The notes beneath the pieces were generated by a model. That model did not search any database. It was not told the origin of the DNA and saw nothing but the letters and a program-made list of their open reading frames with translations. A stretch of 63,179 nucleotides of DNA, the filler included, from Collodictyon triciliatum (taxonomy: Eukaryota), in NCBI GenBank assembly GCA_043381765.1. It is 11 parts of 11 records of this genome, joined end to end, with 100 filler letters (N's around TTAATTAATTAA, not from the genome) between each part and the next. Parts side by side here need not be neighbours in the genome. Positions count along the whole stretch, not along the records: positions 27,434 to 33,454 come from JBHJMP010004766.1; 10 more parts are not named here. One strand, 5' to 3'. This document shows positions 1 through 63,179 of this stretch, piece by piece. Every line of letters begins with the position of its first letter. The stretch's first letter is position 1. The translations under genes and the position numbers were made by a program.

Positions 1-480
1 TTGTGTCGATGTTCCTTCCGTTCATGAAGCCAATCTGCTCTTTGGATATGAGTTTGTCAGCGATGGGTGATATGCGATTTCTGAGTAGCGTCGTAAATAT
101 CTTATAGTCGTTATTCAACAGCGATATTGGTCGCCAGTCTGCAAGGTTGCTCGAGTCTCCTTTCTTTGGTATCAGACGCACCGTGGCCTCTGTAAATCCT
201 TGCGGCAGGTCGCCACCAGACATGATTCCTTTCAGAAAAGTTACGAATGATGCCTTGACCTCATTAAAGAAAGCAGAGGATATTCCGTTGGGCAGCCTAT
301 CTGAACCTGGCGCCTTTTCGTTGTGCAGCGACTTGACCGCTTTCCACAATTTGCCTGCATCTATTGGTGCTATCATGCTGGCTGCTTGCGAGGGTGAAGC
401 CTTGGAGCAGTTTGTGGCAATAAACATGAGATTAGAAACATCATAGTCCCGTCTTGACCACATCTTTGAGAAGAAGACGT
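1..480 (-). mobile_element. Non-LTR retrotransposon (L1/Tx1-like) ORF2 reverse transcriptase fragment, running off the window edge
   Basis: Manual minus-strand translation gives ...KSLHNEKAPGSDRLPN...LPQGFTEATVRLIPKKGDSSNLADWRPISLLNNDYKIFTTLLRNRISPIADKLISKEQIGFMNGRNIDT. These are the classic KAPGxD, LIPKK, WRPISLLNxDYK and EQxGF motifs of LINE RT. The upstream boundary is approximate. Confidence 0.92.
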
Positions 481-966
481 GGGTGTTCTTTTTGTTGTTG
501 CGAGGTAATAAATGATGCATGTCCTCAGATGGTGTGCAGGACGAATACAAGGTCTTTTCTTTTTCCTTTCCTAGTCCAAAGAACCATTTCTTCATCTGCT
601 CAAAGTCTCGCAAGTATCTCGCTTCCCATTTTTCGCGGTATTTCTCTTCTTTTTTATTTTATAAACTTAATTCTTCACTACAAGGAGTTTATGATCAAAA
701 CCATAGCTATAAAAGAGAAAACACGCTGATACTTTACAATCATTCTCTTATGGGAGGCGAATCAAGTTTCTCTATCGACCTATCGTGTTGGTTATTATTT
801 ATATGATTGGAGAGAATGCCAGAGACAAAAAAAAAAGTATGTAAATCTGACATGAGTGAATCATCATATACTGACCAGTGGTAGCTAAATAGCATTCGCT
901 TTTAAAAAGAATTATTTTGAGGCATCTAATGCATAGATAGACAATAATGCTGAAAATCTTGATGGT

Positions 967-2456
967 CTACTCTGAGGTGGTGCCCTCTTCTTTTCTTTTC
1001 CTTTTCAAAGAATAGACTGCCTCAAGAGTTGTTTCCAATTGACGTTTACTTCTGGAATCCTCATGACTTTCGTAAAATGGTGGTAGATGGGATATCTACA
1101 TTATCATGAAGAAAAAAATATTGCAAATAAGAAATGAGTCCGTGTATGATATTATGTGCCAGCTTCAAGAAAAGGTTGGCATGTCTGATAAGCTTCAATT
1201 TGTGTATTCAGATGTTTCAAGTTAGCACTCACCATATTATTTGAAACATCAAGGTCATTTAGATTACAGAGTCGGTTTATAGTCTCGGGAATAATCGATA
1301 TCTCGTTGATGATACGTGATTACTCAGCTTTTATTGTTTGAAGATTTCACTCGTCAAATAAAAAATTAATTTGATTTTTTTGTATATATTACTTTGTTAT
1401 TTGAAACATCAAGAACTTTAATCGACGCGAGGCAAAAGACATGCTCTGGAATGTCTGTAAACTATCTCATTTAAAAAAATCGGTATTTAGTGCACATAGA
1501 TACGCACAAAAAGAGTAAGTTATGAAGAAAATTACGAGATTTCCTGCGAGACTCAAATAGGTCAAGTTTTTCAGATGTGTAATACTCTCTGGCAAAGTCG
1601 TGAGGCTTCTTCTGCATAGACTAAATGTGTGGAATTTGATTTGGTTCATGGTCGGCGTCCACCCTGGCTCCCTGATTGATTCTAACTGTGAATGCGTTTC
1701 AATTAGGGGGAAGGTTTACAATTAATATATCGTTTATCCTCGAATTACAAACCATTTCACAGAGCTGCAACTTTCTAATTTGCTTGTAATTATCGCTCTT
1801 TTTGTTGTTCCAGCAAGGAAGAGCTGTGATGCCACACGATGCCCTCTTTATGGTTTGTCGGCCCATCCACTCGATGAATAGTGCCTTCAGGTTTGTGAGT
1901 GCTGTGATTTCCAGCGGAAGCTCCTCCATCTGCACCCATGCGCGTCAGCCACGTTCTCTTTCAACACGAATTAAAATACAGTAGGAAAAGAATAACAACA
2001 AACTGGGTCGCCACCAACGCCGAGATATGTGAGACCTGTCAAACGCGACACTCCTGGTGGCAATGATGACAGCTTGTTGTAACTGACATCAAGATCACTG
2101 AGGCCTGTCAATCGCAATATTTCTGGAGGCAGTGACGACAACTGGTTGCCAGCAGCAACAAGTTCCATGAGGCCGCTTAACCCCGATATTTCTGCAGGCA
2201 GCGAAGATAACTGGTTGTTGTAAACACGAAGAGCTGTGAGCCCAGTCAGGCGCGATATCTCTGGAGGCAGCGACGACAGCCAGTTTGTCCAAAGGTTCAA
2301 TCTCCTCAGTCGAGTCAATAAAAATACGCCACCCGGCACAACTCTCAAGCCTTTCCCTCCCATATCCAGACCCTCGGAGCCTGTCAAAGAGGCGGCATCT
2401 GCATCCTGGGTGACTTTTCGAAGCTCCTCCAAAAGCGTGGCCTCATCAACCATCAT
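967..2456 (-). CDS. Leucine-rich repeat protein, about 6 exons
   Basis: Exon 1 has 23-aa repeats (LSSLPPEISRLTGLTALRVYNNQ). Later GT-AG exons include 1461-1393 (FTDIPEHVFCLASIKVLDVSNNK) and 1301-1233 (ISIIPETINRLCNLNDLDVSNNM). The terminal exon with TAG at 969-967 is tentative. Confidence 0.8.
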
Positions 2457-3508
2457 GACAGAAGTGAGATGGAAGCGGTTTGGATGAGTTTTGGGGACTG
2501 CGTGGGTGAATAAACTGGGGTGTGTGTGGAGTGTGTGTGAGTGTGTTGATTGACGTTTATTGGCAATGTGTCTTCGCATGACTAATCACACAACACGACT
2601 GTCGCTCGAGTAAAAGCGGTGCGTTTTTGCACACAGAGCATATAATGCGCATTATGAACGGATATTGTGTTTGTCTGGCGAGAAGGAAAAGAGCGCTAAG
2701 CAACAGTGACTCTGGCTGCGACATGCTGAGTGTCTCGTAAAGGCCGGCGAATCATGTAACCGGACGATGTTGTGGCTTTCTCCATTTACCTTTCAAGATG
2801 TGGGTTTCTTTGTGTGGCCTGTGTGGCTTGCTAAGATATGCTGGATACTGACTGTTCCGTGGTTATAAATACATTTTTCCATGATTTAGTAACTATGTAT
2901 ATCTTCAAGGTAAAATAATGATAGATTGATGGAAAAGTATTCAAGACATACCATAAAAATTGTAAATACTGTAAATTCCACAAATTATAGTTTTATGGTG
3001 AGTATAGTACGGAACAGCCAAAACAACCTTGCCTTGCCATTCGCGGATGCTTTTGCTTCCTGGTATCATCGTTATGTTCATGGTTACTGCTAGCCCATCG
3101 TTCTTCTTTTGCCTTTTAGCATCAGGGTGATATGTAGCTTTCTTGACATATGAGTGATTGTCTGTAAGTCTTTTGCGCGTGCTTGTGTGTTGCTGGTGAC
3201 ATTTTCTGGTCGAGTGCACTAGACACTTGTTGCTGACCGACTGGCTGCAAAAATAAAAATAAAGGGCTGGAGAAGCAAGACTGGTCACTGCTGGTGCTGC
3301 CTGCCTTGAAAATAGCGGGGAATATAAAGTGCATGGAATTTAAATAGATGGAAGGACCCAACACGCAATCTTAGGGTAACAAAGTTTTATATACAGCTTT
3401 GGCCCAACTCTTCATGTGCTAAGGCGTTGCTCGAATGAGGTACAGTTTGCCCGCGAGTCGAGCTTGGGTTTCCTAGCAGTAGTACCTTGATGGAGACAGG
3501 AGATAGGT

Positions 3509-3570
3509 TTGAGTGAGATTGATGTTTTTTTTTTCCTTTATTCGATTCAAAGTTGAGTGAGATTGATGTT
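3509..3570 (-). mobile_element. 26-nt retroposon 3' tail flanked by an 18-bp target-site duplication
   Basis: TTGAGTGAGATTGATGTT occurs at 3509-3526 and 3553-3570. The insert reads CTTTGAATCGAATAAAGGAAAAAAAA on the minus strand, and a 20-nt identical copy lies at 12063-12082. Confidence 0.65.
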
Positions 3571-3783
3571 GGTGCATAGATAGCTTTTGAGAATTAGTCG
3601 ATAATGAGGGGTGTTCTAAATTTATTGAAATTGGTTGAATGTCATTGATAGAGAAAAGATTTTAAAAAAAGGAGGGTTTGTGCTTTCTTTGATTATTTTT
3701 CAAACCCAGTAGTTAGGAGGGGGTTGTGCCCCATCTGCAAGTTGCATGAGCATCGTTGTAAAATAAATTTGTTTGTATTTTTG

Positions 3784-3878
3784 ACGATATTGGACTATTT
3801 TTTTTTATTCTTCCTTTCAATTCTTGTGCAGGACGGTGGGGATGTTGGCTTTGGTTCGCTAGCCATCACGATATTGGA
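3784..3878 (-). mobile_element. About 70-nt 5'-truncated retroposon tail with poly(A) and an 11-bp target-site duplication
   Basis: ACGATATTGGA occurs at 3784-3794 and 3868-3878. The insert ends ...GTCCTGCACAAGAATTGAAAGGAAGAATAAAAAAAAA on the minus strand, matching 27435-27471 at 35/37 nt. Confidence 0.65.
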
Positions 3879-4935
3879 TTGTTATGATTGTCGTCAGATC
3901 CGTCTGCGGCTATATGTGAAATCATAAATAAAGAAAAAATGGTGGGATTATTTTATGTATGATTGAATCTTGGATAATAGCCTCCGTTGTAGTAAAGACG
4001 TGTTTTTTTTTTCCAATTAGAAGTTTATCAAATTTTAAGTCCAAGAAACGATTGTATTATTTCGTCACTCCCAAAAATATTTATCATCGTTATGAAGAGG
4101 GGAAATGAATAATGCACAGGATTATCTACACAGAATGACTTGATTATTCTAATCTGATTTTTATTCTAATTCAACTTTTTTATCAATCCCTATTCTACAG
4201 ACATTATTCTTTGTAATCGCTAAGACATATATTTTACTTGAATTTATTAAAATGAATTACGATTTTGGTCTCTGTAAATAATTTTCTCACGAGGAGGTTT
4301 ATTTTATTACAAGTCTTAACACCAAATCATCTCGAAAAAGTTCTCATCACAACACAGCAGAGGTCAACGAAATACAAGATAGTGTATCGCAACAGTCTGT
4401 ACCATTTAGAATTCAAGAAGAAATCTCACATAGACATCATACTTTTGATTATTTATACCCCAATTCATGACATCCAATTTAATACAGAATCCAATTTATC
4501 GAGTTTGTTGTTAGTCTAAAGAGTAAATTTATGTTCATGTTGATATATATCGTTATGATGCAAAACTCGTATATTTTGATAAAACCTCCTTGCTGCAAGT
4601 CTGTTCTTTAGCTTGTGAAATCAAGCGAATATGAATCAGTCCCCAGTATGCTACACAGAAAAGTTATATGGTGGATTGTGTGATTGTAATAATCGAAAAA
4701 CTATGCCTTTTTTTACTTTTTTCAATCGAGTGTTAACGAATGTTAAACCATCCAAGGAGCATGCAAAGTGCTAATTGTTGAGGGCAAGTGCGAGTAGAAG
4801 AGGCTCATGGTAAGAAGATACCGATTTAAAGAAACCAGGGATAGCATGTTAGCCAGGCGGGTACCTCAACCGGTTCATTGGTTGGGCGGGTGATAAATTT
4901 TGATTATGCAATGAAAGGTGTCGTATAACATTTTC

Positions 4936-6029
4936 CTATATCTCCATTCCCTTTTCGTCAGAGACTTCAAGGTGCTCACTTACTTCTTCAGTAGAACCTT
5001 CTATGAGTACGACAGGTTGGATGGACTGTTGTTCTTCCAATCCCGAGTCTGGGACGTCGCTTCTTATGAATTGCGCAGTACTTGCTGAAGAAAGAGTCTC
5101 TTGAGTGGTTCCAGGAGCCATGCCCTCTAAGGAGGTAGGCGGGTGTGGTTTGCTGGGTGCCATTATGCTGTTTCCCGATTCTGTTACCGAGTTGGCTTGG
5201 GTTTCCCTTTCCTCGGCATTCTCTCCATGATTTAAAGGAGAGTTTGGTGAAATATCATCGGCTTGGGGTGGTTGGTAATCTTGGAGACTAGCGATGTTTC
5301 CTCCACTTCCTTGAAGCCATTCCATTATTGATACTGCTTCCTCTGTGTTCACTGGTGAACTTGATGCACTTTCGGGAAAATCGCCTGGTGTTTCGTCCAT
5401 CATTTCGATATCCATTTCTTGATTTCGGGGCCGCTCTGAACCTTTGTCTTGATTGAGACTTCGAGCACTTTATCCACGGGTTTCTTGTCACGATTTCTCC
5501 CTCTGACTTTAGAAGATGATGCGCCTTGCCTTTGGCCTTGTTTGTGGGCTCTGGGCTTGTTTTGCACAGACTATTCCTGCACGCTTGGCCAGTCTTTAGC
5601 GCTGAAGTCGGCTACTTTTGTGTTGGAGCCTGAGAAGCGAGTGGCGGTGTTTCGTTTGTTGGTGGCCGCTTGATTGATGGTGGTCAGCTTGGCAGCAGTA
5701 GTTTTTTTTTTGTGTCATTTTGGGGTTTGTGGTTTGACCTTTTGTGTCACACCCTTCTTTGTTGGGGAGAGTTGATGGGATGTCAGACTCTTTGAGGGCG
5801 CGTATCTCCACACGACAGCGTCTGCCATGAATGACGACGAAGGGAGGTATTTTCCCCATTCATTTTTCCTGTTCTTTGTCATAAGTAACGAGTGCATCAT
5901 TCATGCATATTCCTCCAGGCTTTGTCCAGTTAACTTTGATTGGGGTGAAGTATTTGCTGCATGCCTCGAAAATGTCAGTCCAGCTGACCCCCAGCGGTAT
6001 GTTAGACAGGTGCGCAACCTTTGTGACGG
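4936..6029 (-). pseudogene. Degenerate RRM-containing ORF with a long acidic/low-complexity tail, probably a non-LTR retrotransposon ORF1 remnant
   Basis: The minus strand reads VAHLSNIPLGVSWTDIFEACSKYF...NDALVTYDKEQEK*MGKIPPFVVIHGRRCRVEIR, an RRM-like pattern with an in-frame TGA. It is intronless and frameshifted, and an RT fragment lies on the same contig and strand. Confidence 0.5.
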
Positions 6030-6129
6030 NNNNNNNNNNNNNNNNNNNNNNNNNNNNNNNNNNNNNNNNNNNNTTAATTAATTAANNNNNNNNNNNNNNN
6101 NNNNNNNNNNNNNNNNNNNNNNNNNNNNN
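6030..6129. other. Artificial contig linker (N44-TTAATTAATTAA-N44). Identical linkers lie at 12156-12255, 15930-16029, 22053-22152, 27334-27433, 33455-33554, 39571-39670, 45685-45784, 51796-51895 and 57905-58004
   Basis: An identical 100-nt structure with stops in all six frames recurs ten times. Most contig lengths decrease stepwise (6026, 6023, 6021, 6016, 6014, 6011, 6009), consistent with size-sorted concatenation. Confidence 0.98.
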
Positions 6130-7133
6130 TTGTTTTTTTTTGTTTTTTTATGTTTTTTTATGTTTTTTTATGTTTTTTATGTTTTTTATGTTTTTTTATG
6201 TTTTTTTGTTTTTTTTTGTTTTTTTTGTTTTTTGTTTTTTTTGTTTTTTGTTGCAATTCCAAAAATGGTTGATTATCCACAGACGCAAGATTTAAACTTT
6301 ATTACATATAGCATAAATGATCTATCTAATTAGGGTATAGATCATCCATGTCTGGATATTTCCCCAAAGCCCAATATCGGTTCCAAACGCGTCGGTAAAA
6401 ACGTTTCCCAGCGCTACTTTTTTTTTCACGCCTCGCCGGTCGTAACTTTCACTGGAATCCTCTCAAAAAGGCAGAAACGCGTTTTGCAAATGTTTCGCTT
6501 CGAACTTACACCTTCCGCAACCCAAGCGCAGCAACACACAGCAGTTTTCCTCGCTCGGGCGCCTGTGGTCATCGATCAATGCTGCACAGACACACTCCCC
6601 CAAAAGATCAGGAGCCGCGTGGCAGCCGGGCGGCGAGAAAGAGGAGGGGCTGTGAAATACCTGTGCTGCGCAACCCCGGCTCCCACTAAGGCACATGTTG
6701 GGCGTTGCTTCGGCTTTTTTCTCTATTTCCCTTATTTTTCGCTTTTACTTTCTTTTCTTTTTCTTTCTTTTTTTCTTTTTCTTTTTTTCTTTCCTTTTTC
6801 TTTCCTTTTTCTTTCTTTTTTTCTTTCTTTTTTTCTTTTTCTTTTTTCTTTTTCTTTTTTCTTTTTCTTTTTTCTTTTTCTTTTTTTCTTTTTCTTTTTT
6901 CTATTCTCTATTTTCTCCTTCTTGGGGGTGAGAAGCCACTGATTCTAACTGAGAACCCCGGAGAATATATCACCGCCAACTTCACCGCGATCGGTGTTTT
7001 ATTTCGTTATTTTTTTTTTGTACCCCAATCATGTCGTTCTATATTTTTTTTTTCTCGACACAAGTGAAAAGGCTAGGAAGTGTCTTAAAAGAATGTTCCC
7101 AACCACTATAGAAGGCAAGCATACCCCACAATC

Positions 7134-7741
7134 ATGAACTCGTCTCAGGCCCAGGAGAAACTTGCTGCCAACTGCAGACCTCAAATCCTCAATCTCATTA
7201 GCTGCGAGCAAAAGTCTGGCCGTGGAAGCAAGCGCTGTGAGGTTAATAATCTTTCATTTTCCCCCTATTGCCTCGACAAACTATTGTTTTTTTCTCTGTC
7301 AAAAAAGAAAATAAAAGTATTTAATGCTGGTATGTGCCGTAGACTGCTGAGCAAGAAGTGATCGCCTGCGCTGCTTATGTTCTCTGCCCAAACCAATTTG
7401 AGAATGTTGTCCAGTGTCTCGAGGACAACCAAGGCAACGAGAAGAAGTGCGAACGAGTGAGTTTTTATTCTTACATCCTCTCTCTCTTTTTCTCTTTCTC
7501 TTTCTCTTTCTCTTTCTCTTTCTCTTTCTCTTTCTCTTTCTCTTTCTCTTTCTCTTTCTCTTTCTCTTTCTCTTTCTCTTTCTCTTTCAAGAACTGGACG
7601 TCCTCTTTGATTTGCCTCTTCCTATTATCATACTCAAACGATCTTGACCATTTTTCTTCCGCACTAACTGGCCTTGCATGACCTGCTGCTTTCGTGCAGT
7701 TTGTTACCTCCCTCCAAAAGTGCATGGAAAGCTACGACTAA
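7134..7741 (+). CDS. Quadruple-CX9C (double CHCH) mitochondrial intermembrane-space protein, CHCHD5/Mix14-like, 87 aa, 3 exons
   Basis: Exons 7134-7241, 7343-7456 and 7700-7741 (GT-AG, phase 0). The spliced protein contains [33 protein letters not shown] and [11 protein letters not shown]. These are four exact CX9C motifs, two of which span splice junctions. Confidence 0.85.
7490..7588. repeat. (TTTCTC)n intronic microsatellite
   Basis: Perfect hexamer tandem array inside intron 2 of the CX9C gene. Confidence 0.9.
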
Positions 7742-8092
7742 GCACGAGGACTCTAATGAACAGCCTCCCCTTCTAAAAAACACCACCACCCAGCCGTCAA
7801 CAAAATCCATAAATCCAACGCAAACTCCGAGTCGCTGGTTTCATTCTGTCTTTCCAGCCACCTCTTTGCCCTGGATTTGCAAGGCCTCTGAGTGGGCCTT
7901 AGCCTGTAAAGGAAGAAAAGAAACTACAACATCTAAGGGAATAACGAAAGAGATGCTCTCGTGCAACCCACGCATGGTCATCGCACAACCTTTTTTCTTT
8001 TTCTTTTTCTTTTTCTTTTTCTTTTTCTTTTTCTTTTTCTTTTTCTTTTTCTTTTTCTTTTTCTTTTTCTTCATTTTGTTTATGCATGCCAA

Positions 8093-10978
8093 TCACCAGC
8101 GCGTGAACTTTATGATGCCGTCCGAGCCGCCACTCGATACTGCCTGCGGGCCAATCCAAGACACACACGTAGCTTTGTCCTCGTGTTTGCAAAGCAGGTG
8201 CAGAGGAATGTTGCTTCTCAAGTCCCACAAATACACCTGCCAGAGTTTCAATGCTGGTTAAACTGGGCAACACAATTGAAATCAAGGAAATCATCTGCGT
8301 CAGGGAGAGCCCTCCAACAGAAAGTGCGATGCCGTCTCGATAGGGAAGCAGGGAAAGCATATCAGATAACCAAAACACAAACTTTTCCGTCATAGCCCGA
8401 AGATGCAAAGTGTGTTTGGGAGTACGGGTTCCACTTCACATCGCTGACCATGCCTTGGTGTCGCGTGAAGCCTTGCTTGTGAACCATTCCGTCTACGAGT
8501 AAAAGCCACAGACGAAACAAACCAAACAGAGCCATAATAAAGGAGATAATAGGTCATCAGCCGCAAAGAGAGTGTTTGAGATGACGAAGAAAAAAATATG
8601 TATGCTTATATGTATAAGGCGACTTGTGTGATACATCATGAGAGTAGGCGGAACCTGCCGCGCGAGAATCCCACACTCGTATTGTTTTGTCATGATGGGC
8701 GCTTGCAATTATGCCAGTAGCAGAAGAGTCCAAATGGTAAACAGGGTGATTTCCGCTCTGATTCGGGTGATGGAATCGTTACATCTCTGTCGAATATAAT
8801 GATTGACTTTGTTCATGACATAAGTATGCTTTTCAACACTCACAAATGCTCTTTTTTGCACTCCAGTCTGAACGTCCCACACGCCGATTGTGTGGTCCCA
8901 AGAGCCGCTGAGTATGGTCTCTGTTGTTGCCCAGGAGATTGTAGAGACGCACTGTTTGTGCCCGTCCATCGATGCTACGTGAGTCTGTACATGTAAAATA
9001 CTTGAGTGATTGGCTATGTGTCTCGGTGGTTTGAAAGAAAAGTAGATTCATGACCAAGCTTGTGATTTCCGTCAATATGTATGATCTATCTTGTTTTTCA
9101 TTTCGATAATGGATGAACACATCAGAAAATTCAATTCACAAAGCACGATAAACCCGTTGGATTACATTTTCGGTAAATCCAGAGTGTTTCTTTCTTTTCT
9201 TTTTTGTTCCCTCTCCATCTTTTAATTCGGCTTCTGTGTCTTCATAGCTCCATAAATATATCTTAGAATCCCATCCGCCACTGCAGAACTATAAAAGAAA
9301 TGAAATAATGGTCTAAATTGCAGTCAAATATTTTCCTTCGCTTGAAACTAACTATAATCCTGGAAGAAATACGAACCATGACAGCACGTGGGTCTGATGC
9401 GACACATTCAACACTGTTCTTGTGGCCGGTAAAAATGCTCATGGGCTTCCATGAATTGTCTTCTGTAATCTAATTCATGCGGACGAAGGGGGAAAATATA
9501 GATTTAATGAAGGCAATGCCAAAAAAAAAAAAAACGCTCGGGATAATTCTATTTGAATTCTGTAGCGATGTTATATTTTAATATGAATTGTGGCTGTATT
9601 ATTTCTCTCTTACTATGTATGTCCGAATTGTATTGTCTTTGGAACCTGCAATCACAATATTCTGCTTCGAGTCCTTGTCTGTGTTCAGTTAAATGACATC
9701 AGACAAATAAAATTAACAAATATCAATAATATAGATGAACAAGTGTGCTTCTAAAGAGGAGAATAGAGACATGGAATTGCCCAGGCAACACTGGTAACGG
9801 AGCCTTTGAAGTCAGATGAAGATATAGTCAGTTCCTTATCGGTGGTGCTCCATAGCTGTACAGTTCCATTTGCACATCCAGAGGCCACAAAACTGGTTTT
9901 ACAAATAGATAGCTTATTAATATATTCAATGTATTTATTACATACGCTGCTCAATTAATAAGTCTAGCATTTTATGATATATCAATGGATCTTATTCATG
10001 ATGCAGCGATTGGATGGATAAAAAAATTGAAAGTGTATTCAAGTTTATCATTTACTTCGGGTGACCGCCAGCAATAGACATCATCCAGTCAGGGCCTTTA
10101 TTGTCCTCCGATGGAGTGGGAAGTGGGATGGAGAGAACATATTCGACCTCAAGGGTTAATTCCTGATGCAATATACAGTCTATTTGAATTATTTAAAACA
10201 AATAACACCCAGGATTATCGCTGCTTGGAAATATGAATAATATGGACAGCTCCAGGATTACAAACGAATAAAGTAAATAATAGCGAGGCTCTTGATATAT
10301 GTCATGTGCAACTGAGTCTGTTTGGTGCATATTTCGGCTACGCTACCGTTGATATTCTGTGCTGCTCTACGTATTTGTGAAGACTTGTTCTCAAGAATTC
10401 ACCCTTGATGATGAAGTCAAAGTTGACGGGAGGGTCTTTGTAATACAGTTTGTTTCGTTTTATATAATAAAGAATGGAATTGGTTATCCATTGTAAGTGG
10501 TGAATGTCACAACGATAGTATAACATTGGTTGAAATATGTAAGTCATAATAATGTGTCTGATAAATGTATCACTCGGGCGATGAAAGAAAAAAAATGACT
10601 ATTTGATGTTAAGATTGATGCAAGGAAAGTAAAATCGTATTCGTATTTACAATGATATCTTTTAAATACAAAAAGAAATTATAAATCCTATAATCTTTAT
10701 TGCTCGATAAATGTACATATGACCGATATCAAACAAGATATGATAAGCTTATAATGACGACATTTTCGGAGCAACAGAACAAAAATAAGTCGACTAAATT
10801 AAATGAAGGAAGAAGAAGAAGAAAAAAAACCTTTTTGCAAAAGAGAGTTGATGAGTTCGCCCAAGTCTTTGCGGTTCAGGCGAAGCGGGATGGAAAAGTT
10901 GACGTCGTCGACTTTGAACTCTTCAAGCTTTGTGTGGAAGCGCACTTGGATCAAGCCATCGCGCCGGGGTTCTGCCAT
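8093..10978 (-). CDS. WDR12: Ribosome biogenesis WD40 protein WDR12/Ytm1, 11 exons
   Basis: N-terminal NLE/Ubl domain (IQVRFHTK...IPLRLNRKDLGELINSLL; DPPVNFDFIIKGEFLRTSL) followed by WD repeats (FCSGGWDSKIYLW, ILSGSWDHTIGVWDV, SAHHDKTIRVWDSR, VYLWDLRS). All introns traced as GT-AG. Confidence 0.9.
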
Positions 10979-11930
10979 CTCTGTGGATCTTTGCAAAGCA
11001 CACCAATCAATTAATTGCCGAGCTTCAGGGACGATTCGAAGGCCACGCTTTACGCATCGACGCAACGGGCTTCCTCGCGGGTCGGTTCTTCCGCTTGTCT
11101 TTCGGCAACTATTGGGATTCCGCTTTCGCAAAAAAACATAAAGAAAAGCCTCCAGTCAAAGAGAATACCGATCCAAGACCACAAATGATACTTTACAACC
11201 ATAACCTCCCAACTAACAGTGTGAAAATTGTATGATAGCATATTGGTATTACAATATTGTTGATTTTGATCATTTAGTGGAATTTATCATCTCATTATCT
11301 CTATAATATCATTATACCTATAAATTCCACATATGTATATCTAATTAGACATGATTCAACTGCAACGGAATCTACTTTGTTGTCTTCACCTAGAACCCAC
11401 CGAAGGCTCAAGACACAGCAACCCGTATTATCGCCATGTAAGGAGGGAGTATAGCTGCCTCTCATCATTGTCTGCACCCTTCTTCTTTTCGCTCTGCAAG
11501 TCTTCGAGTATGCCCTTTTAAGCCCAGATCAGAAAGCAGTCTATGGCATGCAATAACTCCACCTTGCTTCTTTCACTTTTTATACATTTTTTTTTTATTT
11601 GCTCGTTTGCTTTTCCTTGTGAATTATCCAATCGCATTTGAAATATTCCCTTTTTCTTTGTGAGATCGCTTCAGCCCCGTCGCCAAAGAAAGGATAGAGC
11701 CAAGCTCCTCAGCAAGAAGAGATGATCGCCTCTCTTGCTCATGAAAGAGTTAACCACAGCACGCAATCGACAGGGCAAAATCAGGTAAACGAAAATAGCG
11801 TACAAATCAAACACCTAAGCATCATAGCTGCATCATGTTGATACTACTTTATGTTTTAGTCATGTTATATCCACAATATCAAATCCATATGACCTGATTA
11901 CCCCACATTTATGATACGCAAATCCATACC

Positions 11931-11933
<3 letters not shown>

Positions 11934-12018
<85 letters not shown>
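11934..12018. repeat. Poly(A) tract
   Basis: Mononucleotide A run of roughly 80-85 nt. Confidence 0.9.
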
Positions 12019-12026
<8 letters not shown>

Positions 12027-12255
12027 GAGTTAACATCAATCATTGAAGAAGATATACTTATATTTGAATCGAATAAAGGAAATAAAAATGGCGATGCAAA
12101 TACATTTTAAAAAAGATATATAGCCTTTTTTTTAATCCATGTTATCATAACTTTCNNNNNNNNNNNNNNNNNNNNNNNNNNNNNNNNNNNNNNNNNNNNT
12201 TAATTAATTAANNNNNNNNNNNNNNNNNNNNNNNNNNNNNNNNNNNNNNNNNNNN

Positions 12256-12330
<75 letters not shown>
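12256..12330. repeat. (TTA)n microsatellite at contig end
   Basis: Perfect trinucleotide array. Confidence 0.9.
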
Positions 12331-12957
12331 GTTCCAAAGAGCTCGCTCCGTCTTATTAGTTGTTTGTTGTACTCACGGGTCGGTGGTAGCTGATGTCTTT
12401 GTCGTCGGTGTGTCTCGCTGCATAACCCGTGAGGTAAAGGGATATGGCATAGTGGCCTGTTGGCTCTCTGCGTTGACTGCGTTAGCCTTCCCGGTTTGCG
12501 TACGGTTGGTGGGCGTTACACGGGGCAGGGCTGTGGCGCCGGTCTCGTCCTTCTCGGGATCGCTCTTTCCGATCGCTTGCGTGTTTTTTTTCTCGGCTTC
12601 AGAACGTAGCGGGTTGAGAGAAGAAGGAAAGAACGCCAGTGTAATAATACTATTTTCTGGAGAAAGCCTCCTTTGTCTCCCAGTATTTTTGTTATGTCTC
12701 AGCAAAACAGACTTTTATTCATTCGTTGTGGTTTTTTTTTAATTGTTCTTTTCAACTCTGTCTCTCTCAGCGCGATCACCACATTTATTCACTTTGTGAT
12801 TTATTTCTGGCTCGTGACTTAATCTGAAGGCAAAGCCGAGCCCACAGAAAAAAAAGAGGAGAAAAGAGGAAGAAAAAGAAAACAACAACCAAACACAAAG
12901 ACCCCAAGCAGACGAGATTGGCCACTCACCCGCCCATCAGCACACAGAAAATCTTGC

Positions 12958-15224
12958 ATGGCAGAACGAGCCAGAATGAACCGACTCGCGCAACTTATCC
13001 TGACTCAAGAATCAGGCTCAGGCTCTGACTCACAGAAGAGCCGCACCCTTCGCATAGGCCTGCAACTCCAGGACTGCGACTTGGCTCACGCAACGCAATA
13101 TGTCCATGAATGGCGCAAAAGCCTCACAAAGCAGTGGGAGTCGCTACAGGACAGCCGCAAAGCGCAGGAAACTCTCGAGCTCTATCTCGTTGTTTTGCCG
13201 ACTGACGCGCACCAATCGCCGTGCTGTCTCGACGAAATCACTGCCGCGCATCTCGACCTGACTTGGTTAGTTCAAGGCGCGCCTTCGTGCCTCACGGCCC
13301 CGGCAAAAATCCCTGCTGTTTTATGGGATCCTCGTGAGGAGCTCTTGGTCCAGGAAGAGGCTGGCCAAGTGCAGGCCAAGAAGCTTGTCGAGGCATTCGC
13401 CGACGCTGTCCGCGCCTCGGAGACCGTGCGCAGTAGACTTGCTCAGGCGAAGACATTGGTGCTCTTGGGTGACTCTGTGGTGAAGACGAGAATCCTTGCT
13501 GAGCCAAGGAGCAAGTTGCATCTGGATTCTTTGTTTCCTCAGACAAGCGTGATTGTGCCAGAATATCCCCAATGCTGGGTTCCTTCTGAGAAAAAGACGG
13601 TGTGGGAGAAAGAAACAACAGATGCATATGAGTGGGTCATTGGAGGGCGAAGGTTTTTCTATGGGAGTCAAAAAGAGGACTTTGAGGCAGGTGGGGTCGT
13701 TGTTTACTTCGGGTCTGAAGGAAAAGACCTGTCGAATATATTGCTTCACAATAATCAATTAGATGTAAGAATAATGCTCCCCATTTGTTCCCAAAAAAAA
13801 AAGCACAATTAATTTATTTTAAAGATACATGTACATATAGGGAGGTCAATAAGAATGATTAGTTGTTTTTGGTCACTTTTTTTTTAATGAATTTACGTTA
13901 TGGCAATTGAAAATAGCTCTTTGTTTTATGGCCTGAATTTTATAAGCATATTTTTGTGTATTAAGTTGAAAAACATATTTTTTTCATAGATATTCTCGTT
14001 GAATGAAGAAAATCATTCCCTCCGACTGGAAACGCCTGAAGTAAATAGAGCTCTTCGAAAGCGGTTCTTTCTGGTGATAATCTTTTGAGAAATATTGTGT
14101 AATATAATCTAAAAAATCGGTACTGTTTTTTTTCCACCAGAATTGGCGCTCACCGGAAACTATTTTCATTGGGAGCAATATTTCTAGGATTTACGAAACA
14201 AGAACACATTTGAAAAGCACTTAGTACAGTGGTTTATATGCACTATTTAATTTTAGATCGAGAAGGCCAAAGACGCTGAAGTTGTAGGTATCATCATAAG
14301 TAATTTAGGAATCGCAGACTACATTAAAGTGGTTGACAGACTGAAAGCCGTCATAAAAAAGTCAGGAAAAAAGTATTATACGTTTGTCATGAACAAGCTG
14401 AATCCTGCAAAACTAGCAAACTTTATGGAGGTAAACAGGATGAAATTATGATTATTATATTGAATCCAATTATTATGATTCAATATTTTGAATCTAATTA
14501 TTATGTGCACATTACTTAAATTGTTGATTGTATACTTCCTCACTACAATACAGCTTCTTTTTTTTTACAGAAAAGAAAGACACAAGATTGATTTTTAGTA
14601 AGGATGGCACAAATACGTCTGCTTTTACGAAGAAGCCCTCTAAAATATTTTTCTTGTAGATTGACATTTATGTTTTGGTGGCGTGCCCTTTCAACTCTAT
14701 GATTGATTCCAAGGAATTCTATCGTCCTGTAATCACTCCTTTCGAACTGGAGCTAGCCTTGTCTGAGTATGAATTTCTGATGCTACGTTTATCATAACTG
14801 ATTTACTTCTCTTACTTAATTTATTCGAGAAACTCTAGAAAGACATATGCTTATGCTTTAATTGACGCATACTTTTTTGTTTGTTTGCTATTAATTTTTT
14901 AATTTTTATTTAATTTTGTTAAGTGTAGGCTCGGCACAAAAGCTCGAGAATTCCTCAGTCATATGTATTTATCATTATCTTTCTATATGTAAAAAAGAAC
15001 GAGGCAATGGTCTGGGAAAATCGAAGTTGATTTTTCCCGAATTTTGAAGTTGGCGGAGGATGAAGAAAAGGAGAATGCGTCACTTGATCCGAAGGTTTTT
15101 ATTTATTTTTATTTTATTTTTTACATTCTGTTGTATTCTTTTAGTAGTTCCACTTTTCTACATTTGGTGTGTTTTATGTTTAGCTTTGTTTTTTTTTTTT
15201 TTTTTTTTTTTTTTTTATTTTTTG

Positions 15225-15260
<36 letters not shown>

Positions 15261-15663
15261 TATATATATGTTTTGGAATTTTAGATTGCTGTTGTTAATT
15301 TGGCGATGCACTTCGAAGATGACACATAATATTGTCCATTCATTTGTATTCCCATAGGCAACAACAGAGGGTAATTCCGACGACGAAGGGGATATCTCTC
15401 TCATAACAGGAAAAGTAAGAGCAAAGAAGCCAATTTCAGTTTCAATCGAGACTCCCTCCGCATCGAATGCATTGATACACGGGTGGGACAGGTCTGCCAT
15501 TAAACATACGTAGTCATTCGTAATGACCTTTATATATAGCTCACCTTTGTTGACTTTTCTGTTACAATTTACATGATTAAAATTATTGCTTCAAAGCGCC
15601 GCCGCACAATACCTCGTACAAAGGTCCTATCAAGGACTTGTCCAAGATATCGGCAAAACAGAG
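12958..15663 (+). CDS. DPH2: Diphthamide biosynthesis protein 2, multi-exon; last exon not resolved
   Basis: Motifs [37 protein letters not shown]...[26 protein letters not shown]...[12 protein letters not shown], and the DPH2-type C-terminal [10 protein letters not shown]. Confidence 0.88.
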
Positions 15664-18600
15664 GTTGTTCATTCCATAATCAATTTAATTTTCATCCTCG
15701 CGTTAAATGTGCTCCCACCGAATTTGAGCTCAACATCACTTTTCTCTTATGTTGCCATAATTAATGTCACTTTTTTTTGCAATGATTCAGGTCGAGGTTA
15801 AATATGAAAAAAAAAATGACACAATTCTGATAAAAACATAATTAAGATTTTTTTTTTTTTTTTTTTTTTTAAAAAAAAAGATAAAATTTCACACCCAAGG
15901 GCGCTTCAGAAGGGCTGGAAAATATAACANNNNNNNNNNNNNNNNNNNNNNNNNNNNNNNNNNNNNNNNNNNNTTAATTAATTAANNNNNNNNNNNNNNN
16001 NNNNNNNNNNNNNNNNNNNNNNNNNNNNNTCTTTCTTCTTTCTTCTTCTTTCTTCTTCTTTCTTCTTCTTTCTTCTTCTTTCTTCTTCTTTCTTCTTCTT
16101 TCTCCTTTCTCCTTTCTCCTTTCTCCTTTCTTTTCCTTTCTTTTTCCTTTCTTTTTCCTTTCTTTTTCCTTTTTTTTTCCTTTTTTTTTCCTTTTTTTTT
16201 TCCTTTCTTTTTCCCTATTTTTGTCCCTCTTTTCGTAAAAGGTATACATTCCAGTTTCTTTATTCATTCTCTCACTGTGTTATCGTAACCAACCAAGAGC
16301 ATGAAAGCTTCTCACTTTCAAACAACGGTCCAAATTTATCGCTCCTTAACCATGGACATGTTAAGATATCTAAACATTAATGGATACAGTATGTTGTTTG
16401 ATTACTTTTTATATAAAACATCATATCCCATGAAATTTAATTTCCGCAATCATGTGTGGTTGAAAGTTCTGCAATATATGTACGGAATATGCAGTATATA
16501 ACTTTTGGGTGAATGTTTTGCTAATTGATTACTATTTTTGAATGTGATACCCCTAAAACTCCACAGACTTACCAATCGATTGGTCATATATCGATGAGGA
16601 AATGGACTCCGTATTAAACCTTATCAGGTCAAGATATCATATGATGACCAGTTTTGAAAAGACCTCTGGTTTGGCATCTGACCGCTCACCGTCCCCTGAT
16701 ACAAGGGAGCCATAGAAACATAGTTCGATCATCCCCATTGTGTCTATATACCCTCTTGTTTTATTCTCGAAAACGTTTATCTAATCTATGCCATTAACTC
16801 GCCCATGAAATCTTTTTGGGTAAACTGCGGTGGTTCATGCGGTATCATTATAAAAAGCTGAATAGAAAAAACGTGATGTATATATTCGTTAGTTACCTCT
16901 AGCCATTGTCATAAATTGGCGTTGGAAGAAATTAATTCTTTCATTTATTTGAATCATATTGGGGAATTCGTAGATTGGATAAGCAATGTTACATCTATTG
17001 TTGGATTGGATTGGATTGGTAATTTTAGGGAGTTGTGAGGAAAGGGTCGAAAACTCAGGGGTAGAGCAAATCTGGACAACACACCGCAAAGATCAAACTT
17101 ATCATTTCTGGAATATAATATAAATTATGATTTTTGGATATTATCTGTCAAATATTGTCATAATTAATAATATTTACCACAAAAATATTATATTATATGC
17201 AGATTATGTATAGAGAACAAGAATTACAGCTGCTGACGTATCATTCACGGAATTTTCGCAACCATCTCGCCATAATTGAAAAAAATGGACTTGAATAGTT
17301 AAATTGACGATAATTCAGCATAAAAAGTAGAAGCCTCTTTCCGAAATTTTTCTGAGCCGCTTATTGCTAACAATATCAAGTATAGACAAATATAGTAAAT
17401 ATTAGCAAACATTAGCAATACATAGCGATATAGCCCGATTATTCTGGAAAACCCAAATAACCACAAGTTTCGAGAATCTTCTCAACTCCCAAGAAAGGGA
17501 GTTCGTCTATCTGAAATGGAATCATCTACGGATTTTTCTCTATGAAAACACATATTTGGAAATAGCTATTTTATTAATCTGGAAAAATTGAGATTTTTTT
17601 CGATTTCCCCGTGATTTTGGCGGGAGTCCAGGCAAATGAGCCGCTTATACATGGGTTTGTGGACGTGGAAGCTGTTTGGCGAGATAAAGATTCACATTCA
17701 CACGGATGAATCACCCGCGAGAGAGATCAGGGTCGCCCACGTGGGGTTTCCGCAGTGAACAGAGATACCACCCGATCGGAAGAATGGCCGACCGATCGCC
17801 CCTGAGGATGTTATAATCCACAACTCGCACAGCTTATTTTGCTGCCTAACCAACAAGATTCCGCTCTATTCTTACGTAGTTACCGTCTAAGCCTCCCGCA
17901 AAGCTCCACACACACACACGCACACACCAACGCCTTCAAAGTTCGACCACCAAGTACTTTTCTGCCACAAAGGCTTGTTAGCGTTTTCTTCCTACCAGAG
18001 AATCGTCATACAAGCCCGTTAACTCCAACGCGTGATTCAACAACCTGCCCAGCCGCCCGGCACTGCGCCAAATCTCCTCCACATCCCTCTTCCCCCTCAA
18101 ACGAGTGTGTCCCAGCTTATCGTGTCGTGTAAACCGGCCTGTAATTTGCGTAAGTGGACTCGCTCTTAGTCTCGCTCTTATTCGGTCGTTTTTTTTATTT
18201 TTACCTTCCTAGAGTTAATTTCTGTTTTTTTAAATTATGTCTATACACGAGTCGCGTATTAAAGTCCCTACCCAAGAAATGCTCCCACAACCACCCTACA
18301 GAATCTCCCCCTCCCCCTTTTTTTTTTTAATTGTGTTGCATGCCCTCAGTTGGCGTTTCTTGACGAAGACAGCAAGGAAAGTTTGGAGAGAATAAGTAGG
18401 AAGTCCCCATAGCGTCTCGAGTGACGAGTAGGGACTATAGCACACTCCCACTGGAGAGTTCTGAAACCTGCTTGCAGCTTCTAGTCACAAGAGTAACCCC
18501 TAGTTCTTTCAGCATCTTAGAAAAAGCCCAGAAGAGAACAGGCCGACTGCACAGTCCAACCCAGTGAGTGTCTTTGTCGAGTGAGGAAGGAAGCCATTGC

Positions 18601-19897
18601 AGTGTCTTTGCCCCATTGTATTCGTGCCCCAATTCCAATAGTGCCCCGTGACCGCCCGAGCCTTTGACCCGTTTAACGGTAAATAATATCTTGTTTTATT
18701 CATCGTAGTCAAACGAGCAGGCAGTACAAAAGCTCCGTATACCAGTCATCACAACTCAACTCTTGAAACTTTAACTGCACACGTCACCTCTTTGTACTTG
18801 ATTCATGTGGCGGACAAACCATTCACACTCACTATATCTATTTGACTCTGCCAGAAACACCCTGTTGTAAGTTGTCCCTTGATTATCTTGTCCAATACGT
18901 ACGCTCAGTGTCGTGACCTGTTGACCTGTTGTCCTGTTGACCACCCTTTTGCCCCCTTGTTTGTCCCTAACATATCCTCTATCCCAGTGCCCACTCGCTA
19001 GAAATCAGGTAGGCTCACGTCCTGGATTTATATGCTTGTCACGGTTCTTGATCATATTTCTTTTTTCTACATTCTCACATACACAAACACATAAATGAAT
19101 ATGACATCCGTATTTGTTGAAGTGCTTGTTGTCATGGGCTGACATGGAAAGTTGAGGAAGGGAATGCTGCAAGTGGAAAGAGGCCGTGTGTCTGAACAAT
19201 ACACACAAGCCGGTGCTTATTTGTGACTCCAACTACCCTATCTTGTTTCTGAAGGGAGTATCGCAACTAGTCTGGTCATGTGTGAGATTACTCTTTCTCT
19301 GCCAGTCACCCTCAATTGAGGAACTGCTTAAGGAAGTTGATGAAGCAGCTATTTCATCAAGATACAGTTCAAGACCTGATCATATGACTTTTTGAAGGGA
19401 CCAGTATTCCCATTCAGGAGTAGTGAATCAGTGAGCTATTTCCACTAGAGCGGCATTCCCTTTACAACCAAAACCATAGCCTGAGCCAACAACACGGAAA
19501 TGCTTGAGTTTGACACTTCAACTTGTCTTTCTCTCGCCCTTATATATTTTTCTCTATTCCTTAGTTCTGGAAAAATCATGAACCCACATATTAAATATAT
19601 AAGCGAATTATATGTTACTGTGCTTATATGCGGTAAATACACAACGCAAATTATCCATATAGACCATTACCGTGCCCTCAAATCTTCCCCACATACCTTG
19701 AACATACGAATGACAAATACCCTGAATTCTCAGCCCCCTCTACACATATTTTTTTGAAGTGTTGTTTTCGCCTATAAGATATCCGCGTTACTCATTACCT
19801 CACTAACCTCTTTTCTATATATTTTCCCTCCTGTTTTCTCCTTCCTCCCATCTTGTCAAACATGCAGATACACAAGACCAAGGACGCTCGTAGCGCC

Positions 19898-21840
19898 ATG
19901 ACACGCCACTCACCCATCTTTGAGAGCTCCCTGTTTCCCACCGGATTCGGACTGAATCCATATTCCGAGAGCTTCTCGTACGGGGCCAACTCGACCAGCC
20001 CTTTCATACTGCCGGACATGTCTGCTGCATATGAGAGCGAGTACAGCAACACAGCAGCCGCAGCCTTTAAGTCATTCGAGCCACCCATGGGACACTACGC
20101 CAACCCGCCGGCAGCCCGGGCGTTCGGGGGCAAAGCAGGAGCTGCCCCGGCCCTCCTTCAGGTGCCGATCCTAGCGGAGCCGAAAGACGCGTTCGGGGGC
20201 TTTGCGGCCAAAAGAGGGATGGAAAAGCCACCGGGCAAAAACGCGGTGTCGGCAGCAGCGGGAGCAGGAGGAGGGGCATTGTCGAGCCTCGCAAAAGGCA
20301 GCGCCCCGACGCCCGGACTGGTGAACTGCAGCCGGGTGCGACCGGACAAGATCGGTAAGAAGACAAGGCGCCTCGCTCAAAGGGTTAAGATACATATGTA
20401 CTCTTTGCACTACCATCCCATCCCATCCCATCTCATCCCATATGATGTCATATGATGTCATGTCATATCATCCCGTCCCACTGTCCGTTGGACTGACGAC
20501 CCGCCCACGGCAGACTTTGCCCTATCGTTCCGGCGACACCTGGACCATGTCTCGCACGACCCGCGGCGCAACAACAAGGTGACGCTGCAGAAGATCTACG
20601 AGGAGTGGGTGGCCGGGATGACGGCGCCGCCCGTGCTGACGTACTCGGAGTCCCTCTTTGCCATGTACCTGTGCGGCGTCATCAAAGTGGTGGGTGGATA
20701 GCGGCGACCCGCGATTGGCGGTGCCATGGGCAGACCAAAGCCTCCTCCTCCTCCTCCTCCTGCCTCTAACATCCTTCTGCCCCCACCCACCTGCAGCACA
20801 AGAACGGGGACGTGACGTACAAGAGCCTCAGCACGTCCGCCGAGATCGTGGCCAGCAACTTCGCCAAGGTGGTTCCGCAGGAGCAGCACGTGGAGCTGAC
20901 GCACGTGCTGTGGCGGGCCATCGAGCGGCTGCACACGGCGCGGCAGCAGCCCAGCCTGGCGCACATCCGGCAGCAGATCGGCGACTTCCTCGGCACAAAG
21001 AAGCTGTCCGACACGGACTGGCGCAACCTGACCAACGTCCTCAACTGGTCCGACGACTTCCGCAACCACCCCGCCACCATCGACGGCGCCCCGGTGCAGG
21101 TCTACACGCTGGCTGCCCCCGCGTCGTCACCGTCGCCATCCGTGGCGCATCCAGTGGCCGGACTGGGCGGCCCAGTGAGCTCCGAGATCGGGCTGGTTGC
21201 GGCGGTGCGGGCGTTCATCCAGCCGGGGGCGGAGGGCGGGCACCTGGGCATCCGTGCGGGGCTGCAGCCTGCTGATGCGCGACGCCGCGACGAGTGGCTG
21301 AGTGCAAAGGCTGCGCTGCTGCTCAAGGCCGCCCCGGCCCCGCTCTGCGCCGTCCCCCACCACAGCCTCGTGCGCTACCTGCAGCTGATCCTGCAGGACC
21401 CCCACCCGGCCTGGGCTGCCACTGCCACTGCCACTGCCACTGCCACTGCCGCCGCCACCGCCACTGCCACCGCCGACCAGCCTCCCAACGCCCCCGGTGA
21501 TGATGGTGATGATGGTGATGATGATGATGATGACGACACCGGCTACAGCTACGGCTCCCTCGAGATGGCCGCCGCCTGCGCGCACTCCCCCGACGACCTG
21601 CGCCGCTCACGCTACTCCCACCAGCACCCCTACTCCTTCCCCCACCCGCCCGTCTCCGCCCCCCGTGCGCCCCTCGACAGCCTCTTCTCCGCCCCGCCCG
21701 ACCCCCTCGCCCTCGGCATTGGTCTCGGCCTCAACGCCCCCGCCTCTGCCCCCGCCGCACTCCCGCCCAGCAGCCTCAATGCGAACCCCATCTCCAGCCT
21801 CTTCAGCCTCCCCTCCATCTTCGGCTCCTCCGCCTTCTAG
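19898..21840 (+). CDS. Hypothetical GC-rich protein with a possible helical/winged-helix core, at least 3 exons; start uncertain
   Basis: Clean splicing (introns about 20354-20513 and 20690-20796) gives a continuous frame: PDKI|DFALSFRRHL...VTLQKIYEEW...CGVIKV|HKNGDVTY... It shows strong C/G-ending codon bias, and Ala/Thr and Asp homopolymers near the C-terminus. Confidence 0.6.
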
Positions 21841-22341
21841 ACTGCCCTCTGCCTCCAGTGCCGCATGGCTCTTCAATTCAATTCAATTTTTTTTTTAATA
21901 ATCATGATTATATATACATGTAAGTGTGTGTGTGTGGATGCGGATGGATTGGACGTGGCTGTTGAGTCTCATCCGCCCGCTATCCGCCCCGCCTCCCGTT
22001 CCTTTTCTTGCTGCGTGTTTTAATTCCTTTTTTTTTTTTTTTTGCGTGAATANNNNNNNNNNNNNNNNNNNNNNNNNNNNNNNNNNNNNNNNNNNNTTAA
22101 TTAATTAANNNNNNNNNNNNNNNNNNNNNNNNNNNNNNNNNNNNNNNNNNNNAAAAAATAAAAAAAAAAAAATGATTTAAAAAAAAAAATTTTTTTTTCC
22201 CTCTTTTCCAAAAAAAAAAAAAAAAAAAGGAAAAAACGAAACAGGTAAATGTATATTCGACACTGGACACAACTGGCTAAAATGAAATGTTTCCATCTTT
22301 CTCTCTTTCATGTTTTGCTTCCTTTCAAAATATAATGCTTA

Positions 22342-23994
22342 CTCTGGAGACGAAATTTTTGTTGTTCTGACATTTCTGTCCACCAAATCTGCGCAAATAT
22401 ATGTTCGATTTTAATTCGCAGCAGACAAGAATATTTTTTATGCGAAATCATATATTAAAAAAACTTCGATTCCTTACTTGGATCACGGCAGATGGTCTCT
22501 ATAAACATGCAAGGGACTCTAATCTCGTCGAATGTTTTCTTAATTTCTGCTCTTCTTTCCTTAATAGAATTCGTGGCATCATAAATTCCGATTTGGACGG
22601 ACTATGTATTAATTTAACTGTGAATATATTGGGAATAAATCAACTAGCCACTAAACCAAATGAAAAGTATCACCAGCCAAGCATATATTAATATTTTTGC
22701 TAACTCAATCATATTTATGATGTATCAAAATACACAGAAAATGAATTACATCACAGTTTGAAGTAGCTTTTCACCAACAAATTAAATTACTTTTTTAAAG
22801 AAAGATGGATAAACATAAAAAATACATTTTCCTCACTGGTTATCCATTCCACCATATCGATTAATGCTTGGTCTGCACATCTCTTTCTTGCAGCGGCTGC
22901 CTCTGGGTTTCTTGGGTCGAAGAATGTGTGGGGTTGTTCACTGCCATACATTATCCTATGCCCCAGATTATCATATATTATTACTACAAAGTTAAATGAT
23001 TATCTCCGAGAAATTAAATTATTATTATTATACCAATGATTATGAAAAAGATGAGCATGAACCTTCTGTAATTTCCAACATTGAATATTCGTGTTGAATG
23101 TCCTCTCCAAGCCATGTATCTGGCGACGTGCCTGGCGATGTAGGACTTACCTGAATCATTTTTTAATTAGGAAAGAACGCATCAATGTGCAATATGTGAA
23201 CGATGCTCTTCATTCTCTTTAGCTACAGAATGCAAACGAAGAATTGGTTACGTGAAATCCAGTGTTAACACATAGCTACGTAATGACTGTTGAGGAAAGA
23301 AAAGAAAAGAAAAGAAAAGAAAAGAAAAGAAAAGAAAAGAAAAGAAAAGAAAAGAAAAGAAAAGAAAAGAAAAGAAAAGAAAAGAAAAGAAAAGAAATAA
23401 ACCATGCATACCTCTTGCTGGAAGACCAACCATTATGACAGCGAGTTTTCTGCTGTCGGTTGCATGAGGTGTCAAGGGGAGAAGTGAGTGAGCTTCTTTG
23501 AGTCTTGAATCATTTTCTTGGTCATCTGTTGAACTTTCAGCGATCTAGGATAAAAAAAAGTAAAGAGAAAAAGAGAAAAAGAGAAAAAGAGAAAAAGAGA
23601 AAAAGAGAAAAAGAGAAAAAGAGAAAAAGAGAAAAAGAGAGAAAAAGAAAAACGATTACTTCCATCGCGCTCATACCCTCTAAAATATGCTCTTGTTTGC
23701 AAATAAGGCGTGTATGATGTAGAGTACGCTCTATCATTTGAGGTATCTACTCGCATATATTGGGATATATTACCAGTATAGGTTCGCTCTTCTCATTGGG
23801 AGGTGATGCTGAGGGCGGGGACTCAAGGTCGTCTATGGTAGGGATAGGCTCCTTTTGAGAAGACATAGACTTTATCTTCACTGAAAGGTTTGGGTTTTAA
23901 ATTCATATATCAAAGATCCTACCTAGGTTCACGGGCTTAGGGATGTGATTTTCATCGATCTTCACGGTGAATTCGAAGCTACCAGTTGTGTAAC

Positions 23995-24035
<41 letters not shown>

Positions 24036-24203
24036 AAAAAAGAAAAAAAGAAAAAAATTACTCAGAGAACTCGCAGCGACGCCGGAAGAACAACGGCAAG
24101 TCGAACAAAAATAAAACCCGTAGTTCTGGAGGATCTCGTTCGGCTCACGGCGGGTGCCTGTCGATGGTGTGGCGAGGGAGCCCCAACTGGGGATCTTCTG
24201 CAT
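22342..24203 (-). CDS. PFKFB: 6-phosphofructo-2-kinase/fructose-2,6-bisphosphatase, kinase half; truncated by the contig end
   Basis: Spliced motifs LAVIMVGLPARG|KSYIA (P-loop), IFNVGNYRR, FFDPRN, GIYDATNS..ERR, FIETICRDP and KISSPE. The start codon is tentative. Confidence 0.88.
23297..23396. repeat. (AAAAG)n intronic microsatellite
   Basis: Perfect pentamer array in a PFKFB intron. Confidence 0.9.
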
Positions 24204-24379
24204 GGGCAGCGGGCGGTGCGGGCGGTTTGCGGACGTGTGGGTGTGTGCGGGAGAGTGAGTTTATTGCAAGCGACGCACAAGGCAGCCCAGGATAAAGGCG
24301 GCAAGTGACGCACACCTGTCAGAGGCGGCGCTGTTGACATCAGCAACCCACAAGGGGCGCGTCCTGCCGCTTCGCCCGC

Positions 24380-27187
24380 CTAGGAATGCTCCGTTCTGTA
24401 GTGGTCAAGGAGCGCCTCTTCCGAGTCGACCGAGCGCATGCAGAGAGTGCAGATGAAAGGGTGCGTCTCGAGGCTCGTCGGGTTGAAGTGCTCAGAGTCC
24501 AGATGGCTCGAAACCTGATGCTCTGTGCGGAACTCCATCCCGCATACAGGGCACAAGACCGGTCGGTCCAGAACATGCGAACTGGTTCGTCGGGTCAGTC
24601 CCGGGCGCGGGCGCGGTTGTGCTGCCTCGGCCGGTTGTGCTGCCTCGGCATGTTGTGCCTCTTTGGCTGCGTGTTCCTGCATGTTTGTTTGTTTGTTTGT
24701 TTGTTTGTTTGTTTGTTTGTTTGTTTGTTTGTTTGTTTGTTTGTTTGTTTGTTTGTTTGTTTGTTTGTTTGTTTGTTTGTTTGTTTGTTTGTTTGCATGT
24801 TTGTTTGTTTGCTCCCACCTCCATGTGCAGCTCCATGCGTTTGCGCAGAATATACTTTGAGCACTTAGGGCACTGCGTCGTCCGAGACCCACATACATTT
24901 TCGTGCGGCGTTGTGATTCCCAGGGATCGGTCTTCAGAGCTTACCAACCCTCTGCATACAATAAAGTCAGTTTTTTCGTCTGGGAAGAAATTTGTGCAAC
25001 TCGGTGGTGAGGATAACGATTAACATCAGGCCTTCTTTCTTTCTTTTTTAATCTTTCTTGTTAGATTCATGATGTTATGATGACGTTTTGCCAATAGGTT
25101 TTTTTTGAGAGGAATTCAAGAGCAGAAATTGCAATAGAAGACATAACAATAAATGCAGGTGTTCTATGAGAGACTTACGCTCCAGCCTCCTGCTCGGTGT
25201 TGCAGAAACGACAAACAATTATGCGAAGAGGACATTGGTCGACAACGTGAGCCTTCATATCTGAAAGTGTCAAAGACGCTCCACAACTACACAAGGACTC
25301 TTCGTGATAAATCGTACGGTGTTTCTGCAGAGACTTTTTTGTGACAGCCTGAGAGCAAATATCGCAATGTGTGTGGTTTTCCTTCTCCGAAGCACGAAGT
25401 AGGGCACCGCAACCTTGAAACATACACCTCGAGATGTTTCGACGGCAGAAAGCCTCATGCATGTGCACATTTGTGGACGGTACATATTGGTGACAATTCG
25501 AACATTTTGTTGTGTTCGGAGCCTCCTCTCCACTGCGCGATATGCTTTGTCCGTGTGATTCTTCATAGAGTATCTTAATATTGTACTTTGCAGGACTTGG
25601 CCCGCCCACAACAGATATGAATAGCATGGTTTGGTTTGAAATCTCTGAGTGGGGAATAACAAGCTTTTTAGAGCCTATCTCGTCCACGGACGCAAATGTA
25701 AAAATCATGCGGGTGGGGAAAAGGACGGGATATAGTCCTGCATAGATATCAGCATCTGCATCCACAGGTTTGGTAGGATCCGTTTCAGAGATGCTCAGGT
25801 ACACCACAAGGTAAGGATGGGTATTCTCTTTGTTCAGACGAACTTTGAAGTAGTGCGACTCACTGGGCCTTAAGTTGGAGTTAACAGAAGCCCCGATTTC
25901 AATCGGAACGGACTGTAGTTGGTTTGGTTTGGGCACATCCAGTTGCAGAGTTCCACCACCAGGAGTCATGTTGCCCAGATGAGGGATATTCGCCGTTGAC
26001 GTACTGTAGTCCAGAATTGATATGTTGATGTCCGCATTAATTGTAGAAACTGGGGTTCCTTCAGGCCTGTATTTTTTTTCCCCTTTCGTTATTATTTAGC
26101 AAAAGAAAAAGAAAAAGAAAAAGAAAAAAATAGATTCTAGGAGACAAAATGAAATAGAAGGTCCTTGAAACATCGAGATGACTCAATCATGTCTCTTACT
26201 TTACAGACTCCACCAATAAATCAATTCGGAAGGGAAGCATTCCCGGTTTACGAATGACCATAGGGAGGATGTCACCCGCAGAAATAATGGCGTATCTGAA
26301 CATAATCAAGTGGTCAATTATGGATATTGCATATTTTAACTAATATTTGACCAGCGAGTCCATATTTATTTCAAATCTCTTTGTTTGAGTGGTTGCATAT
26401 TTGTCGATGATGTGTATGACATGTAAAGAAAATAAGATTAATGGGGGAAATAGTAGTACCTCGATTGCAGCCATTTTTCTAGGAATACAAGAACATTTTG
26501 AACTGATTCATTAAAACCTGGTTGAAGAGGACGGAATTTTGCATCTGTCGCCTGTGGAACTTGCGCATGGACAAGAGTGAGCATAGGGAGAGACTCTTTT
26601 GAATTCACTCTTTTTTCGGCCAAACCCAAGCGAGACATGATTGTTTCTGGGAGGTAGACAACATCCTATATAGAGTCAAATATTGTATGCGATTTGGGTG
26701 AAATGTGTGGCGGTTGAATTTTCAGGCTTTTTTTGTTGTTGTTTGTTATGTGACCGATGATGCGATGCTACTACTTATTGTGTTTTTCATTTTCTTTTCA
26801 TAAAATTAGTGCTAGGAACCACAAACATCTTTTGAGAATCGATCAACACTTATGAATGCTTTTCTTTGCGTGGTGAGAATGTCTTCTCCGGACGGATAAA
26901 CCTGTGATAGGGAATGATACATAAAATCTAGACATTCGGATTACCATGCAACAAAAGAGAACAAAAGAGAACAAAAGAGAACAAAAGAGAACAAAAGAGA
27001 ACAAAAGAGAACAAGACAAAGAGGCTTTAGAAACCATGAAGAGGAGTGGGGATGGAGCCTGCATCTGGGTCAAATCTTCAAGCAAGGACCCGGGCAGCAC
27101 TGCACGGTCACAAAAGTCGTACTTTTCTTGCAGTTCAAGAGAGGGAGGCGAGTCATGCGTTGATGCACCAGACGAAGACTCACTCTC
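24380..27187 (-). CDS. UFD1-domain protein with TRAF/XAF1-like and C2H2 zinc fingers; first exon missing
   Basis: UFD1-like segments DRAVLPGSLL, DVVYLPETIM, KFRPLQPGF, LEKWLQSRYAIISAGD and STINADINI. These are followed by CxxC..HEAFC-type fingers and two C-terminal C2H2 fingers (CPVC...HLDSEH, CTLC...HYRTEH). Confidence 0.78.
24683..24810. repeat. (TTTG)n intronic microsatellite
   Basis: Tetramer array filling an intron of the UFD1-like gene. Confidence 0.9.
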
Positions 27188-27258
27188 TGACAAAAAGTAA
27201 AAGAGGCAGCCGGATTAAATGAGCGATGAACCACGCTTCTGCCACTGGAATAAGAGAA

Positions 27259-27333
<75 letters not shown>

Positions 27334-27434
27334 NNNNNNNNNNNNNNNNNNNNNNNNNNNNNNNNNNNNNNNNNNNNTTAATTAATTAANNNNNNNNNNN
27401 NNNNNNNNNNNNNNNNNNNNNNNNNNNNNNNNNG

Positions 27435-27473
27435 GTCCTGCACAAAAGTTGAAAGGAAGAATAAAAAAAAAAA
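27435..27473 (+). mobile_element. Retroposon 3' tail with poly(A), same family as 3784-3878
   Basis: GTCCTGCACAAAAGTTGAAAGGAAGAATAAAAAAAAA is 35/37 identical to the reverse complement of 3798-3834. Confidence 0.6.
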
Positions 27474-27494
27474 TCAAAAAAAAAACCCAAGAAT

Positions 27495-28374
27495 ATGTTT
27501 TATATAGATGAACTTTCCGAAGAGCACTTATCTCAATTAGCGACAAAAAAAATATACATAGTTAGAGTGGGCGCAGGTAAGTTTAATTTGGTTTACATGG
27601 TGGATGAGACAGGTAAGAAATTACGTTACACGGCACATCAAAGAATACATGATAGCAAATCTCTTAAAAATCATAAACTACTCATGCGCGAGAAAAAAGA
27701 AAAGTACAATTCTTCAGGGATATACATGGCAACATGTTTACAAAGTGATGTTTCTTTTGGTCTCAGGACTTTTGAAGAGAATCAGCGGTTTGAGACACCA
27801 GGAGTATCTTTAATCGATTTAGAGACAGAACTGAGTAAACAAAATTCATGCACGGTTGATCATGAATAATTTCGAAAATATGTATCTATGAAATCAAGAT
27901 ACCAGATAGGATTATCCACATTTTATGAACAAGTAACTTTTCGAAAGATGAAACGGAGAAAGTATGTCAATACAAAAAGAAGTGAACTATTGTTTATGGG
28001 CCGAATCGAAAAGACATTTGGCAAGGATGTTGTACTGGCGTATGGAGACTGGAGCAGAAAATCTCAGATGAACCATTTTATGGCAATAATCGTAAGAGGA
28101 TTATAAAAAATACAATCCAAACGTTTTGAACCAGTTAGTGTAAATGAATTTAGAACCTTCAAGATGTGTTGTAACTGCGAAAAAGAACTGGAATACGTGA
28201 AACCGAACGGAAATTCAAAAAACGTGTTTAGATATCTCATATGTAAAGGATGCAATCGCTTAGAAAGCAAATTAAGTATATTCTTGACAAGGGACATTCA
28301 CAGCGATAATAAATATACTCAAGAAAGCGCCTTTATCCTACATAAATTGCCTACATCGTCCTCTAAAAAAATAG
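27495..28374 (+). pseudogene. Fanzor (eukaryotic TnpB-like RNA-guided nuclease), C-terminal RuvC/zinc-finger half, inactivated
   Basis: Three ORFs in one frame are separated by TAA at 27867 and 28104. Motifs: RuvC-I-like IVRVGAGKFNLVY (DPG degenerated), VVLAYGDWS, VNEFRTFKMCCNC...LICKGC and RuvC-III LTRDIHS. After a frameshift the sequence reads INILKKAPLSYINCLHRPLKK* (TAG 28372-28374). It is intronless and AT-rich. Confidence 0.85.
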
Positions 28375-28490
28375 GCTGTTGGGTCTTTCCTGGCAGTCTA
28401 CACCATTACACAACCTTTGTGAAACAAGTGATGAGGCCTTGGATACTAGCGAACCAGGTTTGCCAATCGAAAGATTTATGTATCCCTTCT
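28372..28490 (+). ncRNA. Candidate Fanzor omegaRNA scaffold
   Basis: A 12-bp hairpin TAGGCTGTTGGG/CCTGGCAGTCTA with four G-U pairs; a CATTAC/GTGATG stem capped by TTGT-GAA-ACAA; and a GGATAC/GTATCC-closed junction containing GCGAAC/GTTTGC and AATC-GAAA-GATT. It starts at the inferred Fanzor stop codon. Confidence 0.55.
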
Positions 28491-28885
28491 GGTACAAGAT
28501 ATATACCCAATCAATTGATTGTTGATTTGTATGTCAAAAATTATCATTTAGTTTTGTTTCAACATAGATTATAAAGTCTTTATCACCATAAACAGCGGCC
28601 TAAATCAGATTATATAATAAATTCCATAAATAGATACATTGATCACACAACGGATATAATGGGTGATGCACTGATCAACGTGACAAAAATTTCGATGAGT
28701 GGGGTTGATCTCTGTCTCCGTGGCCCTGATCGAGCTGAAGTTTGGCGGGTGTGAGTTTTTATTGCGAGCGTGCAAGAGAAGAATACACGCGTTGCAAGAA
28801 TTGCAAGAATTGCGTGGTTCTCGTTTCACTCTTTCTGCTTCGCTCGGGCTGAGTACATCCTTTGCTGTAGGCCTGTTGCTAGAGA

Positions 28886-30253
28886 ATGGGCTCACGCAGC
28901 TACGACACACCACCGATCACAGAGGTCAAGGTCGTTCTTTTGGGTGCGACTGGAGTAGGCAAAACGTGCATCGCTAACCGCTACGCAACTGGATCGATCA
29001 GCTTGACTTCGCCGACAATAGGGTAATCCAAGTGTCTTTTCTCTTGCTCTTTCCCTTTTCTCTTTTTCTCTCTTTTTCTTTCTTTTTCTTTCTTTTTCTT
29101 TTCTCTTTTGGATTTACGTGAAGATTTCTGCACGATTTGTCAAAGTAAAGTCATGATTCATGGTTGGAAAATCAGAGTGTGCAATACATGTAAGATACAT
29201 TAATCTAACGCTCACTGCAGGGCGTCTTATCTGAAAAAGACAGTGGCTCTTCCTCAAGATATGTTTGAGATTCAAATATGGGATACCGCGGGTCAAGAAA
29301 ATACCAGCCATTGATCATAACCAAATTTTCCATTCTTTTTTTTTCTTCTTCTTCTATTTGCTGAAGGGCACAGTTGAATCACACGGCTGCAATCGTTTTA
29401 TTGCAATTTCATGGCATCCATTAAGAAATATAATCATTTTCATATGCATTATTTTCTTGATATTTTCAGCAGCGCGTTGACATGGTTAGATGGCAATGAC
29501 TCGTCTATTTCTTTTCTATTCCCCGCGATATCATCCCTGCGACAATACCTCTCTATCACTTCCACCATTGTCATAACACAGTACCGAAGCCTTGCACCGA
29601 TGTATTACCGAGATTCACACGCTGTTGTCGTTGTGTTTGACATCACTGACCTAGTGCGGATTCAATCAATTATTAAGCATGATACCATCTCAGATCCACA
29701 AAGTTATTTTGCCTATTTTATTTCATGATAGAGTATCCATAATCCCTTCTCGCTTTTTTTTTTTAAATAACAATAATAAAATTGTCCTTCACTCTCAATA
29801 GGAATCCTTTGAATCTGCTCGGCAGTGGGTAAAGGAATTCCGTATTTCAGGACCCGCTTCAGCTGTCATGATTCTCGTTGCCAACAAACGCGATCTCGAA
29901 TCTTCGCGAATCGTTGATGTCTCCATGAGTCAAGCATATGCGCAAGAGATTGGGGCCTCCTACATTGAAAGCAGCGCTGTTTCAGGAGTCAATATTGATG
30001 AAATATTTCTGAAGATCGGTAACTCTACATATCAGTAGCGCAATTTAGTTGGTTTTTATAATTTACTGGCCGTCTTGGTTAATCCAACAAATGACTACTT
30101 CTTAATACAAAAATGTATTCATTCTCTGCAGTTCAGGAGATAGCTAGAAGAAAAGAGCAACAGCCGGCTGGGGCTACAAATCGAGGAAACAAATTGACTT
30201 CACCCGACAGGTCAAAGGGCAACACAAATGAGCAGAGGAAGTGTTGTTCATAG
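28886..30253 (+). CDS. Rab GTPase, Rab5-family-like, 5 exons
   Basis: KVVLLGATGVGKT, PTIGASY, WDTAGQE|KYRSLAPMYYRDS, NKRD, ESSA and a C-terminal KCCS prenylation motif. Confidence 0.92.
29301..29579 (+). other. Probable AT-AC intron in the Rab gene
   Basis: GGT CAA GAA A|ATACCAGCC...TCATAACAC|AG TAC CGA restores WDTAGQEKYRSL. No GT or GC donor found preserves the motif. Confidence 0.6.
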
Positions 30254-30325
30254 GGAAATATTATTCCTTGCATACGTTTGAAGTTCGGAACACTTTAATG
30301 AGTCTTTTCACTATCACCATTACGA

Positions 30326-30328
<3 letters not shown>

Positions 30329-30408
<80 letters not shown>
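30329..30408. repeat. Poly(A) tract
   Basis: Mononucleotide run of about 80 nt downstream of the Rab gene. Confidence 0.9.
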
Positions 30409-30410
<2 letters not shown>

Positions 30411-31083
30411 TGAAGAAAAAAAGACAAAAATAATTACATTTATTCGCAACCCTCCTCTCTGCCTCAAATATATTCATGCGTGGTTCACATCTCCATTAAA
30501 TTCGAATGAAAATAAAGAAAGACTCTCACGAAGTAGCTGCTCGTCTTTGAATTGGCTACCCTGACCCTTCCGGTCAAAGACATCTAATTTTTCGGTGTTA
30601 TTTCTTCATCCCCTGAGACATCACTTTATAAATCATCAAGCAAAATGACTTGTGAACGTTAGATTTTATTACGACTTTGAAGCAATGCTTGTCCTCTCTA
30701 TGGTGTCTATTCCTTCCATTTTGCTCTGGGTGACCTGTAGAATCTTGTTTTAAGAGATTTTTTCCCCCTCTTCATTTTGATTTTTTTTTTTTTCAAATGG
30801 AACGGTATTCAGAAACGATTATAGGTTTACAAGATTGAAACCCCCATAAAGAAAATAAGGATTTGACAGGTATTGTTATAATTCAGACGGACCAATTTGG
30901 TAAATGGAGTAAAGTTGAGGACTCGCATTATCTCATATGTAAACAATTCAAATGCATCAGACGCAAGGGTTTCAGATGTAATTTTATAGTAGGTCATTTT
31001 CTGATTATCATGTCGAAGAGATAGTCAGATACAACATTTACGTGAAGCAGGAAGCAGACAACGAAGCACCCAACGGATTCTGG

Positions 31084-32877
31084 CTAACCCTTCGAAGCAA
31101 CGGTTGTCATTGTTCTGGTGGGGTCGCAGAATCCAGCCTTATGTGGGTGTAGTGCTGTGCTAGTCGTTTCTGGGGACGTATTGCAATCCAGCAACTTAGA
31201 CTCTACTTGTAATTTCAAGTACGTGTACCATGTCAACCCCAGTATTGATAGCATAATGCCAATCGAATTTGTCCACGTGATACGATAATTAAACTGAAAG
31301 TATCCGACCAAAACCACAACGATGGTTTTAAAATGCCCCATGACATTATACCTGAAATGTGGAACCCAGAAATTGTCAAGTTCAGAAAATGGTCCAAATA
31401 GATGAATAATATGTAACCTGACATTAATATGAAATAGGGACAGCCAGCCACCAAGCAATAATATGTCTATAAACTCTTGCATAATGAATTTGAATCCAAT
31501 AAAAATAGAAAAGAAAAGAAATCTTACGTAAGGGGTCCAGTTAGGTCGATTAAGAAATAATTGCTCAAATTGAAAACGAAAGCCAGTAACGAGGAAAGAA
31601 AAATAGTGTACTATTTCAGAATTGGTTAGTATCTCGACAGTTTTTCTTTAAAAAGGAAGATAAAAACAATTGAAAAAAGTAACATTGGATTTGAAAGAGA
31701 CAGCCGTGCTTCTCAGTAGACAGAGAATTATACATGCATATGCTTTATAGAGAAATCATACAACAAGCGGGCTAGTAAAATCATAGTTTATCAATCCCTC
31801 CTCTCCAGTAACCTCATCAAATGTTGGTGTCAGAAGCATCATAAATAAAGTTGACAAGGGTGCTTGGTAGTAAAGAAGTTGCATACTGTTCACACCCAAC
31901 TGGCTGTGCTTCTTTGCTGTCAACTATGTACGTTTACAAAGTCATACAATTTGTGAATTCTGCTCCATTTTTTTTTTCATATCATGCAAGCGGTTTAAGT
32001 AATTGCAGCCAGGAAACATAATAAAAAAGAAAAGGAAAGGGAAAGGCAAAATAGGTTAAAGGGAACAATGAGTCAGAGAAACTATAGCACCTTATCCGTT
32101 GAATCAAATATAGGTGGAAGTGTAGAAGGGAAAGACGATTTCTTGACTATGAAATAACATGGTTCCAATAAACATAACATACAACTTGACTACCAGCTTT
32201 AGTAGCCTCTCCAAGAACGGCGACTATGAAGCCGGTGAAGTTGAGTTCTACATCCGTGAATGTCGCGAGACCGATTCCAGCGCATGCGCACACCAGAGAC
32301 AGTTTTAGTTGGGTGGAAAATCGCACCTTGTAGACTAAGCTCTGTAACAAAACAACAAGAGGAATGGTAAACGCTTTCATGACCTGATAAAATCCCACTG
32401 AGTTGTATTGCAAACTAAGATTGTTGAGGGTAACGAATAGGGCATGCATGCAGGAAAGGCCAAGTATGTCAGTACACTTCAAAGATTTCTTTTGAAGGAT
32501 CCCAAGAACCATGCATAATTTGAGACCAATCGAGCAGAAAACAAAATGAATCAAGGTGACAAACGTCCCTATTATCACACAACATAAATGATATTTCCTT
32601 ATTGCTAAGGTGGGCATATGAGGTGATATAATATAATCTCTACACAGGGGGTGCATCAATTTATTATTTTATTTTAGAAAAAAAAGCTTCCATTTCAGTT
32701 TTTTTTTTTTTTTTACCACACTATTACTGCTGAAATAAAAAAATTACCGAAATTAAAATCGTAGTAAAAGAAGATAGACTTGTTCACAGAGACCAAAAGG
32801 ATAGAGACCATGATGTTGAACATCATAGACACAGAAACCCTTAAAAAGTCTGTCGCAGGGTCTGTGTGAGTGAGCAT
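31084..32877 (-). CDS. Nucleotide-sugar transporter, SLC35E3/UXT-like (TPT family), 5 exons
   Basis: LVSVNK, FVTLIHF, LNNLSLQYNSVGFYQVMK, SMQLLYYQAP and TGPLT|YNVMGHFKT, with multiple TM segments. Confidence 0.88.
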
Positions 32878-33554
32878 TGAGATGATAAACGCTTGGTGCT
32901 CGAACCCTATCTACTGATTATTTCGGTTATATTGTTTGTTATTTGAACATGACAACTAAGCGACTTTTTTTTTTCAATGACAAAAGGATTGCAGTCACTT
33001 TGGTTTAGCATAAAATGTTTTTTTTCCCATCAAGTCCGTCATCCTGCAGCTGCTTTTCTCATTATCAGGTGTATAATTACAAAAGACCCTATTAAAACCA
33101 AACACTAAACTTCCAGCACTTCGTTTCTGGACATAAGCAACTAAAAGCAGTGTGTTTTCCCCCTTTGCAACAGTCTCATTTTTGACCTCTTTTACACATA
33201 GCTTACAGTTTATTGAGATAAAGCACATCCTTAGAAACCACCTTTGCTTCTTGGACAATAATGAGCTGCGGACGAGACAGTGGAAACCCCCTGGAATATG
33301 TGTTGGAGTTTTTGTGTTTTGAGTGGAAGGAAAGGAAAAGAAAAAAAGAAAAAAAGAAAAAAAGAAAAAAGAAAAAAAGAAAAAAAGAAAAAAAGAAAAA
33401 AAGAAAAAAAGAAAAAAGAAAAAAGAAAAAAAGAAAAAAAGAAAAAAAGAAAAANNNNNNNNNNNNNNNNNNNNNNNNNNNNNNNNNNNNNNNNNNNNTT
33501 AATTAATTAANNNNNNNNNNNNNNNNNNNNNNNNNNNNNNNNNNNNNNNNNNNN

Positions 33555-33558
33555 CTTC

Positions 33559-33625
<67 letters not shown>

Positions 33626-33657
33626 TTTTTCTTTCTTTCTTTCTTTTTTTCTTTTTT

Positions 33658-33739
<82 letters not shown>

Positions 33740-33825
33740 TTTCTTCCTTTCTTCCATTCTTCCTTTCTTCCTTTCTTCCTTTCTTCCTTTCTTCCTTTCT
33801 CCCTTTCTTCCTTTCTTCCTTTCTT
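33555..33825. repeat. (TTTC)n/(TTCC) pyrimidine microsatellite
   Basis: Tandem arrays at the contig start. Confidence 0.9.
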
Positions 33826-33969
33826 TTGCCCTACCTGTAGTTACTTTTATGTTTCTGCAACACTTTCTGGGCGCTTGTGTTACCACAATATATATTTAAA
33901 CAATAATAAAAAAATAATAATAATTAAATCTACCTCTTTAATCGCAGCTCGGAGCCAAGACGGAAACCG

Positions 33970-36900
33970 ATGGAACTTCCCGAGCTGGAGATCAACCCGG
34001 TTGTGCGGGATTTAAGCTATGCCTCCTTTCTCAACGAGCTGCAGCGCGACAGAAATGCCTTCGCAGATGTGAGCCACATGGTTCTGCGTTATGACGAGTA
34101 CCAGTCTAGCGACGAAGGTGAAGGTGCTTTCGAGGATCCTGACTTTGTGCAGGACATTCTGCCCGTCTTTACACCCGATCAGTTCCCCATGCTCGATGTG
34201 CTGGAGCTTAAAATGGATTTTGAGGATTTCATCTGCCCGAAACTTTGCTTCTCTAACGTCACCGTGATGGTCCTTAATGGGTCAAGCATAGATGCATTCT
34301 TTCGATACATCGAAGCAAATGCATTTCCTAGTGTCCAAAAGCTCATGCTCACGGACACCCGTGTTCAAGACTTGAGGATCGACATGTCTATGCTACCAAA
34401 CCTACAGGTTATACAGGTGGAGAGTGACTCAGAGAACTTGGTTGTCGAATTTGTCAACTGCGACATAGAAAAGACTCTCTTCAGCATGTCGTTTATCAAG
34501 AAAACAAGCGAAAATAATTCCTTCCCTCCCTCAATTACTTTGGTGCAATCTCCTAAGGTCCAAATGCTTGTCTTCAAAGGATACAATCCGTCGGAAACCT
34601 TAGGTGCTATGGACAGGAGCACCATTCTTTCTCTTTCCATTTCAGATGTGAATCTGGGCGAAGTACCTGATGTTGTGTTCACCGCTACACAAATGACGGA
34701 GCTCAATCTGGATAACACTCAATTAAAAGAGATATCTGGCAGAATCGAACTGCTGGAGAAACTCACTCGCCTGAACTTGGAGAGCAACACTGACCTGAAA
34801 AAACTCCCTGATTCCTTGGGTAAACTCGACAATATCACTTACCTCAACCTTACAAACACTGGAGTCAGTAGTGCATCCTCTAAAATTTGGGACTGCCGTG
34901 TGAGAAGGCGCACCATTCTTACACTGAGTAGTTTAGGAAGAGGTGAAATCATATTTCCAAATATGCTTGTGCATGTTAAAAAATTGGATATTCGCTCGTT
35001 TGGACTGCGTCGTTTAGATGACTCGATTACTGCGATGAGCAGCCTCGAAATGATTAATCTATCCGATAACCTTTTTGACTCTGTTCCTATGATTCTGGAT
35101 GCAATGCCAAACTTGAAAAGGATTGACATGGAAAGGAATCCCTTCTCTATGCTTATTGAATACCATTCAAAAACAGATTTTGATCAAAAATTGGATGATT
35201 CGCAAAAGAATACTGATACGAAAGAGGATGAAATAAATGACGATACAGTCTATCGTGATTGCTTCCTCTCCCCGCGCTTTTGTTCGAATAGTGATTTGAA
35301 GATAAAGTTATCTTTTTCTCAAAAACCATCCCATTCTGGAGAGATGTGCACAAAAACTCTAAGCGATATTTGCTTGGTATTCAACAGATTTAATTCAGGA
35401 ATTTCTAAGGCCATCCACCTCATTGAAATATACAATAAGGATGTGACTTTCAACCAAAATGAAGTGAAGGCATTTGAACGATTCATCATAAATACATTGA
35501 AATCTGAAAGTTCTGCCACCCAACCCGACACCCCAACAAATCTATTGACTTTGAGTCCCGAAATTGATAGTCTCCTCGATGCCAATTTCATCAACGTCGC
35601 CAACGAAGCTCATTGCACAACATTCATTAATAACTCGGCAATAGTGAAGAAAACAGAGAGATTGTGGACATCAGATATCGATATCACTGCAGCTACGTTG
35701 ACGCAAAACAACTTGCAATCTATATTTGCGACTGGGTACATCCGAGGTGCATTTCTGTGGCTTGAAATGTTTTTGCGCCAATTTCCAAGATTTAAAAAAT
35801 CTCCAAGAGGGAAATTCATCCTTTCCTTTGTAATGCACCTTTTCTTTGTCTGCGTGCTATACAAAATTACTTTACTGGACATTAAAAATAGTTTCATTCA
35901 CGCTCATTTTGTTGGAAGTCAAATGTCAGAGAGCGAGCATGTTCAACCAAAAGTATTTGAAAACGTTGACAAGTTTTGGGATTACTTCCGTCAAGACTTT
36001 ATCCCTAGTATCTACAGCAAAGGTCAATATGAAGCGGTCGGCCATCTCCCCGACAAGGTAAATATTGTCGCAATCCCGGCACGTCTTCGTGTTCTCCGCG
36101 TCTTCGATGTTCCATGTAGTTCTTTTCCGGTGATGTATGCCCATTACAATATATCGAATTATCAATGTTACCCACCTCTTGATTATGATAATGAATGCAA
36201 AGAAGCCTACGGAAAAGGAGATCAAAAGTACACGTGGGTGAGCTCGACCGAGCTATCAGGATTCGAAATTCAAGGAAGAGCTGCCCTTTACCACGGGGGT
36301 GGTTATCATGTCGTCCTAGCCCACAATTTAGAGGATGCTTTGAAAACGCTCACGGAATTGAAAGAAAATGGGTATATTGATTACCAAACACGAGGCTTAA
36401 TTGTTGACTACATCATAGAAAACGAGGCGACAGAGTTCTTTTCATTCATGTCAACCTTATTCGAGTTTCTTCCTACTGGAGACATTGAAACCACGACAAT
36501 ATCCCAAGTTATATCCCAAACGTCCGTATCTCGCATGTCTGACGTTTGGTCTCTGATTTACAACACCATTCTTTTTTCATTTACGCTTGGACACATCATC
36601 CACGAGTCTTTTCAGGTAATGGCCATGGGTTTCGGATACTTTGGAGAACTTGCAAACTGGATAGACTTGTTTATGATTGGGCTTTTAACAGTACAAAATT
36701 GGATTTGGCTTGTCATGGCCTTTAACGTCCCCTCGTCTAACTTGGTTACTTATGACCCAGGACGCTACCTGACCAGTATGTTTTGCTTGGCACAGATGCA
36801 AGAGAGCAAATTATGGTATTTGTCCCTGCTTAATATATTCGCAGGTCTCCGTGTGTTTCCGTACTTCCTCATCCACCCCAACATAGGACTTTTAATTTTC

Positions 36901-39296
36901 CAGATCGCTTTGATGGTCAAATCACTGTTTTATTTCATGTTGATCATCGTGATGATTTTCTTTGTGTCTTCGCTCCCATTTCTATCCATTTTTGGAACAC
37001 ATAATCAGTCCTCGTCGTCCATATCCTCTGCAATTGCCACGATGGCACCCAGCATACTTGACGATTTTGATCAAGATAGCCTATACTCCAAGTTTCTGCT
37101 GGGCAAGTGTGTGGTATTTATTTTCTTGATAACGATATCTGTGATTATCAAGAACTACAGTATCGCGCATATGTCAGATGTTGCAACCAATATCATGGTT
37201 AGGTCGAAAGAAATTTACATCAGCCGTTTCACAAAGGAGGTCTGGACCTACACTTATTCGTATTCCCCACCACCTCTGAATGTTTTTGGGCTACTGTCAC
37301 ACAATGTCCGCTTCTATTATACTTCGCTGGGTCAAAAATTCATTGATGACGTATTTTCAATGATTCACTTCCGCTTTCGCACGTATCACTCTCTCGTCGA
37401 TCACACCTGTGAGTTCAAGGAGAGACTGGGGTATTCTATTGTCATTCCTGGCTCACAACTGATAAAGTACTATTTACTGGAGGCAGACCGTTATATTTTT
37501 TGGAACATTGCAACTGTTCTATTTGGCATTGGAGAATTCATCGAGCCATACATCAATAAAGTCCTTATGTTACTTCTCCAGTTTGTAGCCAAAATCGTGG
37601 GTGTTCAAAGTCTCGGTTTTGAGCATAATCAAAAGCGCGTACTTATTCGGATGGCACCTCTGACGTATTCCATATTCCGTTTCTTTTGGTTTATTGGCTT
37701 CTTTGTGTACCCTTTCTCTTATTTGTATGACGTTTTAACAGTTAAGAAAAGGGTATGTTTATTGAATTTCACTTAATATGTATCAAATGATTATGTAATC
37801 TCATTTGTGTTGAAACGAAACAATTGTTGTTCTTTTTCTCATTCTCTGCAAGAGTTATTGTGCTTTATGTATTTATGTCATGCCTTTCATATTAAAAATG
37901 AATGCAAATTGTTAAAACAAATATGCTTCTCTATTTAGTATCTAAAGGGAAGCAAAGGAGTAAAATCATTAGCCAGTAAATTTTATAATTCTCTTTCAAG
38001 ATTTTTCTCATACATGCACTTTCTCTCTGTAGAATATACACTATCATACCATATCTTTATTTTGAATAATCCTTGATAACCAGTCGATTTCAATCCTGAA
38101 GTAAAACCATGTCTATTTATTTATTTATTTATTTTTTCACGACTTTTTTTTTGGTAGCCACAAAGTTCCTGTCGCCTGTCCAGAACCCTGACGCATCCAT
38201 CCTCAGCGAATACAGCACTACAATCCTAGACACAGAATATCAACAGTTCTATGCAGAAATCTATCTTATCAAAACAAAAAGCAGCCATTTTTACATAGAG
38301 GATGCAACTACAAATACCCCTATAGCCATATTGCGCATTATACCTGATGAAATTAGTACCGAACTTGGAGAGGAGGCATATGACAGAACCATGACACATA
38401 CAATCTCTGTGCCAGACCGAACAAACATCGGGGTTGGAGTAAACTTTGAGGACAGGACATACTACATCACTCGCAACGGCATTTGCATCTACTGCAAAGA
38501 CATCCCATCAAGTAGTCGCACCAAACTCCAAATCCGTGCGACCACGACAGGGTTTGCCATGATTACAACAGACCCTGAAATGCAGCAATACATCACCCCT
38601 CAAATCACAGCAGTGGAGAGTGAGCTCGTTAGACACGTACCTGTGGGCGGCATCGCAGAGAGGCGCCTAGTCTACGGCAACTACATCATCAACACCGACC
38701 AATATCAAGACCCCAAGTTTGTGGGGGCATCTTTCCTTGTCTCAAAAGGCCATACAGGTGATGACGAGGGACAAGATACGTCTCAAAGACAACAGCAGCC
38801 AGACCTGCTTACGCTTGTGACTCGACGATTTCTTTGCGAGTTCCGTGTTCGCTTCTTTGCTGTCCAGGCATTGCACCCGAGTATTATCCAAAACGCCACC
38901 ACTGTTGGCTTCTATGAGAGCTTCACCGGCTCTGTAGACAAGCAGACAACACTCTTCCAGGTTCGAATGGAAATGAACGAAGAGTTGGTTTCCCGCTATG
39001 GAACAACCGGAGCCAAAGAGGCCATTGATGATGGAGCAGTCCGAACGAAGGCAACAAACATCACCAACATTGTATGTGGAGTGGATATCATCTTTGGCGT
39101 CTTCTTTTTCTATGCTTTCGGTAGAGACAAGAAACTTTTGGCGCACAACAGGATTCCCTTTAGCCCAGCCGATGATATCTTCCTTACTCCGTTTATCCAC
39201 TCGCCAACCAATGCAGAAATCACCGAGTGCAGCTACTGCGAAGACGCCCCTGATTCATCCGAGGAGACCATCCGTGATATCATCATGTCGGCCTAG
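33970..39296 (+). CDS. LRR - polycystin-2/TRPP-type cation channel - SPRY-like protein, about 1650 aa (exons 33970-37752, 37939-37975, 38158-39296)
   Basis: N-terminal LRRs (LTRLNLESNTDLKKLPDSLGKLDNITYLNL); a polycystin TOP domain (PARLRVLRV, GRAALYHGGGY, LKENGYIDYQTRGLIVDY); TM helices (YFGELANWIDL, GLRVFPYF); and a C-terminal IGVGVNFEDRTYYITRNG (SPRY-like). An upstream exon is possible. Confidence 0.8.
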
Positions 39297-39475
39297 TCCT
39301 GCGCTCTTGCGCACCCTTTCATGATTCTCCTTCATCTCCGCCCTCCTCGAACCCCCTGCAAGGGCGGTGAGACGTGCTGCCCACTTACTCAAAGCCTGTC
39401 TTTCTCTGAATAAAACAGAGCCTAACCCAGCCGTGTCTTATTTGTGCTTGGAGTGGATGTATTTCATGAGATTCC

Positions 39476-39476
<1 letters not shown>

Positions 39477-39570
<94 letters not shown>
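39477..39570. repeat. (TTA)n microsatellite at contig end
   Basis: Perfect trinucleotide array. Confidence 0.9.
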
Positions 39571-39749
39571 NNNNNNNNNNNNNNNNNNNNNNNNNNNNNN
39601 NNNNNNNNNNNNNNTTAATTAATTAANNNNNNNNNNNNNNNNNNNNNNNNNNNNNNNNNNNNNNNNNNNNAATAATAATAGTAATAATAATAGTAATAAT
39701 AATAGTAATAATAATAGTAATAATAATAGTAATAATAATAGTAATAATA

Positions 39750-39780
<31 letters not shown>

Positions 39781-40372
39781 TGGTAATTGTAATAGTAAAG
39801 TTTGTAATTTTATCCCTTATAATTGTCAATATTGAAGAATACAAAGTGCGATATACTTTCACTCATATTACCCTTATTGACAGAGGAACAAGGCAAAAAG
39901 TTTACCCTAACGATATGTAGACTTAGAATATCACATTTTAAAATTTTGCAATACTTTTATTTTCTACAAGATGCGAGATAGAAATGAACATTTTGAACGG
40001 GCGGCATAAGACTACAACAGCATATTATGGGGACATCGCGCGTCCCTCCTACAGTACTGATGGAGCGCCCCAGCAAGACTGAGAGACAATCACTCAGATG
40101 GCAACCTCGATGTTAATCTATAAAGCTTAGCCCTTCTCACCAATTTTCTCTGCACAAAATCAACTTCATTTTTAATTTTGAAGATACGTTATTTTCTTCT
40201 TGCGTAGGGGAGGTATTTCCGTGTTCTTGTGAATAAAATTATGACATACTCGAGATACATCCCCATTGTAGAAGCGAGTAATTAAAGACTCAGTTATACT
40301 AATACTAATACTAGTGGTAAAAGATTTTCTGATTGTTCTCGGATGCTTGTTTATTGGTTTCTAACATATCTT

Positions 40373-43300
40373 TTACTTTGCTATGTAGTACTGGTTCGTT
40401 TTTGGGTCATAGTAGCAATTCAAAGATGGGTCGTAAAATAGTTCGCGCCCTTGTTTCGAGTTTCGGCCTGGTGCGGGGTTTCGTTCATACCTTTTAGCAA
40501 AGACAGTATCAATATTAAGCTGCGGCTTATATTCAAAGAAGTGCTGTCATTATCAAAGCGATACAATTTTCATCATATAGTACTTTCTAAGTAACACGAA
40601 GAGGCAACATACTATTCTTCAAAAAAGTAAGCTATCTCCAAACTAGAAAAAGGGTATAAAACTTCGTTCTTCAATGGTGAATGAGTATTTCTTATCCTTA
40701 CGACGATGGCTGGTAGAGCTCGGGATTAAATCCTGACTTTTGAGAATCATCTTCTTTTGCGATGGTAGGTCTGTTAATAAGGTGATTAAGCTTAATCAAG
40801 AAAAATAAAAGGGTAAGATACTTTCAAAACATTTTTATTGAAGAAATAGAAATAAATGCTTGCATATACATAAATTTGTTTTCCTGAGTCGTTTTGGACA
40901 ACCGAAGGTCATCAAAAGAATCGAGCGGATTGTATTGTGACGATATTTCAAAACAATCCGAGGATTGATCCACTCTATACATTGATATAGATTTATAAAC
41001 ATGAAACATTTCAAAAAAAAAGACTTATATCGATTAATCAGAAGGGATTCCTCCATTTGTCCAATTATTTTAAAAATAAATGATTCATTGTCAGTATACA
41101 ATGATGAAATAGTGGATGATTGAAGGCTTTGCTTGCTCGGATACTGTGCCCTCCTTTGGACTCCATAGGCAAACTGTGTGTTTGAGAATAAGTACAATAA
41201 TGAATCCGCTCTAATGAATATTTCTTTTTGTGATAATTTTTTCTTTTAGAAAAAAAAAGGATATCCCACGCTTGTGTAGATGGTAATTATTTTACGTCAA
41301 AGTCTCCTCTTTCCATAAATTCTGAACCATCATAAGAGATTCCTAGAACAGTATCATTTTCCTCTACTTGATCATCAATCCGAAGTCTATTTAAGTCGAG
41401 ATGGTGGGCTCTTCTGAATATAAAGTTAGTAATGTATTTTTGACTATTTCGAATATCATTATCAGTTACATTAAAATAGAAAGGAAAGAAAGACATGCTG
41501 TCGAAATTAGTTGCCAACTGAAGCTAAAATTGCTGAAGCCGAATGCGGTTTATGTAGTGCAATATTAATAGATATATACTAACCTTTGAGTGGGGTAGCG
41601 AGATGACATTTTGTGGGGCTCCGGGCCCTCATACTCATGATTATCGCTTTTGTGTATCGTTATATGACGATATAGGGCACCATCTTCGCTCTCTTTATTC
41701 GCCTACACAAAATTTTAAGGAAAGGGGTTATTGCATCTGTTATTGTCCGTCAATACTATGACATGTTCAAATGAGAGTGGGGTTATTATGTTGTATAGAG
41801 TTGATATGTGGTTGGTAGCAGTAAGAATTAAATGGCTGTCTGTTCGCCTTTATTTTATTTTTAAAAATTGGTCGTGTGACAATGGCAATTACAAGAACGA
41901 TGACAATTACAATTACAATGACAATGACAATGACAATGACAATGACAATGACAATGACAATGACAATGACAATGACAATGACAATGATGATGATAGCAGT
42001 AGCATGCAAACGAGAGAAACTCTTTTAAATTCATTAAAAGCTATCCAAACTTAAACCATAAAACAATTTTAAGATATCATCACATATTCATGGCTAGCAT
42101 TACATCTGAGTTCTCGTGCACAGTAAAGCTGAAATCGTCTTGGTTTTGGTCGTCAATGCCACCATCTTGGTCGTATTCATCATCATAGTTTTGTTTGAGA
42201 GGCTGAGGAGAATATTCATAGTCAAGTTTTGGAGTTGAATCATAATCTTTGGGAGAATACCGAGGTCTGTATCAGGCATAATTCAAGATGAGTGGGCTAA
42301 TCGTAGATTATCTTTTTTTTTTTAAAGAGGCATTGAAAATAAAACAAAAATTCGTAAAATTATTTATTTATTATTAATCATTATCATCAATACATGTCAT
42401 ATGTGCTCTTCTATATATCTGAATAAAATATTACAAAGGAGGGGATGAAGAAAGATGGACAGCAACGTATGGTTTTTCATATTCAGTTATGGCTAACTGG
42501 TCATCTTTTTTGTAAGGATAGTGAGTAGGGAACAATTCTGAATGTCTTGTATCCTCGTTGTTCTCTAAAAATTCGTTTACATGTTTAGTTACATGTTCAT
42601 TCACAAAATCGTCATCTCCCAAGGACAGGTCAGAGCGCAACGAAATATTGCTCTTGTGAAGCGAGGGTTGGTGTTTTTCGGTACTGGCAGGATGTTTTTG
42701 ACCTTCATTGGCATGAATCTGTGCTTTTTCGCAATGCACCTTTGATAAAGTTGAGCCTGAAGCTAAATTGCGACCTGAAAATGATGATATCGACGAAGAT
42801 AATGACGACAACTTTTGCTGACTCCCACCAGAGATGATTGGTGCATGTTGCGAGTTCATCAAATCAACACCGGATTGCACTGGAATCAAATTCACATCAT
42901 TATGTTTTTGCTGAGAAATGACGGCCTCTTTGTTCAGATTTGCTGTTGATGGCGCCCTAATTCTTGGTGCTGAGGCTTTAAGAATCAATTTACAATTAAC
43001 AGTTTGCAAGAAAAACTCCGCTATTCAGTTACCAAAATGCCAATATTTACTCTCTTACGATTTCAATCATTATCCAAAGAATTTATATTTATTTAAACAT
43101 TAAGTAAAGAAGAGGATGTATTTTGAGATATTACATGGTCTAGCCTTCGGTATTTTGCTTTGGGCTGTGCTCGCGTTGAACTTGATAGATAAAGAGACGA
43201 TATATAAAAAAAAAAAAAAGAAGTAAGGTGCTTCACTCTGGTATTGAAAATAAAATAAAAATCACAATCACCAATCGAAATACCTTTGTCACTGAGGTCT

Positions 43301-45346
43301 GCGAAGTCTCTACCGTCGGGGGTTTACTCCGAGGTGCTGTGATTTTGTAATAAATAGCATGGTATTACAAAAAGACTTCCTGTTTCAAAGATGAAAAATT
43401 CATCTGTATTATGTGTATGTTACATTCGAAGGATCGATAAGATGAGCTAAATAAAGCATACTATTTGTTCTTGGCGTTTGTTTTTTTGGAGTCGATGATA
43501 TAGAAGGCTCTCGAGACTCAAAATGGACTAGAAATGAAGTACCGACGTTATTTAATTATTTTTTTTTAAAAAAAAACCAACTAAAATTTTGAACTTTTTA
43601 CAATTTCTGTCTTCATGAAGATCAGGTGCTACAATTGAGATCGACCTTGAAACCTTCTCCATTATGTATAACTATGAAAGAGTCCGAAAGTTAAAAGCTA
43701 AACATATGTAGTTTTTTTTTTGTAGTAGTAAAACGATCTTTACATACAATAAGGAATAACCAATTGTAATTATTTTTTCGATGGAATATTTTTTCAATCA
43801 CCTGAGTGTTTGATGATACTCCAGATGGGTAATCAAGACTTTTAGGTATAACATCATAGGTGACAGATTTTGTGGATGTGACATCTTCGAAACCTATTTT
43901 TTTTTATACCTCAGGTCAATGTTAACAATTATTATGATGTTGAATTAAAATCAAGGAGATTTGGTTTCGAATTGTGTTTGTTCAACAATTAAAGTATAAA
44001 CCATCGTTCCCACTATCCAGAGGACAGTTCTTCATTGTGAATATGCGACGTATTTTGCAATGTGGGCTGATAATAATCATTTCTAAGGTTCTAAATTGAA
44101 CACCTTTCCAACAGTGCTCCACAATGTTTGGAAGGTCAAACACGAGGTTTAGCCACTGGTATGTGTTCAAAATTATATGTAAAAAATGAATAATCTTTGC
44201 ATAAGTTGCATATGCTTTATCCATCTATTTGGTCGGGTAGTTAAAATGAACCACAAGTGGTTTGTATAAAAGAAGTCATGAATAATAGTAGTAAAAACCT
44301 CGTTTCGCTTGATAATTCCGACAGGCAAGCGACAATGCAATGCAGTAGATGAAATATCCTTTGCAGAGGATGACAAAATAAGGCGACGTTTGTTTTTATC
44401 CAGGTCTGTGATGCTATTTTTGCATTATCAGAATATCAAAAAGACCAATGATAAGTTTATTAAAGTGTATGGATTGGACATGACAAATTGGCGTGAGTAA
44501 GAAATGGAACATAGAAAACATACCTGAGCTCTATTCCGAAATTTTGTCCGATAGGAATGAATATTTGAAAGATTAGATATGGCTGAATAAGTCCGACTGC
44601 ATTTGTGATGGTTTGATAAGACAAAGTTAATTTGAGTGTACTAGAAAATTTAATATAACCACCCTGATGTATATTTTTCCCAGAAAAGTATTCAGCACAA
44701 CAACCAAATGAAAACTGGATCAGATGTAATGACACATCAATGCGCTCAACCAAAAAAAAAAATAAATAAATAGAAGAAAAAAAGAAGCATACACTTACCT
44801 CCTTTCTTCTCGTCTGTAGGGAGCTGCATCCTGGTTTGGGCGTTTCCCTCGACGACATAAACGTATCCTTTCGATGCACGGTCAAACTCCTTTCTGATAC
44901 TGTTTGGCCCACCTCCTGCTTGTATCTTCCACCCGGCTAACGGGCTGCTTCCTTGTGCAGTGAATATCTCAAACGTTGGGCCGCTTTGGTAGTCACTCCG
45001 AAAGTTCTATCATGTGGGATATTACAATTAGAAACATAGTATCATGTGATTCATTACAGGAGATACCACTAAATGCAAAGACAAATCATGTTATCAAGTC
45101 CTTCAGATGCCTGGAAATCAAAAATATTCAATAATGCGAGGTAGAAAGAAGTGATATAGATATATCAAGAGATAATTGGATATAAAAATAAATCTATTTG
45201 TAAGAGATAGAGTATTGATATGAAAATGAAAACAAGAAAAAAAAGGTAATCATATGAAAGAAATGTCTTTGATGTTTCGTTCGTTCTCTATATTGGTGTT
45301 CAATTACAAAAGTCAGGTTGGGAAAGTAAACCTGGAGCAAGGACAT
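40373..45346 (-). CDS. CFAP20DC: CFAP20-domain-containing protein (C3orf67-like), multi-exon
   Basis: N-terminal CFA20 domain YQSGPTFEIFTAQGSSP...GLIQPYLIFQIFIPIGQNFGIEL..ITDLDKNKRRL...WLNLVFDL...CKIRRIFTMK, a low-complexity middle, and the C-terminal ELFYDPSLNCYYDPKTNQYY motif. Internal exons were not all resolved. Confidence 0.8.
41915..41987. repeat. (GACAAT)n microsatellite
   Basis: Hexamer tandem array, intronic. Confidence 0.85.
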
Positions 45347-45521
45347 ATCTTTCTTATCTCCTGAAAAACGGGCGATACTTTCGGAGCTAATGCTAGTGTT
45401 TGCAGCCGTGGATCATTCAATGCGTACAAACGGGAAGAAAAATGTCATGATTTATTTTGCTTCTTAGGTTTTATGGAGAGAGAAAAAAAATAAAGGGTAC
45501 GGGTGATGCTTCTGTTGTTTA

Positions 45522-45600
<79 letters not shown>

Positions 45601-45784
45601 TTTCTTTCTTTTTCATTCTTTTCTTTCTTTTTCTTTCTTTTTCTTTCTTTTTCTTTCTTTTTCTTTCTTTTTCTTTCTTTTTCTNNNNNNNNNNNNNNNN
45701 NNNNNNNNNNNNNNNNNNNNNNNNNNNNTTAATTAATTAANNNNNNNNNNNNNNNNNNNNNNNNNNNNNNNNNNNNNNNNNNNN

Positions 45785-45890
45785 TTCTTTGTTTCTTTGT
45801 TTCTTTGTTTCTTTGTTTCTTTGTTTCTTTGTTTCTTTGTTTCTTTGTTTCTTTGTTTCTTTGTTTCTTTGTTTCTTTGTTTCTTTGTTT
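45785..45890. repeat. (TTTCTTTG)n tandem repeat
   Basis: Octamer array at the contig start. Confidence 0.9.
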
Positions 45891-47375
45891 CTTTTTTCAG
45901 TCGCCATCTCGTACTTTGATGAGAAGTGGGAAGGAAAAGGGACAGATGCTGTTTTAAAGAAATTCTTTGGTGCTTGTTTTGTCATTTTTTATAGAGAAAA
46001 AAAAAAGAAAAATCTTATTCCTTATTGGCGCAGAAAGCCTCCTAGAGAACCCGGCTCTTTTCTCTAAACAAGTAATTAGTCCTTGTGAGATGGCAAAGGA
46101 ATATCTCATTATAAGTACGGAACAATCCACACCCATGAGAATGGTGCGAGCCCATATATTCCAGATTCTCAATAACAGGTTTTTTTTTCTCTGGTTTAGA
46201 TATCTTGAATTGGGATACACTCCAAAAAAAAATGATGAAATGAATTATTCAAAAGCTCTGGTGTTTGGAGTTATCATGAATTTTCATAAATTTTGATTGT
46301 TTTTTTTTTGTTGGACTTGTATTGGGTTGCTTCGTAAATATATATGTGCCGATTCATCACCAACGTGTGTCTCTTGAGTGGCATACACATAAATGAAAGA
46401 AAAAAATTAACCCAGCTTATCGAGGTACATTGACCTAAGAGAGGAGCTCAGGCAGTCCACTGCAACCGTGGATTATGTTTCAGTGATCGAAAAGATAGAG
46501 AAACGGGAGGCGGGCCAGAATTGATGAAGTATAGAAAATGGTTATTTAAAGAGACAGTGAAGAAACCCGACGGGATTAAGCAGAATAAATGAGTTTATCA
46601 TTTCCTTTTTCACCTTATTCCCTTTGGTTTGGTGGGAAGCACCACCAGCCTGTGCTATGTTTAATTGTGGAAAATATGATATAAATATTTAGTTACTATA
46701 AAGCTCATCGAAAGCGATAAATCATATTCATATGTCAAATTTACGCATATAATTATTGTTTTATAATGTATATAGCAAATTGACCCATATAGAGATTCTC
46801 ACTTTGTCAAGTGCGCTGAAAATGTCGTTGTGAAGCGGTGGAACCCTGGTTGCGGTTATAGCCAGTGGATTATTCAAACATTCAAACATTCAAACAAGAA
46901 AATGTCCAAAATAAGCAATTATGGTGGCTTGTGGTGACGAATCTCCTTGTAATTGCTGCGAAACACAATGTGGTCAGTTTCACCACAGAACACAACGCCG
47001 CAGTATAAGAACGAAAAGTGGGCTCAGCAACTCCACAGTCACATAGACTTGTATCAAATTCTTCACTCGAGGAAAGGTTTTGTCGAATCAGCAACGAACC
47101 AAAGAGAAGGCCAGAAGAGTGTAGTGTGATCGAACGTGCTTGGCGAAATGATCAGTTACTGGCGCCAGGGAGGAATGTGTGCTAGTAACGTTAAGAGCCC
47201 AAAGACAAGAAGTCATAGTAGACCAAGCAAACACGGAGACACCCCATACTCTCCTTGAGACACAATAAGGACCAAATATGTGTCTATAGGGAAGCATTTC
47301 ATAAAGAAGCTCGACTCACCTCTATATTCTCTCCCTCCCTCTAGACTTTCGATCTCCAAAGAAACAGCCCAACCA

Positions 47376-49211
47376 ATGGCTCAGGTAAGAGCACCCACTC
47401 AACGAACTTACCACTTCAATCTATCACAATAAAAGAAATTTTCTCACCTGCTGAACAGCCCCCCCTCCCCTCCACGACCGAACACCCCTCCACTTGCATC
47501 CCAACCTTACTCATCCCGTCATAACCAACACGACCAACACACAGTTCGAGGGAGACGGCAAGCGCCGCGTCCACTTCTTCTGGTTCCTCCTGTACCAGAT
47601 TGCCATGATCATCATCTTCCGCCTGTGCACGACATACGAAGAGCTGAACTACAACGACTACATGGCCGTCTACCGCGACTACATCCACTACTCGCACATC
47701 ATCCTGGCGATCGCCGGCTACCTGTTCATCTACGGCACCTCGGTACCTCTCCTTCTGCCCCAACTGCCTGCCCCTCCTCCCCCAAAGCCCCCACAGACCC
47801 GCCCACTAACCCTGCGCCTTGCACCGGACAGACCAAGGGCGGCTACACCAACATCCTCAACGGCTTCTTCCTGACGGGCGCCGTGCTGCAGTGGGGCCTG
47901 CTGATCTTTGAGTTCTGGAAGCGCGTGTCGAACGACGACTGGAACACGGACCTCGTGCTGGGGATCAACCACATGCTGTACGGATCATACGCGGCGGTGG
48001 CGGTGCTGATCACGGCGTCGATTGTGAGCGGCTACGCCTCGACGGTGCAGCTGTTCCACCTTGCGGGCGTGGAGGTTGTGCTGTACGGGCTCAACATCTA
48101 CATCAACTACCGCCAGCTCAACTCGCCGGCGTGGGAGCACCACCTGTGGGTGCATCTGTTTGGGGCGGTCTACGGGCTGGGCGCGCTGGTGGGGCTGAAG
48201 CGCACGGTGAGCGCGGAGGCGGCGGGCAGTGGCCACGAGGCGTCGCACCTCAGCAACGCGCTGGGGCTGGTGGGCCTTGCGCTGGTCTTTGTCTTCTTCC
48301 CCTCGTACAACGCCGCGCTGCACCACGTGCAGAGCCAGTCGATCGTCGTGGCCAACACGTACCTGGCCCTGGCCTCGTCCGCCGTCGTCTCGTTCTTCAT
48401 GAGCGTTGTCCTGCAGGACGGCACCCTCGACATTGCGCGCATCCGCAACAGCACCCTGGCCGCCGGCGTCGCCCTGTCCTCGTCCATCGCCAACCTCGAC
48501 GGCCCGGCCGCCGCTGCCGGCGTGGGCCTCGTCACCGCCATTGCCGCCGCCGCCCTCTACCGCCTCGACGCCAAGCTGGGCGACTCGTCCCACGCCTTCT
48601 CGACACACTTCACCGGCGCCCTGGTCGGCGCCGTCGGCACCATGGTCTCGCTGGCCCACCACCACTACGAGGCTAACTTCTTTGGCAACCGCTTCACCGA
48701 CGTCTACCCCTCGGCCGGCGACGCCGCCTCCAACCACGTCGCCTCCTTCTTCATCACCATCGGCATCGCCCTCCTCGCCGGCCTCATCTCGGGCTTCCTC
48801 TTTGCCGCAAAGCCCTGGTTCCCCAAGGCCAACGACTCCGCCAACGTCGACGCCGACTACATCGCCGACCAGTACGACACCCCCGCCCCCGCCCCCGCCC
48901 CCAAGACCCGCGAGATCGTCCTCCCGCCCCCGGCCCCCATCTACGTCGCCCCGACCCCTGTGCCTGTCGCCCCCGTCCCCGTCCCCGCCCCCGTCCCCGT
49001 CGTCACCCGCACCATCCTCGCCGGCTACGGCCCCGAGCAGACTGCCACGTGGCTCCGCTCCGTCGGCCTCGTCCACTCCGCCGCCCAGGTCACCAAGGAC
49101 AACATCACCGGCCAGGACGTCCTTGACTCCCCCGCCGACAACCTCAACAACTACTTTGGGGTCGAGGATGGCTCCCGCATCTGGTCAGAGATCGGCCACA
49201 TGGCCCCCTAA
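47376..49211 (+). CDS. Rh-type ammonium transporter family protein with Pro-rich linker and C-terminal SAM-like domain, 528 aa (exons 47376-47384, 47545-47742, 47832-49211)
   Basis: Rh-like motifs VLQWGLL, AVAVLIT, WVHLFGAVYG, FFPSYNA, NTYLALASS, IRNSTLAAGVA and THFTGALVG. The tail YGPEQTATWLRSVGL...DNITGQDVL...DGSRIWSEI fits a SAM domain. Confidence 0.85.
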
Positions 49212-52200
49212 GTTATCTCTCCCTCTCCCTCCCCCACCGCTGTCTCTGTTTGCCTCTCTCTCTCTCTCTCCCTCTCCGCTCCTTCATCTCAGACACCCTG
49301 TGGCGCGAATACACTCCGCCCCCATCGGGTGCTGGACACACTGCCAATCTAAGCTCGTCGCATGAGCAACTCCTCCACTCAACCCAACCTTGCGTGTCTG
49401 TCTGTCTGTTTGTCGGCGGCGCCGGGAGAGTCTTGTGGGACAATAAACAGAACAGTCCTCACTTGCTCCGGCTTCCCCGCCCTCTCAAACGCACACACCT
49501 CGACCCACACGACACAGCCACACTCCGCCCCGCGTCACCCAAGAACCAATCTGGAAACTAAAATTAAACCTTACTCGCATGTACACGGCTTGCTGGTGAC
49601 AGTGAGCAAAAGCTAGACACATATGTGGAATCTATGCCTTTTGATTCGGCTTTCTCATTGAAATATTCATATTATACTGCGCCCGTGGATTTATTTTCAA
49701 AAACACAAATTTCCATGGATCAGTTGTGCATGCGCGTCCGTTTTTTTCAAAATTGGCCTGTTATGTGGTTTATTTTTTTCCCTCTCTATTTTGCTATATT
49801 TCCGGCCGCTTGTGGCGTGCGGAAATTGCTCGGAAGGGCGGCTTCTGAGGGCGGAAGGTCTGCGACAAAAATGGCAACAATGTGGCTGTGGTGTTTGTGC
49901 TTCCAGCTTTTTTCCAAAGCTTCTAGCCCCTTCCGCACAACCTTGGCGCGCGAGCCAAAGATATATACGCGGCGTGATGAACGGGGCTGGGATGAATGCG
50001 TGTGTATATTGGACTGCCCTCTAGTGGCTTATATTCTCTTGCACCAAAGCAAATGGCTCATACAAGAAGCAACCAGCGGACATTCTGTTGTCTCTGCCTG
50101 CTCCATCGCACAATGTTTGATTGGTGTCGAAGCTTTGCATGGAGGAGAGCAGATATTCCTTTCATTGAATCGGTGCTTTTTGGGTTCAAATGAGACCTTG
50201 AATGATTCTATACAACCCCTAACTTTTTTCATCCCTCGTTCTTGCTCGATGGTGGCTAATTTCATCATCATCGTCATCATACCGCACAATAGCTGCTTTT
50301 TGCTTTTTGCTTTTGCTTTTTGCTTTTGCTTTTGCTTTTACCCCTTTGCTATCTTCCAAATAGTACCTTATAGATCCGTCCCAATCGCCCGCAGCACTCG
50401 CACATCAAAATTACGTTTTTTCTTTTCTTCCAAAATGTTTCAATGACTTGCCCTCTGCCATTTGTATTCACCCGTCCCATCTCTCTCTCATCCTCCTTTT
50501 TTTTTTTCCCCTTCTTTCTCTTTTCTTTTTCGTTTGGGGCAAACCTCTTTAAAAATTGTCGTGTAAATTTCCCTTTGCCTTTTTGGCGGGTCTCTCACAC
50601 CACACCATCCATTCGTCCGCCTGGAATAAAATCAAACTCCGACAATAGAAAGGCCCCGCTTAGACTTCTTTGTGTGTGTGTGATTCAATCGAACCAACAA
50701 CGCCATTGTCCACATCCAAGAGAGGAGTATTCATCAACTACCCGTTAATGAAAAAGAAACAAGGCCTTCAATAACTACACTCTTCTGCTTCTTATTACTT
50801 TGTTCTTTCTTTTGTGTATATTTGCTATTTCTTGGCCTCCGCCTTTGTAACACATCCGCCTCATACCATACAAAAAAAACTTGTGTACCATCCTCAATTC
50901 AACCGCAGCCTTTTTTCTTCATTATCGCTGGCAGATGTCCCACATCAATCCATCAATCCATATGTTTTTTTTTTATTATACTTTATTTATTTTTACCTTG
51001 AACATCATAAAACCTGCTCATTCTTTCCTCCCTTCTCTTGTCCCTTACTTTTACATCCACCTTTTAGAGGTGTTACGAAAAATGAGATGCAGAGTCAGCA
51101 GATCCTTCAGCTCTTGTTTTGTCCGCACATCCTTTCTTGCACATTTCTTTCCTTCTTCAATCGCTCTTCTCCTGCTCTGCCATTCTTCTCCATAATCTAC
51201 TTTTCATTTTCTTCCTTTTCTTCTTTTCTTCCTTCCCTTTTGTCTTCCTCCCTCTCTCTCCCCTCGTGCGTGGATTTTATTTTAATTTGAATCATATCAC
51301 ACCAACCGCAGATTCTTTTTTTTTTTCCTTTCCTTTTGGCTCAGATTGCCTCATCCAAACACCCATTTATTCTCGCTTCTTTTTTCAATCGTGTCGTGAT
51401 TCAAATCCGCAAATACTGGGCATTTCGTGATGTATGATCTGATGATTCTCGTCATCCAAATCACTGTGATGGCTGTTTTGGCGATTACTTCGATTTTTTT
51501 AATCCAGATTGGAGCGAACTGGATTCGTCCATCGCTCAATCCTTTGCGCGGACATGGGCTTCCAGGGCGATGGAGTTGCACGCTCACCCATGCCTATCCG
51601 CTTTGACAATATGTGACTTCAGAAAAATTCCATACTCACTTTAAAGCAACAAGCCCTGATCTGCCCCTTTCTCGCACTGTTATCGTCTATTTCATAAGCC
51701 ATTCATACTTGGTCATGACAACACAGATATGGCATTGCAAAAAAAAAGAAAAAAGAAAAAAGAAAAAAGAAAAAAGAAAAAAGAAAAAAGAAAAANNNNN
51801 NNNNNNNNNNNNNNNNNNNNNNNNNNNNNNNNNNNNNNNTTAATTAATTAANNNNNNNNNNNNNNNNNNNNNNNNNNNNNNNNNNNNNNNNNNNNCTCTT
51901 TTCTCTCTCTTTTCTCTCTCTTTTCTCTCTCTTTTCTCTCTCTTTTCTCTCTCTTTTCTCTCTCTTTTCTCTCTCTTTTCTCTCTCTTTTCTCTCTTTTT
52001 ATACAGACTAAATGATTGATTTAATTACAAAGCCTTCCCTTTATTAGCCAGATTCTAGAAGTTTAGGACATTATATGAAAGATTCCCAAGCCGAGCCTTC
52101 GTCTCACGCCCCCGAAACGTGTTAGGTGATAACCCGTACCACAAACCACCGAGCCGAATGCCTCGCAGATTCAATCACATCCCTCTTTTTTTGATCTGGC

Positions 52201-52902
52201 CTGCTCGTTCATCTGTCTCGAGGCTTCTCCCTAGGATACCCAAACAGGATATTACAAATCCGGAAAATAAAGATATATAATTATACGACCATGCAACTAA
52301 TGTATAGAATGATATTATACCCGAGTAAATTAGGAATAACTATATATCAAGTGTGCTATTAATCAATTTAATATGAATAACACTATTTAGGGTAGCTTCT
52401 TATAGCAGAAAACATCCTCACTTCCTCGTCACCCCTGATGGTAGTGGTGGTTCTAGGTCTTTTGCCATATGCAGAACTCACCCACTGCACAACATGCGTA
52501 CTGCTCATGGAATTTCTAGAGAATATGCGGTGGCTACTTCAGAAAAAAGCAAGATTTCTGGAAAACAATACAACACGAAGCAGGGTCGTTTCAAAGAAAC
52601 TGGAATCGAAGGCGAAACTTAAGAAAACAATCAAAAACAGAGTGCTTGGCGAGGAGCCAGTCCTTCAACGATAATTATAGCCCAATGAGCGGTCGATGCA
52701 CAATTAAACCCACCAGCAATATATTAACCAATGTCAAACAACCTGAATCACTGTTGTGCATCACTGCGTAGTGGTGTAGGAATGCCCAAGGCAGGGCACC
52801 AAGGGGCCGTCATCGACCTCCTGAGAAGACCGAATGTCATATCCTTGCAACACAAAAGGCCGCTCACACAGACACTTATCCCAATCAGCAGCCTGACATC
52901 AC

Positions 52903-53553
52903 ATGGCGAGCGCCTCGGCCTTCGTCCAGCAAGTCTCGTGCTACTTGCAATCCATCACCCAGCGACAACCCACCCAGCAGACAGCCTTTGACGTTGTGCT
53001 TCCTCTCAACGCTCAGTCTGCCAGCCCAGCAATCATTGTCAACTCCGCAGCCTACCTGCTCCAACGAGCTGAAGAGTATAAGCTCGCTCCACCTCCTGTA
53101 GTTGTAGCAGGCGTCCTGTACACCCACCGCTTTCTCCGAATGACGCAGACCCATCTGACCAGCGATAACGTTGTCCCGCTCCTCTGCGTCGCCCTTTGTG
53201 TTGCAAACAAGTTTCTCCAGGACACACCGTATGACAACCGAACATTTGCCCAGTTGTCCGGCATCTCTGCCGCTGTGCTCGCCAAACTGGAGCTTCACTT
53301 TCTCGCAGCCGTTCGCTTTCGCCTTGGCATCGAACCTGAGAGCTACCGGCAGTTACTGGACGCTTTTTGCGCCCCTCCTCTGCCGACTAAGCTAACCTCA
53401 AGCGTTCAACTTTCCAGTATATCTCCCGCAACCAGCATGTCGAATTGTAGTGAAGAGGCAAAGCCCTCAATAATTCCAGCAAACTCGTCTTCAGCGCGCA
53501 GTACATCTCGCTCCTCAACCCCTGTGCGGTCTCGGCGACAGGTGGCCAAATAG
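52903..53553 (+). CDS. Pho80/PCL-like (U-type) cyclin, copy 1, intronless
   Basis: VVAGVLYTHRF...NVVPLLCVALCVANKFLQDTPYDNRTFAQLSGI...LELHFLAAVRFRL. Confidence 0.88.
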   Translation: MASASAFVQQVSCYLQSITQRQPTQQTAFDVVLPLNAQSASPAIIVNSAAYLLQRAEEYKLAPPPVVVAGVLYTHRFLRMTQTHLTSDNVVPLLCVALCVANKFLQDTPYDNRTFAQLSGISAAVLAKLELHFLAAVRFRLGIEPESYRQLLDAFCAPPLPTKLTSSVQLSSISPATSMSNCSEEAKPSIIPANSSSARSTSRSSTPVRSRRQVAK

Positions 53554-54550
53554 CTCCTGTTCTTAGAAACTCTGTATTGCGCCGCCCCTTCTTTCAATCC
53601 CTCCCTCCCTCGGTAACTTGTACGATTATCGCCTACCCCTTTCCGCTTTTCCTGCCCTTCTGCTTCTTAACATGGACAACCAAAGATTTTGCCGCGTACC
53701 CCGTCCTCCTGAACCGCTATCATTATCCCAAAAATTAAAACCGTGACACCCTACCGATGAAGCGGTGCGCCCAGGCAGGTTACATTAAATCCCCGAGTGT
53801 TTAGAAACTTTGATGCATCGCCCCTGTGGTGGGGTGTGAAGCTCAATCTTCATCTCTCGTTCCACCATTGTTTGTCGTTAAGCGAAAAAAAAAGAACCCT
53901 CTCGAAAACACAAATAGCAGTTCACGCATGCCAAAAAAGGTCGCAAATATTTGTACCGTACTTACATTACTGTTGAGATCTTACGACACATGACTTCTGC
54001 TTGTTTTCTGGTTCGCACGCAAGAACTTTCCTTTGGGGGCTCAATATCAGAATCGGGCATCAGGCGACGGTTTTCTCGGTACTTTCTGAAAACCCGAATA
54101 AGCAAGGTATCAATCGGGAGGAGTCTCTCATATTTGATGGCACCCAAATAGGTATCGAACCTTAACAAGAAACTTGGTCTGTCGAACAACGAGGAATTAC
54201 GGCGGAATTCTAGAAACAAGCTGGAAGGATGGTCGTCACCTGGGTCGGAAGTACTCCAGAATCCAAGGAATTTATCAAGAACGGGTTGGGCAAAGGAATA
54301 ACCATGGGTGCAGAATTCCGCTGGAAATCCAGAAATATAGAAGAAGGTCTGCAATACAGATTAAGCACCCTGGTGTTGTGACAAAGCACAGACGGTATAA
54401 GAACTATGTGCGACTAGCTTGAGGTGATTCACTTACACTCACAAAAAACAAGCTTCTGACCCACACAACCAAAGACCGCCGTGTTGCAGCAGGACGTCAT
54501 CTTCAAGACACCGTCAAACACCCAGCGACGGAATCAAACTCCCACCAACC

Positions 54551-55177
54551 ATGCCGAAACCATCACTCTTCTGTCAGCAAGTGTCGTCTTACTTGCAGTC
54601 TATCACTCAGCGCCAACCCCTTCAACAAACTGCTTTTGATGTTGTCGTCCCCTACAACAACCAGTCTCCGGCCCCGTTCACGATGGTAGAGGACGCCACA
54701 CAGCTTCTCCAGAGGACTGAACACTACGACGTGGTTTCTACCACCGTCATTGTCAACGCTGTGATCTACACACACAGATTTCTTCGCATGTCACAGACTC
54801 AACTCACCGCAGACAATGTAGTCCCCGTACTAACAGTCGCCATGTGTGTGGCAAACAAGTACCATGAGGATATTCCTTACGACAACCGAACCTTCTCACA
54901 ACTATCTGGAATCCACGCCGAAGTACTGTCGAAGCTGGAGCTCCACTTTCTTGCGGCCCTCCGCTTTCGCCTGAGCATCGACAGAGAGAACTTCCAGCAG
55001 CTCTATGATGCTTTCAGCACCCCACCCCGGACCAAGAGCTATCAAGACAGCCTCCATGCAGTCTGTGTTCCCTCACCATCGGTTCAGTCCCTGGGCTCTC
55101 CAGAGCCGAAGCCCCGCTCATACACTCTTGCCCGATCCGGCACACCCAACCGTCAGAGGAACGCTACTTCCTGCTGA
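54551..55177 (+). CDS. Pho80/PCL-like cyclin, copy 2, intronless
   Basis: Paralogous to copy 1: VANKYHEDIPYDNRTFSQLSGI...LELHFLAALRFRL. Confidence 0.88.
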   Translation: MPKPSLFCQQVSSYLQSITQRQPLQQTAFDVVVPYNNQSPAPFTMVEDATQLLQRTEHYDVVSTTVIVNAVIYTHRFLRMSQTQLTADNVVPVLTVAMCVANKYHEDIPYDNRTFSQLSGIHAEVLSKLELHFLAALRFRLSIDRENFQQLYDAFSTPPRTKSYQDSLHAVCVPSPSVQSLGSPEPKPRSYTLARSGTPNRQRNATSC

Positions 55178-56177
55178 GTCCTCTACCCTCTCACACGCAC
55201 CCACCATCGATCTAATACCCCTGTACTCCCCAACTCATCCACTTCATTCACACTTATTTGCGCTGACCTCCACTCGCCCGACTGTCACTCAGACCGACCT
55301 CCTGCCACCTTAGACGTAGCAGTGGGCCTTAGCCCAATCGTTGAAGAAATGTAATAGTAGTACGACGAATAAAAGACACTCTCTCTAACCACACGGACAC
55401 CGTAACACTCGCGCGGCCTGAGGAAAAAAACAGTAGACATGAACAACTAGCAAGACACACAATGGCAGGGGTGCGAACATGGTTGCCCACGGCTGCGCCG
55501 CACGCTGCAGGGGCTTCTGCTTAGGATTCTGTGGGAACCTTGCCAGTGTGGGATAGAACACAAGGCTAGCCTGGGAAAATAAGTTAGCATGCGCGAACGT
55601 GTCTCCGGTGCGATGCAATAAGTTCCGCCCAATCCAATACTGCAGCCAGAAAGACCCATTTCCCTTGTTTGTAACCGTGGAGCTCGCTCTCCAGAGCCAA
55701 CAGCCCAACGATTCCTTGTATCTTCGCAGAAACACACGGTCTGGTCGAGGCTACCATGCCTAAAAAGCTACATGGCGCTCGAGCGAGTCTTCTTACTTTG
55801 GAAGCCCCACACTAGCCCTCTAATAATGCCTTCATTGAGCTTGGCTGCTCATGCAAATTCAAGTGCTGGAATGCTTGGGCTATTCAAGGACATACACACT
55901 CAGAGCCACAGGATTCTTGGTAAGGAAACATTATCAGAAATTCGCAAGAATGAATTCCCAATGAGTCTATTTCCCGAAATAAACATTTCATTTCGAATGA
56001 ATTTTGTTCGGTGACTATGCCACAACAAACAACCACACATCAGACCAAATAGAACACGTGATTCTCCCTGGCACACACTCTCCCAACAGAGTGATAAACA
56101 TCTGAGGTGACCATAGAGTGGCTACCTTTGGGGCACAGTGATAACAACCTCCGCAACAAAGCAACCAGACATTGGCC

Positions 56178-56747
56178 ATGTTCAAGGCATCAGCATTTGT
56201 CCAGCAAGTCTCAGCGTATCTGCAATCAATCACACAGCTCGAACCCCTTCAGCAGACAGTCTTCGATATTGTTGTTCCTTGCAACAACCAAAGCTCCAAG
56301 CCTTATACCATTGTAGAGGACGTCAGCCTTCTCTTGCAGAGGTCAAAGTGCTATGACATAGTCTCTTCGGCTGTCATCGTCAATGCCGTTCTATACACAC
56401 AGCGTTTTCTTCGGATGACGCGATCCCAACTCACGACCGCAAACGTCGTTCCTATAATGGCAGTTGCTATGTGTATCGCGAGTTAGTTCCTTGAGGACAT
56501 CCCTTACGACAACCGCACTTTCATGCAGCTGTCCGGGATTCCGGTTGAGGTGTTGTCAAAGTTGGAGATACATTCCCTGACTGCCCTTCGCTTTCGCTTA
56601 AACATACGTCCGGGTACTTTCCATGCACTCAACAAGACCTTCCACGATAGTGAACATCTGAGAAAAAAAGTAGCATTTACATCTTTCTCCACAGCGTCTA
56701 ACTCGTCGAACTCCAACTCGCTGAACAGTGAAAGTGCAAGTTCATAG
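56178..56747 (+). pseudogene. Pho80/PCL-like cyclin, copy 3, with an in-frame TAG
   Basis: Collinear with copies 1 and 2, but TAG at 56484-56486 replaces the conserved Lys codon (CIAS*FLEDIPYDNRTF). Confidence 0.8.
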
Positions 56748-58004
56748 CCCGAGGAGGCTCTCAAGATGGAGCGGGCATGTCCGATCCTCAAGTCTGGAAT
56801 CCCTGAGTGAATCACATAATTGGTGTCTACCAAATCCAGCCTCGTCGGCCACCTTGATTCTCCTAATTCCTAGTCCACTACCTCTCTTATCTTCCAACTT
56901 TGCTGGATCGCCTCACCTATTGTAATAAAAGCAACTACTTGGAGGGGATACGAGAAGCAATTGCTCTGCGTGTTGTGGTCGGTCTTTTTCTACCTAAAAA
57001 ATAACAAAATAATCAAGAAAGCGACTATTAGTGATATTTTCTATATGGTCATAATGATAAAGTATCCGCCTTAGTTATATTTTATTACTGGAATGGGTCC
57101 GCATCAAATCACCAGGACCGAATACACGTGCGCCTCGTTCAAGAATCTCACTCAACCTTATAATATGTACATGCGTCCCTACGATGTACAGTTCGCTGAC
57201 CCCATATCACGTTGAATAAGCAGGATCAATTACGTTGGGCTTTAGAAAACATGAAATCTATCTAAACCCCCTTCCTTCAGTTGAATTGAATAAAGTGAGA
57301 AATTTTGAATAAGCAAAATAAACTGTTGAAAGGAAATCAAAAAAAAATCGAGAATAAGGAGGAGATATATCAGCAATTACAGTGTCCGTATATTCATGTA
57401 GGCAAGTGTGCCAGTCAAATACAAATCAATTTTTTTAAAAGATTTTCCGAGGCTTTCCTTCTATTTTTATTCCTTTTTTAAGTCCCATTCTAAAGCCGTG
57501 CCAAGTAAGATATTGTAATGCAAATATCAAGCGCAAGCTTGGGGCAGGAAGCAGATAGTAATATTTACGCCTGGCTGTGGCGAATAAATAGCAGAAAGTA
57601 GAAAGTCGAATATTGTTGATGTACGCTTCATCAGACAGGCGCGTTTTCCGGCTCACAGTAAATTGTGAAACGGACAGAAGTTTTGTTTTTTACCCTTCCT
57701 TCCAATTTCGTGCAATATGATGCTGGGTTTGGTTCGCTGGCATCGCTTGCATGGACTCTACTTGGTGACCGGGTGGCGGAGAAGTAGTCGGCAATCAGGA
57801 ATTGCATCCTGCGGTTTGGCCTGTAGCCTGGGTCTTGTGCTTGCATGAGAGATACAAGGCGAGGTTTAATATCCTTCTCAGCTTCTTTCCACATGTATCT
57901 TCTCNNNNNNNNNNNNNNNNNNNNNNNNNNNNNNNNNNNNNNNNNNNNTTAATTAATTAANNNNNNNNNNNNNNNNNNNNNNNNNNNNNNNNNNNNNNNN
58001 NNNN

Positions 58005-58066
<62 letters not shown>

Positions 58067-61000
58067 CCATGTCAAAATATGAGTTTAGAATCGGCCTAAT
58101 AAGGAATTGTCCAGGAAGATTCCCCTGGTTTATCAGATTTATTGGCAGCACCGTGGTTTTCAACAACTGGAATGTTTAGAGTTAATAAATGACTCTTTTC
58201 TGATGCTCAAATGTCATTCACAATAAAGAAGTTTCTGCTCATATATATCCACATATTTATGATACAGTGAAATATATCTGAACTTTATTTTAAAAACGAA
58301 ATGATATATATAGGACACATGCTTCCATAAAGATGGAACTACGAGGCATCTAGTATATTATCATATACAACATACCTTTATTCATATTCCAAAAATAAAT
58401 ATGTATCACATTGAACAAAAAAGGAAAATCAGAATCATACCTCGCTCAAACCTAAATCGCATGCCATAGATGTGACACAGTCTCCGCTTTGTTCGCAAAT
58501 ACGGATTTTAGCGAAACCACCTTCTCCGCTCAATTCGATAATCTCATAGCCCTAAAATCACGCAAATATAGCCGTATGAGTCAGCCAAATACGCGAAGGG
58601 AGTTTCTGGAAACCAAGGTAATTTGTGTACTACATTATTATTTTATTAACGAATAATAAAAGAATAATAAATAATAATTCAATACAATATCATCGATGAT
58701 AGGATGATGTCCTTGAAATGAGTTATGAATAAAAGAAAAATCCATGAATCTTATTTTATGGAATTTTCGATAAAGATCATTCATGGATGCTGACAGCATT
58801 TAATAGCAAAATTTCGATTTAGTTACAGAAACCTTTGGATGAAAGAAGCCTAACGTGCATGTCACAGAATCTGGAATTTGAGGACAGAATTTCATAGTCA
58901 CCTAAATTGATTGGTCAAATACTACTTTACTGCGATAAATATTAAATAAAAAAAAATTGACCTAGATAACTCAAAGGTTCACATTGATATAGTGGCTTGG
59001 CATCAAATATGAAAAAACATATTCATATTCAGTTTTCTTGTTTGTATGAATATGTATTGAAAATACTGTTTTCTTGGCTCGAGGGGCACAATAACCATCA
59101 TAATTCACCAAATCGAATCCTTCTTTATTCATTTCTTTCAGCCATTCAGGCTTTACAAAAATATTCTGGGAATACATCAAATGGTTTTTTTAACATTATA
59201 CAAGAAATTTGTTTCATATTCTTTTAACATATCAAGGCAAATGCAATGGATTGTTGGTTCAAATGAGCACCTTAGCCTCACCAGCGACCAGCGCGGATGC
59301 GTCATCTTCTCCAAGTTCTTTTCTAATTCTAGCTCCACGATTACGAACTATTAATTGTTAAATACAATTTCAGAAAAATTGATAATTAATATATATGTGC
59401 ATAAGAGAGCTCATCATGACTTCAATTTATCTTTATTATATTCTTTAAAGAAGATAGTGTTGTGTAAGAATCTGAAGTTGATTAAATCTTACTCTCGGGG
59501 TATTTATTCCAATCTTTGTCTTTGGGCAGAGGTCTTACGTAATAATCGAATCCAATATTTCCGTTGTTGATTAACTGAATTGTCCTTGAAAATGTTCTTC
59601 CGATACGGGATATTCCAAATGGAATGTACCGAAGTGGGCTATCGAACTCAAAAAATGTGTCCCCACCTACTGCCCTGTGTGACCCGAGGGACAGAGCAGA
59701 TTTTTTTTTATTTTTCATTTTGATGTTCAGAAGAGAAAATGATTCGAAAGAACAAGACAATACTAATAAGTCCTTGAATCCAGCGAAAAGACGCATGAGG
59801 TGAATAATCTGATGAAAACAGAGGCACGTTTCAAAATGGAAAAAAAAATCAGAAGCACTGTGAAACCTACCTAACTTTTCCAATAATTTTGATAGTTTGG
59901 GAGTACAACATAATCTTAGTTTCTGACATATGTCCAAATTTTTTTCCATTGTAAATTATCCTGAAAGAAACAGATGATCCAGGACTCACAGTGGTGAACT
60001 GAGTGTCAGTCGCAAAGTCCTACATGTAAAAAATCAGGCTGCCAGGCCAAAAAAAAAAAACCACATTTTGATATATGTTTTCTGTTTTCTATGGTTTTGC
60101 TTCCACTAATACCTTGAAAAATTACAATTGATTTATATTATTTTTTGAAATTCAGGTTCTTATGACCCAGCTTAGCAATAATAACTTCGTAATATCCATG
60201 AAAAATTGTAAAATCTTACTGGGTGAATGAATTGTGTAGTGATTAGGTCATCAAAGTCGATATTATCTCCACCAGAAAGGAAAAGAATATGAACATCGAC
60301 CTCGGTTGAACCATGATTTGTGATAGTAAATGTTTGCCTGAGTTATCCGCACATAGGGTTCGGAAAAAAAAAAGGTACATATTTATATAAAACATTCAAC
60401 TACGAGGAATGGATATAATCAGAAAGTTAGAATGAATAATATCTATCGAACATGCCCCCGCGTTCCAATCAAAGAAAGATTTCTATTGTAGAGCATGTAA
60501 ATTGTGGAAGAAAAAAACCTGATAGGGATGCCTATTTGGCAGATGCCGAAATCGAGATTTTCAAATAAGGATCGTGGATCGATGGCTAATTATGGCATTT
60601 GTTAGCATGTTTTCATAAAAGATTATTTCTGTGCAATAGAAAAGAAAAAAAGTATCCCTTGAAAAAAAATGGATCTACACAAACATTAGTGCGTATTTAA
60701 TGATATATTGATACTTAGATTGGGTGTTCCAACTTCTCCTGCAAGAAAGATTTGATATCTCTTGGTCGGTTGGTCCTTCGGCACGATGTAAGCAGTGCAT
60801 TTAAGAGGCTCTAAATCGATAGGTCGATACACAATCATAACTTGTGTGGTAGACCGTGCTGAAATCCTGATAAACACAAGTAGATATACATAGCCATATT
60901 AATGATTATTTTGTGCATAATTATTTTTATCCGTTTTGTTTTAAAATTATTAATACTCACTGTGGTTGGTAATTTTTATTTAAAGAGAATAATTATATGT

Positions 61001-63021
61001 GCTGTGTGTAGTTATCCCCATGCATATTACATTGCGATTATTTATAGAATGAAATTCATTGAAATAAATACACGATCTTTTCGTTCCTGACGAGAGTAAC
61101 TAGAGGTGAACCAAATTCGATGTCGATTTCTCCATCAGCCATGCCGTCGTTATGCATTGATATTCCCCTCCTTGATGATGAATATTGCGGAAAAATATTT
61201 GCCCCGCATCAATTTCATGTATTGGATTATATGCGTCGATAATTGATCTGACAGCCCCTCGTTTAAGAACTCGATATATCTTCAAGATTTTATGTATTAT
61301 TTTCATTTCCTGTTGTTTTGTGTAATAACATGCACTTACTTCACAGATTGGTTGACCATACAATAGCCAAAACTTATGTCTGTTGTAATCGGTTGAACAT
61401 TCGGAAAACCACCCATTCCAATTATGCGCACTACATACAGGCTTTCATGAAGGCGATGAAATATAACTTGTTGATATTTATTTTTCGATATTTTTGAATC
61501 TTTTTTTTTTTTGTATGGAGGTGGTGTATATTTTGTCAGAATATTCTCTGAAATTCGTTATAAAAAAAAAAGAACAAAAAGGAGGTTGATTATTCAAAAA
61601 GAAAAAGTAGGATAAAAATAAAGGTACATTTTCTAATTTTAAATAAAGAAAATAGAATTGAGCGAACCTTGAGACGGATTTATGTTTGGGTGTCTCCATA
61701 CGATCCGCATTTCTTCTATGAATGAAACAGGCGCAGGAGGGTCGAATGTGACCATCAGATTCATAGAGGACGTTCCTTGGAGTGGAGACATATTTTAATT
61801 ATTGAAATCTAAAGCAGGGATATGGTATTGCCAATAGATTGATTCTTTTGCTAAACCTTTAAGTATTCCGGTTTCTGGTTGTACCGAGAAAACAAGAGAT
61901 GCAATTTCAACTTTGAATGCCACATCAATCCATCCTTGATTTTGAATTGGGAATACTAGCGTTTGTTTCTGTTTCAAACGCGTACACCCGAAATCAATTT
62001 TGTCTGAGCTTAGGGAAGGAATAGGAAAGGAGGATTTTCCATGCACCTTGGAATAAAAATAAAATTATGTTCTCAACAAATCATTCGTGGATTGAATTGA
62101 AAGTATTACACTAATGATACTAGCACTGAACAATAATAATTAGCCCACTTATTCAATTGAAAGTAAGTATGGAAAAAATGTTTTTTTCATTAAATAGAGA
62201 AAAGATATTGAATACTTAAAAAAAAAAGATGCAATATAATGAGCCTTTATCGTTGGAGAAAATTGCAAAAAGAAATAAAAAATAGCAAATATTTTCATTA
62301 TACCTTGACAATTGTTTGGCCAAGAGTACTAAAGTTGCAAATAATTTCTCTGTTATATTCAATCTGGGGCACTGATGGATGAAACCAAACTTCAATCAGA
62401 CATGATGACTTGGGTGCCAGTTTACCTGAGACAGAATGTAAAAAAAAAAAAAAAAAAAAATTTTTTAAAAAAAAAAAAAAAAAAAAAAAGTTTTCTGAGT
62501 AAATGCAAAAAATAAGTTGTATTAGATATTGCCAAAAAATGTGTACTCGAAAGTATTAAAATGTATGTACTATATACTTATACCTTTATTTGGGGATATA
62601 TCAAAATGAGACTGCAGCGAGCGAGTCATGAATTCATCTACGGACGTCTGGTCCGTCTTAAATGTCATATACCAAGGCACGTTGAATTCTCCATCATTCC
62701 TCAACTCCATGTATATCATCTGTATCGATAAATAAATAATTCTTCGATTGTTTATCTTGGTAATTGACTCCTTTTTTTTTCTTTCCCTCCTAAACTGCCA
62801 TCGAAAATTATCTTAAATTTCTCTAACTCAAGTAATATGTTAAAAGAAACCTTTTTGTTAAATATTTCTACAATATCGAACTCAATTAACTTTGGCGATA
62901 CGACTGGGATTGATTGAACAGCCCCATAGCACAGCACAGAAAACCCAAAGGGAGAACCAAATGGTACTTCATATGATTCGGTACCAGACACAACAAAGTC
63001 TATCCTGCCCAAATGTTCTCC
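58067..63021 (-). CDS. Hydin-like multi-ASH/Ig-domain ciliary protein, internal fragment with many exons
   Basis: Repeated DFG...I.N.G...F.V.P..G.L units (IDFGCTRLKQKQTLVFPIQNQG; LDFGICQIG..FTITNHG; IQLINNG; INLINQGNLPG) in consecutive GT-AG exons. Both gene ends lie outside the contig. Confidence 0.7.
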
Positions 63022-63072
63022 CTTGTATGCAGAATTTAGGAAGTGAAAAGAAAAAGGAGAGATAGAGATAGA

Positions 63073-63179
<107 letters not shown>

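Follow-up and report, generated by a model that had tools for sequence, protein, structure and literature searches.

Do three small open reading frames (ORFs) at the left end of a short Collodictyon triciliatum contig represent three small genes, one intact gene that has been misread, or the remains of a single nuclease gene? Fanzor1 proteins are the eukaryotic and giant-virus homologs of TnpB, and they act as RNA-guided DNA endonucleases carried on DNA transposons; the original Fanzor paper is reportedly that of Bao and Jurka. The best explanation of the locus, to which we assign a probability of about 0.9, is that it is a non-functional Fanzor1 remnant, probably left by an element that inserted upstream of a Ras-family gene and subsequently decayed neutrally.

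The window, i.e., the whole 63,179-nt stretch of DNA that was analyzed, consists of separate ~6-kb contigs connected by ten joins (one of them at 27334-27433), in which the linker TTAATTAATTAA stands between runs of N. The contig of interest spans 27434-33454, and the first Met, at 27495, lies ~60 nt from its left end. On the same contig, an intron-split gene for a Ras-family small GTPase occupies 28886-30253 (one exon matches Pfam Ras with E 7.7e-11) and terminates with TAG straight after a C-terminal KCCS, and a TPT-family transporter gene is encoded on the minus strand. The presence of these Ras-family and TPT host genes indicates that the DNA is nuclear and eukaryotic.

As the preliminary description had stated, a single frame is shared by the three ORFs (27495-27869, 27888-28106, and 28164-28574), and translation confirmed that read-through joins them over two TAA codons (27867-27869 and 28104-28106). 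The motifs that it had quoted, IVRVGAGKFNLVY, YGDWS, VNEFRT, CCNC...CKGC, and TRD, are all present, and the tail that it placed past a frameshift (INILKK...YI...HRP) was found in the +1 frame.

By similarity, the read-through product belongs to Fanzor1. Searched alone against the PDB sequences, with X at the stops, the piece matched only Fanzor1 chains: PpFz1 (E 1.6e-6), SpuFz1 (E 2.6e-5), and GtFz1 (E 0.015). The same three were matched by an 8-sequence family profile (E 1.6e-72, 4.1e-69, and 3.9e-53, respectively), whose other two PDB rows are peroxin-19 (E 0.28-0.34); no TnpB, Cas12, or Fanzor2 chain in the PDB was matched by the profile at E ≤ 1. A search of 5.8 billion proteins identified seven longer relatives, the best of which, P0002, is intact and 648 aa long and shares 60% identity across 97% of the piece. 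In tblastn, P0002 residues 336-622 aligned to 27480-28352 (E 2e-100, 59% identity), and as judged by these alignments, the similarity of the piece to P0002 is far beyond chance. A second protein search (lengths 161-513 aa) returned only two relatives, at 34-36% identity, neither of them an intact relative closer than P0002.

The fold was assessed on P0002, the closest intact relative, rather than on the window piece. Its AF2 model, based on 69 sequences, has a pLDDT of 88.0 and a pTM of 0.86; an earlier model from 8 sequences (pLDDT 53.8) was too poor and was set aside. In a Foldseek comparison of the P0002 model with the PDB, the top seven matches were all Fanzor1 (SpuFz1 TM 0.76/0.81), with Fanzor2 (ApmFz2) at rank 18 (TM 0.22/0.29) and TnpB at rank 39 (ISDra2 TnpB TM 0.19/0.30). 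The Fanzor1-like copy proposed in the preliminary description is thus borne out by significant Fanzor similarity, from both the piece and the family profile, and by the Fanzor1 fold of the P0002 model. Domain libraries were less informative: Pfam returned only a sub-threshold PF07282 for the piece (E 0.19) and did not report PF26935/DUF8286, which is listed for its relatives; NCBIfam gave no match to the piece, and no Rfam family reached its gathering score anywhere in the window.

With P0002 as the reference, the extent of the piece and the lesions in its reading frame are as follows.

27434-27494, plus strand: A-rich stretch from the contig start to the first Met, reading VLHKS, stop, KEE, stop, KKKSKKKPKN, with two stops in the gene's frame
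27495-28301, plus strand: Fanzor1 pseudogene in frame 0, from RuvC-I to RuvC-III, corresponding to P0002 residues ~341-606 by tblastn, with PDB matches to Fanzor1 only
27867-27869, plus strand: in-frame TAA, where relatives have Lys (6/7) or Gln (1/7)
28104-28106, plus strand: in-frame TAA, where relatives have Arg (7/7)
28299-28312, plus strand: frameshift site, a one-base gain leading to frame +1, with RDIH then AIINIL vs. RDFNSANNIL in P0002
28303-28422, plus strand: C-terminal tail, read in frame +1 and closed by the natural TGA stop (28420-28422)
28372-28374, plus strand: third internal stop, TAG, in the +1 tail, opposite a Gln of P0002
28423-28500, plus strand: 3' non-coding part of the repeat, whose right boundary (~28480-28510) is placed to the nearest tens of nucleotides only

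Past the RuvC-III Arg-Asp pair, homology switches to the +1 frame, where RDIH is followed by AIINILKKAPLSYINCLHRPLKK, a stop, AVGSFLAVYTITQPL, and a second stop, vs. RDFNSANNILNNALSILKIPHTKLFKKQAVGYSSTALTVTH in P0002, and therefore the tail extends to the TGA at 28420-28422. The piece represents only the C-terminal 48% of the protein, namely the RuvC/zinc-finger half (residues ~336-648 of ~650 aa). The N-terminal WED/REC half of a protein that in Fanzor1 is ~600-900 aa at full length is missing from this contig, which ends ~60 nt upstream of the piece; tblastn found no true match to P0002 residues 1-335 in the window, the sole other match (E 0.009) being a chance match of a lysine run. Weak further homology to the relatives' lysine-rich linker is present in 27434-27494, and the relatives' tblastn matches start at 27444-27492. 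The course of the +1 tail to 28422 with its third stop, the restriction to the C-terminal half, and the position at the contig edge had gone unseen in the preliminary description. We suggest annotating 27434 to ~28500 as a repeat/pseudogene instead of three small genes.

The catalytic and zinc-finger positions were located by alignment with the relatives and with SpuFz1, as listed below.

27570-27572, plus strand: RuvC-I catalytic Asp site, GGC (Gly), aligned to SpuFz1 D383; the family has D-P-G, here G-A-G
28044-28046, plus strand: Gly of YGDW, invariant (G521) across 69 sequences
28146-28148, plus strand: relocated catalytic Glu of NEF, retained, aligned to SpuFz1 E541 and invariant in 69 relatives
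28158-28160, plus strand: Phe (TTC), where RTSK has an invariant Ser, from alignment with the relatives
28167-28253, plus strand: zinc finger CxxC...CxxC, retained, with CCNC at 28167-28178 and CKGC at 28242-28253
28290-28295, plus strand: RuvC-III Arg-Asp, retained, its Asp aligned to SpuFz1 D606

In SpuFz1, the ligands of the two Mg ions are given as E541, D383, N385, and D606 in the available text of PMC10432273. The SpuFz1 PDB chain has an N-terminal fusion, and an offset of 394 residues puts the aligned residues exactly on D383, E541, and D606. These correspond to P0002 D364, E555, and D604, of which the first two are invariant in the 69 relatives and the third is at least 90% conserved; the window copy has Gly, Glu, and Asp, respectively. 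The sections of PMC10530073 that were available describe the replacement of the canonical RuvC-II Glu by Pro or Gly in Fanzors and the use of another Glu ~45 residues further on, and on this basis the YGDW Gly is taken to occupy the former RuvC-II Glu position. A hand count places this Gly exactly 34 codons ahead of the NEF Glu, in agreement with the preliminary description. The Glu precedes the zinc finger in an E-x6-C-x2-C arrangement (NEFRTFKMCCNC), and the zinc-finger Cys columns are invariant in the 8-sequence alignment.

A published Fanzor1 signature, DPG...E-x6-[CH]-x2-C...C...RD-x5-N, is found in the accessible part of preprint 10.1101/2023.08.09.552727. It is fitted by P0002 and by 79/159 family proteins, many of the others being fragments or one position off. 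The pattern is unmatched on both readings of the piece that were tried, and by hand count the RuvC-III spacing R-D-x5-N is obtained only when the additional base near 28302 is left out.

Judged from its sequence, the window copy cannot make a nuclease, because it combines a RuvC-I Asp to Gly replacement with three in-frame stops, one frameshift, and a conserved Ser replaced by Phe. The preliminary description had attributed the death of the copy to the loss of the RuvC-I Asp; the Asp to Gly change stands, but it is not the sole cause, given the three stops, the frameshift, and the absence of residues 1-335 from the contig.

Public sequencing data bear on whether these lesions belong to the lineage or to this copy. 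Contigs of four public runs were placed on 27434-28880 at ≥85% identity, and three of the runs (two metagenomes and one organism) contain many variant contigs, mostly at 90-95% nucleotide identity, covering ~27499-28477. In the related contigs, position 27571 reads A, which gives GAC (Asp), at depths of 19.8/19.8 in run X2 and 181.5/181.5 in run X3, with AAC (Asn) in one loose-end X3 contig. Similarly, the codon at 28104 is CGA (Arg), at depths of 56.7/56.7 in X2, 192.6 and 187.3/201.8 in X3, and 24.9/24.9 in X5. The letter at 28311, within the frameshift site, is absent from one X2 contig (depth 7.4/27.2). Because Asp is present in 69/69 relatives and the related contigs read GAC (one AAC), the Gly at RuvC-I is, by this comparison, a lesion of the window copy and not a lineage trait. 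Several related contigs carry internal deletions, which, together with the AAC at the Asp site, indicates that decayed copies are present in those samples too. Places at which the window has A/T and the contigs have G/C are more common than the reverse (32 vs. 25, 49 vs. 34, and 35 vs. 15), and this excess, together with a long window branch in the tree described below, would fit neutral decay.

Could the gene nevertheless be intact, with stops and a frameshift that reflect errors of sequencing or assembly, the presence of small introns, or a variant code in which the stops have sense? The contig is small and unplaced, and the lesions could in principle be errors of its assembly, because the sole identical piece found, one 151-nt X1 contig at 27580-27730, covers none of them. 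Among the listed runs, none contains more than 7% of the words of the stretch, and there is no RNA run among the holders. In addition, the internal stops are all TAA or TAG, codons that are reassigned in some protists, and introns are possible in eukaryotic Fanzor genes according to the portion of PMC10530073 at hand. However, the neighboring Ras-family gene ends at a TAG directly after KCCS, and the three stops face three different residues in the relatives (Lys, Arg, and Gln), which makes a variant genetic code unlikely. Introns across the stops are unlikely as well: homology passes each stop gap-free, and the stops therefore lie outside introns. Further points against an intact gene are the frameshift, the replacement of residues that are invariant in 69 relatives (Asp to Gly and Ser to Phe), and the long end branch of the window piece (0.46 vs. 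0.18 for its sister P0002). Overall, we consider an intact gene very improbable, and a decayed Fanzor1 copy accounts better for the locus.

The anatomy of the element that would have carried this copy can be read from its relatives. A 380-aa protein with HTH and DDE_3 domains (Pfam E 6.3e-18) is a transposase of the IS630/Tc1-mariner type, and a homolog of it lies within 3.5 kb upstream of Fanzor in 56/160 loci and downstream in none (0/160). In the closest viral relatives, the transposase is 320-440 nt from the Fanzor gene and on the opposite strand. Four of these 56 loci were examined for their ends: inverted ends of 31-33 nt, 97-100% complementary, surround the transposase and Fanzor, and the units between them are ~2.7-3.3 kb long. 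Some of the 160 loci are the same contig in both collections, which leaves 133 distinct 3' tails; a right-end inner motif is common to 70 of these 133, and the end falls ~45-100 nt past the Fanzor stop. The last ~150 nt of the Fanzor gene are conserved at the nucleotide level in the viral relatives, and compensatory changes occur in 7/22 predicted pairs of their 3' hairpins, a weak signal from 7 sequences of which 3 were mis-cut. This conserved 3' end with hairpins would be as expected for a guide (omega) RNA; a guide RNA at the right end of the element is a known layout in the consulted parts of PMC10432273 and preprint 10.1101/2023.08.09.552727.

In the window itself, the best tblastn match to the transposase has an E-value of 4.6, its expected position being beyond the contig end, where the left inverted end would also fall. 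The right-end motif has no match in the window at ≤3 mismatches (the best nhmmer hit, E 3.3, is elsewhere), and no target-site duplication was seen in an unsystematic look at the window. The reading of the piece as a transposon copy therefore draws on the relatives, because no inverted end or transposase is seen in the window. A by-eye candidate for the right end near 28489-28500 (“...GGTACAAG”) was dropped since no search backs it, and a MAFFT alignment of the window 3' region with four viral tails was set aside for the window, which was misaligned. The cover by related contigs ends between ~28477 and 28511, 55-90 nt past the stop codon; depth is low across the bin 28463-28511 and falls to zero at 28512 and beyond. 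This is where the element end is expected, and it serves as a pointer only to the repeat boundary.

Taken together, an ancestral element with a Fanzor1 gene and an IS630/Tc1-mariner DDE transposase between 32-nt inverted ends, as found in giant-virus contigs, may have inserted upstream of the host Ras-family GTPase gene. The inserted copy would then have decayed neutrally, leaving the Fanzor1 RuvC/zinc-finger half on this contig.

The 3' region also bears on whether the remnant has been retained in a new function, either as an in-trans guide RNA (a “ghost” locus) or as a zinc-finger peptide from the ORF at 28164. Ghost loci, which have a guide RNA without a Fanzor gene, are described for Spizellomyces in the available text of PMC10432273, and both the zinc-finger cysteines and a 12-bp hairpin at ~28373-28400 persist in the window. 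By contrast, the folding energy of 28320-28500 is ordinary (z -1.46, with 15/200 shuffles folding as well), and the conserved right-end motif of the relatives is absent from the window. We give retention for a new role hardly any credence and favor neutral decay of the remnant.

The family to which the piece belongs is very large and is found mostly in giant-virus contigs; at E ≤ 0.001 it has 7660 representatives, and 1590 remain at the stricter E ≤ 1e-30. Relatives are encoded by 332/417 matched stretches in IMG/VR, many of which lie on MAG contigs of giant viruses that reach 280 kb, and by 416/594 stretches of metagenome contigs among the matches listed. The nearest Atlas clusters are 92-100% Viruses, most commonly Nucleocytoviricota, and carry Pfam DUF8286. 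An uninterrupted ORF (median 625 aa) is present in 160/160 fetched loci, some of them clipped by contig ends.

A tree was built from an input of 200 rows, comprising the piece, P0002-P0060 proteins of at least 550 aa, and distinct locus proteins of at least 580 aa; removal of rows ≥75% identical to a kept row left 73, which were analyzed in a quick LG+G4 search. The tree was midpoint-rooted only and is silent on the direction of transfer. The piece groups with P0002 (SH-aLRT 99) and then with P0030 (99), and in this 73-row tree the trio lies outside any clade of viral rows. Among the viral rows, those most similar to the piece reach 41-43% identity.

These viral affinities raise the question of whether the piece derives from an endogenous viral element, a larger giant-virus genome that became integrated, instead of from a free-standing transposon. 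The predominance of viral sequences in the family and in the nearest Atlas clusters is consistent with such a relic, as is the occurrence of similar Fanzor elements in an integrated giant virus of a green alga, reported in the accessible portion of preprint 10.1101/2024.09.03.611062; moreover, the contig ends upstream of the piece, which leaves that flank unread. On the other hand, intron-bearing host genes begin within ~470 nt downstream, and the G+C content of the Fanzor1 piece (0.349) is close to that of the remainder of the contig (0.371). The many diverged contigs, whose cover ends 60-90 nt past the stop, fit a short repeat unit, and the clade of the window piece, P0002, and P0030 is not nested among the viral rows. 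A viral relic is therefore unlikely, and a remnant of a single inserted element remains our preferred reading.

A further proposal, which we put forward tentatively and regard as possible though doubtful, is that the window piece, P0002, and P0030 represent a branch of its own, resident in eukaryotes, of the IS630/Tc1-mariner Fanzor1 elements known from giant viruses, with its own shorter protein tail and a different right end and guide RNA, and that live copies may persist in related organisms, in which the Asp and Arg codons are intact in many of the variant contigs. If true, this would be another instance in which an RNA-guided nuclease spread from virus to host, and it would supply an uncharacterized Fanzor1 variant.

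The suggestion of the preliminary description that intact relatives might form a new family is not upheld. By sequence comparison, the piece is a partial and decayed Fanzor1 copy from a clade that is already known, very large, and borne mainly by giant viruses, and such elements and their fragments in host genomes are already described in the available part of a 2024 preprint (10.1101/2024.09.03.611062). In itself, therefore, the locus is of little importance: this family of RNA-guided nucleases carried by transposons is well described, and the piece is a further dead copy of it. The sharing of Fanzor1 elements by giant viruses with protist/algal hosts, already reported, gains one more data point. 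The locus also points to the intact 648-aa P0002 and to the large, mostly viral DUF8286 clade, in which element ends and 3' RNA hairpins are easily defined and which could be mined for working nucleases.

Fanzor1 is recorded in fungi, protists, arthropods, plants, and giant viruses in the sections of PMC10432273 that were consulted, and the text available from PMC10530073 distinguishes four Fanzor1 families with a rearranged catalytic site and with transposon associations that include Mariner/Tc1. The piece shares with the solved Fanzor1 proteins SpuFz1, PpFz1, and GtFz1 the same order of RuvC-I, relocated Glu, CxxC...CxxC, and RuvC-III, and the alignment of the family profile with SpuFz1 extends over the full length. 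It differs in that identity at the fold level, from the P0002 model comparison, is only ~20%; moreover, neither the WED/REC half nor the RuvC-I Asp is present in the window copy, whose reading is broken at four points. Compared with the viral relatives, the window lineage has a shorter C-terminal tail. Guide RNAs of viral Fanzor1 are described in preprint 10.1101/2023.08.09.552727.

Fanzor2 and the TnpBs of IS607/IS605 are likewise RNA-guided RuvC nucleases with a zinc finger, and the relocated Glu is common to Fanzor2 and some TnpBs, as given in the parts available of PMC10530073 and preprint 10.1101/2023.08.09.552727. Unlike Fanzor1, however, they gave no profile match at E ≤ 1 and only weak fold matches, and the transposase associated with the relatives belongs to the DDE enzymes instead of the serine or Y1 recombinases.

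The Fanzor1-bearing S. punctatus has many partial or gene-less copies beside full ones (PMC10432273, in the text available). The window piece is similarly partial, and other runs contain many related variant contigs. The ghost loci described there differ in that they have conserved ends and a working guide RNA, whereas the window has no end motif and the 3' region of the piece folds ordinarily.

A close parallel in kind is given by the IS630-Tc1-mariner Fanzor1 elements in an integrated giant virus of Chlamydomonas reinhardtii (preprint 10.1101/2024.09.03.611062, as far as its text was available); variants that are degraded or contain Fanzor alone are reported there as well, together with a fragment of Fanzor on a chromosome of the host. 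The likeness to these virus elements is one of description and is carried by the relatives, in which a DDE_3 transposase likewise lies upstream of Fanzor1 between inverted ends and the right end falls just behind Fanzor; the window has neither a transposase nor a recognizable end. As in the C. reinhardtii case, the window contains a decayed Fanzor fragment among host genes.

The window is joined by ten linkers of 100 nt, each of which consists of 44 N, TTAATTAATTAA and a further 44 N. The contigs between them are about 6 kb each, except for two shorter ones of 3.7 and 5.2 kb, and contigs that are adjacent in the window are not necessarily adjacent in the genome.

Linkers in the window
6030-6129
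12156-12255
15930-16029
22053-22152
27334-27433
33455-33554
39571-39670
45685-45784
51796-51895
57905-58004

Extended (GA)n and (GAAAAAA)n repeats lie directly against contig ends (27265-27333, 33330-33454), and the assembly probably breaks at these ends because of them. A poly(A) tract some 80 nt long is also present at 30330-30409, directly after the stop codon of the Ras-family gene.

Base composition is mixed, with a G+C content of 62-65% at 20001-22000 and 48001-50000, on two contigs, compared to 31-45% across most of the window. This may reflect isochores, another compartment, or another organism. Each high-G+C stretch carries a long ORF, and a Pfam search of the two ORFs returned no match for either. 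The product of the longer one looks membrane-spanning.

Long ORFs in the high-G+C stretches
20812-21840, 342 aa
47625-49211, 528 aa

Elsewhere in the window, an unbroken ORF of 1268 aa (33970-37776) encodes leucine-rich repeats together with two further domains, polycystin and ion-transport (Pfam), and an ORF of 395 aa behind it (38109-39296) was searched against Pfam without any match. Two PHO80-type cyclin genes form a paralogous pair of neighbours on the same strand.

PHO80-type cyclin genes
52903-53553, Pfam Cyclin, E = 5.1e-15
54551-55177, Pfam Cyclin, E = 1.3e-12

Because window positions 27580-27730 are identical to one 151-nt contig of a public lake-water metagenome run (coded X1), there is a hint, but not more, that fresh water is the habitat of the source organism or of a very close relative.

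Among the retrieved loci encoding Fanzor1 relatives, two further neighbours recur upstream of viral Fanzor1 genes, at 25 loci apiece. A Pfam search of the shorter one gave no match.

Recurring upstream neighbours, with example loci
L018:4128-5885, minus strand, about 585 aa, a repeat protein bearing DUF4379 treble-clef zinc fingers
L046:5523-5930, plus strand, 135-aa ORF ending 68 nt ahead of the Fanzor start

In the giant-virus relatives, conservation at the nucleotide level covers the final ~150 nt of the Fanzor1 gene together with the right inverted end.

Conserved 3' segments
L001:7756-7952
L002:7753-7949
L003:7723-7919
L005:7702-7898

Inside the coding sequence of these segments are predicted hairpins with compensatory changes, and the conserved, hairpin-bearing 3' segment of the viral Fanzor1 genes is probably a guide-RNA scaffold.

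Follow-up and report, generated by a model that had tools for sequence, protein, structure and literature searches.

The locus at positions 33970..39296 of the window (the whole stretch of DNA analysed, 63,179 nucleotides) is an intact and expressed three-exon gene of the freshwater microbial eukaryote Collodictyon triciliatum. In our estimate (probability about 0.75) its 1652-aa product is one subunit of a tetrameric polycystin (TRPP)-type TRP cation channel with leucine-rich repeats (LRRs), a TRP domain, putative SPRY-like units and possible tuning by cytosolic partners. The gene forms a clade with seven Diphylleia rotans paralogs, the only form in which the clade was seen elsewhere. As judged from sequence and models, this clade mixes the hallmark of group-2 TRP channels (the TOP domain) with hallmarks of group 1 (a TRP domain and a predicted linker). 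The first-pass annotation had proposed a TRP channel outside the described subfamilies; a polycystin-type channel with a TRP domain, in a small conserved clade, bears this out. In the literature searched we found no description of the clade or its architecture, nor any published TRP channel to which cytosolic LRRs or SPRY units are joined.

The features of the channel core are as follows.

35803..35886, + strand: S1 transmembrane helix (aa 612-639), from a hydropathy peak of 2.09 and an AF2 helix at model residues 147-174
35959..36495, + strand: polycystin (TOP) domain in the S1-S2 loop (aa 664-842), from Pfam PF20519; the model superposes on PKD2
36544..37161, + strand: S2-S6 and pore (aa 859-1064), from PKD2L1/PKD2 PDB alignments, AF2 helices and the pore string
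37057-37071, + strand: filter position LDDFD (aa 1030-1034), from the pore string

By sequence and predicted structure, the S1-S6 core is a PKD2-like six-transmembrane channel with a TOP domain, as had been claimed in the first-pass annotation. The TOP domain matched Pfam PF20519 at 65.6 bits (cut-off 23.6; E 5.7e-18), and phmmer searches of the PDB returned PKD2L1 (E 1.1e-18 over aa 657-1092) and PKD2 (E 8.9e-17). The AF2 model of the core had a mean pLDDT of 78.3 and a pTM of 0.75. VIA structure comparison of this model aligned 454 residues with PKD2 (Z 29.5, rmsd 2.9), and Foldseek also returned PKD2 (E 9e-21; TM 0.84, normalised to target). The TOP domain, of roughly 190 residues, contains three Cys and one N-x-S sequon; such a domain is named as a group-2 TRP hallmark in PMC6056229. 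Pfam PKD_channel was not reported for the protein, and Pfam Ion_trans scored 21.9 bits, under its cut-off of 25. At the filter, Asp stands where the polycystin consensus LGD has Gly (giving LDD), so conduction is not assured.

The best matches to the protein among 1.84 billion representatives were Diphylleia rotans proteins. FastTree analysis (105 tips) grouped it with the seven Diphylleia proteins with a support of 0.983. Identity to its nearest Diphylleia relatives was 21-25%, which makes it the most divergent member of the clade. The relatives are collinear, with LRRs, linker, TOP domain, channel, TRP motif, hydrophobic pair and SPRY region in the same order.

The TRP domain lies directly downstream of S6.

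37192..37287, + strand: TRP domain (aa about 1075-1106), comprising box-1-like Tyr1083 and box-2 P-P-P-L-N at aa 1100-1104, from invariant spacing, profile A7 and TRPC alignments

The post-S6 proline-rich motif had been noted as TRP-domain-like, and sequence comparison shows it to be a genuine TRP domain in which Tyr replaces the box-1 Trp. P-x-P-x-N begins exactly 38 residues past the S6 Asn in 8/8 clade members; among 143 other polycystin matches examined, the S6 pattern was found in 76, and none of these 76 carried the motif. We searched the PDB with profile A7, which covers 88 positions of S6 and the post-S6 region and was built from five clade members. This gave 219 matches, and all 60 listed were group-1 TRPs (E 1.4e-10 to 2.9e-5), including Inactive (1.4e-10), NOMPC (1e-9), crTRP1 (7.3e-9) and TRPM (1.8e-7); PKD2 was not among these 60. 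The profile matched the clade motif to box 2 of NOMPC, crTRP1 and TRPM, placing P-x-P-x-N on NOMPC 'PSPLN' and crTRP1 'PPFN' and the clade Tyr on the box-1 Trp of group-1 TRPs. A three-member clade profile aligned TRPC6, TRPC3, TRPC5 and TRPC4 up to chain residues 789, 762, 727 and 724, respectively (E 2e-17 to 3e-11). The canonical PKD2-like profile used as a control reached only residues 739, 682, 632 and 628 of the same chains (E 4e-12 to 1e-7), stopping at S6, so that the clade-profile alignments were 50-96 residues longer. Against this, the AF2 model runs S6 and the post-S6 helix together into a single DSSP helix (model residues 570-630). A TRP domain is assigned to TRPC, TRPM and TRPN in PMC8539334.

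These alignments bear on an alternative that we regard as improbable, namely that the protein is an ordinary PKD2 ortholog that gained accessory domains and whose proline motif arose by lineage-specific convergence. PKD2 and PKD2L1 do match best in both sequence and fold, polycystin-like sequences surround the clade in the tree, and the post-S6 piece of the Collodictyon protein searched alone against the PDB gave no match, to a TRP domain or otherwise. Convergence is nevertheless disfavoured by the clade-profile alignments, in which boxes 1 and 2 align residue by residue with group-1 TRPs, by the PKD2 control and by the invariant spacing of the motif.

A second group-1 feature is predicted upstream of S1.

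35341..35802, + strand: helical pre-S1 linker (aa 458-611) with a conserved A..A..F[LI]...W motif, from AF2, structure alignments and weak profile matches

The linker is predicted, on the strength of the model, to resemble the TRPM/TRPC type. AF2 gave pLDDT values of 78-94 at aa about 535-610. In VIA comparisons, structures of TRPC5, TRPM2, TRPV1 and TRPV3 aligned from model residues 8-68 through 633-657 (Z 16.5-17.0); for TRPC5 (9m4w_A), 357 residues aligned over model residues 18..641, of which at least about 69 must precede S1. A pre-S1 profile gave 29 matches, all in TRPM or TRPC linker regions; they were weak (E 0.21-5.5) and none was individually significant. The pre-S1 piece of the protein alone had no match in the PDB, and Pfam TRP_2 did not match.

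The chain continues past the TRP domain into a hydrophobic pair and a beta-rich C-terminal region.

37549..37707, + strand: two post-S6 hydrophobic helices (aa 1194-1217 and 1228-1246), from hydropathy and a position kept in the Diphylleia relatives
38211..38639, + strand: SPRY-like unit 1, degenerate, placed by position only (collinear with Pfam SPRY of P0011-P0014; model pLDDT below 50)
38709..39293, + strand: SPRY-like unit 2, a predicted ConA-like beta-sandwich, from VIA fold matches (model pLDDT 40-65)

The hydrophobic pair accounts for the further hydrophobic segments reported in the first pass. AF2 drew both as helices at pLDDT below 65, and they probably form a hairpin. For the C-terminus, the earlier expectation of one or two SPRY-like units has positional support from the relatives, which carry Pfam SPRY there, but none from a Pfam match in the protein itself: SPRY (PF00622) was absent from exon 3 at both E<=1 and E<=10. 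Pfam SPRY reached its cut-off at the corresponding position in 4/6 full-length Diphylleia paralogs (P0011-P0014 at 37-78 bits, cut-off 26.3); P0015 scored 17.4 bits and P0164 gave nothing. An HMM built from the relatives scored 4.8 bits on the C-terminal region, against 4.2 bits for the top-scoring shuffle among 1000, and hhalign of the SPRY region gave E 0.05, with 3/200 shuffles as high. We infer indirectly, from the relatives, that the C-terminus consists of two eroded SPRY-like beta-sandwich units. In one Diphylleia isoform the SPRY region is followed, towards the C-terminus, by a RasGEF domain (E 4e-16), which places the C-terminal end in the cytosol.

It seems unlikely, by contrast, that this beta-sandwich is an extracellular galectin-type lectin reached by a single crossing post-S6 helix, with the protein sensing extracellular glycans. 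Galectin-2 was the top VIA match of the exon-3 model (Z 12.3) and galectins made up most of the first 20 rows, and neither hydropathy nor AF2 fixes the membrane crossings past S6. The exon-3 model is, however, of low confidence (mean pLDDT 40.6), and its general sandwich fold is common to SPRY domains: in the same low-confidence model, residues 184-378 aligned with the MID1 B30.2 domain over 140 residues (Z 11.9), and further TRIM B30.2, RanBPM and RyR SPRY rows followed at Z 9.5-10.6. The Pfam SPRY matches of the relatives at that position, the retention of both hydrophobic segments as a pair and the continuation of one paralog isoform into RasGEF, a cytosolic enzyme module, also argue against a lectin.

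We likewise give little credence to a decaying or non-conducting paralog, perhaps surviving only as a regulatory subunit. The high divergence of the protein within its clade, its eroded SPRY units, the missing Pfam PKD_channel and SPRY matches and the LDD filter would all suit such decay. They stand against a 4959-nt frame that is intact over three exons, transcribed and spliced, the conserved TOP cysteine, the S6 Asn and the TRP motif, which are all retained, and the high AF2 confidence of the core.

The LRRs lie towards the N-terminus of the protein.

34252..35154, + strand: cytosolic leucine-rich repeat region, SHOC2/ROCO-like (aa about 95-395), from Pfam, PDB and alignment to relatives

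About 9-12 SHOC2-like LRRs are present. Pfam LRR_8 matched aa about 225-395 at 47.3 bits (cut-off 27; E 1.7e-12) and LRR_4 matched at 43.2 bits (E 4.1e-11). SHOC-2 was a PDB match over aa 227-394 (E 2.5e-13), LRR chains of LRRC8 were also among the PDB matches, and the region aligned with the LRRs of the Diphylleia relatives. By hydropathy, aa 1-611 are free of hydrophobic segments, and the N-terminal end is acidic. A signal peptide is thus absent, in agreement with the first-pass description; by topology, the LRRs lie in the cytosol. Pfam reported no LRRNT or LRRCT caps. The protein thus has the LRR profile of cytosolic Ras-group (SHOC2-like) LRR proteins and, like them, neither a signal peptide nor cysteine-rich caps. 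A Polycystin-1-like (PKD1) receptor, a type with 11 TM helices and LRRs outside the cell, was considered and rejected: no GPS, REJ or PLAT Pfam family was reported at E<=1, there is no signal peptide, and a single TM helix precedes the TOP domain.

The gene model was resolved with transcript contigs.

33970..37752, + strand: exon 1 (aa 1-1261), with the start codon, LRRs, linker, channel, TRP domain and two hydrophobic helices; open frame of 1261 codons, GT donor at 37753, collinear RNA pieces
37753..37938, + strand: intron 1, GT..AG, 186 nt, skipped in cDNA contig X1 record 1
37939..37975, + strand: exon 2, a 37-nt microexon between two joints in X1 record 1, which restores the frame
37976..38157, + strand: intron 2, GT..AG, 182 nt, skipped in X1 record 1
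38158..39296, + strand: exon 3 (aa 1274-1652 and the stop at 39294-39296), the beta-rich C-terminal region; open frame, joined in X1 record 1

X1 record 1, a cDNA contig of 1869 nt, joins 37143-37752, 37939-37975 and 38158-39355 across the two GT..AG introns; the splicing evidence is this one contig of one run. The frames of exons 1 and 3 do not match without the microexon, and its inclusion gives an open joined CDS with a single terminal stop. Exon 3 is therefore joined to exon 1, as the first-pass annotation had supposed, but via a 37-nt microexon that it had missed. Parts of exons 1 and 3 were covered by two metatranscriptome runs (12/13 pieces at >=95% identity). The RNA contig pieces were collinear and none contained an intron inside exon 1, which supports the earlier view that the first 3.78 kb is one exon. 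That exon 3 belongs to a separate downstream gene has negligible probability: the exon-1 frame does meet a stop at 37774 and a direct 37752-38158 join leaves a 1-nt frame mismatch, but the X1 record 1 joint rules this out unless the contig is chimeric, and the Diphylleia relatives are collinear over their full length.

Several other observations were made on these sequences. The loose end of X1 record 1 resembles a template-switch oligo, and at the T5 run at 37282 the contig has one T more, an insertion absent from the second run. One X2 contig kept intron 2 and represents unspliced RNA or DNA. The window itself is a chain of separate contigs of roughly 6 kb with spacers between them, and the gene sits on one 6-kb contig.

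For the preferred reading, a polycystin-type channel with a TRP domain, we propose the following layout. The N-terminus and its LRRs lie in the cytosol, followed by the predicted TRPM/TRPC-like linker, S1 and the extracellular TOP domain. S2-S6, with the acidic LDDFD filter, would form the permeation path, and the hydrophobic helix pair would return the chain to the cytosol. The TRP domain could then serve as a mechanical route from the cytosolic LRR and SPRY modules to the S6 gate, and binding of cytosolic partners might gate the channel and so tune Ca2+/cation entry. The SHOC2-like LRRs and the RasGEF-fused paralog make proteins of small-GTPase signalling plausible as partners.

With both group hallmarks in one polypeptide, the protein and its Diphylleia relatives offer a test case for the group-1/group-2 divergence. 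They are also natural constructs with which to learn if a polycystin pore can be linked to cytosolic modules through a TRP helix. Should the LRR/SPRY domains bind signalling proteins, a little-studied eukaryotic branch would be seen to link the flux of ions to the internal state of the cell in a new way. We advance only tentatively the further idea that the clade keeps an ancestral TRP layout, in which the TRP domain and TRPM/TRPC-type linker predate the TOP domain and the retained TRP helix lets the LRR/SPRY modules gate a polycystin pore. Were this so, canonical animal PKD2/TRPML would have lost the TRP domain and linker later, and the group-1/group-2 split would reflect loss, not separate origins. 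The LRR/SPRY modules might also read the state of Ras-family GTPases, and the mode of coupling would be one undescribed for any TRP channel.

TRP channels are conventionally divided into group 1, whose members carry a TRP domain and repeat arrays in the cytosol, and group 2, the polycystins and mucolipins, which has a large extracellular S1-S2 domain. The Collodictyon protein shares with Polycystin-2 and PKD2L1 a homologous S1-S6 core, a TOP domain in the S1-S2 loop and an acidic filter at the same position. Unlike them it has the filter LDD rather than LGD, adds N-terminal LRRs, a predicted pre-S1 helical linker, a TRP domain, two hydrophobic helices and SPRY-like units, and showed neither an EF-hand nor a coiled coil. 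Of the TRPP features compared, the TOP domain and the PKD2-homologous S1-S6 are therefore present, whereas the absence of a TRP domain that is usual in TRPP/TRPML is not seen. With group-1 TRPs (TRPN/NOMPC, TRPM, TRPC, TRPV and Chlamydomonas TRP1) it shares post-S6 boxes 1 and 2 (E 1e-10 to 1e-7), a predicted linker and post-S6 helix that superpose at Z about 16.5-17, and a large repeat domain that lies in the cytosol ahead of the channel. It differs from them in its TOP domain, which group 1 lacks, in repeats that are LRRs instead of ankyrin or MHR, in its box-1 Tyr and in a TM core that is overall closer to PKD2; the TRP domain of group 1 is thus present, while its short S1-S2 loop and exclusively cytosolic extramembrane mass are not. 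The Diphylleia rotans proteins (EukProt EP00002; P0011-P0016 and P0059) share its clade and domain order, and differ in that most full-length paralogs keep a Pfam-detectable SPRY domain and one isoform a RasGEF, whereas its own SPRY region is eroded. Cytosolic protein-interaction modules on a pore-forming subunit also recall, by analogy, the LRRs of LRRC8/VRAC and the SPRY domains of the ryanodine receptor, whose SPRY1 was among the fold matches of the low-confidence exon-3 model (Z 9.5). The pore of LRRC8 is unrelated to that of the Collodictyon channel and the pore of RyR only distantly related, and the analogy is a functional one.

The gene under study, a three-exon gene on the (+) strand (33970-39296), was compared with assembled RNA. 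The exon 1 frame opens with an ATG at 33970 and stays open for 1261 codons in phase 0, as far as 37752, where a consensus donor (AG/GTATGT) follows, and the acceptor ahead of 38158 is off by one base in phase relative to this donor; a 37-nt microexon (37939-37975) restores the frame. Record 1 of the RNA run coded X1 (1869 nt, depth 8.6) splices 37143-37752 to the microexon and on to 38158-39355, and both GT..AG introns are absent from it. Thus exon 3 (38158-39296), whose joining the first-pass annotation had left to an RNA check, is joined in this record by way of the microexon. The record carries a loose end that we take to be a template-switch oligo, which identifies it as cDNA. The spliced coding sequence (4959 nt) encodes 1652 aa, with a sole, terminal stop at 39294-39296. 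Splice support comes from a single contig of a single run (X1), the gene parts without RNA contig cover include 36132-36503, and no splice joint within exon 1 was seen in any RNA contig piece. RNA runs labelled as freshwater metatranscriptomes contain the gene sequence, with at least 95% identity in 12 of 13 pieces; this label is the sole pointer to a habitat. X1 record 1 has one additional T in a T5 run at 37282, where a further run, X3, matches the window; this T would shift the frame inside the PPPLNVF codons, and it stems from a homopolymer error or represents an allele. One contig of run X2 (37834-39024), which is either pre-mRNA or DNA from a slightly different or related strain, runs collinear with the DNA across the microexon and intron 2 and differs from it at 13 bases, with a further 12 gap letters.

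The window consists of 11 pieces of about 3.7-6.0 kb, mostly in decreasing length order. The channel gene sits on a single contig (33555-39570) with microsatellites at both ends, and tblastn revealed no second copy elsewhere in the window. Spacers split the window into separate contigs, so the gene neighbourhood of the channel gene cannot be read from the other ORFs of the window. Spacers and ORFs with matches, the latter all on other contigs, were as follows.

6030-6129, 12156-12255, 15930-16029, 22053-22152, 27334-27433: the first five of ten identical spacers, each 44 N + TTAATTAATTAA + 44 N
33455-33554, 39571-39670, 45685-45784, 51796-51895, 57905-58004: the remaining five, same composition
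2-658, (-) strand: ORF, reverse transcriptase match
1971-2585, (-) strand: ORF, LRR match
25175-26095, (-) strand: ORF, XAF1-like zinc finger match
32147-32668, (-) strand: ORF, triose-phosphate-transporter family match
54428-55177, (+) strand: ORF, cyclin match

The stretches 20001-22000 and 48001-50000 have a G+C content of 62-65%, compared with 31-50% in the rest of the window, and long ORFs at these places (20770-21840 and 47433-49211) had no Pfam match. A diphthamide-synthase-like ORF, used as a query to place the organism, returned no homolog.

Analysis of the predicted protein with Pfam revealed LRRs (LRR_8, 47.3 bits; LRR_4, 43.2 bits), a polycystin (TOP) domain in the S1-S2 loop (Polycystin_dom, 65.6 bits, aa 664-842) and an Ion_trans match under the cut-off of 25 (21.9 bits, aa 862-1071); neither PKD_channel nor SPRY was reported. 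The top PDB sequence matches were PKD2L1 (E 1.1e-18, aa 657-1092) and PKD2 (E 8.9e-17, aa 617-1074), and the LRRs matched the cytosolic scaffold SHOC-2 (E 2.5e-13). A word-index homolog search with the whole exon 1 protein returned eight matches, all LRR-only and at 12-14% coverage, and was therefore uninformative; the best LRR matches were ROCO-type. By hydropathy, S1 lies at aa 612-639 and S2-S6 between 859 and 1068, two more hydrophobic segments follow S6 (aa 1194-1217 and 1228-1246), and none was found in aa 1-611. The LRRs and the TOP domain are divided by S1 alone and the TOP domain is extracellular in solved polycystins, which places the LRRs, as judged from the sequence, on the cytosolic side proposed for them in the first-pass annotation. 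An AF2 model of aa 466-1261 (105-sequence alignment, no templates) reached a mean pLDDT of 78.3 and a pTM of 0.75, with block means of at least 81 across most of model residues 80-640 and of 51-78 at 221-230 and 451-470; past residue ~650 it was not trusted because the tail of the input alignments was smeared. PKD2 was its top Foldseek match (E 9e-21, target-normalised TM 0.84), and VIA aligned 454 PKD2 residues to model residues 145-619 (Z 29.5, rmsd 2.9). The TOP domain called on first reading is confirmed by domain profile, and the PKD2-type six-TM core by sequence and fold.

A HMMER search of 1.84 billion representatives returned 941 polycystin-like proteins, five of them at E<=1e-30; among the 150 matches listed, the highest identity was at most 32%, and the best-scoring match had 25%. 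The best six matches, and the additional protein P0059, come from the transcriptome of Diphylleia rotans (EukProt). All six long Diphylleia paralogs carry LRR, Polycystin_dom and PKD_channel by Pfam; SPRY was over the cut-off in four (P0011-P0014), scored 17.4 bits in P0015 and had no match in P0164. The window protein is collinear with these paralogs from its first residues through the C-terminus, with 21-25% identity over aa 470-1110, compared with 26-36% between paralogs. In a FastTree phylogeny (105 sequences, 471 columns, all rows kept) it formed a clade with seven Diphylleia proteins (support 0.983), as sister to the other members (0.979), and unnamed metagenome proteins were the clade's sister group. 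P0162, an isoform of P0015, has a RasGEF domain (residues 2026-2201, E 4e-16) behind its LRR-polycystin channel-SPRY region, a channel-GEF fusion. In P0165 (2480 aa, from the 90% cluster of P0129, in the sister group), long ankyrin-repeat and LRR arrays (Ank_2, E 2.9e-35; LRR_6, E 1e-12) precede a polycystin-type channel, and P-x-P-x-N is absent after S6.

The first-pass annotation had noted that SPPPLNVF after S6 resembles the TRP-domain motif, and this likeness is not due to chance. All clade members (8 of 8) have a P-x-P-x-N whose first residue lies exactly 38 residues downstream of the S6 Asn; it was found within 70 residues in 0 of 76 other polycystins, sister sequences included, these being the ones with a recognisable S6 pattern among 143 examined. 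A profile built from three clade members (window aa 466-1261, P0059 and P0014) matched PKD2L1 (5.9e-61), the TRPM2 chanzyme (1.6e-19), TRPC6 (2e-17), TRPC3 (2.3e-15), TRPC4 (7.9e-13) and TRPC5 (2.9e-11) in the PDB. Its alignments ended at chain residues 789, 762, 724 and 727 of TRPC6, TRPC3, TRPC4 and TRPC5, compared with 739, 682, 628 and 632 for a control built from three canonical PKD2-like proteins (E 4e-12 to 1e-7 on those chains), and TRPM2 was not among the 60 matches listed for the control. PMC7017149 puts TRPC4 E648 and E649 directly after the TRP helix; on that placement, the extra stretch aligned by the clade profile covers the TRP helix. The decisive test was an 88-position profile of S6 and the post-S6 region from five clade members, which gave 219 PDB matches. 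The best 60 of these were all group-1 TRPs (TRPC/TRPM/TRPN/TRPV), with no polycystin among them; they include Inactive (1.4e-10), NOMPC (1e-9), the Chlamydomonas TRP-like channel 6pw4 (7.3e-9), TRPM-like (1.8e-7) and the TRPM2 chanzyme (2e-7), followed by Nanchung, TRPV2/3/4 and TRPM4. In the printed alignments the clade P-x-P-x-N falls on NOMPC 'PSPLN', 6pw4 'PPFN' and the TRPM proline segment. Used singly, the window post-S6 piece had no PDB match (phmmer) and nothing relevant in Pfam at E<=10, and P0059 aligned with group-1 TRPs over S5-S6 only. Together, these data identify the protein as a pore subunit of polycystin type that bears cytosolic LRRs along with a TRP domain.

The linker before S1 is probably of group-1 type as well. 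AF2 confidently predicted a helical bundle ahead of S1. PKD2 structures align from model residue ~145 onward only; TRPV1, TRPV3, TRPC4/5/6 and TRPM2 align from model residues 1-69 through 632-657 (Z 16.5-17.0). For TRPC5 (9m4w_A), 357 residues were aligned, of which at most 288 fit S1-S6 and the post-S6 region outside the TOP domain, leaving about 69 or more before S1. A six-member pre-S1 profile gave 29 weak PDB matches at E<=10 (E 0.21-5.5), all 29 to TRPM8, TRPM5, TRPM2, TRPC1 or TRPM-like at the linker just before S1. The window pre-S1 piece alone had no PDB match (phmmer) and nothing relevant in Pfam at E<=10, Pfam TRP_2 was not found in the relatives at E<=10, and the P0014 pre-S1 region had no usable ESM Atlas match.

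Exon 3 (aa 1274-1652) had been annotated with one or two SPRY-like units, a call that direct tests failed to support or supported weakly, but that position and fold class favour. Pfam detected no SPRY in halves of exon 3 (E<=10), phmmer gave two PDB matches (E>=0.9), and an HMM built from Diphylleia C-termini scored exon 3 no higher than shuffles. ESM Atlas recognition was low (viral and unnamed clusters), and a metagenome contig scan yielded 62 pattern matches and no confirmed one. Aligning exon 3 globally with the relatives at full length smeared the sequence, and that alignment was discarded. In an AF2 model built with six relatives in the alignment (mean pLDDT 40.6), residues 184-378 form a ConA-like sandwich matching galectin-2 (Z 12.3), MID1 B30.2 (140 residues aligned, Z 11.9), a further eight B30.2 domains of TRIM proteins, the RanBPM SPRY and RyR SPRY1 (Z 9.5); as evidence the match is not independent, since the input alignment included SPRY-bearing relatives. 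Two eroded SPRY-like units are thus likely, but unproven. The position of RasGEF downstream of the SPRY region in P0162 argues for a cytosolic C-terminus, in which case the two post-S6 hydrophobic helices would form a hairpin, with both or neither crossing the membrane.

The protein would form a tetrameric cation channel, in which the TRP domain could pass movements of the LRR/linker/SPRY assembly on to the gate. Small-GTPase pathway proteins are speculative partners, proposed from the SHOC2-like LRRs, the ROCO-type matches and the RasGEF fusion. The results lent no specific support to the pathogen sensing suggested on first reading. A polycystin channel with an LRR, SPRY or TRP domain was not found by full-text search of literature that covers few subscription journals, nor by keyword in passages of two recent surveys (PMC12749960 and bioRxiv 10.64898/2026.06.15.732245). 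Big cytosolic repeat arrays on protist polycystin channels may be commoner than known. Compared with known systems, group 2 (TRPP/TRPML) has the long S1-S2 domain as its hallmark according to PMC6056229, and the pore filter reads LDDFD in place of the polycystin consensus LGDFD. The ends of the TRP domain in TRPC, TRPM and TRPN are given in PMC8539334 as box 1 EWKFAR and box 2 LPPPFN, and in the clade a conserved Tyr is aligned with the box 1 Trp of group-1 TRPs.
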